Positions 1 through 47,992 of a DNA stretch of 47,992 nt are shown piece by piece. The stretch covers positions 1-47,992 of the forward strand of contig JBGPWS010000001.1 of the NCBI GenBank assembly GCA_041492345.1, read 5' to 3'. The notes under the pieces were generated by a model. The model saw only the letters and a program-made list of their open reading frames with translations, ran no database searches and was not told the DNA's origin. The position numbers were made by a program, and so were the translations under genes. Positions within the stretch are counted from its first letter, which is position 1, and each line of letters begins with the position of its first letter. Origin of the DNA: Pyrinomonadaceae bacterium (lineage in GTDB: Bacteria > Acidobacteriota > Blastocatellia > Pyrinomonadales > Pyrinomonadaceae).

Positions 1-479
1 AGATCACGCACGCCGGCTGGATGGTGGCGGCCTTTGAGTTCTGCGGAGCGTTGGGCGCGATGTTCGGCGGCTGGATCACGGACAGGTATCTGGGCGGACG
101 GGCCGTGCGCGCCTGTGTCGTTTACATGGCGTTAGCGGCCGTCTCGCTCTTCGTGTTCTGGAAGCTTCCGCTGCAGTCTGAACTTCTTACTACCGCGGTA
201 CTCGGTTCCGCAGGCTTCTTCGTTTATGGCCCGCAATGTCTGCTCGCGGTCACTGCGGCGAATCTCGCAACCAAGAGAGCTGCTGCCACCGCCATCGGTT
301 TGACGAGCATCTTCGGCTATGCGAGCACCGTGCTTTCCGGTTGGGGACTGGGCGCGCTGGTGCAGCGCTATGGCTGGAACGTCGGCTTTGAAGGATTAAT
401 TGTCGTCGCGGTGATCGGCACTGTCCTCTTCATCGCGGCGTGGCCGGCGAAGGCGCATGGCTATGACACGGCCGCGTGA
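1..479 (+). CDS. MFS transporter, C-terminal fragment (organophosphate:Pi antiporter, UhpC/GlpT-like); 5' end outside window
   Basis: Frame is open from the window edge to TGA 477-479. The product is 4-5 hydrophobic helices with a 'GWITDRYLGGRA' loop, typical of the second half of OPA-family MFS proteins. Confidence 0.7.
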   Translation, partial: ITHAGWMVAAFEFCGALGAMFGGWITDRYLGGRAVRACVVYMALAAVSLFVFWKLPLQSELLTTAVLGSAGFFVYGPQCLLAVTAANLATKRAAATAIGLTSIFGYASTVLSGWGLGALVQRYGWNVGFEGLIVVAVIGTVLFIAAWPAKAHGYDTAA

Positions 480-622
480 GATCTTGAATCGCCACCCAAA
501 TAGCAACGTTCACGATCGTGAGAGCCAATTATGTTAAGGTAATGGGCTCTTAGTTAGTGTGATACTTGTGCAGTCACCTGCGCATTTTCGATCAGCTTAA
601 GATTCGACCGAAAGGAATCATC

Positions 623-1012
623 ATGAAAAAATTTGCTCTAGCTGTTCTAACTATTTCGCTGCTTACCGCCTCCACCACCTGGGCACAGAAACGGGTCAAA
701 TTCCCCCCGGGACGCACCACCGTCATTTTGAAGGGCGTGACCACCGGAGGCCCGAGCGAAAGCGGCGGTATGAATGCCGTAAGCTATAGGCTCCGCGCGC
801 GGAAGGGCCAGACGATGACCTTGCATCTGACCTCGGCCAAAAGGAACGCGGTGTTTGGCGTCTATGCGCCGGGCACGCAACTTATAGACGGCGCGCAGAA
901 CGTCACCGATTGGAGTGGGACGCTGTCGAAATCAGGAGACTACGAAATTATTGTGTTCCCAAGTGACGAGAAGACAAATACAGCGTACACCCTCGAAGTC
1001 ACTGTCCGATAA
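623..1012 (+). CDS. Small secreted beta-rich protein, function unknown
   Basis: ATG 623 is preceded by AAAGGA (611-616). The N-terminus MKKFALAVLTISLLTASTTWAQ is a classic signal peptide. No catalytic motif recognised. The track start at 566 has no RBS. Confidence 0.6.
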   Translation: MKKFALAVLTISLLTASTTWAQKRVKFPPGRTTVILKGVTTGGPSESGGMNAVSYRLRARKGQTMTLHLTSAKRNAVFGVYAPGTQLIDGAQNVTDWSGTLSKSGDYEIIVFPSDEKTNTAYTLEVTVR

Positions 1013-1038
1013 GAATCAAGGGGGCGCAAGATGCAGAA

Positions 1039-1063
1039 CCGCTCGCGGTAGCGAGCCGGTAAC
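1039..1063. repeat. 25-nt hairpin repeat CCGCTCGCGGTAGCGAGCNGGTAAC (copy 1 of 2 in window)
   Basis: Stem GCTCGC/GCGAGC with GGTA loop. An almost identical copy lies at 7677-7701. Located between convergent genes. Confidence 0.8.
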
Positions 1064-1122
1064 CCCATAAGACCCGCTTCCTACCGCAAGCGTTCCGTAT
1101 CTTGCTAACTCTCGCGAGACAC

Positions 1123-4100
1123 TCATGGTCCGAAGCGCTGCCGATACTCTCCTGAGACAAGGAACGCCTTGACCATGTCAGCGTTGTTAAAGTTGCCGTT
1201 GAATTGGTCCAGCTTCGTCAACCAGAAGTTGAATCCCGCCGCATCCGGATCGCGTCGCAGATAACCAAAGTATTCCAGCCGCACGAACATTTGATTTGCC
1301 TCTGCCTGCCGGAAGCTCGGCTTCTCAGTGATTTTGCGCAGCACCGTCGCGTAGGTTTCGGTGCCGCCGTTCATCCCATTCACCATCGCGTCGCATTCCG
1401 CTTCAGTGAAGCTGATGCCCGTGTTCGCCACCAAAGCGTCGACGTATTGTTCATTGAACAGGTGGCCGTACATCGAGATGAACTCCGGCCGCTTTACATA
1501 GTCGTTGAAGTAAGCGGCCTTGTTGGCTTCCAACACCGCCGCCGCGCCCGGCGCGGTAGCGATATAGTCCCGGCCCAACGCCTGTGCATCGCGCTCAAAC
1601 CGGTTGTAGGCGGGCACCCCTCCGAAAGCCGCTTTGCTCGCCAGATAAGCCGTGCCGCCAGTCTCCTGGAACTCAATCGAAAGGAAGAATGCCGCCGAGA
1701 CATTGATGCGTTTGAGTTCGATGCATTGAGCATCAGCGCCACACGAGGTGATCTCGTGAGTCCAGAAAGCGAGACCGTCAGCGTCAGGCTCGCGATTGAG
1801 AAAGTCGTGATAGTGCTGGCGCACAAAGATGTTCGCGTCATCGATCTGGTTCGCCGGCGGCGCTGCCGGGATATCGGTGATCGTCACGGTTGCCGACGAA
1901 GGCGTGACAAAGGCCGCTCCGCCCGTCAGATTCGACAGGTTCGCGGTGAACAGTTCCGGCCCTTCCACATACGAGTCAGGATTAAGCAGCACGCTAAAGC
2001 TCTTCTGCGTCTCGCCCGGAGCAAACTTCAGGGTCCCCATCGCCACAGTGAAGTCACAACGCGCCGATGCCAGACCGTTAGCAATGGCGCACAAAGCCGG
2101 TGCGCCCGCATCATCGGTCGCGTAATCAACCGTCACCGGCTGCGAAGTGTCGTTGGTGCGATTTACCGTTAGGGTTACGAAGCCGGCGCTCTTGCTGACA
2201 CTGTAGGTCGCCTGACTGAAGCTGACGAAGCCGCCCTGCACATCGTCGTTCTGAATCGTGCCCGTGCCCTGGGCCTTATCGATCGTGGCATTAACCGGGC
2301 TCGAGAGATTCACGGTGAAGGCCTCGTCCGGCTCAAAATTTTGATCGCAGTTGATCGTTACCCCAATGGTCCTGGTGGTTTCACCCGGATTGAAAGTCAA
2401 AGTTGCCATCGGGATTGCTGTGTAGTCAGACGGCGCGGTCGCCGTGCCGTTCGCAGTCGCATAGTTAGCCGTCACCGGCAGATTACTTGGCACCGAAAGC
2501 GCGACGGTAAAGTTCAGCGTCTTCGTTCCATCGTCGCCTTCGATTATTGAGATATCGTTGATCGACAGCGTCAGCTTGACTAACTGTCCGCCCGCCAGCG
2601 TTCCGGTGCTGGCAAGATAGTTTCCCCCAGTGTAGTCGGCGGTGATGTTGTGCGTGCCCGCGGTCAACGATGAAGTCGTGAAGGTGGCGGCTCCGCTCGC
2701 GTTACTTCCGGGGCAGCAAGAAGAAAGCGCCACGGGTGCACCCGCATTTACCCCATCCACCTTGAACTGCACCGTTCCGGTCGGCGTCCCGGCCTCCGAA
2801 GTGACCCTGGCGGTGAAGATCACAGGCTGTCCCAGGTCAGACGGATTTAAGGACGACGACACGGTGGTGGTCGTGATGACGAAGCCCGACTCGAAGGAGC
2901 CGATGTCCACCGACCCGTTGACGATCCGAGCGAACCCGGTGCTGCGCTGATCGGTAAAGGGTGGACCAGGGAAGGGTGGCACGGTAATCGCCGCGTTATT
3001 GCCGGCGTCGATGGCCGGACTCCCCGGCAGCAGCGCCATTGTCTGCGTTGGTCCACCGTTGTTCGCGAGTGATCCGAGCAGCGCATCGACCGGCGCGGCG
3101 ATCGTGCCAACGATGTCGCCGTTGACGCCATTAACAAAACCGGTGCTGCCATCGCTCTTACCAATCACGTTGTTGCCTTTTGAGGTGAAGATAACGCCAT
3201 AAACGCCATAACCATCCATTACATCAGGCCTCGGATCAAAACTTGAGGAGTTTCCGGCGATAATGGTGTTTTTGATATTCATGACCCCGCCGATGCCGCC
3301 GCTGATGCCGCCGCCGCCGCCGCTGCTGATCGCCGTGTTGCCTGCGATTGTGCTGTTAGTGATAGTCATTGTGCCGCCGGCAATGCCGCCGCCAAAGCCG
3401 GCGGTGCCTTGGGCGCCGCCGCTAACCGTGTTGCCTGAGATCGTGCTGTTGGTGACATTAAGCGTTCCGCCGTTGTAAATGCCACCACCGTAGATGTTCC
3501 AGCACCAGTCCTTGAATCCGCAGACGACATCATCGCGCGCCGTGTTGCCTGAGATTGTGCTGTTGGTGACAGTCAATGTGCCACCGTTGTTAATACCGCC
3601 GCCACTCGCATTATTTCCGCTAGCCGTGTTGCCTGAGATTGAGCTGTAGCCGACATACACTGTGCCGCCGTAGTTAAAAATGCCGCCGCCTGCAGCATAA
3701 TTGCCGGTAGCGGTGTTGCCTGAGATTGTGCTGTTGTTGATAATCAAAATGCCGTGGTCGTTGCATATGGCGCCGCCGCCGGTGCCGACGTTGCCACGGT
3801 CTCCGTTTTCAGCGGTGTTGCCTGAAAGGGTAACACCGGTCACCGTCAACGTGCCGCTGTTGTAAATGCCACCGCCTCCGTCCCCTTGCCGCCAGCCGTT
3901 GGGTGCCGGCGCATAAATCCCCTTGGTTATTGTTAGTCCGTACAGCGTGACGTTGCCGGCACTTACGCTGAAGACCTTGCTCGCGTTGTTGCCGCTAATC
4001 GTGAGCAGGTTCGCGCCCGGTCCCTGAATCGTCAGATTCTTATCAATCAGCAACTGTCCGCTGGTCAAAGTAATGGGACTGGTGACCTGACCGGCCGTCA

Positions 4101-4779
4101 TATCAAAAGTCACGTTGGTGCCTGGGCAGGCGCTCTTGATGCTCGCGCGCAGAGAGCCCGCACCGCTGTCGTTCCTGTTGGTTACCGTTGTCGCCCCACA
4201 ACTGACCGTGATCGACCCGGTTACCGTGCCTCCGCCCAAGCCGGCATCTGAATTGCTCGTCGAAGCCTGCACCTCAAACCTGAAGTTCGTTCCCGGACTG
4301 GACAGGTTGTTGGCCGGCGTGAACTTCAATCCCTGACTGCCTTCAGCAACCGTAATGAACTGAGGGTAGTAAATCTTCGTTGTGCCGTCGTTCTGGAACA
4401 GCGTGCCGTTCTGAATGTTGGTAATCTTGAAGTGAGTAACTTCCGCGCCATCTGCCGGATTAGGACTGATCACGAGGCCTGAAGTGGTCTGAGTGTTGAC
4501 CGTAGTCGTGGCGTTCGTCACTGATGGAGGGCCAGGCGTGACTACCGGTGGCGTGTTGTCGGCGCCATTGATAACCGTCACGTTATTGCTGTTAGCAGTG
4601 GCCACATAGGTTTTGTTAGTCGCCGGATTGACCGCGATGGCCGTGGGCGCACTGCCAACCGGGATGTTACTTTGAAACCCATCCATCCGCGCCTCTCGCA
4701 CACTGATCAAGGCGATCAGTGACAGCATCAGGACGATGCACAGCCGGCTATAATTTCTTAAGTTGTGTTGGTAATGCAT
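1123..4779 (-). CDS. Giant secreted repeat protein: right-handed parallel beta-helix repeats, Ig-like region, Calx-beta-like modules, C-terminal DUF4214-like repeats
   Basis: ATG at 4779 gives MHYQHNLRNYSRLCIVLMLSLIALISV (signal/anchor). There are more than 10 'GGGIxNxGTLTVTNSTISGNTA' units. 'FxxxSYSVSE..VTLTVxR' and 'TGTIQNDD' type Calx-beta signatures are present. The C-terminal 'FVRQHYHDFLNREPDADGLAFW' and 'YFGYLRRDPDAAGFNFW' are DUF4214-type. Confidence 0.85.
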   Translation of the reverse strand: MHYQHNLRNYSRLCIVLMLSLIALISVREARMDGFQSNIPVGSAPTAIAVNPATNKTYVATANSNNVTVINGADNTPPVVTPGPPSVTNATTTVNTQTTSGLVISPNPADGAEVTHFKITNIQNGTLFQNDGTTKIYYPQFITVAEGSQGLKFTPANNLSSPGTNFRFEVQASTSNSDAGLGGGTVTGSITVSCGATTVTNRNDSGAGSLRASIKSACPGTNVTFDMTAGQVTSPITLTSGQLLIDKNLTIQGPGANLLTISGNNASKVFSVSAGNVTLYGLTITKGIYAPAPNGWRQGDGGGGIYNSGTLTVTGVTLSGNTAENGDRGNVGTGGGAICNDHGILIINNSTISGNTATGNYAAGGGIFNYGGTVYVGYSSISGNTASGNNASGGGINNGGTLTVTNSTISGNTARDDVVCGFKDWCWNIYGGGIYNGGTLNVTNSTISGNTVSGGAQGTAGFGGGIAGGTMTITNSTIAGNTAISSGGGGGISGGIGGVMNIKNTIIAGNSSSFDPRPDVMDGYGVYGVIFTSKGNNVIGKSDGSTGFVNGVNGDIVGTIAAPVDALLGSLANNGGPTQTMALLPGSPAIDAGNNAAITVPPFPGPPFTDQRSTGFARIVNGSVDIGSFESGFVITTTTVSSSLNPSDLGQPVIFTARVTSEAGTPTGTVQFKVDGVNAGAPVALSSCCPGSNASGAATFTTSSLTAGTHNITADYTGGNYLASTGTLAGGQLVKLTLSINDISIIEGDDGTKTLNFTVALSVPSNLPVTANYATANGTATAPSDYTAIPMATLTFNPGETTRTIGVTINCDQNFEPDEAFTVNLSSPVNATIDKAQGTGTIQNDDVQGGFVSFSQATYSVSKSAGFVTLTVNRTNDTSQPVTVDYATDDAGAPALCAIANGLASARCDFTVAMGTLKFAPGETQKSFSVLLNPDSYVEGPELFTANLSNLTGGAAFVTPSSATVTITDIPAAPPANQIDDANIFVRQHYHDFLNREPDADGLAFWTHEITSCGADAQCIELKRINVSAAFFLSIEFQETGGTAYLASKAAFGGVPAYNRFERDAQALGRDYIATAPGAAAVLEANKAAYFNDYVKRPEFISMYGHLFNEQYVDALVANTGISFTEAECDAMVNGMNGGTETYATVLRKITEKPSFRQAEANQMFVRLEYFGYLRRDPDAAGFNFWLTKLDQFNGNFNNADMVKAFLVSGEYRQRFGP
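3335..3850 (-). repeat. Imperfect tandem coding repeats (84-114 nt period) inside the giant protein gene
   Basis: The plus-strand motif GTGTTGCCTGAGAT(T/C)GTGCTGTTGGTGAC recurs at 3335, 3428, 3542, 3626, 3713 and 3815. It encodes the 'ISGNTA' beta-helix rungs. Confidence 0.8.
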
Positions 4780-5315
4780 GGAGGCGCGACCTTTCTCAGT
4801 GAGTGTTTCAGCCCACGGCAGGTGAGAATGCGTTGGAGTGCAGTGCTGGAGAGTACTGCTATAGCGCGTATACTCACGCGCAAAAACGAAACAGCGTCCT
4901 TTTTCCACGAGAACCTTGACGCTAAACGTGGTCTGATCAGTTACAACACTGCCCGCCGATTACTACATTTCATCAAGGCTCAATCCGGGCTCGTCCTTAG
5001 TGTTGGCAAAGCAAAGCACATGCCGGGATTTGCTCGCCGTTTGTCTTCAGCAACCGGCCTGAGAGACCGGCGTGCATGCGGAAAAATCACACAATGCTGC
5101 GAGGCTTTCCACATCAGCGTTCCTCACCAGCTGAAGGAACTCCGAGGGCTATGATGTTCTGGCGATTGATTGATCTTTCGTCGCACCGGCCAGCATTACT
5201 CTTCCGCTGGCCGGTCATGAGGAGATGGGCAAACAGCACACACAAAACCTGAGAAAGGCGGCCCAGTGACCGCCTTCATCTTTGCGATAAGTGATTGTCG
5301 GGAGTATAGATTATT

Positions 5316-5391
5316 TGGAGCCGGCTATCGGAGTCGAACCGATGACCTTGCGATTACGAATCGCACGCTCTACCAACTGAGCTAAGCCGGC
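5316..5391 (-). tRNA. tRNA-Thr (anticodon CGU)
   Basis: The reverse complement reads GCCGGCTTAGCTCAGTTGGTAGAGCGTGCGATTCGTAATCGCAAGGTCATCGGTTCGACTCCGATAGCCGGCTCCA. It has a 7-bp acceptor stem, anticodon stem TGCGA/TCGCA with loop TT-CGT-AA, a GGTTCGA T-loop and an encoded CCA. Confidence 0.93.
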
Positions 5392-5507
5392 CTGCTTGAG
5401 CATCTGAACTATACGAACGCGTTATTTCCGCTGTCAAGCAGGTTGAAAAAAAGAGAGGTGTCTTAGTTGTCAGGTGTTTCCCAACTTAAGACACTACCGA
5501 AGAAACA

Positions 5508-7151
5508 ATGTGCGCTGAGATGACGATGAAAGAAGTAAATGTTTTGATAGCACGCCCGGTGAGATACTCGCACTCCCGGGCGGTCTGCCTCCGCGTCCTG
5601 ATCCTCTCTTTCTTCGCCTTCGCAGTCCTCTGCCAGCCAGTACTCGCGCAGCAAACTAGGAAACTTCCTTCTGCCGAAAAGATCGTCGACAACTATTTGA
5701 AAGCGATCGGCGGGAAGAAGCAGGCGAGCTCGATCCGTGACGCCACTTATGAATGGACGATTCAGCTCAAAAACCAGCCCATGGGCATCGCCCGAGTTCA
5801 GTTCAAAGCGCCCGCCTCGCAACGCTCAGAGCTGACTTTCGGCAACGGACAGATCATTTCGGCGGCGAATCCCAGATCTGCCTGGGTCCGGGGGCTTGGC
5901 GGCGAACTGCGAACGCTCACCGGGCCGGAAGCAGCGGCGGCTAAACTGCAAGCCGCGTTGGATGTCGCGCATCTGATCGATTACAAAAAAGCCAACGTTC
6001 TTGCCCGCGTCGTTTCATTGGATAATTCGGCTTTGGGCCCTGCCTATGTCGTGGAATTCTCTTCGCGCGGCGGCGCTCGGTTAAGATATCTGTTCAGTAC
6101 TACCACAAGACTACTTATTGGCATTCAGGACGAAGCTCGCAAGACCGTCACCTGGTTTGAAGACTACCGGCCGGAAGGGAATATTCTCGAGCCACACCTT
6201 CTGCGAATCAACCAGGGCGGCGCCGGAGATCTCACTTTCAAACTCCAACGAGTAAGTTACAACTCCGGAGTCGCGTCGACCGTGTTTGATCCGCCGCGCA
6301 GCGCTGAGGCGTTGGACGTTACCACTCTGCTGCGCGAAGTTTCTCGGAATCAGGACGCGGTTGAGAAGCGCGTCACGGAATACTCGTTCCTACAGAAGGA
6401 GACTGAACGCGAAATCGACGGCAAAGGCGTGGTGAAGAAAGAGACAGTCAAGGTGCATGAGGTGTTTCCTCTTCCGAATCGCGAGCCAATCCTGAAACTG
6501 ATCAGCGAAAACGGCGTGACTCTTTCCGGCGATCGCGCCGCCAAAGAAGAAAAGCGAGTACAGGAAGAGTTTCTGAAAGCGGAACGCGACAAAGACAAGC
6601 TGGCGCAGAAGGAAGAGCAACAACGCGCGGAACGCCAGCGAAAAAGAGCGAACAATGGCCAGCAGGAAGAAGACAGCGATGTCGCGATCTCGCGGTTTCT
6701 GCTTATCTGTGAGTTTGTGTCGCCGCGTCGTGAACGCTTTCAGGATCGCGACGCCGTCGTTTTCGACTTCCGGGCCCGACCCGGATTCAAGCCCAGCACT
6801 CGTCAGGAAAGTCTGATCTCCAAACTGGTGGGAGTTGTCTGGATCGATCCGGTTGATAAGCAGGTTATGCGCCTTGAGGCCCGGCTGGCCGAAGGCTTCA
6901 AGATGGGTGGAGGATTATTGCTTTCGTTGCGTCCGGGCGCCGCCTTAGTCATGGAGCAGATGCGAGTGAACGAAGGAATCTGGATGCCGCGTTTTGTGCA
7001 GATCAATCTGTCCGTTAAGGTGCTTTTGTTTGGCGGCGGCGATATAAACCAAACTATCGAGTGGAGCGATTACAAACACTTCTCTGCCGAGGTTGATAGT
7101 TACAAGCTGGGCGTGCCGAAGACAGAAGAAACTCCTAACAAGAAACCGTGA
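5508..7151 (+). CDS. Secreted hypothetical protein with central K/E/Q-rich coiled-coil segment (N-terminal part resembles LolA-like lipoprotein-sorting folds)
   Basis: 547-aa ORF with a hydrophobic signal region (LILSFFAFAVLCQPVLAQ) and a charged block EEKRVQEEFLKAERDKDKLAQKEEQQRAERQRKR. Start could also be 5520 or 5526. Confidence 0.65.
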   Translation: MCAEMTMKEVNVLIARPVRYSHSRAVCLRVLILSFFAFAVLCQPVLAQQTRKLPSAEKIVDNYLKAIGGKKQASSIRDATYEWTIQLKNQPMGIARVQFKAPASQRSELTFGNGQIISAANPRSAWVRGLGGELRTLTGPEAAAAKLQAALDVAHLIDYKKANVLARVVSLDNSALGPAYVVEFSSRGGARLRYLFSTTTRLLIGIQDEARKTVTWFEDYRPEGNILEPHLLRINQGGAGDLTFKLQRVSYNSGVASTVFDPPRSAEALDVTTLLREVSRNQDAVEKRVTEYSFLQKETEREIDGKGVVKKETVKVHEVFPLPNREPILKLISENGVTLSGDRAAKEEKRVQEEFLKAERDKDKLAQKEEQQRAERQRKRANNGQQEEDSDVAISRFLLICEFVSPRRERFQDRDAVVFDFRARPGFKPSTRQESLISKLVGVVWIDPVDKQVMRLEARLAEGFKMGGGLLLSLRPGAALVMEQMRVNEGIWMPRFVQINLSVKVLLFGGGDINQTIEWSDYKHFSAEVDSYKLGVPKTEETPNKKP

Positions 7152-7205
7152 GCGAGATTGAGTATCATAGCCTTTAGTCCGTGAATCTAACATACGTGGT
7201 TTCTT

Positions 7206-7291
7206 CCCCTCCCTTTGGGAGGGGTTAGGGGAGGGCGCTAGGCATGACGCTGACAAGCCCTCTCCCCTGCCCTCTCCCAAAGGGAGAGGGA
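7206..7291. repeat. Inverted pair of 'CCCTCTCCC-TTT-GGGAGAGGG..AGGGGAGAGGGC' hairpin units (locus A of 3)
   Basis: Hairpins CCCCTCCC-TTT-GGGAGGGG (7206-7224) and CCCTCTCCC-AAA-GGGAGAGGG (7271-7291). The two ~35-nt units are reverse complements of one another. The same family occurs at 41854-41950 and 42463-42560. Confidence 0.85.
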
Positions 7292-7350
7292 GAAAAGAAT
7301 CTAAAGTTTGAGGGACACTGAAGCCTGTGAGACACGAGAAAGAAGAAGTT

Positions 7351-7563
7351 ATGAAAGATCAAACACGCAACATTGAAACATTCAAGGTCGGAGCGACCCG
7401 CGTAAACGAATTCGATTTTCATAAGCATCAGGGCGAGATGCATGAGCGCCGTGCTAATGATCATGAGCACGGGACTGCCGCGACCGAAACCAAAGCTGAG
7501 CGCGTGGCAGAGACTATGAAGAAGGCGCACGAGAAAGTTTTGCGGAGGAAGAGGCGGCGTTGA
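7351..7563 (+). CDS. Small basic/His-rich hypothetical protein (70 aa)
   Basis: ATG 7351 after GAAAGAAGAAG. No recognisable domain. Sits between repeat clusters, so coding status is uncertain. Confidence 0.3.
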   Translation: MKDQTRNIETFKVGATRVNEFDFHKHQGEMHERRANDHEHGTAATETKAERVAETMKKAHEKVLRRKRRR

Positions 7564-7676
7564 GGATCTTCGGCTAGGCATAGCCTCGCCGAAAAATAAG
7601 GTGAGAGCGAAGCCGGAAAGGCGAAGCCTTTCCGCACATCGGACGGCAGAGCCGCAAAGAAATCCGGTACGGATCC

Positions 7677-7701
7677 GCTCGCGGTAGCGAGCAGGTAACG
7701 A
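7677..7701. repeat. 25-nt hairpin repeat CCGCTCGCGGTAGCGAGCNGGTAAC (copy 2)
   Basis: 24/25 identical to 1039-1063. Preceded by a further hairpin CGGAAAGGC-GAA-GCCTTTCCG. Lies immediately upstream of trmFO. Confidence 0.8.
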
Positions 7702-7704
7702 TGC

Positions 7705-9057
7705 ATGAATGAGGTCATAGTTATCGGTGGAGGCTTGGCCGGCGTCGAAGCTGCCTGGCAGGCAGCTTGCGCCGGCGCGCTCGTGAGCTTGTACGAAATG
7801 CGCCCGATCAAACAGACACCGGCGCATCGTACGGATAAGCTCGCCGAGATTGTCTGCTCGAACTCTCTGAAATCGGACGAACAGGGTTCCGCTCCTTATC
7901 TCCTTAAAGAAGAATTGCGGCGGGGCAATTCGCTGGTGATGGAAGCAGCCGCGGCGACACGGGTACCGGCCGGCGCGGCCCTCGCGGTCGATCGCCAGCA
8001 GTTTGCCGAATACATAACCGCGCGCATCGAATCACATTCGCGGATTGAAGTTGTGCGCGAAGAAGTAACTACCATTCCGCGCGATGCGGTCACAATCATC
8101 GCCACCGGGCCCCTCACTTCCGATGCGCTGACAAAGGAAATCATGAAACTGACGGGCGATGATCAGCTTTATTTCTACGATGCAATCGCGCCGATCATCG
8201 CGGCTGATTCAGTCGATCGCTCGATAGCTTTTATGGCCGCACGCTATGGCAAAGGCGGAGACGATTATCTGAATTGCCCGTTTAATAAAGAGCAATACAC
8301 ACTCTTCTACCGAGCATTGATCGAAGCCAACAGCGTCCCGCTCCAGCGCTTCGAAGACACACATTGGTTCGAAGCCTGTCTGCCCATCGAGGAACTCGCA
8401 CGTCGCGGCGTCGATACCCTGCGCTACGGACCGATGAAGCCGGTCGGCCTGGTCGATCCCAGAACCGGGCGCGGGCCTTACGCCGCGGTCCAACTGCGGC
8501 AGGAAAACCTGATGGCTGACGCCTACAGCATGGTGGGCTTTCAGAATCATCTGCGTTATGGCGAGCAGGCACGCGTGCTGCGGATGATCCCCGGCCTCGA
8601 GCGGGCCGAGTTTCTGCAGTTCGGCCAGATTCATCGGAACACCTATATCAATGCGCCGCGCGTCCTCGCGGCAACCATGCAGATGCGTTCCGCCTCAAAC
8701 CTTTTCTTTGCCGGACAAATCACCGGCGTCGAAGGATACGTCGAGTCGGTGGCGATGGGTTGGCTGGCGGGAAACAACGCGGCCCGACACTTGGGGGGTG
8801 AAGAACTTTTGCTGGCGCCGCCGCGTAGTGCAATTGGCGCCCTGGCGCGATACGTTTCGGGAGCGGAAACAAAGAACTATCAGCCGGTAAATATCACGTT
8901 CGCGCTGCTGCAACCGCTCAGTGCTGAACAAGCACGGAGCGTGCGACGCAAGCGGGACCGGCACCTGCTGCAAATTAAGCTGGCCTTGGAAGAGTGGGAC
9001 GAGTGGCTATCAACCGTGCGAAAAGAACGCGAACCAGTGCTGACTGCGGCGCCATGA
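7705..9057 (+). CDS. trmFO: Methylenetetrahydrofolate--tRNA-(uracil54-C5)-methyltransferase TrmFO (Gid)
   Basis: N-terminal FAD fold MNEVIVIGGGLAGVEAAWQAA. 450 aa, collinear with TrmFO including CSNSLK and FAGQITGVEGYVES segments. Confidence 0.9.
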   Translation: MNEVIVIGGGLAGVEAAWQAACAGALVSLYEMRPIKQTPAHRTDKLAEIVCSNSLKSDEQGSAPYLLKEELRRGNSLVMEAAAATRVPAGAALAVDRQQFAEYITARIESHSRIEVVREEVTTIPRDAVTIIATGPLTSDALTKEIMKLTGDDQLYFYDAIAPIIAADSVDRSIAFMAARYGKGGDDYLNCPFNKEQYTLFYRALIEANSVPLQRFEDTHWFEACLPIEELARRGVDTLRYGPMKPVGLVDPRTGRGPYAAVQLRQENLMADAYSMVGFQNHLRYGEQARVLRMIPGLERAEFLQFGQIHRNTYINAPRVLAATMQMRSASNLFFAGQITGVEGYVESVAMGWLAGNNAARHLGGEELLLAPPRSAIGALARYVSGAETKNYQPVNITFALLQPLSAEQARSVRRKRDRHLLQIKLALEEWDEWLSTVRKEREPVLTAAP

Positions 9058-10181
9058 TTCAGAAATTGTTCAATGTGTCCGTTGTCTTTCGCGCTTCTTA
9101 CGCTCCGGGCTCGGGTCTTCGCTGGATGCTGCTGCTAACAGCCGTGGTTGTTTCATGGGCCTTTTTCGGCTCCGCAGGGCTGACTCACTCACAATCGGGC
9201 CGGCAAAAGCCCCCGGACGCTCCATCCAACAGCAACACGCGTCCGCGCCAGACATCGAAACCCACGAACCAACAAGGTAACGCTCAGGCATCATCAAAAT
9301 CTGACACTAAGTCTGATCCCAGGGAAGGCGCGGACGATTCACCCGACATCGTGCGCGTGACTTCGAATCTGGTCGCTGTGCCGGCGACAGTAGTAGATAG
9401 CCAGGGCATAGCGGTGACGAATCTCAAACTTGAAGATTTTGAGCTGCGCGTCGATGGCCAGCCAAATACGATCAGTGAGATCAGTCGCGCGGATACGCCC
9501 GTGCGGATGGCCATGCTGTTCGATAACAGCGGCAGCTTGAGTGAATCACGCGACTTTGAAAAGCGCGCCGCCATTCGATTCTTTCGCAACGTGCTGCGGC
9601 CGGTGGATCAGGCCGCGGTGTTTTCCGTCTCGACCGACGTCACGCTGGCTGAGCCTTTGACCAACGACGCGCGGCGGCTCGAGCTTACCATCGACAGTTT
9701 CGGCAAACCGGAAGGCGCGACGTCGTTATTCGATGGGATCATTCAGGCTGGAGCCTATCTGCGTCCTTACCCGGGTCGTCGTGTCATCGTGATTGTTTCC
9801 GATGGAGTAGACACGACCAGCCGTGCTGATTTCGACACCACCATGCAACGGGCGCTCGCGGATGATTGCCAGATTTATGTCGTGCAGACGGGCCTTTATG
9901 AGAATGCGAACCTGCGCGCGCTGGCCGCCGAGCGGCGCATGCAGGAGTTCGCCGCGCAAACCGGCGGCGCTGTCTATGTTCCCAAGTCCGCCGATGATCT
10001 TGACGATGCGTTTGCTCAGATCGCTGCCGACCTCGCGCAGCAATACATCCTAAGTTATTACCCGGCGCAGGATAAGCGTGACGGCAAATATCACCTCATC
10101 GGGGTGCGGGTGAAGACTCGGCCCAACGCGCGAGTGCGCGCGCGAAAAGGATTTGTGGTCAAGACGCATGACCGGGTGTAA
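9054..10181 (+). CDS. VWA-domain protein, acidobacterial VWFA-related type (membrane anchored)
   Basis: ATG 9054 overlaps the trmFO stop (ATGA). It has a hydrophobic anchor, a polar S/T/Q/N/K linker, then a VWA fold with DxSxS-type 'LFDNSGSLS'. The architecture is that of the VWFA-related Acidobacterial family. Confidence 0.8.
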   Translation: MIQKLFNVSVVFRASYAPGSGLRWMLLLTAVVVSWAFFGSAGLTHSQSGRQKPPDAPSNSNTRPRQTSKPTNQQGNAQASSKSDTKSDPREGADDSPDIVRVTSNLVAVPATVVDSQGIAVTNLKLEDFELRVDGQPNTISEISRADTPVRMAMLFDNSGSLSESRDFEKRAAIRFFRNVLRPVDQAAVFSVSTDVTLAEPLTNDARRLELTIDSFGKPEGATSLFDGIIQAGAYLRPYPGRRVIVIVSDGVDTTSRADFDTTMQRALADDCQIYVVQTGLYENANLRALAAERRMQEFAAQTGGAVYVPKSADDLDDAFAQIAADLAQQYILSYYPAQDKRDGKYHLIGVRVKTRPNARVRARKGFVVKTHDRV

Positions 10182-10202
10182 AGTAAGATCCGAGGTTGAG
10201 AA

Positions 10203-10358
10203 ATGAAGGCACAAAAAAAACAAGTTAAGATTCAGCGCCCCAAGAGAGAGCGGGTAACGCGCGAAGAGGCCTTGAAACGGGTCAAAGCTTTCCCAAAACG
10301 CATGGAGAGACTGATTGCCGCTATCAGAGAAGGTTCGCATCGACATATTCATTCCTGA
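10203..10358 (+). CDS. Possible 51-aa basic small protein (not in ORF track)
   Basis: ATG 10203 lies 9 nt after GAGGT. Product is MKAQKKQVKIQRPKRERVTREEALKRVKAFPKRMERLIAAIREGSHRHIHS. It overlaps the next ORF by 44 nt in another frame. Confidence 0.25.
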   Translation: MKAQKKQVKIQRPKRERVTREEALKRVKAFPKRMERLIAAIREGSHRHIHS

Positions 10359-10647
10359 TTTGCCTGATCCGATCTACGGCAACATCCTTGAGCAACTTGG
10401 GAATGAACTCACCTACGCATACGGCGGCTCTACTACGATAGCGACTAACGGCAAGTACCGGTCGTCAGATGGATTAATTTCCCCGGACAAAGTCAACCTC
10501 CTTTTCTCTGATACACCTTTCCTCTGGGAGAGAGATCGACTTCTTGTCGAACTATACGCTGAGAGAATCCGAAGCGTTGTGAAACGGGCTCTCGCGCAGG
10601 AGGAGACTGTCCTGGTAGCAGTGTATCCTGTCTACCACGCTGCGTGA
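10315..10647 (+). CDS. Hypothetical protein (110 aa)
   Basis: The ORF only has a TTG start at 10315. No recognisable motif. Ends 15 nt before xerC. Confidence 0.4.
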   Translation: MPLSEKVRIDIFIPDLPDPIYGNILEQLGNELTYAYGGSTTIATNGKYRSSDGLISPDKVNLLFSDTPFLWERDRLLVELYAERIRSVVKRALAQEETVLVAVYPVYHAA

Positions 10648-10662
10648 GGTAGGCGGCGCACG

Positions 10663-11619
10663 ATGCTAGATCAACTTCTCACTCAATTCCTCGACCATCT
10701 GCGCTACGAGCGCAACGTTAGTGCGCACACTCTGCGCAATTACGAGAGCGACCTGCGGCAGTTTTTTGATTACCTGACCCCCGTCGAATCGAAAGAAGCA
10801 AAGTCTGCAAAACGCTCGTCTGTCATTACAAAAAAACAAGACGGGCCGGCCATCGCCCAAATCGATCACCTCACGATCCGTGAATGGCTTTCAAGCCTGC
10901 ACTCAAACCACAAGAAGAAGACCTCCATAGCCAGGAAGCTCGCCGCCCTGCGCACTTTCTTTCAGTTTCTGGTACGCGAAGGCGTCGTCGAACAGAATCC
11001 GGCCAAGTTGGTGGCGACGCCGCGCAAGGAAAAGAAACTTCCGGTCCACCTTTCCATCGAAGACGCCGTTCGCTTCATTGAAACACCCGACACCGAAACC
11101 GATTTCGGCAAACGTGACCGCGCAATCCTGGAATTGCTTTATGCCACCGGAATACGCGTTTCAGAACTGGTCCAGCTCAATCTCCGCGATATCGACTTCA
11201 AGAGCAAGTTGCTGCGCGTGTTCGGGAAACGCCGCAAGGAACGCATCGTGCCCTTTGGAGATCCAGCCGCCAAGGCCCTGAAGGATTATCTTGCCGTACG
11301 TGAGGTCTTCCTGATGAACGCGCCGGCGACTAAGCGCGACGCCCAACCTCTGATTCTGAACTATCAGGGCACGCGCATGAGCACGCGGTCAGTGGGGCGG
11401 CTGGTTGAAAAATACATTCGCCTCTGCGCGGGCATTCACGACATCAGTCCACACGCCCTCCGCCATTCGTTTGCCACGCACCTGCTGGACAGCGGCGCCG
11501 ACCTGCGGGACATTCAGGAACTGCTGGGCCACGCGCGTCTTTCCACCACGCAAATCTACACGCACGTTTCGATGGAAAAACTGATCGAGGTGTATGATAA
11601 GGCGCATCCCAAGGCGTAG
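10663..11619 (+). CDS. xerC: Tyrosine recombinase XerC/XerD family
   Basis: Core-binding N-terminus ([25 protein letters not shown]). Catalytic signatures [25 protein letters not shown] and TTQIYTHV (Tyr). Confidence 0.9.
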
Positions 11620-11687
11620 CGAACAACCCAATTCCTATTCAGCGCAGTCCTTGACGCATAGTAAACAGGTTGTTTACCATCGATCTC

Positions 11688-11969
11688 GTGATCAAGTCGT
11701 TCCGCTGCCGGGACACCGAGCGAATCTTCCGTCGGCGGTTCCCGCGGAAATTCCCGACCGATATTCAGCAACGCACGTTCATGAAGCTCAATGCTATCGA
11801 TGCTGCTGTTAGGCTGGAAGATCTAAGGTTGCCACCTTCCAATCGACTCGAAGCGTTGAAGGGAAATCGGAAAGGGCAACACAGCATACGAATAAATGAC
11901 CAATGGCGGATCTGCTTCGTGTGGCTAGCCGGACACGCTGAGCAGACAGAGATTGTGGACTATCATTGA
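11688..11969 (+). CDS. higB: HigB-type toxin (plasmid-maintenance killer family, RelE/ParE superfamily)
   Basis: GTG 11688 yields the canonical MIKSFRCRDTERIF N-terminus; a TTG at 11670 is an alternative start. Also 'NRLEALKGNRKGQHSIRINDQWRICFVW' and the end 'IVDYH'. Confidence 0.85.
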   Translation: MIKSFRCRDTERIFRRRFPRKFPTDIQQRTFMKLNAIDAAVRLEDLRLPPSNRLEALKGNRKGQHSIRINDQWRICFVWLAGHAEQTEIVDYH

Positions 11970-11977
11970 GGAAGGAA

Positions 11978-12280
11978 ATGGCTAGAAAACACATCGCCCC
12001 GGTGCATCCGGGAACATATTTGAAAGAGCTGCTCAAAGAACTCGAACTCTCGCAGTATCGACTGGCTCAAGACATCGGGGTTACTGCGATGCGCGTCAGT
12101 CATGTTGTGCGGGGTCAGCGTCCGGTCACGGCAGAATTGGCGTTGCGACTGGGCCGCTATTTTAGACAGAGTCCGCGTTTCTGGTTAAACCTGCAGAGCC
12201 GCTACGACATGGACGTCACCGAGGACCAGTTCGGCGAACGTGTTGCACAAGAAGTGCAGCCGTATAAAGCAGTAGCATGA
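11978..12280 (+). CDS. higA: HigA-type antitoxin (Xre HTH)
   Basis: ATG 11978 after GAGGAAGGA. 'HPGTYLKELLKELELSQYRLAQDIGVTAMRVSHVVRGQRPVTAELALRLGRYF' is the HigA HTH pattern. Confidence 0.85.
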   Translation: MARKHIAPVHPGTYLKELLKELELSQYRLAQDIGVTAMRVSHVVRGQRPVTAELALRLGRYFRQSPRFWLNLQSRYDMDVTEDQFGERVAQEVQPYKAVA

Positions 12281-13773
12281 TGCAAGGTAAACTGGGTGAA
12301 CATCCGTTAGCTGAGCTGATTCGCGAGATCGCCGCGGCGGGACGGTCAGGCGCGCTGCGCCTCTCGCGAGAGCGCACCAAAGTAGCGATCTATTTCGAAG
12401 AGGGCCAGTTGGTTTTCGCCACTTCTAATCTTCGTGCACATCGCCTGCGCGAAGTTGTAAAGCGTAATGGGCTGACCGACGCACACGTCGCCGAGTTTCC
12501 CCGCAAAGCTTCGGACGAAGAACTCGCCGCCGCCATGATTCAGCGCGGACTATTAAGACCCGAGACGCTGGCTGCGATTCGCGGTAACCAGGCTGGTGAC
12601 GTGTTGCGGCTTGCGTTGTTATGGACCGATGGCGCCTGGGAATTTGATCCGCGCGTCCGGCTAGCCGATGACGTCAGGGTACGGATCGATGTGAATCGCT
12701 TATTGCTGGAGTGCGCGCGTCATCTTCCCGCAAGCTTTATCGCTGCGCGTTTGGCGCGCGCTAACGGAACTTATTTGAGGGCTGGTAACAACAACGTGAT
12801 AAATCTTCTGCCCGCCGAAGCCTTCATTCTCTCTCGGGCGTCGGATGCTGTGACTCTGGGTGAGTTGGCTGCGCTCAGCGGCGAAGAAGAAGAGGAAGGC
12901 TTTCGAGCGATCTACGCGCTGTCGTTATCAGGCTTGTTACAACACAGCGATTGGCCGGTCGCGTTAGGCGCGGAAGCGTCCCCGGTATCCACCAAAGCGC
13001 CTCGTGGTGGCCCCAGTGCGACCGCCCCTGCCGAAGCGGATGAGATTGATAGAGTCGCCGATGTCGAAGCTTTGTTTGCGCGCCTAAAAATCGCAAAGGA
13101 GCACTACGAAGTGCTTGACGTAGCCCGGTTGGCCACGAGTGATGAGATCAAGGACGCCTATCACGCGCTGGCCCGGCGCTTTCACCCCGATCGCTTTCAT
13201 CAGAGTGACCCCGAACTGCGCACTCGAGTGGAATCGGCCTTCGCGCGCATTGCCCAGGCGTACGAGACGCTGAGCGACCAGGCACTGCGCGCGGATTTTG
13301 ACGCGCGGCGGACCACGAAACCCGCAGCAACCGGCGGCCAGAAATCCGCGACTGCGGCGAAGGACCCCAACGGCGCAAAGCAGTCGGCACCGCGAGCAGA
13401 TGCGAACCGCGCCGAAACAAGTTTTCAGCATGGCCTGGATGCGCTCAAACGGAGTCGACTCGACGAGGCCATCCATTTTTTGGCGGAAGCCGCGATGTTA
13501 TCACCGCGCGAGGCCCGCTATCGCGCGCACTATGGCCATGCGCTTATCCGGCAATCAAATACCCGGCGGATTGCCGAGACAGAGTTGCAGGCCGCGCTTG
13601 CCCTCGAACCTGAGAATGCTTCTTATCGCGTTATGCTGGCCGAGCTATATAAACAGGTAGGCTTACGACGACGGGCGGAAGGCGAGTTAGAGCACGCTTT
13701 GGCTGCCGATCCGAACAACGAAGCGGCGCGCTCGCTGCTCGTGAGCTTGAAGAGCAAGAGCCAGAAATCATAA
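12277..13773 (+). CDS. J-domain protein with N-terminal DUF4388/PatA-like region and C-terminal TPR
   Basis: The start overlaps the higA stop (ATGA). 'HYEVLDVARLATSDEIKDAYHALARRFHPDRF' is a DnaJ J-domain with HPD. The N-terminus 'GKLGEHPLAELIREIAAAGRSGALRL' is DUF4388-like. The C-terminus has TPR-like repeats. Confidence 0.8.
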   Translation: MMQGKLGEHPLAELIREIAAAGRSGALRLSRERTKVAIYFEEGQLVFATSNLRAHRLREVVKRNGLTDAHVAEFPRKASDEELAAAMIQRGLLRPETLAAIRGNQAGDVLRLALLWTDGAWEFDPRVRLADDVRVRIDVNRLLLECARHLPASFIAARLARANGTYLRAGNNNVINLLPAEAFILSRASDAVTLGELAALSGEEEEEGFRAIYALSLSGLLQHSDWPVALGAEASPVSTKAPRGGPSATAPAEADEIDRVADVEALFARLKIAKEHYEVLDVARLATSDEIKDAYHALARRFHPDRFHQSDPELRTRVESAFARIAQAYETLSDQALRADFDARRTTKPAATGGQKSATAAKDPNGAKQSAPRADANRAETSFQHGLDALKRSRLDEAIHFLAEAAMLSPREARYRAHYGHALIRQSNTRRIAETELQAALALEPENASYRVMLAELYKQVGLRRRAEGELEHALAADPNNEAARSLLVSLKSKSQKS

Positions 13774-13799
13774 TTCTGAAATCGATCCATTTAGACCTT

Positions 13800-14486
13800 A
13801 TGCCAATCGATGCTATTGAAAGCGACCAGCTTACCGCGATCGAAGTTTTCCGGGACCTGAGCGCGGGAACTGACGAATTTGAAGGCTATGCGAATCCGCA
13901 CGCGTCGCGAATCGCGGTAATAGCCGACCAGATTGGCAGATCGTTCAATCTCGGCTCGCGCGATCGCTTCTCGCTACGCATTGCCGCGCTGGCTCACGAT
14001 CTGGGCGAGGTCGTAATGAATCGCGATTACATTCGCCGGCCTGGATCGTTGAGCGACGATGAAAAAGTCGATCTGGCCCGTCACCCGTTGCTCGGAGAGC
14101 GTGAAGCCGCCGGCGCCGGAGCGGATCGCGGCGCGCAACTCCTGGTGCGCTGGCATCATGAGTGGTGGAACGGCAACGGCTATCCTGATGGTTTGCGATT
14201 CGAGCAGATTCCGCTGGGCGCCCGCATCCTGCGCGTAGCTGACGTTTACGCGTCTTTGACTGATGCGCGGCCATTTCGCAAGGCCTTCACCGAGAGGCAG
14301 GCGCGCGAACATTTGCTCGAATGGACGGGTCTGGAATTCGATCCTCGGGTGGTGCGCGCGCTGCTATCGCTTGAGCCTTTCAAGGAACTCAAGGGTTATG
14401 CGCCAGAGGTCGAGGCACCACCGGACATTCCGGCCATCGCAAACGAAATGATGGCGCGCGTGCAGAAGCTGGGCTCTGAATTCTAG
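13800..14486 (+). CDS. HD-GYP domain phosphohydrolase (probable c-di-GMP phosphodiesterase), stand-alone
   Basis: Motifs AHDLGE, RHPLLGE and HHEWWNGNGYPDGL. Confidence 0.85.
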   Translation: MPIDAIESDQLTAIEVFRDLSAGTDEFEGYANPHASRIAVIADQIGRSFNLGSRDRFSLRIAALAHDLGEVVMNRDYIRRPGSLSDDEKVDLARHPLLGEREAAGAGADRGAQLLVRWHHEWWNGNGYPDGLRFEQIPLGARILRVADVYASLTDARPFRKAFTERQAREHLLEWTGLEFDPRVVRALLSLEPFKELKGYAPEVEAPPDIPAIANEMMARVQKLGSEF

Positions 14487-14549
14487 CCGATTCGTAGAGT
14501 TCCGTTTGGAGGGAGGTATCTGTTTTGCAAGATTTCTTATGCCAGTTAT

Positions 14550-14621
14550 GACGATCCACGAAAATACACGAAGCGGAAGTGGTTTTTGTTCGTGCGAGTT
14601 CGTGTGATTTCGTGGATCGTC
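14550..14621. repeat. Long imperfect palindrome built on CACGAA(A) motifs
   Basis: The arms GACGATCCACGAAAATACACGAA (14550-14572) and TTCGTGTGATTTCGTGGATCGTC (14599-14621) are reverse complements apart from a two-base transposition (TA vs AT) in the middle of the arm (21/23 positions pair). 26-nt loop. Intergenic. Confidence 0.8.
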
Positions 14622-14746
14622 CCTGTTCAAGCGGAGAAGAAAGCACGAAACCAAAGAACACTAGCGTTCGGAGTTCCGCCCTTGAACGGAAAATTTGACC
14701 GCGAGAGAGTATTCCGGCTAAAGGCGGCACTCCAAACCGAAAACCG

Positions 14747-15709
14747 ATGAGTTCAATGCAAACGCAAAACGGTCTGAATGCCGGCAGCATCGGTTGGCTG
14801 GGTTTTGAGCTAAGCGTGCTTCGCCGTTTGAAGTTTCGTTCGGTCGCCCTGCCGCTGGCAGGCGAGCCGAACCTCGGGCTCTATTTGAAGCGTTGGAACG
14901 CTCGTGTCGCCGCGAATGATCCGGCGCAATGGGCCTGGACCAAGTCACAGGCGTTCATCGAAAACAATTGCGAGACACTGACTGAGCAGGATATTGATGC
15001 CGTTCTGGACGACGCCTATGTGCCACGAAACTATTTTCGCAACCCGACGTTGTTGACGTGGTTCAATGAGACGGACGCCTGGTGGTTCGACAATGTGCGC
15101 GCGAATGCTGAGCGGCTGTCCTCCCCTTACAAGCGCGCGCTGGCGCTGTCGCTGGGCATGGCGGTGGGCGACTATGTCTTCTCTTTCAATCTCGACACGC
15201 GCGATTTGCGCCAGCCTTTGTCACTCTCGAACGTCTTTCGTCGCGTCTGGCATACGGCCTTACCACCATTTAATAATCTGCGCAAGAACACCAGTTCGAA
15301 CCAGTCGGCCAGGAGTTTTCTCGCGGAAACTCAGGATACCGACCTGCTGTTCCTAAGACTTCCCCGCCCGACCCGCGCGAGTGACAGCCGCAACGCGCGG
15401 GTCCTGACCTGGCGCGAAGAATGGCTGCGAATGGGCAAGAGTTTCTGGAGCGAGCTGGCAAAGGACCGCGCGGGAAAACTCGATGCCTATGTCGAAACGA
15501 AAGAGCAGTACCTGGGTTTGATCGAAGACCTTTTGCATACCGCCGCGCATCTGCCGCTGTGGGCGATCGAAGCTGTCAGCGACGGCTTTGTTACCACGGA
15601 CGAGTTGGTTGAGTGCGTGGGAAACGCACGCAAGATCGACGCGATCTACACGAAAGACTTCTCAGAGTTGCTGGGAATTCAGGCAGTGATTATTACGGCC
15701 GCGGCGTGA
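14747..15709 (+). CDS. Hypothetical protein; weak resemblance to D12-class (Dam-like) methyltransferase fold with degenerate motifs
   Basis: 320-aa ORF. 'PLAGEPNLGLYLKRWNARVAANDPAQW' resembles the Dam FxGxG..NDxN region. 'DLLFLRLPRP' sits where DPPY would be. No canonical motifs are retained. Confidence 0.5.
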   Translation: MSSMQTQNGLNAGSIGWLGFELSVLRRLKFRSVALPLAGEPNLGLYLKRWNARVAANDPAQWAWTKSQAFIENNCETLTEQDIDAVLDDAYVPRNYFRNPTLLTWFNETDAWWFDNVRANAERLSSPYKRALALSLGMAVGDYVFSFNLDTRDLRQPLSLSNVFRRVWHTALPPFNNLRKNTSSNQSARSFLAETQDTDLLFLRLPRPTRASDSRNARVLTWREEWLRMGKSFWSELAKDRAGKLDAYVETKEQYLGLIEDLLHTAAHLPLWAIEAVSDGFVTTDELVECVGNARKIDAIYTKDFSELLGIQAVIITAAA

Positions 15710-15746
15710 AAGATCGGCAGCGCAAGTTATCAACTTGCGCTACATT

Positions 15747-16049
15747 TCACGCCCCGCGATTCTGCGCGCGGCTGGCGCTGAAGCATTGACTGCAGAGCAC
15801 CGGCCGGCCCGGTTGTGGTTTGAAGGGCACGCTGTCGGGCTTACCGCACTGATCGCAGATAATCTCAAACTTTTCGCGTTCCGCTCCTCCTTCCTGTCGC
15901 GCTCCACCAAAGTTTTGGCGGCGCGCATCGCGGCAGGGTTTGCAACGCTTCGGATGGCTTAGCCCGCGCTCACGGTAGTAGTCCTGTTCCCTTTCGATAA
16001 AAGGGAAGGTATTTCCGCACTCGGCGCAAGTAATTTCAAGATCTGGCAT
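15747..16049 (-). CDS. Double zinc-ribbon protein (two CxxC...CxxC modules)
   Basis: 'CAECGNTFPF..YYRERGLSHPKRCKPC' and 'CDQCGKPDSVPFKPQPGRPVLCSQC'. This pattern belongs to widespread small zinc-ribbon proteins. Confidence 0.75.
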   Translation of the reverse strand: MPDLEITCAECGNTFPFIEREQDYYRERGLSHPKRCKPCRDARRQNFGGARQEGGAEREKFEIICDQCGKPDSVPFKPQPGRPVLCSQCFSASRAQNRGA

Positions 16050-16145
16050 CGCTGTCTCCCGAGAAAAACGTCTTGAGGTTTACCTCTGTAAGCTGGTGCG
16101 CAAAGTTTACTCCACGAGTGCGTGGCTGTACAGCAAATGCCCTAC

Positions 16146-16251
16146 AAGCTTCAGTTTGTCGCGTACGGTACTACAGGCTGCCAGCCTGTAGTGACTCGGG
16201 ATGCACAGGCTGGCAGCCTGTGCCACTCAAAACGACAAACTGAAGTTTGTC
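16146..16251. repeat. Nested multi-hairpin element (outer 16-nt inverted repeat enclosing two ACAGGCTG(C/G)CAGCCTGT hairpins)
   Basis: The outer arms AAGCTTCAGTTTGTCG (16146-16161) and CGACAAACTGAAGTTT (16233-16248) match 15/16. Inner palindromes lie at 16171-16191 and 16204-16222. The element ends with GTGCCAC. Confidence 0.8.
16228..16251 (-). terminator. Candidate intrinsic terminator of the deacetylase gene
   Basis: The minus-strand RNA GACAAAC-UUCA-GUUUGUC is followed by GUUUUGA. It starts 7 nt after the stop codon at 16258-16260. The U-tract is short. Confidence 0.4.
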
Positions 16252-16257
16252 GGACAA

Positions 16258-17202
16258 TCAAGCGCGCTGCAGCTCGCGCACGTGGGCACGGACCGTCTCG
16301 CCCAGCGTATCCAGGTTGTATCCACCTTCCATGCAGGAGATGACGCGGCCCGCGCACGCCTCGGCCGCCCATTCCTTCACGACCCCCGTCATCTTCACAA
16401 AGTCTTCGTCGCTGAGGAGCAACTGTCCAAGTGGATCGCCTTTGTGGGCGTCGAAGCCTGCCGAGATGATCACCAGATCCGGCGTGAACTCTCTCGCGAT
16501 CTCTTCGATCGCCGATTCGAAGGCGCCCCGCTGATCCTTTGTCGGCGTCAGCGCGCGCAAAGGCACGTTGAGCGTATAGCCACGGCCGCGCCCCTGACCC
16601 GTCTCACCGCGACTGCCCGTGCCCGGATACCACGGGTACTGATGCATCGAAAAATAGAAGACCGAAGGGTCGTCATAAAAAATACCCTGGGTGCCATTGC
16701 CGTGATGCACATCCCAATCAAGGATCGCCACGCGCTCAATTTCTTTGTATCGCTTCTGTGCATAGCGCGCCGCGACAGCTACGTTGTTAAAGAGGCAAAA
16801 CCCCATCGCTCGATCCGGCGTCGCGTGATGTCCGGGAGGACGCACGGGCACAAAAGCGTTCTTCGCCGCGCCTTCCATTACCGCGTCGATCGCCTGGCAC
16901 GCTGCGCCCGCGCCGCGCAACGCTGCCTCCAGCGACTTTCCCGAAACCAACGTGTCGTTGTCCAGATAGCCCTTGCCTTCGCGGACTGCTTCCTCGACGT
17001 GTTTGAAGTGCTGAGGTGTGTGGCAGGCTTGAATGTCGCTGCGGCGCGCTTCGCCGGCTTCGATCTCGACGACGTCGGACCAGAGCGCGGCATCACCGTG
17101 CAACGCCTCAATTACCACGCGGTAGCGCTCTGGTCTTTCCGGATGATCGGGACCTGTGTCGTGCTGCTCGAAAACGGGATGATGAACTATGGCTGTCGGC
17201 AT
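16258..17202 (-). CDS. Histone deacetylase-family (HDAC/AcuC-like) amidohydrolase
   Basis: Motifs RPPGHHA and [11 protein letters not shown], plus [11 protein letters not shown] and the C-terminal MEGGY. Confidence 0.9.
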
Positions 17203-17296
17203 CTGTTTTGTTGGCCCAGGAAATCAAACTTGCAAAGCATGAACGGGGCTACATGTCGCAGCCCCGTTCGAGACAACACTGAAATTGAGGCCGACT

Positions 17297-18826
17297 TCAA
17301 TTGCGCATGTTCGGAGGGGCGGCGTCAAAGAGTTTCTGCGCCAGCTTCGGGTCGAGTCGTTGCAGAATTGCATATTCCGCCTGAGCGCCGACCTTATTCC
17401 GCTGCGCAATGTGAACAAGTCCCATATAGTAATGCGCGGTCGCGTAATCACCTTTGAGACGGATAGCGGTGCGCAATGTTTCGGTCGCGGCCGGCAGCCG
17501 TCCCAATTTGAGATATGCAAAACCCAACTCGGTGTGCGCCTCGACATATTCCGGCTTCAATTGTATCGCCTCGCGCAGATGGTTCGCCGCTTCGGCATAG
17601 CGCTCCAGGTCGTTGTAGCTATAGCCGAGATTGTATCGCACCCGAGAGTTGTTTGGAGAAATGCGAATCGATTGCTCGTAGGCTGCGATCGCTTCCTGGT
17701 ATTGCTTCAGATCGCTGTAGTAAACATCACCCAGCCCCGTGTAGGCGACACCATAACCCGGCTTCAATCTAATCGCTTCACGATAGTTGATGACTGCTTC
17801 ATTGAACAGGCGCGGGGCCTGGGCTGAATTCCCTTCACCGACTTTGCGATTCGCGAAACCAAGCTCAACGAAAGCTTCCGGGTAAGCAGCCTGCAGTGCG
17901 ATCGCCTGCTTCGCCGCTCCCGTCGCCTCGGCATACCGGCCCAGCTCGTTATAGCACCAGGCCAGATTGTAAAAAGCAGTCGGGTTATCTTCCTTGTAAC
18001 GCACGCCCTGCCGGTAAGCTTCTGCCGCCTCCGCGTATTGCTTGGTTTGATAATAATAAGTGTCACCCAACCCAAGATAAGCGAGGCCATAATCGGGCTT
18101 CACCTGCACGGCGTTCTGGTACGCAGCGATCGCTTCCTGCGATCGGTTCAGTTTGAAATAGGCATAGCCGAGTTCCTCATGGGCTTCGGCATAACCGGCC
18201 TTGAGCGCCGCCGCCTGTCTCAGCGGTTCTATCGCCTGCGCGTACTGTCCCTGGTCGTTGTAGATCCAACCAATCTGATAGTACGGCGTCGCATAATCTC
18301 GTTTGACGGCAATCGCGCGCCGGTAGGCGTCCAGCGCCTCGTCGTAACGTTTCAGACTGCGGTATGAGTAGCCTAACTCGCTAAGAGCTATTGCGTCGCT
18401 CGGATTAAGACGGGCGGACTGCTGCAGCGCCGTGACTGCCTGATCGTAATCGTCGCGATCGTTGTAGATCCAACCGATGTGATAGTAGGCAAGCGCGATG
18501 GGCTTTAGCTGCACGGCTTTGAGGTAAAGTTCGAGCGCGTCGTCGTACTGCTTGGCTTCGAAGAGTTCATCACCCTGGCGATTGTATTGCTCCGCTGTGA
18601 CTCCTGTTTTGACCGGCGCCGGTCTCCGTATTGTCGTAGGTTTGCGCACGGTTGGGCGCTTGACCGCGGTGTTGCCGCGACTCGACTCTCCGCCGGTAGC
18701 AGCGCCCGTCGTGCTGCCGCCGCCCACGTCGTGTTGGGCCGTGGCGGCTCCGGCCGTTAATAAGAGCGCGCCCGCCAGCGCCAGGAACGATAGGGGACGA
18801 ATCTTAATCATTGGGGTTAACTCCAT
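17297..18826 (-). CDS. Secreted TPR-repeat protein
   Basis: Signal peptide (IRPLSFLALAGALLLTAGAATAQ), then more than 10 34-aa TPR units (e.g. 'YYxIGWIYNDxxxYxxA'). The start may be the internal Met at 18811. Confidence 0.85.
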   Translation of the reverse strand: MELTPMIKIRPLSFLALAGALLLTAGAATAQHDVGGGSTTGAATGGESSRGNTAVKRPTVRKPTTIRRPAPVKTGVTAEQYNRQGDELFEAKQYDDALELYLKAVQLKPIALAYYHIGWIYNDRDDYDQAVTALQQSARLNPSDAIALSELGYSYRSLKRYDEALDAYRRAIAVKRDYATPYYQIGWIYNDQGQYAQAIEPLRQAAALKAGYAEAHEELGYAYFKLNRSQEAIAAYQNAVQVKPDYGLAYLGLGDTYYYQTKQYAEAAEAYRQGVRYKEDNPTAFYNLAWCYNELGRYAEATGAAKQAIALQAAYPEAFVELGFANRKVGEGNSAQAPRLFNEAVINYREAIRLKPGYGVAYTGLGDVYYSDLKQYQEAIAAYEQSIRISPNNSRVRYNLGYSYNDLERYAEAANHLREAIQLKPEYVEAHTELGFAYLKLGRLPAATETLRTAIRLKGDYATAHYYMGLVHIAQRNKVGAQAEYAILQRLDPKLAQKLFDAAPPNMRN

Positions 18827-18894
18827 GTGCTAAAGTATGCGGCTCGAACGAACTCAGAAAGTGACGCTCAAGATTATAGAGTGAAGTTTGGCTG

Positions 18895-19197
18895 ATGCAA
18901 GAGCGACGAGCAGCAGAACGCCTGCGTATCGATCTCAACGCCCGTTGGGAAGCATTGAGGACCCAGGGCCGCGGCACAGTTTGTGACCTTAGCTCAATGG
19001 GCTGTTTTGTCTTAACCAGCGCCGAAGTTAAGCCGGGCGAATTGATCCGCCTGGAAATAAAATTTCCGCAGGAGATCTCCTCACTGTGGGGTCAGGTGGT
19101 TTACGCTGTCGCGGAAATCGGCTTTGCGCTGCGCTTTGCTTTCGCGGACGAGCACGATAAGCGTGTACTTGATGGATTGATCGAAAGCCTGAACTGA
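18895..19197 (+). CDS. PilZ-domain protein (c-di-GMP binding, putative)
   Basis: 100 aa. N-terminal 'RRAAERLRI' and 'GTVCDLSSMGCFV' correspond to the RxxxR / DxSxxG PilZ signatures. Confidence 0.7.
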   Translation: MQERRAAERLRIDLNARWEALRTQGRGTVCDLSSMGCFVLTSAEVKPGELIRLEIKFPQEISSLWGQVVYAVAEIGFALRFAFADEHDKRVLDGLIESLN

Positions 19198-19540
19198 ACG
19201 ACCTAGTTGAGAGAGAGAGATGTGCCTTTCACTTCCTGCGTCCTCTTGATGGTGCAAATCAGCCATAAATCTTTCAGCTCAGTAGGAGCGTGATGTTTAT
19301 AGCTCGCAAGACTAACGGGTTTCTTTAAGCTCCGGAGCGAAATACTTTTACATGTCGCTCCTGCGGAGCTTGGAGAATCCAGTGGCAGTAGTGGTTCAAT
19401 AAACACTTCGTGCCTGCGGCACGAAGAAGCAAATGGCGCGCTTAATAAATCGCATTCCTGCACTCGCTGCTCGTTTGACACCGCGATTTCGCATACGTTA
19501 ACGTACGAGGTTCGCCTAACCGCGAATATCCCCACAGTGC

Positions 19541-19616
<76 letters not shown>

Positions 19617-19881
19617 AAATTCCTAAGCATTTGCAGGATCGGACTGCGCATCTAGCGGCCCACGCTTTCGCTAATGGACTCTTCTGGACGTGCGGCGGAG
19701 TCTTGGATACTTGGGAGAAGCATCTTCACAGCCTTGTTCTGCGCCTTCCGCTTTTCGTTCGTCCAGCTACGAAGTGCCTGTCCATCGCGACCCTAAGATC
19801 AGAATAGCGAAGCAGTTATGGAATGACTTGGGGGTTCCCTCGATTCCCATTCTTGGTTGAAATCTAAATGCTCCCGTTTGA

Positions 19882-20097
19882 TCTCCAACCGTTGGCAGAC
19901 TGTCGGATGTTGCCGCATTACTGCGGCGGCAACATGACCACGCGGATCTATTCACAGAGCGACACTACGATCGCTACGGCAATCGCTTCAGGGGCGCGAA
20001 CTCGTGACTTGGTAGGAACTAGGTAGGACAGGGTGCATGGGACTCAAAATCCGTTGACCGTAAGGTCGGGTGGGTTTGACTCCCACCCTCCGCACCA
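19882..20097 (+). repeat. Direct repeat DR-1 (216 bp) ending in a tRNA-like 3' half
   Basis: Aligns end to end with 28938-29152, with 3 substitutions and a 1-nt indel. It contains a 10-bp hairpin ATGTTGCCGC/GCGGCAACAT (19907-19935). The 3' end reads ..CTCAAAATCC..GACCGTAAGGTC..GTGGGTTTGACTCCCAC-CCTCCGC-A-CCA. Confidence 0.9.
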
Positions 20098-20303
20098 ATT
20101 GTTTTCAATACTTTACAGAAGCGCCGAAGCATTTTCCGTGCTCGAGGTTGGGCCAACACAACGGATATTAGTCCGTTGTCTTCTCGGGGCTTTGACCTAA
20201 CACTATCCTGAACAAACTGGAGGCGAACGGCATCTCCTCACCGAACCATGCCCCAGGGCAGCTCCATCTCTGGGGCAATCCAAGGGTCTTCACGGAACTG
20301 CGG

Positions 20304-22109
20304 CTAGTTCTGAGATCTGGCTTCCAGTTCTCGGTAGTATTTCTGCATTACGTAGAACGCCTTCTTCCTCTCACCACGGTCTGAAATCAAGCCCTTTCGA
20401 TTGTGGAAATCTTGAATGCCCGGTAGGGGTCTGCGTGGCGAACGGAAATCCATCAGAATCCAGGGACACGTGCCACGCAGGAAGGAGATCCTCTTTAGCA
20501 TCTTGACCTGGTGCTGGTACAAGTTCTCCTGATACTCCTCGGTCCATCGCGTTAAGGCATCTCCATGATTTCCGTAGAGCGCGCCGCCGCCGAATTCACT
20601 CATGATCAGCGGCTTCTGATACTTGGTTTTCCATTCCAGTCGATCGGCCTTTTCAGGCAAACCATCGTACCAGCCCACATATTCGTTACAGCCGAGCACA
20701 TCAAGGTATTCTCCGAGCTGGTCATCAATCATCTCCGTTTGCTCGTCGAGATAGTGACGCTCCAGCGCGGCTGAAATCAATCGCGTTGAGTCCAAACTTT
20801 TGGCGCGTTCGATCAATTTCTTCAGAAATGCAAGGCGTGCGTCGCCAATTGGTGTCTCATTGGCCATCGACCAGATAATGACGGCCGCTCGGTTCTTATC
20901 GCGCGCTATCATCTCGCTCAGTTGCGTCTGGGCGTTATCGAACGTGGCGGGGTTTTCCCAAAGGATGGTCCAGTAAACCGGTATCTCGGACCAGACCATG
21001 ATTCCCAACCTATCAGCCTCCCTGACCATGAATTCATTGTGTGGATAGTGGGCGAGGCGAACAAAATTGCAGCCCAACTCTTTGGCCCAGCCGAGCAGGG
21101 TGAGCGCGTCCTCCTGACTAAAGGCTCGTCCTCCTCGGAAGGGCGCTTCTTCATGTATCGAGACGCCGCGCAGGAAGATGGGCCGGCCGTTCAGCAAGAT
21201 CTCAGTGCCTCGGGTTTCAATGCTGCGAAAGCCAATCTGATCCTGCACGCGATCGGTTTCCGCTTCGATCACCACATCGTAAAGTTTTGGATTGCTTGGG
21301 GACCATAAGGTCAGATCGGCGTTGAAGCTAATTTGTGCGTATCCATTCGCGTCGGTAGTGAAGGATCTGCTGACTCTGGCTTCAGGAATACGCACTGTTA
21401 CTCTTTGATTGGGCTTATCTCCATTCAGTCTCACCCAGCCGCTGACCCGTTCTCGCGACCCCTTCTGGAGTTGGATGAAGTAGTCCTGCACGAAGGTGGC
21501 TGGCGTCTCGAGGAGCTTTACCTCACGAGTGAGCCCGCCATAATTCCACCAATCAGTGTTCAATGTCGGAACCGCGTCACGCCGCCGCTGGTTGTCTACT
21601 TTCACGATCAGGGAATTCGATTTGTCTCGAACCAGATTGGTTACTTCAAAATTGAATGGCGTGAATCCGCCCTCATGCCGTCCGAGCTTCTCTCCGTTGA
21701 GATAGACATCGGCGAGATAGTTGGCCGCGCCGAAATAGACGAAGAGACGTGTGTTCGGTTTTTTTTGATAGTCAAAGGATTTCTTGTACCAGATGGTGCC
21801 TTCGTAAAGCAGCAGGCGCTCTTTTTGAGTGTTCCAATCTCCCGGCACCGCCAGTGATTCAGAGGTGTCGAAGTCATATTCAATCAGATCGCTTTTGGTC
21901 TTCGGCTTTGCGTCTTTGAAATAGCCATCGGCACTCGGTTGATAACGATAATCATAGTAGCCGGTCTCGTACGGATCGATGATCGTCCGCCATTGGCCAT
22001 CGAGGCTGATGGTCTTTCGGCCATCCGTGTTTGCGACTAGACCAATTTGCTGCGCTCGCACACACGAAACAACCGCGATCAGGGTGATTAGAAGTAGCAG
22101 CGCTTTCAT
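20304..22109 (-). CDS. Glycoside hydrolase family 2 (beta-glucuronidase/beta-galactosidase-like), secreted
   Basis: Signal peptide MKALLLLITLIAVVSCVRAQ. It has a GH2 sugar-binding N-terminus, 'WSMANE' (acid/base region) and 'MSEFGGGA' (nucleophile region). Confidence 0.85.
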   Translation of the reverse strand: MKALLLLITLIAVVSCVRAQQIGLVANTDGRKTISLDGQWRTIIDPYETGYYDYRYQPSADGYFKDAKPKTKSDLIEYDFDTSESLAVPGDWNTQKERLLLYEGTIWYKKSFDYQKKPNTRLFVYFGAANYLADVYLNGEKLGRHEGGFTPFNFEVTNLVRDKSNSLIVKVDNQRRRDAVPTLNTDWWNYGGLTREVKLLETPATFVQDYFIQLQKGSRERVSGWVRLNGDKPNQRVTVRIPEARVSRSFTTDANGYAQISFNADLTLWSPSNPKLYDVVIEAETDRVQDQIGFRSIETRGTEILLNGRPIFLRGVSIHEEAPFRGGRAFSQEDALTLLGWAKELGCNFVRLAHYPHNEFMVREADRLGIMVWSEIPVYWTILWENPATFDNAQTQLSEMIARDKNRAAVIIWSMANETPIGDARLAFLKKLIERAKSLDSTRLISAALERHYLDEQTEMIDDQLGEYLDVLGCNEYVGWYDGLPEKADRLEWKTKYQKPLIMSEFGGGALYGNHGDALTRWTEEYQENLYQHQVKMLKRISFLRGTCPWILMDFRSPRRPLPGIQDFHNRKGLISDRGERKKAFYVMQKYYRELEARSQN

Positions 22110-22316
22110 CTTAAGACTCTATCAAGTTTCGGCGAGTTCGCCCCACGATTTCTAAACTATCCTCTCGATGATAGCGAAGGATTTCAAGCCGCGTGAGCAG
22201 ACTGCAGCATAAGCCTTCCTGTCTCGGAAGCAAGGAGAGGACAGGCACGGAGCAGCGATTTCATTCATCTGAAGCTTGGGTCTCCACTTTCTCGACCAGC
22301 GCAAAGATCGCACTGT

Positions 22317-25300
22317 CTAGAAGGTAAATCTCGCCCCAAACTGAAGGTTACGCGGAGGATTCGTCCCACTGATTTGGCCAAAGCCCCCGCCGGTAACGGA
22401 AGTGCCTGGATTACCCCAATTGGTCCGATTGAAGACGTTGAATGCGTCCACCTGAATTGCCAGGCTCATGCCTTCTCTGGGCAGACTGAAGGTCTTACGC
22501 AACGACAAGTCCCACGCGTAATAGCCCGGGCCGATGATGTTGCCGACTGGCGCAGTTCCCGCGCTGCTGTTTGATTCCTGCGTAAAGGCAGCTGGATTGA
22601 ACCAACACTTCTTGCCCGTCGGGCAGGTGTAGCCAGAGTAAAGCGGCACGCCGGTTACGATATTCGCGCGTCGCGTAAAGGACGTGACTCCTGAGCCGGA
22701 CGGCCCAATCGTCTGCGTGCCTGACACGGTAAGGGGCGCGCCGGATTGCACGCGGGTAATGCCGCTGATTTCCCAACCGGACAGAACCGCATGTCCGGCC
22801 CCCTTCAAATGATTAAAGAAGGGAAAGTTGTAGGAGTAGGTAGCGACGAAGATGTTCCGCCGGTCGAAACCCAGCGGTCCATAGTAAAACTGTTGCCAGC
22901 TTACTATCGATCCATCGGCGCGCTGGCAAGTGAACGGACATTCAGGTTCGGGGTTGTCGTTGATACCGCTCGCATCGCCTTGTGCTTTGGAATAGGTATA
23001 ACTAATCGTCGCGATCAGGTTTCCCTTACGTTTCGTGGCATAGATCTGCAAGGCGTTGTACTTCGAGTCTGCGTCACCTCGAAACTGTGTGATATCCGTG
23101 TAACCGAGGTAGGGGCGCTCCTGGTTCGTTGTTTTTCCAACATTAGCGGCGGCCGTTGCAAATGTCGGCACATTGATATTCGGCTGTCGGACTAAATGCC
23201 GTCCCTGATTGCCAACATAGGCTACTTCCAGGAAAATCCCATGGCGCAACTCTCGCTGGACGCTGACGCTGTACTGCAGCACACGAGCAACCACAAAGTT
23301 AGGGTCGACCGCACTGAGACCAAAAATGGTTGGTGTTACTCCGGCGCCGCCGGACGGATTCGACACATTGGCATTCGAATACGTCACCGCCTGCAGAAAC
23401 GGAACAACGCCTGGTTGGCCGAAAATGATGTTGCCTTCGGGCTTGTCGAAGAAGAGTCCAAAGCCGCCACGAATTGCCGTCTTGTCATTACGGAAAGGCG
23501 AATATGCGAAGCCGAAACGCGGTCCGAACAGATTCTCAGGCTTGTAGAAACCGCGAGGCGCACTCGCGGGAACGGCGGTCACGAAGGGACTGTTTCCGCC
23601 TGGCACTCGGCCCAACTGGCCGGCGGGCACGGCCCCGGGGCGCACCAGTCCATTAATCACAAATCCATTATCGAGCAAGCCGCCTATCGGAATGTTGTTG
23701 GTGCCGACGGTCGGAGCCTGAGCCGGATTGTAAAGGCTCGGGTCAAAGTTCACCATGTTGTTCGCCTGGGTATATGTCGGTCCCGTGCGCAAATATCGCA
23801 CGCCGAGTTCGAGACTCAACTTCCGGTTAACTTTCCAACTGTCGTTGATATAAGCCTCGAAGTCGTTAAAGCGAAAATGGCCCAGCGGATCTGCCGATTG
23901 TTGACTGAAAGTCTGAAAGTTTCCCATTAGCGCGTCGGCAAATGGATCTCCCGTCGTATTCGGATTGCCGCTGGTGCTGAAATTGATCGCGCCATTGTAG
24001 GAATTGGGACGCGAATTCTGATCCTTACGATTGCGCGCGAACATTGCTCCAAACTTCAGGGTATGACTTCCCTTGAGCCAGGTAACGTTATCCGAAGGAG
24101 CGATGTCCGTGGTCGGAGCGATCAACGAGAAATAAGGACCTGAGAATTGAGCGGGCGCCGCTGTCGGGAAAGCACTGCCGATTCCAGTAAAGGTGACGTG
24201 CGGAATGCCGTCGGGATAAGTCCCCCCAAAACCGAGTGGCGGCGTAAACACAAATCCGTAGGTGCTCCGTTGCCAAGTGGTGCCGGTCGGAGGAATGCGC
24301 TGCTTGTTCCAGGAAACGTTGAGTTTAGCTTCGTTGATGAGACGCGGACTGACCGTCCACACTTCCCCTACCTGGTAACTGTACCCCGGACGGATTCGGT
24401 TAGTGGGCGTCGTCGGCAGTCCGCCGGGAGTAAACGTTCCAAACGCATCGATCAAGTTAAGACTATCGTGTATGTAGCGACCGTAAAGACTGTGCTTCGC
24501 ATTGATCTGATAATCGAGCCGGACGATGTCCTCGCGCCAGTTTTGCGGATTGTTAGGCTGAAAGGTTGCGTTGTTGGACGTCGGCGTGTTGTTGAAAGTG
24601 CTGGCTTGCTTGGACATTAGGGCGTACACCGCGGCAATGGCTTTGCCGTCTGCTGTTATGCACTGTGGCGACAGGACGTTGTTTGTGATCGTACAGCCCG
24701 CCGGAGCATTGGGCGGCGCGTGGAGCGTCAGTCCCGTTACATCTCTAAAATCACCGCCAAGCTCGGCTGTAGTCGGAACAGTCATGTTTTGCGGCGAGGC
24801 CGATTGACGAATTCTCTTCCACTCTTCGCCGGCAAAGAAGAAAAGCTTGTCATGTATTATTGGGCCGCCGACGTTCCATCCAAAGTCATTGAATCGGAGC
24901 CTAGGCTTTACCGCCGGCGAGGTCGGCGTCGCATTCAGCTTGGAAGCTACATTGATCGCGTCGAATCGATCTTCGCGAAAATATTCAAAACCTCCGCCGT
25001 GAAACTTGTTCCCACCGCTTCGCGTCACCACGTTGACCGATGCGCCGTCGTTTCGTCCATATTCCGCTGAGAAGTTCGAAGTTTGGACCGCGACTTCGCG
25101 AACAAAATCAAGCCCCACATTGTTAAGTTGCGTCGCATTCGACCCACCGTCCAGATTGAAACCGCCATCCACGGTAAAAAGGTTTCCGTCGGCGCGATTG
25201 CCATTGACGCTCGCCGCGGTCGTGGACATGCCTGTGGTCAGCGAAGTCTGATCGAAGGTAGTGAGCGCCGCGCCAGGAATGAGAGAGACCAATTGCGCGT

Positions 25301-25805
25301 AGTTTCGCTGGTTCAATGCCAGGTCTTGCACCTGATGTGTATCAACCGTGCGGGACAACTCGCCGGACGTAGTATTAACGGTTTCGCCCGCAGCCCCCGT
25401 GGAGACCGTCACGGTTTCAGACACCTCGCCCACCTCAACCGTGATGTTGATCGTAAGCCGCGCGTCCGCAGCCAAAACATTATCCGCCTTCAGCGCCTTC
25501 TTGAATCCCTTGCTCTCCACCAAAATGGTGTAAGTGCCAACCGGCAGATTCGTCGCAGTGTAGAATCCGCTCTCGTCGGTGGTAACATTACGCGCCAAAT
25601 TCGTAGCGCTATTTGTCAACGTGACGGAGGCATTCGGGATTCCTGCCCCCTCCTTATCCCGCACAGCTCCAGAGATGCGCCCGAAGATCGTTTGACCCTG
25701 TACGCTCACGCCACCGTAGGCCATCAAACAAATCAGCAATACGAGCAGTATGCGAATTCGCCTTTCGGCAAAGTGGTCCGAGCACGACTCGGTTGTGCTT
25801 AACAT
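22317..25805 (-). CDS. TonB-dependent outer-membrane receptor with N-terminal carboxypeptidase-regulatory-like domain
   Basis: ATG 25805 lies 8 nt after GGAGG. It has a signal peptide and 'GRISGAVRDKEGAGIPNASVTLTN...TDESGFYTATNLPVGTYTI' (CarbopepD_reg-type). A long beta-barrel ends in 'LQFGARFTF' (terminal Phe). Confidence 0.85.
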   Translation of the reverse strand: MLSTTESCSDHFAERRIRILLVLLICLMAYGGVSVQGQTIFGRISGAVRDKEGAGIPNASVTLTNSATNLARNVTTDESGFYTATNLPVGTYTILVESKGFKKALKADNVLAADARLTINITVEVGEVSETVTVSTGAAGETVNTTSGELSRTVDTHQVQDLALNQRNYAQLVSLIPGAALTTFDQTSLTTGMSTTAASVNGNRADGNLFTVDGGFNLDGGSNATQLNNVGLDFVREVAVQTSNFSAEYGRNDGASVNVVTRSGGNKFHGGGFEYFREDRFDAINVASKLNATPTSPAVKPRLRFNDFGWNVGGPIIHDKLFFFAGEEWKRIRQSASPQNMTVPTTAELGGDFRDVTGLTLHAPPNAPAGCTITNNVLSPQCITADGKAIAAVYALMSKQASTFNNTPTSNNATFQPNNPQNWREDIVRLDYQINAKHSLYGRYIHDSLNLIDAFGTFTPGGLPTTPTNRIRPGYSYQVGEVWTVSPRLINEAKLNVSWNKQRIPPTGTTWQRSTYGFVFTPPLGFGGTYPDGIPHVTFTGIGSAFPTAAPAQFSGPYFSLIAPTTDIAPSDNVTWLKGSHTLKFGAMFARNRKDQNSRPNSYNGAINFSTSGNPNTTGDPFADALMGNFQTFSQQSADPLGHFRFNDFEAYINDSWKVNRKLSLELGVRYLRTGPTYTQANNMVNFDPSLYNPAQAPTVGTNNIPIGGLLDNGFVINGLVRPGAVPAGQLGRVPGGNSPFVTAVPASAPRGFYKPENLFGPRFGFAYSPFRNDKTAIRGGFGLFFDKPEGNIIFGQPGVVPFLQAVTYSNANVSNPSGGAGVTPTIFGLSAVDPNFVVARVLQYSVSVQRELRHGIFLEVAYVGNQGRHLVRQPNINVPTFATAAANVGKTTNQERPYLGYTDITQFRGDADSKYNALQIYATKRKGNLIATISYTYSKAQGDASGINDNPEPECPFTCQRADGSIVSWQQFYYGPLGFDRRNIFVATYSYNFPFFNHLKGAGHAVLSGWEISGITRVQSGAPLTVSGTQTIGPSGSGVTSFTRRANIVTGVPLYSGYTCPTGKKCWFNPAAFTQESNSSAGTAPVGNIIGPGYYAWDLSLRKTFSLPREGMSLAIQVDAFNVFNRTNWGNPGTSVTGGGFGQISGTNPPRNLQFGARFTF

Positions 25806-25806
25806 G

Positions 25807-26013
25807 TCAGTAACCTCCAATAAAGATTTTGAACTGAAAGCAGCGGAACACCTGCAGCCGAACGGCGGTGCCGTTGCCAGCAGACAAGTTAGTCTGAGCC
25901 GCACGAAAGATCGGCTGACGCTCGCGGATCAAATTCAGCATCATCTCGCGGTTTATCTCGCGTAAGATCGTGCGGGTAGCGACGCGGAGGTCTCGGTTGT
26001 TAATGTTACGCAT
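25807..26013 (-). pseudogene. 5' remnant of a ROK-family regulator (only the N-terminal winged-helix start is recognisable)
   Basis: ATG 26013 after AGGAG. 'RVATRTILREINREMMLNLIRERQPI' matches the conserved N-terminus of ROK repressors. The similarity is then lost and the frame stops after 68 codons (ROK proteins are ~400 aa). The stop lies 1 nt before the TonB-receptor ATG. Confidence 0.45.
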
Positions 26014-26170
26014 CCCAGGCTCCTTAGTGTTTGCGGTGCGAAACAATTCACTGCTCAGCTCCCCAATTCCCGAAGAGATAGTGTGAGGAATTCCATTTGA
26101 AGCTGTTCCACAAAGCTGAGCGGTCGAGTAGCGTGCCGACATTTAGCAGAAGTCTCGATGGTTGTCAAGC

Positions 26171-26188
26171 TAGAAAATCGATTTTCTA
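26171..26188. promoter_or_regulatory. Perfect 18-bp palindrome, candidate LacI-family operator
   Basis: TAGAAAATCGATTTTCTA has a central CG. It lies in the divergent region between the TonB-receptor/GH2 operon and the LacI gene. Confidence 0.55.
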
Positions 26189-26343
26189 AGGCATCTCAAG
26201 CTACGCTAGCGACCAAGTTCTGGTGCGTCACGCTCGCCGATGCGGTAGACTGGCGTGCGATTCGGCTTTCTGCCATTTCAACCAGCCGGTAAGAAACGTT
26301 TGGGTTCTTCTATATCTTTTATCGGACGCGAGGATACGCTCTT

Positions 26344-27414
26344 ATGAAAGCTCGGAAGAGGAATGACGCGAAACAGTCCACAGTGACATTGAAAACCGTT
26401 GCCGAGCATGTTGGGCTCACGCCCGGAACAGTTTCGGCTGTTCTTAACAACTCGCCTGCATCTCGTTCCTTCCCGCAACACACGAAGAATCGGATTCTAG
26501 CAGCGGCGCGCGAACTGAATTATCGTCCTAATTTCTTTGCCCGCTCCCTGCGCGTAAAGCGCACGTATACGATCGGTGTGATCACCGAGGAGATAGGTGA
26601 CCCTTACGGCGGAATGGTCATTAGCGGCATTGAGCAATATCTGAGGCAGCGTGATTTTTTCTTCTTAGCTGTGGCTCATCGACATGACACCAAACTTCTC
26701 CAAACATATGCCCATCTCCTGCTGGAAAGAGGCGTCGAAGGCTTCATTACGGTGGATACATCAATCAGCGAACCGCCAGCGCTTCCGACAATCGCGGTCG
26801 CCGGGCACCGGCTGGTAAAGGGTGTGACGAATCTGATTCTGGATCACCGGAGTGCGGCCCAGATGGCGCTTATGCATCTGAACAAGCTGGGCCACAAAGA
26901 GATCGCGTTCATGAAAGGTCCGACGAGCAGCTCGGATGCTGAAGATCGTTGGAAGGCCATCGTCCGAGTCAGCGACGAACTGGGCATTCGTATCAATCCG
27001 GAGCTGGTAATTCGGCTTAAGGGCGACAAGGTGACGCCGGATCTCGGATACGTGTTCGCGAAGAGACTCCTTGCTCGAAACCATGGACCATTCACTGCGC
27101 TGTTTGCTTATAACGATACTTCCGCTATCGGCGCCATTCGAGCAATCCATGAGGCGGGCCTGCAGGTTCCCGACGATGTTTCTGTTGTGGGCTTCGACGA
27201 TATCGAGAGCGCAGCCTACAACAACCCAGCCATCACGACGGTGCGTCAACCGCTTCAAAAAATGGGTGAGATCGCGGCGCAAACTCTGCTGAACCAAATC
27301 GAGAACGGCGAGCCTTATGTTGCCGAAATCACCATCGAACCTGAATTTGTTGTGCGCAGTTCGACCGCACGCGCGCGCAAAAATCGCAAACCAGGCGAAC
27401 TGAAGCTCGCTTAG
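26344..27414 (+). CDS. LacI-family transcriptional regulator
   Basis: HTH 'VTLKTVAEHVGLTPGTVSAVLNNS' with 'YRPNFFARSL', then a periplasmic-binding-protein-like sugar-binding fold. Confidence 0.9.
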   Translation: MKARKRNDAKQSTVTLKTVAEHVGLTPGTVSAVLNNSPASRSFPQHTKNRILAAARELNYRPNFFARSLRVKRTYTIGVITEEIGDPYGGMVISGIEQYLRQRDFFFLAVAHRHDTKLLQTYAHLLLERGVEGFITVDTSISEPPALPTIAVAGHRLVKGVTNLILDHRSAAQMALMHLNKLGHKEIAFMKGPTSSSDAEDRWKAIVRVSDELGIRINPELVIRLKGDKVTPDLGYVFAKRLLARNHGPFTALFAYNDTSAIGAIRAIHEAGLQVPDDVSVVGFDDIESAAYNNPAITTVRQPLQKMGEIAAQTLLNQIENGEPYVAEITIEPEFVVRSSTARARKNRKPGELKLA

Positions 27415-27534
27415 AAACGAACCCTGTCGGCGCACTAGCAGTTTCGCGGAGATTCGCGGACGCGAGTCAATGCCTCTAGCTGCGAAATTGAGTGTGGCTT
27501 AGGGCGCCGCATCCGTCGTAAGGTCGGTCTCATT

Positions 27535-28716
27535 ATGATTGCAACGGAAGATCTGATGCACGACATCCCTCCCAAGAGGATGGCAAATGCCGTGGTCTAT
27601 TCAGGGTTCATCGTAGCTGGCGCGGTCACTATCGTTCTGGGGCCGATCCTACCAATCTTGATTGCTCGCTGGTCGATGAGCGATGAACGAGCAGGGCTGT
27701 TCTTCACTCTACAGTTTTGCGGCAACTTGCTGGGAATCGCATGCCTCGGGTCGCTGATTTCCCGGCGTGGTTATGGGCAGACGCTTGGGATCGGTTTCAC
27801 CATCATCGCGCTGGGAATTGCGGCACTGAATCTCGGCAGCGAGTTCGTATGCTTGATAGCAACGGCCGGGTTCGGTTACGGCCTGGGCCTGGTTCTCTCA
27901 GCTACCAATCTCTGGGTAGCGGAGGCCGCCGCATCTCGACGGGCTGCCGCGCTCACCATTTTGAACTTAGCTTGGGGTATTGGAGCGATTACTTGTCCGG
28001 TGCTTGTGATGCTCGCCCAAAGAAGTCACAAGCTTGGGATATTGCTCCTCGGCATTTCAGGTTTGTCCGCTCTCCTGGCCTTAATCCTGGTGTCGATGGA
28101 CATCGAGCCTCGCTCCCGAAGAGGCACCGCTGAAACGACATTTCGGGACGAGCTCCCCGTCGGGATGAAAACTGCCTTTGCTTTAGGCGGTCTCTTTTTT
28201 CTTTACTGCGGCACTGAAAGTGCAATAGGCGGCTGGGCGGCCGCGCTCGCCAAGCGCATTGGAACGAACCCAGGAAACTTCTGGGAACTCGCGCCCATGT
28301 TTTTTTGGGCCGGGCTGCTGACGGGGCGCGCGCTGGGCCCCCTCGTTCTTCGTAGAGTGCCCGAAAGAACGGTCTTGATTCTGGGTTTGATCCTCGCTGG
28401 TGCTTGCAACGGAGCGCTGTTGTGGATAGCGAACCTCCAAGGCGCCGCGATCTGCCTGGTTGGCGCTGGTCTGGGTTTCGCCTGCATCTTTCCTTTGCTT
28501 GTGGCATCGTTGGTCGGATACTACGGCAAACGGGCGAGACGCGTGGGAAGCATCGTCTTCGCTCTTGCGAGTTTGGGCGGAGCCACGATTCCCTGGCTTG
28601 TGGGTTTTACTTCAACCCACATAGGCGGCCTACGTGCTGGATTAATGGTGCCGCTCATTGCCTGCATGTTCATGCTCGGTCTGCTGCGACTCTTAGGCAA
28701 GGAGCGTCCCGCCTGA
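27535..28716 (+). CDS. MFS transporter (12 TM, probable sugar importer of the cassette)
   Basis: 393 aa, uniformly hydrophobic helices. Substrate specificity cannot be read from the sequence. Confidence 0.8.
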   Translation: MIATEDLMHDIPPKRMANAVVYSGFIVAGAVTIVLGPILPILIARWSMSDERAGLFFTLQFCGNLLGIACLGSLISRRGYGQTLGIGFTIIALGIAALNLGSEFVCLIATAGFGYGLGLVLSATNLWVAEAAASRRAAALTILNLAWGIGAITCPVLVMLAQRSHKLGILLLGISGLSALLALILVSMDIEPRSRRGTAETTFRDELPVGMKTAFALGGLFFLYCGTESAIGGWAAALAKRIGTNPGNFWELAPMFFWAGLLTGRALGPLVLRRVPERTVLILGLILAGACNGALLWIANLQGAAICLVGAGLGFACIFPLLVASLVGYYGKRARRVGSIVFALASLGGATIPWLVGFTSTHIGGLRAGLMVPLIACMFMLGLLRLLGKERPA

Positions 28717-28937
28717 GGTTTAGATAATAAATGACCCCGATAAAGATTTAGCCAAAAGGCGGTGAGGTCCTTCGATGATAGTTGTCCATCGGGTATCAGG
28801 AATTTAGATCAGTCTGGGAGCGATGACAAAGTATGGCTAGTCAGCGAACACTCTCTCCAGCAGAGATCCCCTGCGCTTCACCAGCCGACGGAGACTCTGA
28901 AGCAGAAGTGATAGTTTGAGAAAGAAGTTTATTAACC

Positions 28938-29152
28938 TCTCCAACCGTTGGCAGACTGTCGGATGTTGCCGCATTACTGCGGCGGCAACATGACCACGCA
29001 GATCTATTCACAGAGCGACACTACGATCGCTACGGCAATCGCTTTAGGGGCGCGAACTCGTGACTTGGTAGGACTAGGTAGGACAGGGTGCATGGGACTC
29101 AAAATCCGTTGACCGTAAGGTCGGGTGGGTTCGACTCCCACCCTCCGCACCA
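28938..29152 (+). repeat. Direct repeat DR-2 (215 bp) ending in a tRNA-like 3' half with canonical GGTTCGACTCC T-loop
   Basis: See DR-1. This copy carries TTCGA in the T-loop (DR-1 has TTTGA) and lacks one A in the GGTAGGA(A)CTAGGTAGGAC segment. Confidence 0.9.
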
Positions 29153-29230
29153 TTCCTAATCTCGCTGTTACGACGACGTCCATCACTCGCTCGCCCGACA
29201 CCTTCACATGAGTTAGCACTGACGCTGATG

Positions 29231-30058
29231 CTAGTCCAAGCCCGTTGGGCCTCCGAAGTGAGCGATGATGACGGTGATGTTATCCTCTCCGCCACGTTCG
29301 TTAGCCAGTGCCACCAGTTGGTCACACGCGGCACTGAGCATCGGAGCTCGCTTTATTATTTCGCACATCTCAGACTCACTGACTTTCTGCATCAGGTAAT
29401 CACTTGACACTACCAGGTAATCATCGTGGGCGAGAGGGACTGTGCTCTCCTCTGGCTCAATTTCATCTCGCACGCCCAGGGATTGCAGTATGACGTTGCG
29501 CTGAGGGGATTGCGCCGCTTGCTCCTTTGTCATTTGCCCCATATCAACCAGGACCTGTACTAAAGACTGGTCTTTCGTCACCTGCCGCGCTTGGCCAGCG
29601 TGAATCAAATAGCAACGCGAATCACCAACTTGTCCGAGGTAAGCTTGCCCCTGGTAGATAAGCGCCGCTGTCATAGTCGCGCCCATTCCGGAGAACGCGG
29701 GATTTTCCCGGCTGGCGTGCCTAATGGCGTGATTGGCCGATTTCAAACCATCGCTCAATCTGTCTGCGAACAACTCTTTCTGTGCCGGTGCACCGAGCCG
29801 GCGCATCAGTTGCTCAATGGCAAGGCGACTAGCGACTTCTCCCGCCTGCGCCCCACCCATCCCATCTGAGACCGCCAGCAGAAGGCCGCCTGGTCCGACT
29901 CTATAGCCATCCAGATTACCGGTGATGGTCTTGACCTCCTTGTCATTAAGCTCGGCGACGATAAATGCGTCTTCATTGGCTGAGCGCACACGGCCGGTGT
30001 CCGTCAGGCAAGCGACAGAGACTACCATCCCGGTCGGTCCTTCATCTGTTGAAGTCAT
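29231..30058 (-). CDS. PP2C-family Ser/Thr protein phosphatase
   Basis: Motifs RSANEDAF, SDGMGG, GDSRCY and GGEDNITV. Confidence 0.9.
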   Translation of the reverse strand: MTSTDEGPTGMVVSVACLTDTGRVRSANEDAFIVAELNDKEVKTITGNLDGYRVGPGGLLLAVSDGMGGAQAGEVASRLAIEQLMRRLGAPAQKELFADRLSDGLKSANHAIRHASRENPAFSGMGATMTAALIYQGQAYLGQVGDSRCYLIHAGQARQVTKDQSLVQVLVDMGQMTKEQAAQSPQRNVILQSLGVRDEIEPEESTVPLAHDDYLVVSSDYLMQKVSESEMCEIIKRAPMLSAACDQLVALANERGGEDNITVIIAHFGGPTGLD

Positions 30059-30274
30059 TTCTCTTTGCTGCTCCTTTCATGATTCAGTCCTTATTGATGA
30101 CGAAACGCTTGTACGAGAGTGAACACGCCCGAAGTGAGAAAGATCAAGTCGCAGAGACATGGAATGATGAATCGACTCACTATCGTCTGCGCTTCGATCC
30201 GCTGAATCCTCCGCTGTTCCAGCGCATTAGAAGACGACTGACCCTCCGATGCGTAGTTCCAGGCCCGGTTAACG

Positions 30275-31393
30275 CTAAACCTTAGTCAAGCTGTGTTGCA
30301 AAGCAACGCGTTTCTCATAGGCCTCGCGGGCAATCTGAACGTCTTCCAGAAAATATGCCAACTCCTTGAGCAGCAACGCCTGAGGTCCATCGACCAACGC
30401 TTTCGCGGGCTCGGGATGAAAATCAACTAGTATCATGTTCGCGCCGGCGATCACTCCCTGGGCGGTGGCGTGCATGATTTCCAGGATGCCTTCGGGCCCG
30501 CTGGTGCGCGAACCAACCGAGTGAGAAGGATCAATACAAACCGGCATCCGGGTTAGCCGCTTCACCACCGGCACATGAGCGAAGTCCACAAAATTTCGAT
30601 GCGGGTCGCCGATGTTTGTCTTCATGCCGCGCAGACCAAAAATCACTTTGCGATTTCCTTCGCTCGCCAGGTATTCGGCCGCGTGCAGCGATTCGTCCAG
30701 GTTAATCCCAAAGCCGCGCTTTAGCAGGATCGGAAATTCCTGCTGTCGCCCTGCGCTCTTCAGCAATTCGAAGTTCTGCGTGTTCCGAGTTCCGATTTGC
30801 AGCATCACGCCGGTAGGATTGCCAGTAAGGTTCAAAGCTCCATGAATCTCGTCGATGTGCGATTCGTGCGTGACTTCCATGGCGATGATTTTGATTCCGT
30901 ATTTGCCCGCCAACTCGAACACATACGGCAGGCAGTCTTTTCCATGTCCCTGGAACGAGTAGGCGCTGGTGCGCGGCTTGTAAGCTCCCATGCGCGTGCA
31001 CACCTGGCCGTTATCGCGCAGCGCGCGCATCATCAGCTCGACATTTTCTCGCGTGTCTACGGCGCACAACCCGGCAAAGACGTTGAGCGAGTCTTGGGAG
31101 AGGCGGATGCCCTGGTAGGTAAAATGCGCGGGCCGGCGATCGCCGTTGTGCCTACCCAGCACCCGGTATTCTTCCGAAACGCGCACGACCTGTTCGACGC
31201 CGGGAAGACTTTTCATCTCCGCAACGGGGAGTGTCGTTGTGTGCCCAATTAGATGAACTTCAGTTATCGACTGCTCGAGACCCTGTTCATGGTGGATGCG
31301 CAGCTCGATGTTTGGCAGCCGAGAAAGGTGATTCAGCAGTTGCTGGTATTCAGCACTTTCAAAGCTAAGATTTGGTTTCAGAATCAGAATCAT
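30275..31393 (-). CDS. 3-deoxy-7-phosphoheptulonate (DAHP) synthase, type I-beta with N-terminal ferredoxin-like regulatory domain
   Basis: Collinear with Thermotoga-type DAH7PS. Motifs GAYKPRTSAYSFQG, LLKRGFG, DPSHS and HPEPAKALVDGPQAL. It has a ~80-aa N-terminal ACT/FL-like domain. The start lies 7 nt after the tyrA stop. Confidence 0.9.
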   Translation of the reverse strand: MILILKPNLSFESAEYQQLLNHLSRLPNIELRIHHEQGLEQSITEVHLIGHTTTLPVAEMKSLPGVEQVVRVSEEYRVLGRHNGDRRPAHFTYQGIRLSQDSLNVFAGLCAVDTRENVELMMRALRDNGQVCTRMGAYKPRTSAYSFQGHGKDCLPYVFELAGKYGIKIIAMEVTHESHIDEIHGALNLTGNPTGVMLQIGTRNTQNFELLKSAGRQQEFPILLKRGFGINLDESLHAAEYLASEGNRKVIFGLRGMKTNIGDPHRNFVDFAHVPVVKRLTRMPVCIDPSHSVGSRTSGPEGILEIMHATAQGVIAGANMILVDFHPEPAKALVDGPQALLLKELAYFLEDVQIAREAYEKRVALQHSLTKV

Positions 31394-31400
31394 GATTGTA

Positions 31401-32591
31401 TTACTCCCGCCCGATGGCTCCTTCGTTTGCCGCTTTTGTCAGACAGTTTGCCTCAGTAAAAACTTGTTCAGTTTCGCTCATTTCGGCGCGCTTTCCTTCA
31501 CAGGGCGCGCGTAGCTCCTCCCGCACGATGTCCAACTTCTGCGCGAACACGTCAACCGCTGCTGCGATTTGGCCGTGGTTGGATTCCAGAATGTCACGCC
31601 ACATAGACCACGAACTTCCCGCCAGCCGCGTCATGTCGCGAAACCCGCTGCCCGAGACTGCGAGAAGGGCTTCCACATTTGGTTCGTTTCCAAGTGTCGC
31701 AGCCAAGGTAGTGGAAAGTATTTGTGGTAGATGGCTGATGAAGGTGAGCGCGCGGTCGTGTGCTTCGGGAGTCATTAGCCTCACACGCGCGCCGATTGCC
31801 TTCAGTGTTTCTTCAAAGGCTCGGAGTTGGTCAGTCTCCTCGCTGTCATCGACCAGCACGTATGGGGCATCTACAAAAAGCTCAGCATCAGAATAAGCGA
31901 GTCCCGAATGTTCGCTGCCTGCGATCGGGTGCCCGCCAACGAAGACGACCCCGTCCGGCAAATGCCCACGCGCTGCGTGACAGATTTCCACCTTCGTGCT
32001 GCCCGCGTCAGTAACCAGTGCGCCGGCATTTATCTGCTGTCCACGCTCTCGCAAAAACTCGAGAATGCCGCTCACCGGCATCGCCAAATAAATCAGATCC
32101 GATTGTGAGGGTGCGCCGTCGGCGAAAGACGAGTCGACTTCATCGATAATGCCGCGCCGCAGGCCCTCTTGCAGAACTTCTTCGGCAATATCCCAGCCGG
32201 CGATGCGCCGGCACGTTCCAGTCTTTCTCAAGGCCAGCGCGAAAGACGCGCCAATCAATCCGCAGCCAACGATCGTCACCCGGTTCCATTTTGGCCGTGC
32301 GATTTGTGAATCGGCTTTTGGTACGCTCTCGATAAATTGAATTCGTCGAGACTCATCAATGATCGTTTTGAAGATCTTTTTGATACCTTCTTCATTCAAA
32401 GGTCCTTCGCTCGATTCGCACACTCTCGTTAGGACTTCTCGTTCGCGATCCGGATCGCACAGAGGAGCACGCTTACGTTTCTTCACCAGTCCAATCTCGG
32501 AGGCGAGGCGGGCACGTCGGTTGAGCAAAGTCAGCAACTCGTCATCAATCGCGTCTATTTCAGCGCGCCACTTCTCGATCTTCTCATCCAT
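31401..32591 (-). CDS. tyrA: Bifunctional chorismate mutase (AroQ) / prephenate dehydrogenase
   Basis: The N-terminus 'WRAEIDAIDDELLTLLNRRARLASEIGLVK' is a type II chorismate mutase. It is followed by the Rossmann motif 'VTIVGCGLIGASFALAL' and a prephenate dehydrogenase body. AAGGAG RBS is present. Confidence 0.9.
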   Translation of the reverse strand: MDEKIEKWRAEIDAIDDELLTLLNRRARLASEIGLVKKRKRAPLCDPDREREVLTRVCESSEGPLNEEGIKKIFKTIIDESRRIQFIESVPKADSQIARPKWNRVTIVGCGLIGASFALALRKTGTCRRIAGWDIAEEVLQEGLRRGIIDEVDSSFADGAPSQSDLIYLAMPVSGILEFLRERGQQINAGALVTDAGSTKVEICHAARGHLPDGVVFVGGHPIAGSEHSGLAYSDAELFVDAPYVLVDDSEETDQLRAFEETLKAIGARVRLMTPEAHDRALTFISHLPQILSTTLAATLGNEPNVEALLAVSGSGFRDMTRLAGSSWSMWRDILESNHGQIAAAVDVFAQKLDIVREELRAPCEGKRAEMSETEQVFTEANCLTKAANEGAIGRE

Positions 32592-32611
32592 CGCAGCTCC
32601 TTCTTCACCGC

Positions 32612-32656
32612 AAAAAAAGAACCGGCCACTGTCCTTGCTGAAGGAAGTGGCCGGTT
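32612..32656 (-). terminator. Strong intrinsic terminator 20 nt upstream of the tyrA start codon (candidate attenuator)
   Basis: Minus-strand RNA AACCGGCCACU-UCCUU-CAGC-AAGGA-C-AGUGGCCGGUU (16 bp) is followed by CUUUUUUUG. The tyrA RBS follows directly. Confidence 0.8.
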
Positions 32657-32686
32657 GGTACTTGAACTTCTTAAACTACTAGATCA

Positions 32687-32776
32687 TCACGCGCTGCCAG
32701 CCAGCCACTCTCCATCCCTCACTCCGAAGAGCGGGCGGTAGTAGCGGTAATAACGATCGCTGGTGGTGTGATTCAT
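32687..32776 (-). CDS. Candidate Tyr-rich leader peptide (29 aa, not in ORF track)
   Basis: Product MNHTTSDRYYRYYRPLFGVRDGEWLAGSA, then TGA TGA. Four Tyr codons fall within five positions (codons 9-13). Codons 23-27 are complementary to the 5' arm of the terminator. No good SD (GAGGG is 17 nt upstream). Confidence 0.45.
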   Translation of the reverse strand: MNHTTSDRYYRYYRPLFGVRDGEWLAGSA

Positions 32777-32839
32777 CGTCTGTTGTCGCTGCGCCCTCTT
32801 TGACGCGCTGAACAAAGTTAAGGGCTGCGCCGGATTCTG

Positions 32840-33040
32840 TCAAGCATTTAGTGCCGTAAACACTTCCTCGCGCGATACGGCATCGTTACCAACCCCTTCG
32901 TCGATCGCCCGCGCTAGAGCGACATCTTCCATCGCTTCTTCGATAATTTCCTCAACGAACTCGCGGCGCTCTTCCAACACTTCAGCCACTGCGGATTTAA
33001 GCAGATCCTTCAATTTCGTTTCGTCTATCGATGTCGCCAT
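32840..33040 (-). CDS. Small acidic helical protein (66 aa), function unknown
   Basis: ATG 33040 after AGGAGA. Highly acidic, predicted helical (KDLLKSAVAEVLEERREFVEEIIEEAMEDVALARAIDEG). No partner gene recognised. Confidence 0.55.
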   Translation of the reverse strand: MATSIDETKLKDLLKSAVAEVLEERREFVEEIIEEAMEDVALARAIDEGVGNDAVSREEVFTALNA

Positions 33041-33236
33041 AAATCTCTCCTGTGAGCTTAAAGTAGCATCGCTGATTCCGAAAGGGAAGAAAGGACGCCA
33101 AGCATTCAGAGATCATACGCGCGCAGTGCCTCTTGGGTCTGAGGTCGCGAAGTAACATCATGGAACGCTAGCCCTGCGAAATGATTCTCTCAGTTGAGAG
33201 TCGTAAAGCGAGTCAATTTTGGTGTAGCATTGCCGC

Positions 33237-33566
33237 ATGCGAGCAAGCCTGCTCATGCTGGCGTTGTTTCTGGCTCTCGGCTTCGCGGCGTGTCACCACG
33301 CGAAGCTGGGAAGTTCGAGCGCCGCCGCGCAAGACTTCGCGACTTTGTCCTTTGCCTCCACCGCAAAGAAGCCCGACTTTGAGACCGAGATTAAGCCGAT
33401 CTTTCAGTCGCGATGTCAGCCCTGCCATTTTCCGGGAGGCAAAGTCTACGATCACCTGCCGTTCGATCGTCCCGAAACAATCACCAGGCTCGGCAAGAAA
33501 CTCTTCACTCGCATCAAAGACGAAAAAGAACAGCGACTGATCAGCGAATTTCTTGCTCAACCTTAA
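33237..33566 (+). CDS. Small lipoprotein with a CxxCH haem-binding-type motif (PSCyt1-like)
   Basis: Lipobox LALGFAAC. 'IKPIFQSRCQPCHF' resembles the planctomycete-type cytochrome c motif. Confidence 0.6.
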   Translation: MRASLLMLALFLALGFAACHHAKLGSSSAAAQDFATLSFASTAKKPDFETEIKPIFQSRCQPCHFPGGKVYDHLPFDRPETITRLGKKLFTRIKDEKEQRLISEFLAQP

Positions 33567-33640
33567 TCCAAAAAAATAGGACTCTGAATACGAAGACAAG
33601 AGCCGCGCTTTTCTTAGCGTCATGGCGCCTTTGCGTGAAG

Positions 33641-34066
33641 CTATTTCTCGCCACGGCGCCAAGTCGCAAAGACTTCCTTTTGTAACTTCGCGAGAACGCC
33701 TTTCGGATCGAAGAGACTTTTCATTCCGTTGCTAACAACCCGATGCGTTCCGGGATCAACAGGGATATCGGCCCATTCGGGCAGCGCGAAGCCGTATTCA
33801 ACTTCCAAATTATCCTTGTAGAACACCCGCAGAGATTTGCACCTTCCCCAGTCTTCGACTTTGCACTCAGTCACTCCGCCAAACAGGACCGACCATGATG
33901 AGTCGTTGATGTAGTTTTCTGGTTGGGTCGTGAGGATAATCAAATCAACGTCTGATTCTTCATCAGCAGATTCACGAGCCCACGACCCGACCAGCGCGAC
34001 AGCCTCAATGTTCGGCTGCGCGCTTGCCCATTGACTGAATTTGTCGAGGAAAGCTTTGACGTTCAC
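33641..34066 (-). CDS. Minimal nucleotidyltransferase-fold protein (141 aa)
   Basis: 'VALVGSWARESADEESDVDLIILT' matches the GS..(D/E)xD pol-beta NTase signature. GTG start, no clear SD. Confidence 0.6.
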   Translation of the reverse strand: MNVKAFLDKFSQWASAQPNIEAVALVGSWARESADEESDVDLIILTTQPENYINDSSWSVLFGGVTECKVEDWGRCKSLRVFYKDNLEVEYGFALPEWADIPVDPGTHRVVSNGMKSLFDPKGVLAKLQKEVFATWRRGEK

Positions 34067-34159
34067 AGCTACGCAATTTCGGGCAGGGTTGTCAGGTTCG
34101 CTCAGGCGATCTGCTAAGCACGTCCATTATCGAAAAATTCTTTCAGCTAGAATGAACGC

Positions 34160-35074
34160 CTAGCTCCAGTTATTCTTGACCCAATCGATCGTCGGCCCGA
34201 GATCGAAGCTTTTTGCCGTCTCGATCAACTGTGGAATGGCTTTCCAGTCATCCAGCGAGGTCGGCTTCGCCAGCGGCGGGTTGAGCCTACAATAGCGATC
34301 GTCGCGCAGCAACTGCTTGCTCATGAAATGATCGGCGTTAACAACGCCATCAAAAAGAATGTTCAGGAGCGGCTCGGACGGCGTGTGAAAAGGATTGAGC
34401 ATCCATTGGACCACGCCCCAATTCGTGGTACCGGTTTTCACAATCTTTGGCGACGACCCAGTGCCCACCGACAACAGACAAATGTCCGACACAGCCAGGT
34501 TGGGCTCGTGTCTGAGGGCGACCGCAATCGCCGGCGTGCTGGGATTGTTGGCGATCATGCCGCCGTCAATGAAACCCTGATGCGAAGGAAAAACTGTGGG
34601 CGCCGCCGCGCTGCGCAGAGCGCAATCAACGATCAGTTCATCCAGGTACTTCGGATCATCCGGATAGTTGTGCATGAAGTGAGGATACCAATCGTTTTCG
34701 TCATGGTCGTACAGTTGGAACGTAGTCACCATCACCTTGTGCCTGGTGAGGTCTTTGAGAGTCGGATTGCCGGGAAAATGGCTTTCCAAAAGACCCTTAA
34801 AGTTCTTGTTTTTGAACTTTGGCCGGAACCAGTTCCAGTGCGACGGCGAGAACGCGGACCGCAGATTTTCCTGCGAGTAAAACTCCACCAGCGTGTCCGC
34901 GTTGATCCCACTAGCCAGGCTGAGGGCGACCACTGATCCGGTTGAAGTTCCCGCGAAGAGATCAACCTGCTCGAGCAAGTTTGGAACCTCGTCCGCCAGA
35001 CGTTTCACTAGCGCGGCCATCAGCGACCCGCGCACACCGCCGCCGTCGAAAGTCATTATGCGATATTTGCCCAT
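34160..35074 (-). CDS. Patatin-like phospholipase
   Basis: ATG 35074 after GGAGG. Has the DGGGVRG oxyanion motif, the GTSTGS nucleophile elbow and the catalytic Asp in FIDGGM. The track's upstream extension to 35194 is unlikely to be real. Confidence 0.85.
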   Translation of the reverse strand: MGKYRIMTFDGGGVRGSLMAALVKRLADEVPNLLEQVDLFAGTSTGSVVALSLASGINADTLVEFYSQENLRSAFSPSHWNWFRPKFKNKNFKGLLESHFPGNPTLKDLTRHKVMVTTFQLYDHDENDWYPHFMHNYPDDPKYLDELIVDCALRSAAAPTVFPSHQGFIDGGMIANNPSTPAIAVALRHEPNLAVSDICLLSVGTGSSPKIVKTGTTNWGVVQWMLNPFHTPSEPLLNILFDGVVNADHFMSKQLLRDDRYCRLNPPLAKPTSLDDWKAIPQLIETAKSFDLGPTIDWVKNNWS

Positions 35075-35416
35075 AGGTGGCCTCCTTTCGTCATCTATGC
35101 GCGAGCCACAGCTTGTCGCGCAACTGCATTCGTCTTCAGCAATCCGGAATCGATTAGGTCTTCCTGCCAGGCGGCCAACTTCATCCGTGACCATGGTGGG
35201 CTTGAAGTAGGCCTCATAGCGCTAGTCGTTCCGGAATACCATTGTGTACATGTGGTCCATACAGGACGGCACAAACCAGCGGAGCTATGCGCTGACACAT
35301 TGATTGGATTCCCCCGGTTGGCGAGGAGTCGGAATTGTATCACGCGTCATAAAGCGCTGAAGGAGTCGGCCTGGCGGACCCTTTCAAAGACGCCCGAGAG
35401 ACTTTCGTCTGACCAG

Positions 35417-36100
35417 CTATCTGCATTGACTTAGGCACCAGCCGCGCAACGCGGTCACAAACGAGTCGAAGTTGGGATAACTAATGATGGTAGCGGTACC
35501 CTCGAAAGCGAGGGCACTTGTCCTGCAAGTGCGCTTGACCTCGTCGTCCGAGCGCGGTGACCAGACAATTTTGTATATATAGACATTGGGATCGGAGGAA
35601 GCGACCCCGCCCATTCTATCCAGCATCTGCCTTGCCGTTTTGGAGTCACCTCGCCGTAAGGCGATTACCGCTAGAGTGTAATAGCTGTCCGCCAGATAGG
35701 TGTGGCGACCTTTAGAATACTTCGCCAGCCAGGTGTTCAGCGCATCTTCAGCTTGATTGAAAGATGACCAGTCTTGCACGTGATCTCTATAATCAAGAAT
35801 GAAGAACTTCTTTTGATAGTACGTTCCCAGATAAAACTGAGCGCGCTCAGCCTCAACTGTGTTTGGGTATTTAGCTATGATAAGCCGGTACAACTCAGCC
35901 GCGCGATCACTCGTATCGTCGTTGCCCTGGTAGTAGTTTGCCTCATTGAGCAGCTTGGCCGAGCTGGTTGACTGCGATGCTGTGGATTTAGACCTTTGTG
36001 ATCTGGTGTTCCAACCCGCCAGGTGAATAACGAAGATCATTATTAAAAGGACAACCAGGGACTTGCGGACGCGATCGGCGTAAGAGTCTCGTTGAAGCAT
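35417..36100 (-). CDS. Membrane-anchored TPR-like protein (YbgF/BamD-like helical repeats), function unknown
   Basis: N-terminal TM (LVVLLIMIFVIHLAG). 'AAELYRLIIAKYPNTVEAERAQFYLGTYY' is a TPR-like pair. Confidence 0.5.
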   Translation of the reverse strand: MLQRDSYADRVRKSLVVLLIMIFVIHLAGWNTRSQRSKSTASQSTSSAKLLNEANYYQGNDDTSDRAAELYRLIIAKYPNTVEAERAQFYLGTYYQKKFFILDYRDHVQDWSSFNQAEDALNTWLAKYSKGRHTYLADSYYTLAVIALRRGDSKTARQMLDRMGGVASSDPNVYIYKIVWSPRSDDEVKRTCRTSALAFEGTATIISYPNFDSFVTALRGWCLSQCR

Positions 36101-36125
36101 AGCGTTTCCTTTGACCCTAAATCGG

Positions 36126-37403
36126 CTAAGGATTATGTGGCGATGGTGATTGTTCCGGGCCTGCTCCTGCGCCTTTCCCCGGCTCGGGCTGCTTGGGAAG
36201 CTTTAGGAATCCGTAAATGATCGGAATGCCACCGAGGGTGCCCACGAGTGCTGTAAGGAATAGCACTTTTGGATCCCAGGCCGAATAAGAATTCTGATCG
36301 TCCAGAACCACTATCTTAAGATTTGCAAACAAGGCAATAAGACAGACCAAAATGCCGCTGCCAAAAGTGGTTGCCGCAAAAATGGCTTGTTGGCGTTTTG
36401 TAATCAGCCCAGCCTTGCGGAGCCGGCGCAAATCAATCCGGATGACTGTTCCGGCGATTACGCCAATGAGCAGCGTGATCGCCAACACCAAAATGTTTGG
36501 CTTGACCTGCAGATATATTACTGCCTGTGTGGAATAAGGGCGGCCATATTCGTCCTCATATCTGATCGTCGCGGTAAGCTGAGGAGACTTACCAAACCCA
36601 CTGAAGATTCTGGGTAGAGATATCGGTTGGGCACGTAAGACCAGTTTGGTCACTTGCTCCGAGTCGTCAGCCGCGATGCTCTGGGGATCCATGGCTACTT
36701 CATCGGCCACCAGATCCGGTGGATCTGAACTTGTGATTGTGACCTGCCCATGTTGGAGCTTATATGGAAGCCGGTTACGGAAGACCAGTTTCAGCGGTGA
36801 ACAATTTGACCCAGTCCAGCAGTCCACGGATCTTTGAGATTCCTTTAAGACTTCCAGTGCTCCATTGGGCGCGGAAGCAATTGGTAAAACAAAATGAAGC
36901 TTACCGGTGTCGTTTCCAGACGTGATGGTTACGTCGATAGTGTACTTCTCGGGCCTTGCGACGTTTTGGATTCTCACCTTACTTACAAACTCTCTACTTG
37001 AACTCGATTGGCCTGCGGGCCCTTCCGGTCCTTGTGGCTCCGGTTTCTCAATGATCAGTCCGGGGTAATCTCCGGGATTGTTAACGGTCAAATCCACGCT
37101 ACTAAGGTTCTTACCCGGCCGTTTTGTAAAACTCAGAATGGTTAGATTTAACGCATTCGGCTGGCCGTCTGGCCTTGCGCGAAGCTGCTTATAATCAGCT
37201 TTGAAACAAAGTCGAAACTCGCGATCATTAACGTACGCAGGTTCACTGTCTCCATCGTCGCAGCGCGCGTCGGCGATCCAGGCATGATCCGTTGCCGGCT
37301 CATCGGGACTTATCTGTGGAAGTCGCTGGGCCAGAGTCGGACACGGCACGAAGAGGGAACTTGCAGCGAGAAATAGCAATATGTGTGGAACCCTCAGACT
37401 CAT
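36126..37403 (-). CDS. Secreted/membrane protein, beta-rich ectodomain plus 3 C-terminal TM helices, function unknown
   Basis: ATG 37403 (MSLRVPHILLFLAASSLFVPCPTLAQ signal). C-terminal hydrophobic helices and a P/G-rich tail. Lies 25 nt upstream of the TPR-like gene. Confidence 0.55.
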   Translation of the reverse strand: MSLRVPHILLFLAASSLFVPCPTLAQRLPQISPDEPATDHAWIADARCDDGDSEPAYVNDREFRLCFKADYKQLRARPDGQPNALNLTILSFTKRPGKNLSSVDLTVNNPGDYPGLIIEKPEPQGPEGPAGQSSSSREFVSKVRIQNVARPEKYTIDVTITSGNDTGKLHFVLPIASAPNGALEVLKESQRSVDCWTGSNCSPLKLVFRNRLPYKLQHGQVTITSSDPPDLVADEVAMDPQSIAADDSEQVTKLVLRAQPISLPRIFSGFGKSPQLTATIRYEDEYGRPYSTQAVIYLQVKPNILVLAITLLIGVIAGTVIRIDLRRLRKAGLITKRQQAIFAATTFGSGILVCLIALFANLKIVVLDDQNSYSAWDPKVLFLTALVGTLGGIPIIYGFLKLPKQPEPGKGAGAGPEQSPSPHNP

Positions 37404-37717
37404 ATAGGGCACCAAACGTTTTTGTCTGCCGAGCTAGGATGAAAGAATAGGCTGGTCAGCGAGTTTGCAAGGAAGCAGAGGCTCAGGAGAACTCAGCCTT
37501 TACAAGAACGGCGAGACGATACTACGGGTCTTGAGAGTTGTCAATATTTTCGGCCTCGAGCTAGTGCTCCGCACTAACGGAGCACTACCGGCTTCGATAA
37601 AGAGTCGTGTTTCTTAAGCTCGCGTGTACTTCTCGAACAACTTCGCAACCTTCCGCCGTATGAAAGGCTGTGCGTGAAAACCCTCCTCACGTCGCGCTCA
37701 GATCCTGGAAACCTGAA

Positions 37718-39166
37718 TCAGCTCCGGCGTGAATACAAACTCACAATCCTCTCGATCGCCCGTCGACACACGGCACAGAAGTGGTTCGTGCGGGTGAACA
37801 TGATGCAGTCGACTTCGGGCCGGTAATAACCCTTCGCTTCGTAGATCGCGCCTTCGAAGGCGCCCACGCGGCCGTAGTATTTATCTTGCCGGAACATCGC
37901 CTGTTCGTGTTGTAGCTCTTCGCGGAACAGTGCTTCCATCACGCTCTCTGGAAGTTTCTGTTTACGAATCTCCGCCCGCCGCTTTTGAATCTCACGCGAG
38001 TACTTTTCAAACTCTTCTTTATTCCAGGGCGTGGGCACCGGCGTGTCCGGAGAGACCAGATCCTTCCATTTAAGCGTGGCACGCGCATCCTGCGCGTGTT
38101 TAGGATCCACGGGCGGGACGCCCGTGCCACCGAGTAACGCCGTTGCGTTCGGCTCCCAGGATTCGACGCGTTCAGTTGCGGGCGCGTACGCGACGGAAGA
38201 TGTGTAGTACTCGTCGGCGAGACCGGCGAAGTGATGGCCGAACTCGTGCACGAAAACGTAATTCGCGAAAGCGTTATCCACCGCGACCGTGCTGTAGAGA
38301 TTAAAAATTCCGCCGCCGCCGTAGGTGCGATTGTTGGCGAGAATCTCGACGAATTCGTAGGGAGCGAACTGGGCGACTTTGCGGAGTGCGCGGTTGTCGA
38401 ATGAAAGCACGTACCTTTCGGAACCAAACGCATCGTAGGTTGCCAGCGAGTCACGATAGACGCCGGTCGAGGGTCGCGAGATGCCCGACTCAGCGGCCGC
38501 TGGACAAAGTCCCCACACGTTGAAGTCGGCACGGTGCTCTTTGAAAGGTGAGGTCGCAAACAGCACTTCAGTCAGGCGACGCGCGTCGGCTGCGAACTTC
38601 CTGGTTTCGGCTTTTGTGTAACCGTCCCCAAGCAACAACAGATCGACTTTTGTCGCGGGGTCACCCATCTTTTGGATCGGGATCAAGGGCGCGGGCGCCG
38701 CGGGTTTCGCACGATCGATGAACATGTCGCCGGGATCAATTGCAGTCGTCCACACATCGCGCCAGTTGTTCTGGGCATCGCGCTTTTTCAAAACGATGTT
38801 TACGGGCGCGTCCGGCGCGGGAAAGCGCAGGGACTCGCTGAACGTGCGCATGATCGTTTTGGCTTCGTCGGTCGTCTCCCACTCGCCGTAGATGGACGCG
38901 AACCCACGCGAGTAAAGCGCTCGGCCGCTCTTCTGATCACGTACTTCGAAAAAATACTTACCGAGGTTAGTGCTGTCGATTGCTTTGCTCAGGTCACCCG
39001 GCCAGGGCAACGGTTCGATGACTAGTCGGTCGACACTGAAGAGTTCCTGCTTCGCATCACCAGTGTGGTAATAGTCGAGCCGCATAGTAGCCGGTGCGGC
39101 AAAGGCCGTGGCCGTCAAAAGCAGGATGGCCAAGAGGGTGAGTAGCGAAGGCGTTTTCTTGATCAT
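37718..39166 (-). CDS. Peptidase M64 (IgA-peptidase-like) zinc metalloprotease, secreted
   Basis: ATG 39166 gives the signal peptide MIKKTPSLLTLLAILLLTATAFA. Has the 'VHEFGHHFAGLADEYY' HExxH motif and the C-terminal 'CIMF...FCAVC' typical of M64. Confidence 0.85.
   Translation of the reverse strand: MIKKTPSLLTLLAILLLTATAFAAPATMRLDYYHTGDAKQELFSVDRLVIEPLPWPGDLSKAIDSTNLGKYFFEVRDQKSGRALYSRGFASIYGEWETTDEAKTIMRTFSESLRFPAPDAPVNIVLKKRDAQNNWRDVWTTAIDPGDMFIDRAKPAAPAPLIPIQKMGDPATKVDLLLLGDGYTKAETRKFAADARRLTEVLFATSPFKEHRADFNVWGLCPAAAESGISRPSTGVYRDSLATYDAFGSERYVLSFDNRALRKVAQFAPYEFVEILANNRTYGGGGIFNLYSTVAVDNAFANYVFVHEFGHHFAGLADEYYTSSVAYAPATERVESWEPNATALLGGTGVPPVDPKHAQDARATLKWKDLVSPDTPVPTPWNKEEFEKYSREIQKRRAEIRKQKLPESVMEALFREELQHEQAMFRQDKYYGRVGAFEGAIYEAKGYYRPEVDCIMFTRTNHFCAVCRRAIERIVSLYSRRS
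38079..38130. repeat. Double GC-rich hairpin element lying inside the M64 peptidase ORF
   Basis: ACGCGCA-TCC-TGCGCGT (38081-38097) and CACGGGCG-GGA-CGCCCGTG (38108-38126). The element is bounded by GTGGCAC...GTGCCAC and encodes GTGVPPVDPKHAQDARAT. Confidence 0.75.
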
Positions 39167-39287
39167 AATTGCAAAGATAGCCGAAAAGAGGTTTCGCACA
39201 AAGGCGCGAAGGCGGCAGGATTCAAGCGAAGCCGATCCCGGATTCAGGTACCGTAGTTTGAAAATCCGTTGATGCTTCCTTGCCTAC

Positions 39288-39525
39288 AGCCGTCTTCAGA
39301 CGGCTTTCCCGAAGGGTTGATAGACCAGCGCTTTTTAGCGCTGGGGCAGCCGAGCACGCTGACCATTAGCGCGCTTCCAGCGTGCTTTGAAATACAGCTT
39401 TAGCCTCACGGCTAAAGCCTCAGACATAAGCCCGTTGAAACGGGCTCTAGAATTCCGGCGCGTCCCGACCCGGGCGTCAAACGCCCGGTCTATTAACCCT
39501 GCGGGAAAGCCGCCTGAACGCGGCT
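39288..39525. repeat. Hairpin array bounded by 39-nt inverted repeats (MITE-like composite)
   Basis: The arms 39288-39326 and 39487-39525 are reverse complements (34/39). Eight stem-loops in all: one inside each terminal arm plus five interior hairpins at 39325-39344, 39353-39386, 39397-39418, 39429-39446 and 39467-39490 and the arm-to-arm pairing. Confidence 0.8.
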
Positions 39526-39621
39526 AAAGAATGTTCGGCCCTATCTGCCGCCGACCTCATGCCCCGCCAATATTGGAGTTACAAACTGAAGCAGCAGTAC
39601 CAGGATCTACGTAACCCCTAT

Positions 39622-40047
39622 CTAGAGTTCAGTCGCTGGATTCAAAAAGAACTCCTCGAATATCTCCTCGACCTCGGCTGCACTTTGATATTCGCGAACA
39701 GTCACTCGATTACTGCCGGCAATCAATGCGGAGAGAGTCCGGCCGGCGCTTGGTCGAGACAAACACAGTACTCGTTTGTCCCATTCAGTTGCCTTCGCAA
39801 TTTCAAAACCGACGCCCAGGCTTGGCGTCGTCACTTCAGCGACCAGACAGTCTGCCTCTTTCAGCCACCTAAGGTCTCGATCATGAATCATGCGATCGTC
39901 GGTTGATTCGCCGAGCGAAGTTAAATGTCCGTCGGCGACATGCTCGGTGAGAACCGTGCCGTATGCTTGCAGTAGTTCGACCAGTTCAAGATAAAGCGCA
40001 GCATCTTCTCGCCCACCACGAATCGCACCAGCAAAATAAATCTTCAT
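39622..40047 (-). CDS. 2'-deoxynucleoside 5'-phosphate N-hydrolase (DNPH1/Rcl-like, nucleoside 2-deoxyribosyltransferase fold)
   Basis: 'MKIYFAGAIRGGRED', 'GTVLTEHVA', 'IHDRDLRWLKEADCLVAEVTTPSLGVGFEI' and 'KRVLCL' are collinear with DNPH1. Confidence 0.85.
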   Translation of the reverse strand: MKIYFAGAIRGGREDAALYLELVELLQAYGTVLTEHVADGHLTSLGESTDDRMIHDRDLRWLKEADCLVAEVTTPSLGVGFEIAKATEWDKRVLCLSRPSAGRTLSALIAGSNRVTVREYQSAAEVEEIFEEFFLNPATEL

Positions 40048-40071
40048 TTCAGACCCCCACCCGGGATCGGT

Positions 40072-41799
40072 CTATCGCACGACCATCCACGTAAACACGT
40101 ACGCCTGGAGCAAGACCAGCACGCCGACCAGCGTGGCCAGAGCCAGGCTATGAAAGAAAACGTAGCGCAGAATATCTCCTTCGTGACCGTACCAACGCGT
40201 CGCGGTGCTGGCCACGACAATCGATTGCGCGTCGATCATTTTTCCCATCACGCCGCCGGAGCTGTTGGCCGCACCCATTAAGATCGGACTGAGGCCCAGT
40301 TGCGTAGCGGTGATCTTTTGCAGGCTGCCGAAGAGAACGTTGGAAGACGTGTCAGAGCCGGTCAACGCCACGCCGAGCCAACCCAGCATCGTGCCAAAGA
40401 AAGGATAGAACCAGCCGGTCTTAGCGAACGCCAGACCAAGCGTGGCATCCATTCCCGAGTACCTGGTCGTAAATCCGATCGCCATCATGGCGGCAATGGT
40501 CAGCAGCGAATAGCGCACCAGCTTGAGCGTCTTCCAGTAAACCCGCAGCAGCCCGCGAATCGAATAGCCCATCGCGAGGCCGGCAATGATCGAGGCAAAC
40601 AGAATCCCACTGCCCGAGGCTGATAAGAAATTGAAGTTGAAGACGGCATTTTCCGCCGCGGGCTTCGCTACCACCGGAGGCATGCGCAGGACCAGTTTAT
40701 CGAGACTGTGAATAGGAATCTTCGGCGCTGAGATCCCGTCGAGGAATGACTTTGTCTGCGGCAAACCCCAAACGAAAACAACGACGCTGAGAATTATCCA
40801 GGGCAACCAGGCGCGGAACATTTCGGATTTCGAATTTCGGATCGTATCAGAAGCCCGCGCGTCAGCAAGGGCATCATTCGAAATAGCCCTCTCTGACGGT
40901 CGGGCTTCTGACACTCTTCGGGATTCTTCCGCAGGATCAACCCGGTCGCTATCGCTCCCGGTTCTGACTTCAAATCGCCAAATGCGTTTCGGCTGCCAGA
41001 ACTTCAGGAACGTCGCCAGCGATGCGATGGAAACGATCGCTGCGACCACGTCGACTAACCATGGGCCATGGAAGTTGGACACGAGAAACTGTGGAATCGC
41101 GAAGCACACGCCGGCAACCAGAATGGCGGGCCAGATTTCCAGCATCCCGCGGAAACCTGCAAATGCCCAGATCAACCAGAACGGAACCAGCAGTGAAAAG
41201 AACGGAAGCTGGCGTCCGACCATAGCGCTCAATTGTTTCAGGTCGAGTCCGGTCACGCCCTGCAGACCAATCAACGGCGCGCCCAATGCCCCGAAAGCTA
41301 CCGGCGCGGTGTTGGCGATCAGGGACAGGCCCGAGGCCGACAGCGGAGTAAATCCCAGCCCGATCAGAATTGCACCAGTTACCGCGACCGGGGTCCCGAA
41401 TCCGCAAGCGCCTTCGATGAAAGCGCCGAAGCTGAACGCCACGAGCAGCAATTGCAGCCGGCGGTCCTCAGTCAGTCCGGTAATGCTGTGCCGTAAGCGC
41501 TCGAACAGTCCGCACTCGTTCGTCAACTGATAAAGAAAAATCACGTTGAGGACGATCCAGCCGATCGGAAACAGACCATACCCTGCCCCATAAGCCGCGC
41601 TGGCCAGAATCATCACGCTCGGCATGCGGAACACCGCGACTGCAACAATCAAAGAAGTGGCCAGCCCGAGCATGGCCGCGTAGTGCGCTTTGATTCGAAA
41701 TACCCCGAGACTTCCGAGCAAGACCAGTATCGGCAGCGCCGCCAGTGCGGTCGAGCAGACGACGTTGCCCAACGGATCGTAAACTTGCGACCAGGTCAT
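40072..41799 (-). CDS. lctP: L-lactate/glycolate permease (LctP family)
   Basis: N-terminus '[24 protein letters not shown]'. Collinear with LldP except for a longer central loop (see 40847-40911). Confidence 0.9.
40847..40911. repeat. 65-nt imperfect palindrome inside the lactate permease ORF
   Basis: Stems TCAGAAGCCCG/CGGGCTTCTGA, CGTCAG/CTGACG and AGGGC/GCCCT (22 bp in total). It encodes ..[22 protein letters not shown].. in the central cytoplasmic loop. Confidence 0.8.
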
Positions 41800-41853
41800 G
41801 GATGCAGTCTGTTGCTCAAAGGAGCTTGGAAAGCGCTAGAGTTTCTCCTGACT

Positions 41854-41950
41854 CCCTCTCCCTTTGGGAGAGGGTTGGGGAGAGGGCGTTAGTGTCGACC
41901 CGCCACAGCTATGCCCCTCTTCCCCGGCCCTTCTCCCAGAGGGAGAAGAG
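41854..41950. repeat. Inverted pair of GGGAGAGGG-type hairpin units (locus B)
   Basis: CCCTCTCCC-TTT-GGGAGAGGGTTGGGGAGAGGGCG (41854-41888) and, inverted, GCCCCTCTTCCCCGGCCCTTCTCCC-AGA-GGGAGAAG (41913-41950). Confidence 0.85.
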
Positions 41951-41975
41951 AGCTGATTCAATAACGGCGTGTCGC

Positions 41976-42428
41976 TTAACTCGACCGGATCATTATCCCA
42001 GCGTCTTGAAGAGAAGTCTCGACAAAAATTTTTGCCTCGTCGCCATGAATGACAATGCGACGTTCCGAGTCTGCGGCAAAAAACTCGACCGTGGTGATCA
42101 AGCATTCGACCGGCGAGCCGGTGAAGCGCTTCAAGCCGCCGGCATCGCCACCTTCGCTCAGTAGAAGTTGGGCGTCGAAAGCCAGTTCGGTTTTGTCGGC
42201 GACTGTTAATTCGGCGGCATCCAATTCTGAAATCGCCACGCCCTGAGGCAAAAGGTTCATCTCTCCGTCGAGATAAATCGTCCAGAGAAATCCGATATCA
42301 AGGAGCAAGTGGGCCGCTTCGCCGGCGATAAACCACCCCAGTACGGTCGCGCCCAACACGTGCGCGATGACGTGGTCCTGATGCTTCGTGGTTTCGCATT
42401 CAGTCCAATCTGAAGAATTGTGATCCAT
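41976..42428 (-). CDS. Hypothetical protein (150 aa)
   Basis: ATG 42428. No recognisable motif. The gene is bracketed by repeat loci B and C. Confidence 0.5.
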   Translation of the reverse strand: MDHNSSDWTECETTKHQDHVIAHVLGATVLGWFIAGEAAHLLLDIGFLWTIYLDGEMNLLPQGVAISELDAAELTVADKTELAFDAQLLLSEGGDAGGLKRFTGSPVECLITTVEFFAADSERRIVIHGDEAKIFVETSLQDAGIMIRSS

Positions 42429-42462
42429 GATCTAGAAACCCAGTTTTCCCTCCTGCTTATCT

Positions 42463-42560
42463 CCCTTCTCCCTCTGGGAGAAGGGCAGGGGAAGAGGGGC
42501 GTAGCTGGAGCGGCGCGATACTCAAGCCCTCTCCCCGACCCTCTCCCAAGGGGAGAGGGA
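42463..42560. repeat. Inverted pair of GGGAGAGGG-type hairpin units (locus C)
   Basis: CCCTTCTCCC-TCT-GGGAGAAGGGCAGGGGAAGAGGGGCG and GCCCTCTCCCCGACCCTCTCCC-AAG-GGGAGAGGGA. Confidence 0.85.
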
Positions 42561-42604
42561 GTTTCCTGCTACCTGCCGATTGCCTCCTGCTGTCTGTCTC
42601 TTCC

Positions 42605-43867
42605 TCACTTCATTTCATATCTTCGCAGATTCTTGGCCGCAACGAGCGCGATTGTAGCCGCGATCAGACACCCGAGGCCGCCGGTGACGACTGATAATGG
42701 CGCGCCGATTAACGCTGCTACGGTGCCTGCTTCAACTTCTCCCAACTGCGGACCGCCCATGAAAAAGATCATATTGATGGAAGTCATGCGGCCGCGCAAA
42801 TTGTTCGGCGTGGCCAGTTGGCGGATAGTATGACGCAGGATCGTGCTTACTGTGTCTGCGGCTCCCATCACCGCCAGCGTCAACAGCGAAAACCAAAAGA
42901 CCCGCGACAAACCAAATGCGATCGTGGCCGCGCCAAACACAGCGACCGACAGAATCACGATCAGGCCCTGCCTTTTCAATGTCCCCAGACGCGCCATCAC
43001 GAGTCCTGAGACTACAGCTCCTCCAGCTGGGGCCGCGGTCAGAAATCCGTAGCCTTGCGCCCCAACTCGCAAAATGTCTGTGGCAAAGATTGGGAGCAAC
43101 TGATTTGCCGAGGCGAAGAAAGTGGCGACAAAATCCAGTGTCATCGTCTGAACGATGATCGGAGTGCGCCAAACGAAACGCAGGCCTTCAACCAGCGCCT
43201 CGAGACTGATTCGGGGCGCCTGGCTTTTGTTTTTCTCTGGCCGCCCGCTGGCGCGCATTAGCGCGAGGCCGAGAATCACGGCCACGAAAGACCCGGCGTT
43301 GATCGCGTAGACCAATCCAGGGCCGTGACTCGCCAAAAGAAATCCGGCCAACGGTGGCCCAATGATTAATCCTATTTGAAACATCAGCATGCTCAGGCTG
43401 ACGGCGTTGGGGAAATCTTTGACCGGCACCAGAGTCGGCACTAGCGCTTGTCGCGCCGGCGTATCAAACGCCCACGCCGCCGAAGCAATTGCGGTCAGGA
43501 GAAAAATTGGCCAGACGTGCTCAAGTCCCTTAGACGTTACCAGCGCCAGCGTCGCACTGCATGCGAGCATCACCGTCTGAGTCGCCATCATCAGACGCCG
43601 CCGATCCATTACGTCGGCCACGACTCCGCCCATCAGGGAACATAAGATGATTGGAACCGCGCGGCACGCCCCAACCAGTCCCAGCGCCAGCGCCGAATGG
43701 GTAAGCAGGTAAATGTGCCAGTTGATCGCCGCCAACTGCATCTGTGATCCGGTGACCGAAACAATCTGGCCCATCCACAGCAGCCGAAAATCGCGATGAC
43801 GAAGTGACGAGAAGGCTGTCTGGCGCTCAGGCGCGCTGGTGAGTTTTGCAGGATCGATCGTAGGCAT
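42605..43867 (-). CDS. MFS transporter (EntS/MFS_3-like exporter)
   Basis: 'FRLLWMGQIVSVTGSQMQ' N-terminal signature of the enterobactin-exporter-like subfamily. 12 TM. Confidence 0.85.
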   Translation of the reverse strand: MPTIDPAKLTSAPERQTAFSSLRHRDFRLLWMGQIVSVTGSQMQLAAINWHIYLLTHSALALGLVGACRAVPIILCSLMGGVVADVMDRRRLMMATQTVMLACSATLALVTSKGLEHVWPIFLLTAIASAAWAFDTPARQALVPTLVPVKDFPNAVSLSMLMFQIGLIIGPPLAGFLLASHGPGLVYAINAGSFVAVILGLALMRASGRPEKNKSQAPRISLEALVEGLRFVWRTPIIVQTMTLDFVATFFASANQLLPIFATDILRVGAQGYGFLTAAPAGGAVVSGLVMARLGTLKRQGLIVILSVAVFGAATIAFGLSRVFWFSLLTLAVMGAADTVSTILRHTIRQLATPNNLRGRMTSINMIFFMGGPQLGEVEAGTVAALIGAPLSVVTGGLGCLIAATIALVAAKNLRRYEMK

Positions 43868-43958
43868 CAGTTGATGCCCTATTTATAACTCATGATCGAT
43901 GTAGGGCGTGAGAGGCACTCGCTTACTGCCAGGGAAGTCCGCAATCCTGACCGAGCGC

Positions 43959-45554
43959 TCAACCGGCATTGCGGGCGGAGACAGAACCGTCCGCGCGTCG
44001 CAGGCCCTCGTGGGCTGGTACGGTCTGATCTGAGCTTTTCTTCTTTTTCGCGGAGCGCCACTTCCCGATTCCTTCGCCCACCAACTTGTAGATTGGCCGG
44101 CGATTATCAATGACCAGTTTTAACCAGGCGCGCTTGGTCATCTGAGGAAAATAGATGCCGCGAAAAAACAGCCGCATGGCCAGATGTATGACCCGTACTT
44201 TGATCGACTTATCACTGAGCGAGTCTACGACGCTTGCGTTCCGCTTGGGGCTGTATGATGCGGTCCACGCCTTATCAAGCTCAGCATGCGTTTGCGCAAT
44301 CGTCATCTTTAAAGGTGTGTTCGCCATCTGGTACGGTGCGAACTCCAACCAGTGCTTTGGCCGCGTCAGCCGGCCCGCTTTCAGCAGGCGATCGTATAGC
44401 GGAGTTGCCGGAAAGGGGGTGAGCTGGCCAAAGACCGGCAACCCGGGTGGCCAGCTTTCAATCTGCTCGAGCGTGCGATCAGCCACGCCCGGCGTGTCGT
44501 TGTCCAAACCGACGATGAAAGATGTGATTGCATAAATGTCGCGTCGCGCCAGACGATCGAGCACGGTCGCGTACTCCGTGGGCTTGTTGAAGCTTTTGTT
44601 CACATCAGCAAGGTTGACTGGATCTATTGACTCCATGCCGATGAAAATCCACTTGCCATGTGACGCTGCGATCAGATCGACGAGTTCCTCATCGCGCAGC
44701 AGATTGGCGCTGATTTGAGCTATCCAGGGAAGCTGTGCCCCGGCGGCGATGATATCTCTCAGGAGCGACTTGGTGCGCTTGATATTGATCGCAAAGTTGT
44801 CGTCGATGAAAAAGACAATGACCTGGCGTCGATTCTTGCGGGCGTGTTTCTTAAGCCTCAGGAGTTCATTGACCACGCTCTCGTTCGTGCGGAATCTAAT
44901 CGAGTCCCCGAAGAATCCAGTGACGGTGCAGAATTCACAGCCGTACGGACAGCCGCGACCTGATTCAATCGGAATCAAATGGACTGATTGCCAGCCGTTG
45001 GCATGGCGTTCCAATAGCGGTCGTACGACCTTGGGAACCATATTGAATTGTTCCAGGTCGAGCTTCTCCCACGGGATGGCTGGATAAGGCTGCAGACTTG
45101 GCTTGCGCTCCTTGCCCGTCTCGTCTACAGGTGTGTAGATCTCTTTGAGTTGACCGCGCGCGGCATCCGCGACGATCTGCGGCCAAGTCTCATCAGCTTC
45201 GCCGAGCGCAACGGCATCCGCATGACGCGGACCGCCATCTCGACCCAAAACCTCGTCAGGCACTTCCGTAACGTGAGGGCCTCCCATGACAACCGGCACG
45301 CCCGCGGCTCGGATGGCGTCCGCCATGAGATAGGCCCGGGCCACCATCCTGGTCATCGCTCCGATACCAACGAGGCCGATCTGCTGCTCACGTATGAAAC
45401 TCACCAACTGTCTCTCGTTCATCGGTCGCGCGTTGCCATCAATCAGAATCACCTGATGCTCGGGCGGAGTAAGTGTCTGCAGCAGAAACATCCAGAGGTG
45501 AGGCATGAAGTTGCGCGTCACGCCGTTATCCGGATTGTAAAGCAGAATTTTCAT
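43959..45554 (-). CDS. B12-binding-domain radical SAM protein (C-terminal DUF4070-like)
   Basis: N-terminal Rossmann-like cobalamin-binding region (MKILLYNP...GIGAMT). Has the 'GRGCPYGCEFC' CxxxCxxC cluster motif. Confidence 0.85.
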   Translation of the reverse strand: MKILLYNPDNGVTRNFMPHLWMFLLQTLTPPEHQVILIDGNARPMNERQLVSFIREQQIGLVGIGAMTRMVARAYLMADAIRAAGVPVVMGGPHVTEVPDEVLGRDGGPRHADAVALGEADETWPQIVADAARGQLKEIYTPVDETGKERKPSLQPYPAIPWEKLDLEQFNMVPKVVRPLLERHANGWQSVHLIPIESGRGCPYGCEFCTVTGFFGDSIRFRTNESVVNELLRLKKHARKNRRQVIVFFIDDNFAINIKRTKSLLRDIIAAGAQLPWIAQISANLLRDEELVDLIAASHGKWIFIGMESIDPVNLADVNKSFNKPTEYATVLDRLARRDIYAITSFIVGLDNDTPGVADRTLEQIESWPPGLPVFGQLTPFPATPLYDRLLKAGRLTRPKHWLEFAPYQMANTPLKMTIAQTHAELDKAWTASYSPKRNASVVDSLSDKSIKVRVIHLAMRLFFRGIYFPQMTKRAWLKLVIDNRRPIYKLVGEGIGKWRSAKKKKSSDQTVPAHEGLRRADGSVSARNAG

Positions 45555-46102
45555 GGTTTGTTTTGCAAGTAGGTCTCAGGCCTTCATCGCCGGAAACTCG
45601 CTGAGAATACGCTAAAGTTTAGAGAAAGGACAAGCCCCAGGTTCATGTCGCAAGACCCGGCTCAGATCACAAGCCAACCACCTGCTCGCGGCTCTGCCAA
45701 TGATCAGCTACGTGCGCGGCCATATCAATATTCTCGACCGCCAGCAGTTGTTAGCCCATGTCTGCGAATGTTATCAGGTGGTCAAAGCAGAGCATGAACG
45801 ATTGCTCGGTTGAAGGTTCTCAAGCGATTATGTGCGTTGGCGCACGGACGGCGGGACCTTTACGTGTTATATATTGCTTTCCCCAGTTATTTGAATCATG
45901 CATCTAGTCGACCGACATCGGGACCGAGTCTGACCCACAAACTTCTCCTTATGCCGTTGGTTGGTTCTAAATTGCGGTTTTTTTAAGGAGAGCACCTGAT
46001 GTCACCAAATTCTAAACAAACACCACATCTTTAGCGATCTCCACATCCAGGGAATCAGAGCAGCTTGCCCGACTTTTAGACGTCGACGACCAAGGAGTGT
46101 AA

Positions 46103-46954
46103 ATGTACAACGAAGCAATAAATACGGAGCGCAAGACCATTAACAAGCGCATTAACTGGCACACCGCCACGTTCATGGCACTTTTTCATATCGGGGCGGT
46201 CGCCGCGCTATTCATGTTCAGCTGGAAGGCGCTGGTGGTAGCTATAGTGCTCTGGTGGATCTCGGCGAGTCTCGGGGTCGGAATGGGTTTTCACAGGCTC
46301 TTGACGCATCGCGGTTACAAGACGCCAAAGGTGGTCGAATATTTTCTGACCCTCTGCGGATTGCTCTCGTTGGAAGGAGGCGCAATCAACTGGGTGGTGA
46401 CGCATCGCATTCATCATGCGCATACAGATGCGCCGGGCGATCCACATACGCCGCGCGACGGAGGTTGGTGGGCGCACATAGGATGGATGCTAAAAGGCAC
46501 TGCGCAATCACATGACGAGGCGGCGATGGCGCGCTATGCGCCGGACATGGTCAAGGACAGATTCCACGTCTTGTTCAATCGCGTCTATTGGGTGCCGATA
46601 GTGGTTCTCGCCGTGGGGTTGCTCGCATTCGGCGGTTGGGCATTTGTGCTATGGGGAGTTTTCTTCCGGGTCACCTTTAACTTTCATTCCACCTGGTTGG
46701 TGAACTCGGCCACGCACATGTGGGGCCGGCGCCGGTTTGCCACGCGCGACGATTCGACTAACAACTGGTGGGTCGCTTTGCTGACCTTTGGCGAGGGATG
46801 GCACAACAACCATCATGCGTACCCAACCGCGGCCCGTCACGGACTTGCCTGGTACGAGATCGACCTCAATTGGTGGGGCATTCGGACGCTGCAATTTCTG
46901 CGACTGGCGAAAGGGGTTAAGCTGGTCACCCTCGCCGAAGTTTCCGCGTCATAA
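46103..46954 (+). CDS. Acyl-CoA/acyl-lipid delta-9-type fatty acid desaturase
   Basis: Three His boxes (HRLLTHR, HRIHHAHTD, HNNHHA). AAGGAG RBS at 46092-46097. Confidence 0.9.
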   Translation: MYNEAINTERKTINKRINWHTATFMALFHIGAVAALFMFSWKALVVAIVLWWISASLGVGMGFHRLLTHRGYKTPKVVEYFLTLCGLLSLEGGAINWVVTHRIHHAHTDAPGDPHTPRDGGWWAHIGWMLKGTAQSHDEAAMARYAPDMVKDRFHVLFNRVYWVPIVVLAVGLLAFGGWAFVLWGVFFRVTFNFHSTWLVNSATHMWGRRRFATRDDSTNNWWVALLTFGEGWHNNHHAYPTAARHGLAWYEIDLNWWGIRTLQFLRLAKGVKLVTLAEVSAS

Positions 46955-47081
46955 CTCGACATAGTGAAGTCCTGCTCTTCGCTCAATCGGCTGCCTCGCA
47001 AACACGCGCCATATGTGTGTTTGCGCACCGATGACTAGCCCCCTGATATGTTATAGGGATGTAGGAGAAATAACAGATCGA

Positions 47082-47801
47082 ATGCCAAACGCCCCCGCAC
47101 TTCGCGCTCGGCCGGCGAATCGGCTGCTCGCGGCCCTGCCCCCAAAGGAATATCAACGCCTGCTCCCTGAGTTGGAAGACGTTACCCTGGCCTTTGCTCA
47201 AGTCATCTATGAACCCGGCGACACTATCCGCCATGCTTATTTTCCCAACGATTCCATCGTGTCGTTGCTCGCCGCTGAGGACTACCACGCATCGCTCGAA
47301 GTGGGCATGATCGGCAATGAAGGCATGGCGGGCATTTCCGTCTTCATGGGAGTGAGCACGTCGCGCACTCTCGCTCTGGTTCAAGGTGCCGGAGCCGCAG
47401 TAAGAATGAAGTCGGCGGTGCTGCGCCGGGAATCAGATCATGTTGGTTCATTTCACCGCCTGCTGCACCGCTACACACATTCACTGTGGACGCAGATGTC
47501 GCTGTGCTCGGCGTGCAACCGTTTCCACACACTGAACGCCCGCCTCGCGCGTTGGCTGCTGATGACTCAAGATCGGATCGGAACAGACGAGTTTCGACTG
47601 ACTCAGGAGTTCATGTCGAACATGCTGGGCGTGCGCCGGGAAGGTGTTAATAAAGTCGCCGGCGAACTGCAAAGGGGAAAACTGATCAGCTATAGTCGAG
47701 GTCATATGGCAATTCTGAATCGCGCGGGCCTGGAAAGAATCTCGTGCGAGTGTTACCGGATCATCAAAGCGGACAGCGATCTCTTTCTAGGTAAGGGTTA
47801 A
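47082..47801 (+). CDS. Crp/Fnr-family transcriptional regulator
   Basis: ATG 47082. Has a cNMP-binding-like beta-roll (VIYEPGDTIRHAYFPNDSIVSLL) and a C-terminal HTH (QEFMSNMLGVRREGVNKVAGELQRGKLISY). Confidence 0.85.
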   Translation: MPNAPALRARPANRLLAALPPKEYQRLLPELEDVTLAFAQVIYEPGDTIRHAYFPNDSIVSLLAAEDYHASLEVGMIGNEGMAGISVFMGVSTSRTLALVQGAGAAVRMKSAVLRRESDHVGSFHRLLHRYTHSLWTQMSLCSACNRFHTLNARLARWLLMTQDRIGTDEFRLTQEFMSNMLGVRREGVNKVAGELQRGKLISYSRGHMAILNRAGLERISCECYRIIKADSDLFLGKG

Positions 47802-47990
47802 GCCAGATGAAGTAATAACAAAGATCAACACACCTTCATCGCCTATGACAAAACCGGCACTGCCTGAAGCCAAACCTCCCGGCTTGGCGATCGCCGCGTA
47901 AACTCCGTCGGTGACTTTGATTAGTTGAAAGTCATCTTCGGCTTTGGGCGCCGCCGAGGTTTTGCCCGAATATGGTCCGGCTGATCCGAT
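47787..47990 (-). pseudogene. N-terminal fragment of a metallo-beta-lactamase-fold protein, apparently truncated (start outside window)
   Basis: The frame entering from the window end reads ..DDFQLIKVTDGVYAAIAKPGGLASGSAGFVIGDEGVLIFVITSSGLTLT*. This matches the start of MBL-fold hydrolases up to the first beta-strands. It then diverges before the HxHxDH motif and stops, overlapping the crp 3' end. Confidence 0.3.
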
Positions 47991-47992
47991 CG

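Follow-up and report, generated by a model that had tools for sequence, protein, structure and literature searches.

Gene content of the cassette

The DNA analyzed here, a 47,992-nucleotide stretch of a Pyrinomonadaceae genome (hereafter, the window), carries a sugar-utilization cassette located between two direct repeats, DR-1 (positions 19882-20097) and DR-2 (28938-29152). Two genes on the minus strand encode a beta-glucuronidase-like hydrolase (20304-22109), with the N-terminal, middle and C-terminal Pfam domains of family GH2, and an outer-membrane TonB-dependent-type receptor (TBDR; 22317-25904), which has CarboxypepD_reg and OMP_b-brl_4 domains and is syntenic with the GH2 gene in relatives. 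The top NCBIfam match of the hydrolase is beta-glucuronidase, under the curated cut-off, and its homologues in Blastocatellia/Pyrinomonadaceae (83-93% at the amino acid level) are named beta-glucuronidase. On the same strand lies a remnant of a ROK regulator (25900-26013), which was recognized by tblastn with the ROK proteins of related loci L020, L021 and L023 and retains codons 1-38 out of about 408. The divergent intergenic region contains a perfect 18-bp palindrome, TAGAAAATCGATTTTCTA (26171-26188), which we take, from what is known of the family, to be a candidate LacI-family operator. The plus strand encodes a LacI-family repressor (26344-27414), identified by domain and family profile matches, and an MFS transporter (27535-28716), identified by domain matches; a unique stretch of 221 bp, U2 (28717-28937), extends from the MFS gene to DR-2. 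This inventory confirms the gene list of the original prediction, including the truncated ROK gene and the perfect palindrome beside the LacI gene.

The description of the cassette as a self-contained uptake and catabolism unit does not stand. A conserved parent locus in Pyrinomonadaceae has the order ROK-TBDR-GH2-(GH88/KduI/KduD/KdgK/aldolase), and its representatives L020-L024 share with the cassette the TBDR-GH2 pair (78-89% nucleotide identity) as well as remnants of the same ROK and MFS neighbors; a C-terminal remnant of the MFS gene lies beside ROK in L023 and L024. In those loci the module is embedded in a larger uronate-catabolism cluster, whereas here it sits between putative element scars, is severed directly after the GH2 gene, has lost ROK and relies on a LacI-family regulator. 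Sequence homology with other GH2 loci ends 10 nt past the GH2 stop codon, at about position 20294, and the downstream catabolic genes are absent between the repeats. Judged from these comparisons, the cassette is evidently a trimmed piece of a larger conserved beta-glucuronidase locus.

Its composition does not differ from that of the flanks (GC content 54.2% versus 55.5%; tetranucleotide distance 0.129, inside the window range of 0.10-0.148), and is thus native, carrying no foreign signal. The repeats enclose only sugar-utilization genes and regulators, integration and transfer genes being absent. No integrase was detected by Pfam and NCBIfam scans of the open reading frames between and around the repeats, and the only recombinase of the window is a distant tyrosine recombinase, a XerC equivalog (10663-11619), about 8 kb upstream of DR-1. 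The earlier statement that no integrase is present therefore holds in and next to the cassette.

Anatomy of the direct repeats

Both alignment and a repeat finder reproduced the predicted pair of direct repeats about 98% alike. DR-1 is 216 bp long and differs from DR-2 by three substitutions (unit positions 63, 108 and 196) and one 1-nt indel (position 136), a divergence of 1.4-1.9%; similarity ends sharply on either side, where the flanking DNA is unrelated. A 216-bp match at 98% cannot be due to chance. Within the window, the unit occurs in these two copies only. The 181-bp unique stretch to the left of DR-1, U1 (19701-19881), shows no resemblance to the DNA left of DR-2 and is missing from relatives.

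The last 58 nt of each repeat (DR-1 core, 20040-20097; DR-2 core, 29095-29152; both on the plus strand) correspond to the 3' portion of a tRNA-Leu gene, comprising the anticodon stem-loop, where the tRNA-Leu match begins, the long variable arm, the T arm, the acceptor strand and a terminal ACCA. The cores share 91% identity with the corresponding 3' section of a genuine tRNA-Leu(TAA) on contig L019, and also match annotated tRNA-Leu genes of phage records, so that the tRNA-like CCA ends noticed originally are confirmed and can be assigned specifically to tRNA-Leu. Neither repeat end is a functional tRNA: ARAGORN and the Rfam tRNA model RF00005 made no call, and the best Rfam match, to tRNA-Sec, reaches 18.3 bits where the gathering score is 47. 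No intact tRNA-Leu was found by ARAGORN or Rfam in the window, whose only tRNAs are tRNA-Thr and tRNA-Glu, or in the retrieved loci. The anticodon stem-loop is the most frequent crossover sublocation of tDNA islands in the Islander collection (PMC4383910).

The remainder of each repeat is an arm upstream of the core, 158 nt in DR-1 (19882-20039) and 157 nt in DR-2 (28938-29094), both on the plus strand. The DR-1 arm contains conserved blocks TCTCCAACCGTTG (19882-19894) and ACCACGCGGA (19937-19946) as well as GGTAGGA twice in tandem (about 20008-20028), at a distance of 11 nt from the core; no other prominent arm-type repeat motif was seen in it. An arm homologue abuts the same tRNA-Leu part on a soil metagenome contig, L018. 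This contig is 99.1% identical to L019 rightward from the anticodon stem, but has unrelated DNA where L019 keeps the intact 5' half of tRNA-Leu(UAA), a difference that is an integration polymorphism at tRNA-Leu. Both contigs originate from soil.

The L018 and window arms have in common the motif TTGGTARGA-NN-AGGTARGA, placed 11 nt from the core in both (15/19 match), and two distal blocks with a spacing of 53 versus 55 nt, one of which sits precisely at the left end of the repeat; the background frequencies, 1.5e-4 for the proximal motif and 0/20000 for the distal blocks, come from tests framed post hoc, when the blocks had already been seen. Aligned to L018 as a whole, the arm scores barely better than shuffled sequences (24/1000). 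Since arm and core recur together at the polymorphic L018/L019 site, we read the repeats as probable element ends of the attR/attP type, in which the 158-nt arm would be element-derived. This reading accounts for the originally puzzling excess of the repeat length over a typical att core.

To the right of DR-1, the flank F (20098-20293, plus strand), a candidate P' side of the element, resembles native DNA downstream of tRNA-Leu(UAA), with which it shares ATTGTTTTCAATACTTTACAG and a conserved hairpin (20158-20179); BLAST identity with the flanks of both L019 copies extends to position 20118. Such likeness would be expected on the P' side if an attP reproduces its target.

The locus in a second strain and in relatives

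An intact tRNA-Glu(TTC) gene (19541-19616, plus strand; ARAGORN and Rfam) lies 265 bp upstream of DR-1, exactly the predicted distance. In relatives, this gene is reduced to the 3' half from the anticodon loop, preceded by unrelated DNA (contig L005), or to its final 7 nt (L013), and is by these comparisons an apparent hot spot of integration or rearrangement. The plus-strand spacer that follows it (19617-19700) marks the left boundary of the segment, being 82-87% identical to L004, L005 and L013 up to ...GTGCGGCGGAG (19700), where homology stops. The right host flank (29153-30058, minus strand) comprises a Stp1-type PP2C phosphatase gene and its downstream region, and is syntenic in relatives. 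A second assembly, the metagenome-assembled genome GCA_041488215.1, is 99.8% identical and shares the arrangement, including both repeats; cassette SNPs between the two carrier strains show neither excess nor deficit.

The segment 19701-29116 is missing in two sets of contigs from relatives, L004/L005 and L013/L014, which represent four samples, are about 92% identical to the window in nucleotide sequence and have the same CM-PDH/DAHP synthase/PP2C synteny. The predicted empty site was thus found in part: the segment is absent, but in place of one clean repeat copy the relatives retain only the last 36 nt, a T-arm stub orthologous to 29117-29152 at the end of the DR-2 core. Their junction, GTGCGGGGAAG followed directly by GTCGGG, looks like a deletion junction at AG microhomology, neither a clean attB nor a single repeat copy. 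Absence of the segment would reflect either loss in the relatives or gain in the window lineage. Divergence of the orthologous flanks ranges from about 8% (PP2C region) to 13-18% (spacer), and that of the repeats is far below it, which fits a junction younger than the split between the window and these relatives.

Proposed origin of the segment

Most likely, the repeats are residual attachment-site ends from a family of mobile elements with a tRNA-Leu gene as insertion target, and bracket a strain-specific sugar-uptake cassette. Of the original proposals, the scar of site-specific island integration, or an old immobilised island, proved the best supported. Specifically, we favor a decayed, integrase-less island similar to cis-mobilizable elements (CIMEs), which arose either by inserting into a scar that its own family had left earlier or through recombination within the 216 bp, and assign to it a probability of roughly 0.55.

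Under this proposal, both repeats would be distal ends (attR/attP type) of an integrative-element family that uses the anticodon stem-loop of tRNA-Leu(UAA) as its recombination site; every copy would consist of the 158-nt element arm and the displaced 58-nt tRNA-Leu 3' part. The cargo would be a trimmed module for beta-glucuronide uptake and hydrolysis, with the TonB-dependent-type receptor, GH2, MFS, LacI and its candidate operator, and ROK cut to 38 codons. An earlier family member would have left an arm-plus-core scar near the PP2C gene, downstream of tRNA-Glu. Circular DNA containing F, the cassette, U2, arm and core would then have recombined with this resident scar, either by an integrase at the core (tandem accretion yielding attI-island-attR) or by RecA anywhere in the common 216 bp, and for this reason the repeat would comprise arm plus core, not core alone. 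Finally, the integrase module would have been lost, or was always supplied in trans. We infer the order of these events, an integrase rather than RecA as the maker of the junction, and any present-day mobility; the element family is defined by its ends alone, no integrase-bearing member having been found in the window or in any retrieved locus.

The deletion-like junction of the relatives implies that the island could be ancestral, the repeats being held similar by gene conversion. In this scenario, possible but considerably less probable than the favored one, the common ancestor already had U1, DR-1, the cassette and DR-2, a single microhomology-mediated deletion then removed 9.4 kb from the 92%-identical relatives, and the repeats, still element scars, stayed 98% alike while nothing moved recently. 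A single deletion from 19700 to 29117 at AG would yield the observed junction, and the 36-nt stub must descend from a longer tRNA piece. The hypervariability of the locus in all relatives examined, the native composition of the cassette and its unexceptional SNP density in the two carrier strains point the same way. Against it stand the low divergence of the repeats relative to the flanks, which would require sustained gene conversion over 9 kb, and the failure to find the cassette at this site in any outgroup.

It is rather unlikely that circular or linear DNA carrying a 216-bp unit of its own crossed over with the copy already in place in a Campbell-type event without any site-specific recombinase, or that the repeats matter only as RecA substrates with their tRNA-like end an incidental history. 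Identity over the whole 216 bp with sharp ends, the missing integrase and the scatter of the three fixed differences over arm and core alike are consistent with such an event; it leaves unexplained, however, the attR-type anatomy and the recurrence of the arm at the L018/L019 integration polymorphism, and by sequence alone its outcome is indistinguishable from that of integrase-mediated accretion.

We consider it very improbable that the unit is a dispersed repeat or a tRNA-derived non-autonomous mobile element (MITE- or SINE-like), two copies of which flank the cassette as in a composite transposon. Assemblies often break near repeats, and metagenome contig L002 ends 30 bp beyond DR-2. Nevertheless, the unit starts with TCTCCAACCG and ends with CCGCACCA, which, read directly, form no terminal inverted repeats; the flanks of the two copies have no target-site duplication in common, only two copies occur in 48 kb, and the sole related arm found adjoins a tRNA-Leu junction. 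Exact-word scans of genome, metagenome and viral collections gave zero matches, at low power, as the source genome is not in the genome collection and L013, a known positive, went undetected in the metagenome collection; this alternative of the original prediction thus gained no support, in a weak test. Least credible of all is the idea that the unit duplicates a gene whose product is a small RNA, tRNA-like at its 3' end, or else an unusual tRNA-Leu(CAA). Although its 3' part forms hairpins for the variable arm and the T arm, ends in CCA and weakly matches the tRNA-Sec model (18 bits), the unit draws no tRNA call, forms no cloverleaf with paired acceptor and anticodon stems above model threshold (three anticodon-stem pairs, 5' acceptor strand missing), has a folding z-score of -1.7 and no promoter-like site where one was sought, and is missing in close relatives.

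Comparison with known island systems

Integrase-less att-flanked islands and tandem accretion have precedents (PMC5704250, PMC3146451). As in islands of the Islander type with anticodon-centered 'A' sites (Williams 2002; Hudson et al. 2015, PMC4383910), a 3' tRNA fragment from the anticodon stem-loop to CCA borders strain-specific DNA in direct orientation, here as the 58-nt part that ends both repeats, one of them at the far end, and the DNA is absent at the same site in close relatives (L004/L005, L013/L014). For such islands a long-armed attP of about 250 bp is the normal scale (PMC4383910), comparable to the repeat described here. The present island differs from them in that both borders are fragments, with the regenerated intact tRNA-Leu absent from the window, and in its location, which is next to tRNA-Glu and not at a tRNA-Leu gene. 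It has neither an intact target tRNA at one end nor a tyrosine integrase inside, its repeat includes the 158-nt arm, and the cassette lacks the compositional anomaly that is usual, not obligatory, in Islander-type islands.

The CIMEs of Streptococcus thermophilus (CIME19258 and CIME302, with ICESt1/ICESt3; PMC5704250) are likewise att-flanked and devoid of integration and transfer genes, and the logic of their tandem array, attL-E1-attI-E2-attR, would account for the repetition of arm and core. Both ends of the island appear to have attR/attI-type anatomy, their arm having a homologue at the polymorphic tRNA-Leu junction of L018. Unlike for the S. thermophilus elements, no cognate ICE or IME of this island was recovered in genome and metagenome scans; its left-hand element is gone save for a 181-bp stub, its host is an acidobacterium and its putative target a tRNA-Leu gene. 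In the ssrA island arrays of Dehalococcoides (McMurdie et al. 2011, PMC3146451), metabolic islands are delimited by multiple direct repeats derived from the 3' end of a gene for a small RNA, some of these islands lack integration modules and were proposed to be CIMEs, and a conserved motif unlike the target gene lies immediately upstream of the repeat, all of which has a parallel here. Those arrays differ in their serine recombinases, 20-bp repeat, tmRNA target and anomalous composition (PMC3146451).

At minimum, the repeats are today substrates for RecA, through which the cassette may be looped out or amplified. The locus would thus represent a decayed genomic island of a familiar kind, in a soil acidobacterium.

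Two direct repeats end in the 3' part of a tRNA-Leu gene

The direct repeats DR-1 (19882-20097) and DR-2 (28938-29152), which bracket the sugar-utilisation cassette, are real and located exactly as described in the original prediction, as established by alignment and a repeat finder. Three substitutions and one 1-nt indel separate the two copies, whose similarity ends sharply on both sides in the alignment, and no other copy of the repeat unit occurs within the 48-kb window. The tRNA-Glu(TTC) gene reported 265 bp upstream of DR-1 was recovered by both ARAGORN and Rfam (19541-19616, forward strand). The MAG GCA_041488215.1 from a second strain (L001), with 99.8% identity to the window, contains both repeats in unchanged arrangement. 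Three of the four differences between DR-1 and DR-2 are common to both strains, and the remaining one is peculiar to DR-1 of the window.

The tRNA-like 3' end finishing in CCA, also predicted originally, was identified as the 3' part of a tRNA-Leu gene, which constitutes the last 58 nt, or core, of each repeat (20040-20097 and 29095-29152). Both cores comprise the anticodon stem-loop, the long variable arm, the T arm, the 3' strand of the acceptor stem, and the terminal ACCA. They match annotated tRNA-Leu genes in phage records by BLAST, and are 91% identical to the genuine tRNA-Leu(TAA) of the soil-metagenome contig L019. The sequence to the right of DR-1 (20098-20118, together with a hairpin at 20158-20179) is similar to the region downstream of the L019 tRNA-Leu gene, while the sequence to the right of DR-2, which is the flank of a Stp1-type phosphatase gene (PP2C), has no likeness to that region.

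The repeat arm resembles the end of an integrated element

Upstream of its core, each repeat contains an arm of 158 nt (157 nt in DR-2). Starting at the anticodon stem and continuing rightwards, L019 and another soil-metagenome contig, L018, show 99.1% identity; both contain the tRNA-Leu part, its flank, one Ser/Thr kinase-TPR gene, and a second tRNA 3' copy. The tRNA 5' half is intact in L019 and replaced by unrelated DNA in L018; this difference is the signature of polymorphic integration at tRNA-Leu. In L019 (46-3760), only one gene, a 982-aa Ser/Thr kinase-TPR gene, and no integrase lie between the genuine tRNA-Leu(TAA) and the 3'-half copy, and L018 carries the corresponding region on the strand opposite to that in L019. 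This kinase region is a second example of cargo that is enclosed by tRNA-Leu repeats and lacks an integrase, and the arm of the distal copy there differs from that of the window. The L019 kinase was rejected as an ortholog of the PP2C-neighbour kinase in the distant relative L015, with which it has only 33% amino acid identity.

Close to the core, the L018 motif TTGGTAAGAtcAGGTAAGA corresponds to TTGGTAGGActAGGTAGGA in the window at 15 of 19 positions, and both motifs are located 11 nt from GGACT; the background frequency of such a match in real sequence is 1.5e-4, in a test framed after the block had been seen. Farther out, TCTTCAACCGTCG and ACCACGCGGA in L018 are paralleled by TCTCCAACCGTTG and ACCACGCGGA in the window, with a spacing of 53 vs 55 nt that was reproduced in none of 20000 background trials, the test again being framed after the blocks had been seen. 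The window repeat begins, at its left end, exactly with the first of these distal blocks. A whole-arm semi-global alignment of the window and L018 was only marginal, and the proposed homology of the arms is based on these position-specific blocks instead. In L018, the distal blocks fall, on the opposite strand, within a truncated C-terminal remnant of an amylo-alpha-1,6-glucosidase gene (Pfam GDE_C, E = 2e-9; about 39 residues at 3848-3997, forward strand), which precedes the tRNA-Leu 3' part. Two DNA blocks of this remnant persist in the window arm, where the coding capacity has been lost. A search for arm-type binding-site repeats in the arm and in the region F to the right of DR-1 (20098-20293) found repeated k-mers at a level not above that in shuffled sequences, except for a hairpin at 19907-19937.

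We read the arm as putative element-end DNA (P-arm) of a tRNA-Leu-targeting family, in which case the repeat would have the arm-plus-core anatomy of an attR, attI or attP site. Its size fits the attP scale of about 250 bp (PMC4383910), and the excessive length of the repeat, a puzzle in the original prediction, would have a conventional answer in the addition of an element arm to the core.

Close relatives lack the cassette at a hypervariable locus

Relatives of this locus were found as a graded series through homologues of the PP2C gene, the informative ones being L004/L005 and L013/L014 from four samples, with about 92% nucleotide identity (L017 is the same record as L005). The longer contigs L004 and L013 preserve the CM-PDH/DAHP synthase/PP2C synteny of the window, and L005 and L014 cover no more than the PP2C gene and an incomplete upstream ORF. 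In these relatives, the spacer after tRNA-Glu (homologous to 19617-19700) runs straight into AAGGTCGGGTGGGTTCGACTCCCTCGGCAC, an ortholog of 29117-29152 save for a 4-nt deletion, and then into the PP2C flank; the 9.4 kb in between (19701-29116) are missing. Thus, the segment is absent from the relatives, but an empty site with a single repeat copy, for which the original prediction proposed to look, was not found. Since the junction shows AG microhomology and consists of neither one repeat copy nor a duplicated core, it resembles the end-point of a deletion within a longer scar of tRNA-Leu origin rather than an untouched attB. In the distant relatives (L006-L012, L015, and L016), homology ends at the PP2C stop or shortly beyond it, unrelated genes follow, and the locus is hypervariable.

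At the other boundary, L005 (1457-1600, reverse strand) retains only the 3' half of tRNA-Glu, starting from the anticodon loop CTTTCAC and preceded by unrelated DNA, which makes it an attR-like fragment. Only the last 7 nt of tRNA-Glu are present in L013 (9973-10110, reverse strand), adjoining 5.4 kb of small ORFs without Pfam matches. Compared with 19541-19700 of the window, these two loci point to tRNA-Glu as a second hot spot. The cassette itself was rejected as a tRNA-Glu island, as no second tRNA-Glu fragment was found in the window. Two further contigs end near these boundaries: L003 (96.8% identical) at approximately position 19570 of the window, just short of the tRNA-Glu anticodon loop, and L002 (JGI 3300053056; 99.96% identical) at position 29182, 30 bp outside DR-2, a stop that could be due to the repeat itself or to heterogeneity among strains at the junction in that sample.

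The divergence between DR-1 and DR-2 (1.4-1.9%) is lower than that of the orthologous flanks in the ~92% relatives (about 8% near PP2C and 13-18% in the spacer) and higher than that between the two cassette-bearing strains (about 0.08% when one divergent tract at 38.5-39.1 kb is left aside), and therefore speaks in favour of a junction that arose once this lineage had separated from the relatives but long before the two strains diverged. SNPs between both strains are in neither excess nor deficit within the cassette. Gene conversion between the repeats, or repeats that were never identical, could alternatively underlie the divergence observed between them.

The cassette is a trimmed piece of a larger locus

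Domain and family profile matches identified a GH2 beta-glucuronidase-like gene (20304-22109, reverse strand), a TonB-dependent-type receptor with CarboxypepD_reg and OMP_b-brl_4 domains (22317-25904, reverse), a LacI-family regulator (26344-27414, forward), and an MFS transporter (27535-28716, forward). The source names of protein matches, together with receptors that combine the two domains just named, assign the window to the class Blastocatellia of the Acidobacteriota, close to Pyrinomonadaceae. In all relatives examined, the receptor-GH2 module is headed by a ROK regulator, and the gene order ROK(408 aa)-TBDR-GH2 is conserved in five other receptor-GH2 loci (L020-L024); comparison with these ROK genes revealed that only the first 38 codons are left in the window (25900-26013, reverse). 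The divergent LacI-family regulator and a perfect 18-bp palindrome (26171-26188), a candidate operator, are all that remains to a module without its full ROK. Downstream of GH2, L020-L022 contain DUF4861/GH88, KduI, cupin, MFS, and SDR genes, followed further along by PfkB in L020 and L021 and by an aldolase in L020 only, among loci extending far enough, while L023 and L024 have unrelated CoA-transferase and peptidase genes. Because homology of the window to these loci stops about 10 nt past the GH2 stop, the ROK gene is cut, and a C-terminal remnant of the same MFS gene adjoins ROK in L023 and L024, the cassette is a cut-down part of a larger locus typical of the family and not the self-contained uptake and catabolism unit initially proposed.

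Its composition is native: the GC content is 54.2% vs 55.5% overall, and the tetranucleotide distance (0.129) is within the window's own range (0.10-0.148), so the compositional comparison suggested in the original prediction gave no contrast between cassette and window. The absence of an integrase in or next to the cassette was correctly noted; the sole tyrosine recombinase in the window is a XerC equivalog passing its cut-off (10663-11619), which comes after trmFO at a distance of about 8 kb upstream from DR-1. It is directly followed by a HigB/HigA-like toxin-antitoxin pair (10663-12280 for recombinase and pair together).

Other repeats and variable tracts in the window

Inverted repeats of 102 nt with 88% complementarity (41851-41952 and 42461-42562) surround a 150-aa ORF without a Pfam match (41976-42428, reverse strand) between lactate permease and MFS_3 genes, and the enclosed segment could be invertible or mobile. 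The window differs from L001 in 46 places, 31 of which are concentrated within about 540 bp (38560-39100) in the 5' part of an M64 peptidase gene; this cluster looks like local recombination in otherwise 99.9%-identical strains; the first 245 nt of L001 do not align to the window. Tandem coding repeats of 84-114 nt with 60-72% identity (3324-3786) occur in the gene (1123-4908, reverse) for a 1261-aa protein that combines Calx-beta, Big_3_5, and DUF4214 domains. Long imperfect palindromes are located at 7200-7295, with 45-nt arms rich in GGGAGGGG/CCCTCCC, and at a gene boundary at 16138-16256, with 52-nt arms.

Proposed origin of the island and its implications

The best supported explanation, to which we assign a probability of about 0.55, is a decayed, integrase-less island of a tRNA-Leu(UAA) element family, and the leading interpretation of the original prediction, a tRNA-directed integration scar around an island now immobilised or integrase-less, is largely right. 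Members of this family would integrate at the anticodon stem-loop of tRNA-Leu(UAA), and the arm and core of an earlier member may have remained beside PP2C as a scar. This scar would then have recombined with a circular DNA that contained F, the cassette, the segment left of DR-2 (28717-28937), an arm, and a core, either by an integrase acting at the core (tandem accretion producing attI-island-attR) or by RecA within the shared 216 bp. Such a history would repeat the arm along with the core, hence a repeat far longer than the core, and entry of circular DNA into an older scar would place the tRNA-Leu-type flank after DR-1 and host DNA after DR-2. The lack of an integrase would follow from loss of the integration module or from its having always been supplied in trans. 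No integrase-bearing member of the proposed family was seen in the window or the loci examined, nor was a genuine tRNA-Leu of this organism in the window or its loci examined.

A possible, if doubtful, alternative is that the island is ancestral and the relatives lost the 9.4 kb by deletion, as the AG junction might suggest; the repeats would still be scars, with the polarity of events reversed, whereas the repeat divergence favours a junction younger than the split from the relatives. A purely homologous insertion, which would use the 216-bp similarity and leave the tRNA-Leu anatomy of the repeats incidental to the event, appears improbable. It is very unlikely that the unit is a dispersed repeat or MITE, as terminal inverted repeats and target site duplications are absent and no further copies were found, although the scans were weak. 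In exact-word scans, a 24-mer and a 26-mer of the unit had no matches in a genome collection that does not include the source genome, the window's own words being likewise unmatched there, and a 26-mer had none in the metagenome collection, where a 23-mer scan did not return L013, which has that word. Six repeat-unit patterns had no matches in the viral collection (one was mis-spaced and uninformative), and BLAST of 19617-20300 returned only tRNA-Leu genes from phages and nothing from plasmids. A tRNA-like RNA gene is a scarcely credible reading of the unit: ARAGORN and Rfam call a tRNA in neither core, the anticodon stem is limited to three pairs, the 5' acceptor strand is absent, and folding of the whole is not unusual (z = -1.7). 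Readings as tmRNA, tRNA-Sec, or a group I intron were likewise unsupported by these tools, and neither a 5' exon nor a partner for the acceptor is present in the unit.

Such an island would be equivalent to the cis-mobilizable elements (CIMEs) defined among streptococcal relatives of ICEs and IMEs (PMC5704250), and resembles the integrase-less islands in the ssrA arrays of Dehalococcoides (PMC3146451). More speculatively, and in our view rather unlikely, the cassette might still be mobilisable, its arm-plus-core sites being recognised in trans by the integrase of an undescribed tRNA-Leu(UAA)-specific family in Blastocatellia or Pyrinomonadaceae, the putative marks of which would be two tandem GGTARGA copies at a distance of 11 nt from the core and, within the arm, the fossil end of an amylo-1,6-glucosidase gene.

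The structure is of a known type and reveals no new mechanism; it is a fresh example in a phylum with few documented, the mobile elements of Acidobacteriota being poorly described. It places a carbohydrate-uptake module in an integrase-less, probably att-flanked island within a hypervariable tRNA-Glu/PP2C hot spot, and accounts for a strain-specific difference in predicted glucuronide use. Together with L018 and L019, the locus provides candidate end sequences of a tRNA-Leu-targeting element family, and the arm and core can be used as probes for active elements. If the island is still mobilisable, accretion and cis-mobilisation would represent a route for TonB-receptor/glycosidase modules between soil Acidobacteriota.

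Follow-up and report, generated by a model that had tools for sequence, protein, structure and literature searches.

A probable tyrosine-sensing leader-peptide attenuator ahead of the tyrA-DAHP synthase operon of a Pyrinomonadaceae bacterium

How is an operon for tyrosine synthesis controlled in a soil acidobacterium? In the stretch of Pyrinomonadaceae DNA analysed here (47,992 nt, referred to below as the window), a tyrA gene is followed after 7 nt by a gene for DAHP synthase, and 248 nt separate tyrA from a small upstream gene encoding a 66-aa RelB-like protein. Documented leader-peptide attenuators respond mainly to Trp, Phe, His, Leu, Thr and Ile/Val. The original prediction, made from the sequence alone, proposed that the 248 nt hold such an attenuator with specificity for tyrosine. 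The comparative evidence supports this interpretation, the tests named with it were favourable wherever they could be run in silico, and we consider it likely that the element works as a classical leader-peptide attenuator of transcription, in which the translating ribosome senses charged tRNA-Tyr and thereby controls the operon of tyrA and DAHP synthase.

The 29-codon minus-strand ORF that had been put forward as the leader, with four Tyr codons in five, was found where it had been placed (Table 1), and the choice of codons suits the pathway, as YYRYY precedes genes for chorismate mutase-prephenate dehydrogenase and DAHP synthase. Over both strands and all frames of the 48-kb window, chance would give 0.024 runs of at least four Tyr codons in five, and within the 248-nt region 6e-5; the window holds no such run other than that of the leader. 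In the list of open reading frames, a TTG-extended version of the same frame measures 42 aa.

Table 1. Positions of the attenuator parts and of the operon genes in the window.
Feature	Position	Strand	Remarks
-35-like hexamer TTGACA	32838..32843	minus	overlaps TGA stop of upstream 66-aa RelB-like gene
-10-like hexamer TAACTT	32815..32820	minus	17 nt after -35; TTAACT/TTAGCT/TTAATT conserved at this position
5'-UTR GC-rich stem-loop	32788..32808	minus	from single-sequence folds
Leader ORF, 29 codons + stop	32687..32776	minus	encodes MNHTTSDRYYRYYRPLFGVRDGEWLAGSA*; kept in 11 distinct relatives
Region 1, CCAGCGAU	32756..32763	minus	codons 5-7; anti-antiterminator 5' strand, pairs with GUGGCUGG of region 2
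Regulatory codons UAU UAC CGC UAC UAC (Y Y R Y Y)	32738..32752	minus	4 Tyr in 5 codons
UUCG-tetraloop hairpin	32717..32735	minus	directly 3' of the Tyr codons; -8.9 kcal/mol
Region 2, antiterminator strand, AGUGGCUGGCUGG	32697..32709	minus	leader codons 23-27; near-copy of terminator 3' arm AGUGGCCGGUU
Leader stop UGA + second in-frame UGA	32684..32689	minus	TGA TGA
Region 3, CCAACCGGCCACU	32646..32658	minus	common to antiterminator (with region 2) and terminator (with region 4)
Intrinsic terminator	32612..32656	minus	16-bp hairpin (32656-32620) + U7 (32618-32612); -25.0 kcal/mol
tyrA Shine-Dalgarno GAAGGAG	32597..32603	minus	outside terminator hairpin
tyrA, fused chorismate mutase / prephenate dehydrogenase	31401..32591	minus	Pfam CM_2, PDH_N, PDH_C
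DAHP synthase, N-terminal ferredoxin-like regulatory domain	30275..31393	minus	Pfam DAHP_synth_1, DAHP_snth_FXD

The RNA structures that had been predicted are also present. The 16-bp terminator has the 5' arm AACCGGCCACUUCCUU (32656-32641), the loop CAGC and the 3' arm AAGGA-C-AGUGGCCGGUU (32636-32620), with one bulged C and a further C before the U7 tract, which ends 20 nt short of the tyrA ATG (32591). A consensus terminator scan did not call this tyrA-proximal hairpin because of the bulge. The predicted antiterminator pairing of 32709-32697 with 32658-32646 was confirmed: 9 pairs, one of them G-U, are followed by a C/A mismatch and 3 more pairs, and the segment folds with -22.0 kcal/mol. 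Pairing of the terminator 5' arm with the leader reaches -22.6 kcal/mol at best, compared with -13.6 +/- 2.4 for shuffled sequences, 1 in 1000 of which equalled it. The hairpin described after the Tyr codons likewise proved to be there, with its core CGCUC-UUCG-GAGUG at 32733-32720 and an extension to 32735-32717; it may act as an RNA polymerase pause hairpin or as the nucleator of a helix between regions 1 and 2. That helix would be an anti-antiterminator, formed by region 2 and the sequence immediately before the Tyr codons (region 1), and was missing from the original prediction. Since the Shine-Dalgarno sequence of tyrA lies outside the terminator hairpin, control by this element would be transcriptional and would not involve sequestration of the ribosome-binding site.

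We compared the 11 distinct relatives of the chorismate mutase-prephenate dehydrogenase (CM-PDH)/DAHP-synthase operon that could be retrieved, all of which share the gene pair and whose TyrA proteins are 62-85% identical. Alignment statistics refer to 10 aligned sequences (78% mean column identity), and L177, the most divergent relative, was considered separately. Contig searches with the TyrA alignment gave, among the matches listed, mostly distant PDH-only loci and one close relative (L081). A group of CM-PDH loci with 46-50% identity (L082, L173-L176) was rejected as part of the family, as DAHP synthase comes first there and no Tyr leader is found. The conserved short ORF with a Tyr run that was to be expected of an attenuator is present in 11 of the 11 relatives, each with 4-5 Tyr per 6-7 codons and each with the terminator, whose outer stem is invariant across all of them. 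The double stop described at the end of the ORF is present in the window as TGA TGA, but it is not a conserved feature: the first UGA occurs in 10/10 aligned sequences and the second in 5/10, TGATGT being found in L081 and L168-L171, while the ORF of L177 terminates at a downstream UAG (TAG).

What lies upstream differs by lineage and includes radical SAM, SecG, ADH and TfoX_N genes, the last on the opposite strand; since these neighbours are unrelated and some face the other way, the element can be assigned to tyrA. A RiPP-precursor reading of the ORF, prompted by the upstream radical-SAM gene in L161, was dropped because this neighbour is restricted to one lineage. The same comparison bears on the possibility that the hairpin is a mere terminator of the RelB-like gene, with the Tyr ORF arising by chance and tyrA transcribed from elsewhere. 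The hairpin is on the same strand as that gene and 184 nt past its stop codon, as such a terminator might be. However, the RelB-like gene is found in 0/11 relatives and the leader and terminator in all of them, the upstream gene is opposite in strand in L165 and L171, a TTGACA -35 box is positioned between the 66-aa gene and the leader, and the Tyr run has the low chance expectation given above. Moreover, the 20 nt between the U tract and the tyrA ATG hold no promoter, in agreement with the earlier argument that tyrA has no separate one downstream of the terminator. We regard this explanation, which had been named among the possible refutations of the attenuator and which the comparative data refute, as having almost no chance of being correct.

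The -35 hexamer TTGACA occurs in 7/10 aligned sequences and in L177, and a TTGACA-like hexamer lies upstream in 10/11 relatives, the exception being L168. From these boxes, transcription of the leader is predicted to start near 32809. A strict sigma-70 consensus scan did not call the putative leader promoter, and the -10 box fits 3/6 consensus positions; the assignment of both promoter and terminator was based on a reading of the sequence and its conservation, not on the consensus scans. The span originally given for the element, 32592-32839, holds except at its upstream edge, as the element begins a few nt earlier with TTGACA at 32843-32838.

The pattern of variation in the leader is that of a coding sequence. 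Among the relatives, the Tyr codons show synonymous UAU/UAC changes, the residues interleaved with Tyr vary (R, S, C) and the Tyr residues themselves are invariant. Indels within the ORF are of 3 nt (multiples of three), and those outside it are of 1, 2, 4 or 5 nt. Region 2 shows a further layer of conservation: across the 10 aligned sequences 12/13 of its bases never vary, even at third codon positions. At codons for invariant residues, synonymous variation was seen in 0/3 cases in region 2 and in 6/7 elsewhere (Fisher, about 0.03), which indicates that the antiterminator strand is constrained at the level of the RNA.

In RNAalifold, region 2 and the sequence 3' of it find their partners in region 1 and the 5'-UTR (93-97% of cells paired); the region 1:2 helix itself (columns 54-61/109-116) has 95% of cells paired, and in L177 it is a perfect 9-bp helix, CCGCCAGCU/AGCUGGCGG. 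The 3' half of the 5'-UTR stem-loop (GCGCAGC) has an alternative partner, GCAGCGC, just before the leader stop codon, and the long-range helix of the 5'-UTR (columns 23-29/120-126) shows one compensatory change, from C-G to U-A, in L162. Compensatory changes are confined to this helix and to the UUCG hairpin, where they affect 2/7 pairs; the family-B leader L012 carries an equivalent hairpin, CCCC-UUCG-GGGG. No covariation was found in the terminator and antiterminator helices, which are almost invariant among the aligned close relatives, and covariation tests are uninformative for these two helices because of that invariance.

The proposed switch was reproduced in silico by constrained folding of the leader, in which the position of the ribosome was masked and transcripts were cut before region 4 to model the co-transcriptional order of events. 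When the ribosome was placed on Tyr codon one or two, the expected number of region 2:3 pairs was 8-13 in 9/10 sequences and about 5 in L170. Placing it on the last Tyr codon gave a weaker signal in L167 (2.8) and L171 (4.7), and with the ribosome at the stop codon the values fell to 0-1.4 expected pairs. In equilibrium folds of the untranslated truncated transcript, 2:3 pairing was still preferred in 3/10 sequences. When full-length transcripts with a stalled ribosome were folded at equilibrium, the terminator was retained in 7/10 sequences, so the model needs a kinetic argument in which the antiterminator forms first. In L177 region 2 is altered, and the antiterminator was not recovered by folding.

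These observations suggest the following sequence of events. Transcription would begin at the leader promoter, the -35 box of which lies across the stop codon of the RelB-like gene, and would yield a leader of roughly 200 nt that encodes a 29-residue peptide with YYRYY. When Tyr-tRNA is ample, the ribosome would reach the UGA and cover region 2, whose end lies 7 nt ahead of the stop codon; region 3 would then pair with region 4, the 16-bp/U7 terminator would form, and transcription would stop 20 nt before tyrA. When Tyr-tRNA is scarce, the ribosome would stall on the Tyr codons and mask region 1, leaving region 2 free more than 25 nt downstream; the free region 2 would pair with region 3 once the latter is transcribed (-22 kcal/mol), blocking the terminator and allowing read-through into the operon. 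If the leader is not translated at all, region 1 and the 5'-UTR would hold region 2 and the terminator would form again. We infer that the leader is translated, that folding is kinetically coupled to transcription and translation, and that the operon responds to tyrosine. Most likely, then, this soil acidobacterium switches on its tyrosine-synthesis genes when charged tyrosine tRNA is short.

A sensor other than the ribosome would give a different kind of attenuator, in which an RNA-binding protein, a small-molecule riboswitch or uncharged tRNA makes the choice and the ORF is incidental or modulatory. Several features of the leader are compatible with this. No Shine-Dalgarno or GGAGG-like sequence stands 5' of the leader ATG in any aligned sequence (ACAACAGACG-AUG in the window), in contrast to the clear ones of tyrA (GAAGGAG) and the RelB-like gene (GGAGAG), so initiation on the leader would have to be Shine-Dalgarno-independent. 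The leader RNA is also highly structured (folding z = -3.2 for the whole 248 nt), and the sequence from leader stop to terminator and the promoter spacer are conserved too. However, no Rfam family matches in the window at the gathering threshold, and in 32400-33100 there is no T-box (RF00230), riboswitch or other Rfam match even at E<=10, which bears out the exclusion of a T-box. The coding signatures of the ORF, with its in-frame indels and synonymous Tyr changes, also speak against such a sensor, and it would not predict Tyr runs in unrelated Acidobacteriota leaders with a Phe/Tyr make-up that tracks operon content. We therefore think it improbable.

Another suggestion would be that the product of the ORF is a small peptide with a function of its own, or that the roughly 200-nt leader is a trans-acting sRNA; the terminator would then do no more than close this small gene, with tyrA expressed by partial read-through and no sensing of tyrosine. 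Peptide conservation does extend past the Tyr run (RPLFGV...WLAGSA), and trpL-derived peptides and sRNAs with trans functions are known for Sinorhizobium (PMC7298713, PMC6614838). Most of this extra conservation, however, falls where the RNA forms helices, in region 2 and in the small hairpin, and extends to silent positions, and between leader families it is the aromatic run that is conserved and not the peptide sequence. The element is also always attached to the tyrA operon, across the same short promoterless gap, and a trans function would supplement attenuation rather than exclude it. A role of this kind in place of tyrosine sensing is, in our view, quite unlikely, slightly more so than a non-ribosomal sensor, and attenuation by a ribosome that reads tyrosine codons is the reading that we retain.

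Aromatic leaders are found elsewhere in the Acidobacteriota. The L021 leader, NYYAYAYRCFY, lies upstream of CM, PDH and DAHP synthase. Terriglobia leaders upstream of DAHP synthase and PDH-CM read YSYRYYYYY (L039 and L059) or YYYYYY (L149), and ARFYYFAFTYRY is located upstream of CM, prephenate dehydratase and PDH in many Pyrinomonadaceae, including Pyrinomonas methylaliphatogenes K22. Operons without prephenate dehydratase have Tyr-dominant leaders and operons with it have mixed Phe/Tyr leaders. In the second leader family (family B) the alternative pairings are less clean than in the window family, with two competing partners for the terminator 5' arm. Folding of L021 gave a single antiterminator candidate, a stretch of the 5'-UTR that repeats the terminator 3' arm. 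On balance we favour the view that the aromatic operons of the Acidobacteriota carry a set of leader-peptide attenuators whose mix of Phe and Tyr matches the enzymes of the operon, and that the window element is the first dedicated tyrosine-sensing leader peptide.

If this is true, tyrosine becomes one of the few amino acids known to be sensed through stalled ribosomes, and classical attenuation operates in a little-studied phylum. A Tyr-run leader directly before tyrA would fill a gap among the documented attenuator specificities, and the parallel leaders would represent a natural experiment in which attenuator specificity evolves with operon content. P. methylaliphatogenes K22 is cultured and carries one of these parallel leaders, making the idea testable. 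These short leader ORFs are unannotated, and they could explain conserved "intergenic" sequence and terminators right before biosynthetic genes.

Searches of the literature and of Rfam yielded no tyrosine-run leader peptide, and the Rfam covariance models Trp_leader, Phe_leader, His_leader, Leu_leader and Thr_leader gave no match in 32400-33100 at E<=10. Tyrosine genes have been described under the control of the TyrR repressor or of T-boxes (PMC1262725, PMC11802643), and E. coli tyrA itself is controlled by TyrR and has no Tyr leader (PMC11802643). The Tyr T-box leaders of the Firmicutes (PMC1262725) resemble the window element in that the charging of tRNA-Tyr is read out through a choice between terminator and antiterminator ahead of tyrosine-related genes. 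Unlike our model, they bind uncharged tRNA directly and need no translation, and they have a conserved stem I, specifier loop and T-box sequence; no T-box match was found in 32400-33100 even at E<=10. Terminator/antiterminator pairs have also been predicted before tyrA-containing operons of several phyla in the Merino database (PMC1173090). These are structure-only predictions; the term "leader peptide" has no occurrence in the text of that article, and the portions of its Table 7 that were examined list no Acidobacteriota.

Leaders with aromatic codons are known or predicted before DAHP synthase genes. In Corynebacterium glutamicum, such a leader, including Tyr, precedes the DAHP synthase operon (aroR-aroF), and stalling of the ribosome raises read-through at its attenuator (Neshat et al. 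2014, as summarized in PMC11802643). According to the same source, AroR contains Phe-Tyr-Phe and the reported response is to Phe, not Tyr. The run of the window family, by contrast, lacks Phe, includes four or five Tyr and precedes the Tyr-branch enzyme itself, and the two leaders are unrelated in sequence and phylum. The uORFC-13-1 motif of Acholeplasma (PMC8632094), predicted by comparative genomics alone, likewise combines a uORF, an adjacent intrinsic terminator and promoter-like boxes before a DAHP synthase gene (aroF), but it has a run of Phe (UUU), belongs to another lineage and is not associated with tyrA.

The closest parallels in architecture are to E. coli pheL-pheA and trpL-trpEDCBA (PMC11802643, PMC3082878), which have in common with the window element, as modelled here, a promoter, an ORF in which codons for the end product are clustered, four regions (1 to 4) that would form anti-antiterminator, antiterminator and terminator, and a U tract just before the first biosynthetic gene; like the tyrA of the window, E. 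coli pheA is a chorismate mutase fusion. Unlike pheL and trpL, the window leader has Tyr and not Phe or Trp codons, has no Shine-Dalgarno sequence, shows no sequence or Rfam similarity to them and comes from the phylum Acidobacteriota. Its stop codon is located after region 2 and not between regions 1 and 2, so that a terminating ribosome would cover region 2 entirely. The mechanism proposed for the window element is the classical one, with a specificity for tyrosine that was not encountered in the literature searched or in Rfam.

The element upstream of tyrA, which encodes a fused chorismate mutase/prephenate dehydrogenase (CM-PDH), is probably a transcription attenuator through which the translating ribosome senses Tyr-tRNA and controls tyrA and the DAHP synthase gene, judging from sequence comparison and modelled folds. 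The two genes are separated by 7 nt on the same strand, and their closest protein matches, among those listed, are from Pyrinomonadaceae and other Acidobacteriota. All parts of the original prediction are present: a 29-codon ORF encoding MNHTTSDRYYRYYRPLFGVRDGEWLAGSA and ending in UGA UGA, a CGCUC-UUCG-GAGUG hairpin directly 3' of the Tyr codons, a 16-bp terminator hairpin with one bulged C followed by C and U7, a U-tract ending 20 nt from the tyrA ATG, and complementarity between AGUGGCUGGCUGG (region 2) and CCAACCGGCCACU (region 3), the putative antiterminator. At least four Tyr codons in five are expected 0.024 times per whole window and 6e-5 times per leader region, and the cluster is unique to the leader within the window. 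Paired with the terminator 5' arm, the leader forms at best a duplex of -22.6 kcal/mol (shuffled sequences, -13.6 ± 2.4, equalled by 1 in 1000), and the 248-nt intergenic stretch folds with a z of -3.2. Predicted energies are -25.0 kcal/mol for the terminator and -22.0 kcal/mol for the antiterminator segment; region 2 closely copies the terminator 3' arm, region 4 (AGUGGCUGG versus AGUGGCCGG).

Coordinates of features in the window and in the loci fetched for comparison (L-numbers)
Feature	Coordinates	Strand	Remarks
tRNA gene	5319-5391	minus	
tRNA gene	19541-19613	plus	
DAHP synthase	31393-30275	minus	N-terminal ferredoxin-like regulatory domain (Pfam)
tyrA, CM-PDH fusion	32591-31401	minus	Pfam CM_2 + PDH_N + PDH_C
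U7 tract	32618-32612	minus	
Terminator hairpin	32656-32620	minus	
Region 3	32658-32646	minus	
Region 2	32709-32697	minus	
Region 1	32756-32763	minus	codons 5-7
Leader ORF	32776-32687	minus	
Promoter spacer	32821-32837	minus	
RelB-like antitoxin, 66 aa	33040-32840	minus	Pfam PF25734
Small nucleotidyltransferase	33641-34066	minus	MNT-like
Mixed Phe/Tyr leader	L003:571-740		Pyrinomonas methylaliphatogenes K22 (cultured), NZ_CBXV010000005.1
Acido-Lenti-1 RNA	L015:59-103, 5257-5301		RF01687; Pyrinomonadaceae MAG
In-frame stop	L021:3292-3294		Blastocatellia
Pure Tyr-run ORF and terminator	L039:1253-1460, L059:1742-1955, L149:374-510		Terriglobia and related Acidobacteriota
Pyrimidine-rich stretch	L082:1290-1385, L173:1350-1421, L174:1395-1455, L176:1395-1456		

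Close TyrA homologues (about 30, 62-99% identical) come from metagenomes and MAGs. Profile scans of two contig collections gave mainly distant PDH genes among the matches listed; the relatives' contigs were retrieved protein by protein from individual TyrA homologues, giving 11 distinct relatives (L081, L161, L162, L165, L167, L168, L169, L170, L171, L177 and the near-identical L163/L164 set, counted once). All 11 keep the two-gene operon, the same terminator and, directly 5' of the operon, a short ORF, 28-30 codons long, that has 4-5 Tyr per 6-7 codons (for example RYYRYY, RYYYCYY, YRYYSY, YSYYSY and YCYYCY). A TTGACA-like -35 hexamer is found in 10 of them, the exception being L168; it is exactly TTGACA in seven aligned sequences and L177, with a TAACTT-like -10 hexamer 17-18 nt downstream. 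The spacer is GC-rich and conserved (GAATCCGGCGCRGCC), forms a perfect palindrome in L165 (ACGGGCGCGCCCGT), and could be a candidate operator for an additional protein regulator. A more distant CM-PDH group, 46-50% identical (L082, L173, L174, L176), has DAHP synthase ahead of CM-PDH, the reverse of the window's order, and no Tyr leader upstream of the operon; instead, TTACACCTCACRCTCYAAATARCTTTCAYTCA, a pyrimidine-rich sequence conserved in the group, is found just 5' of the DAHP synthase ribosome-binding site.

The hairpin might instead have been only the terminator of the 66-aa RelB-like gene upstream. The upstream neighbours are lineage-specific, including genes for a radical SAM protein, a 73-aa protein of unknown function, SecG, an alcohol dehydrogenase and, on the opposite strand, TfoX_N, and the RelB-like gene occurs in none of the 11 relatives; this rules out the alternative, and the element therefore belongs to tyrA. 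Since no relative of the operon carries it, the RelB-like gene itself looks like a recent insertion. It has no obvious adjoining toxin partner, its stop codon overlaps the -35 box of the predicted leader promoter, and a small nucleotidyltransferase gene lies further upstream.

The alignment also carries signatures of coding. The only indels within the ORF are two 3-nt gaps, while gaps of 1, 2, 4 and 5 nt occur in the 5'-UTR and the stop-to-terminator spacer. UAU and UAC are exchanged at the leader Tyr codons, and Tyr is retained while the interspersed residues vary (Arg, Ser, Cys). Synonymous variation is seen in six of seven degenerate codons for invariant residues outside region 2 and in none of three inside it (CUG GCU GGC; Fisher ~0.03), a silent-site invariance that fits a putative constraint acting on the antiterminator strand at the RNA level. 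Upstream of the leader AUG a Shine-Dalgarno sequence is missing from every aligned sequence (tyrA has GAAGGAG), and initiation is the weak point of the case for leader translation.

RNAalifold added two pairings to the original description: region 1, CCAGCGAU, which immediately precedes the Tyr run, is predicted to pair as an anti-antiterminator with GUGGCUGG in region 2, and GCGCAGC in the 5'-UTR with GCAGCGC just 5' of the stop. Within this long-range pairing lies the UUCG hairpin. The covariation sought in the helices was found in part: the small hairpin has two compensatory pairs and the long-range helix one, while the terminator and antiterminator helices are invariant in the alignment and show none. 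At 78% identity, the sequences leave little room for covariation. In L177 a perfect 9-bp region 1:2 helix is made up of altered bases (CCGCCAGCU/AGCUGGCGG); region 2 itself is divergent in this relative, and its antiterminator was not recovered by folding.

Equilibrium folds of full-length RNA kept the terminator in most cases, those with a stalled ribosome included. Classical attenuators likewise keep the terminator at equilibrium, and the order of synthesis decides; therefore ten sequences were folded as transcripts ending short of region 4, in which a 29-nt footprint stood for the ribosome. These folds bore out the proposed switch. When the A site held the first or second Tyr codon, region 2:3 formed in nine sequences (8-13 expected pairs) and partially in L170 (~5 pairs); when it held the last Tyr codon, region 2:3 was weaker in L167 (2.8) and L171 (4.7). 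A ribosome at the stop codon covers region 2 with its footprint, and region 2:3 was then absent from all ten (0-1.4 pairs). In ribosome-free folds, region 2 was sequestered upstream in five, mixed in two and preferentially paired with region 3 in three, the window included, so that termination of an untranslated leader would depend on region 1:2 forming first. A ribosome stalled on the Tyr codons would leave region 2 free to pair with region 3 as antiterminator, and one at the stop would prevent this pairing.

A search of all 178 fetched loci for aromatic-rich short ORFs (3 or more Tyr in 7 codons, or 5 or more aromatic residues in 10) upstream of a hairpin and T-run found additional leaders in Acidobacteriota and none that was convincing outside this phylum. 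A second conserved family, with mixed Phe/Tyr codons (M..ARFYYFAFTYRY.YGG..) and a very strong terminator (-26 to -36 kcal/mol), occurs in many Pyrinomonadaceae (L003, L007, L009-L012, L014-L017, L022, L100) and precedes genes for chorismate mutase, prephenate dehydratase, in L003 DAHP synthase, and prephenate dehydrogenase (Pfam-verified in L003, L007, L010, L015, L017 and L022). L012 resembles the window in having a CCCC-UUCG-GGGG hairpin 3' of its aromatic codons; folding did not cleanly resolve the alternative pairings of this family. Two Acido-Lenti-1 RNA copies flank the aromatic operon region of L015. In L074 a comparable operon follows a Phe/Tyr-rich leader of a different kind. The homologous leader of L021 is Tyr-shifted (NYYAYAYRCFY), and its operon (CM, PDH, DAHP synthase) lacks the dehydratase. 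There chorismate mutase and prephenate dehydrogenase are two genes parted by an in-frame stop, which reflects either a fusion confined to the window's clade or an error in the L021 assembly. Pure Tyr runs (CYSYRYYYYYRG in Terriglobia L039 and L059, AYYYYYYGSY in L149) precede DAHP synthase and a PDH-CM fusion with a C-terminal CM domain, again without the dehydratase. Leader composition thus tracks operon content, an outcome predicted by a ribosome-stalling sensor but not by a protein or ligand sensor. This set of parallel leaders makes the attenuator idea testable.

An Rfam scan of the leader region gave no match at the gathering threshold or at E<=10, excluding a T-box, a riboswitch and curated leader families, and the further Acidobacteriota leaders belong to no Rfam family. 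The sole Rfam matches in the window are two tRNA genes. We found no description of a Tyr-run leader in the full-text literature searched, in which most subscription journals are not covered, so that an earlier description is possible. Seliverstov et al. (PMC1262725) list Tyr genes under T-box control and Phe, His and Thr genes under attenuation; attenuators in Acidobacteria were essentially unannotated (Naville and Gautheret, PMC2965389), and terminator/antiterminator pairs predicted upstream of tyrA operons were tabulated in 2005, without leader peptides (PMC1173090). The nearest aromatic-leader precedents outside Proteobacteria are C. glutamicum aroR-aroF, which carries Phe-Tyr-Phe and reportedly responds to Phe and not Tyr (PMC11802643), and the Acholeplasma Phe uORF upstream of aroF, the uORFC-13-1 motif (PMC8632094). 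The window element would use a well-known mechanism and not a new one, functionally of the same design as E. coli trpL/pheL, from which it differs in lacking a Shine-Dalgarno sequence, in placing its stop codon after region 2 and not before it, in its Tyr codon specificity and in its phylum; classical attenuation would thereby be extended to tyrosine and to Acidobacteriota.
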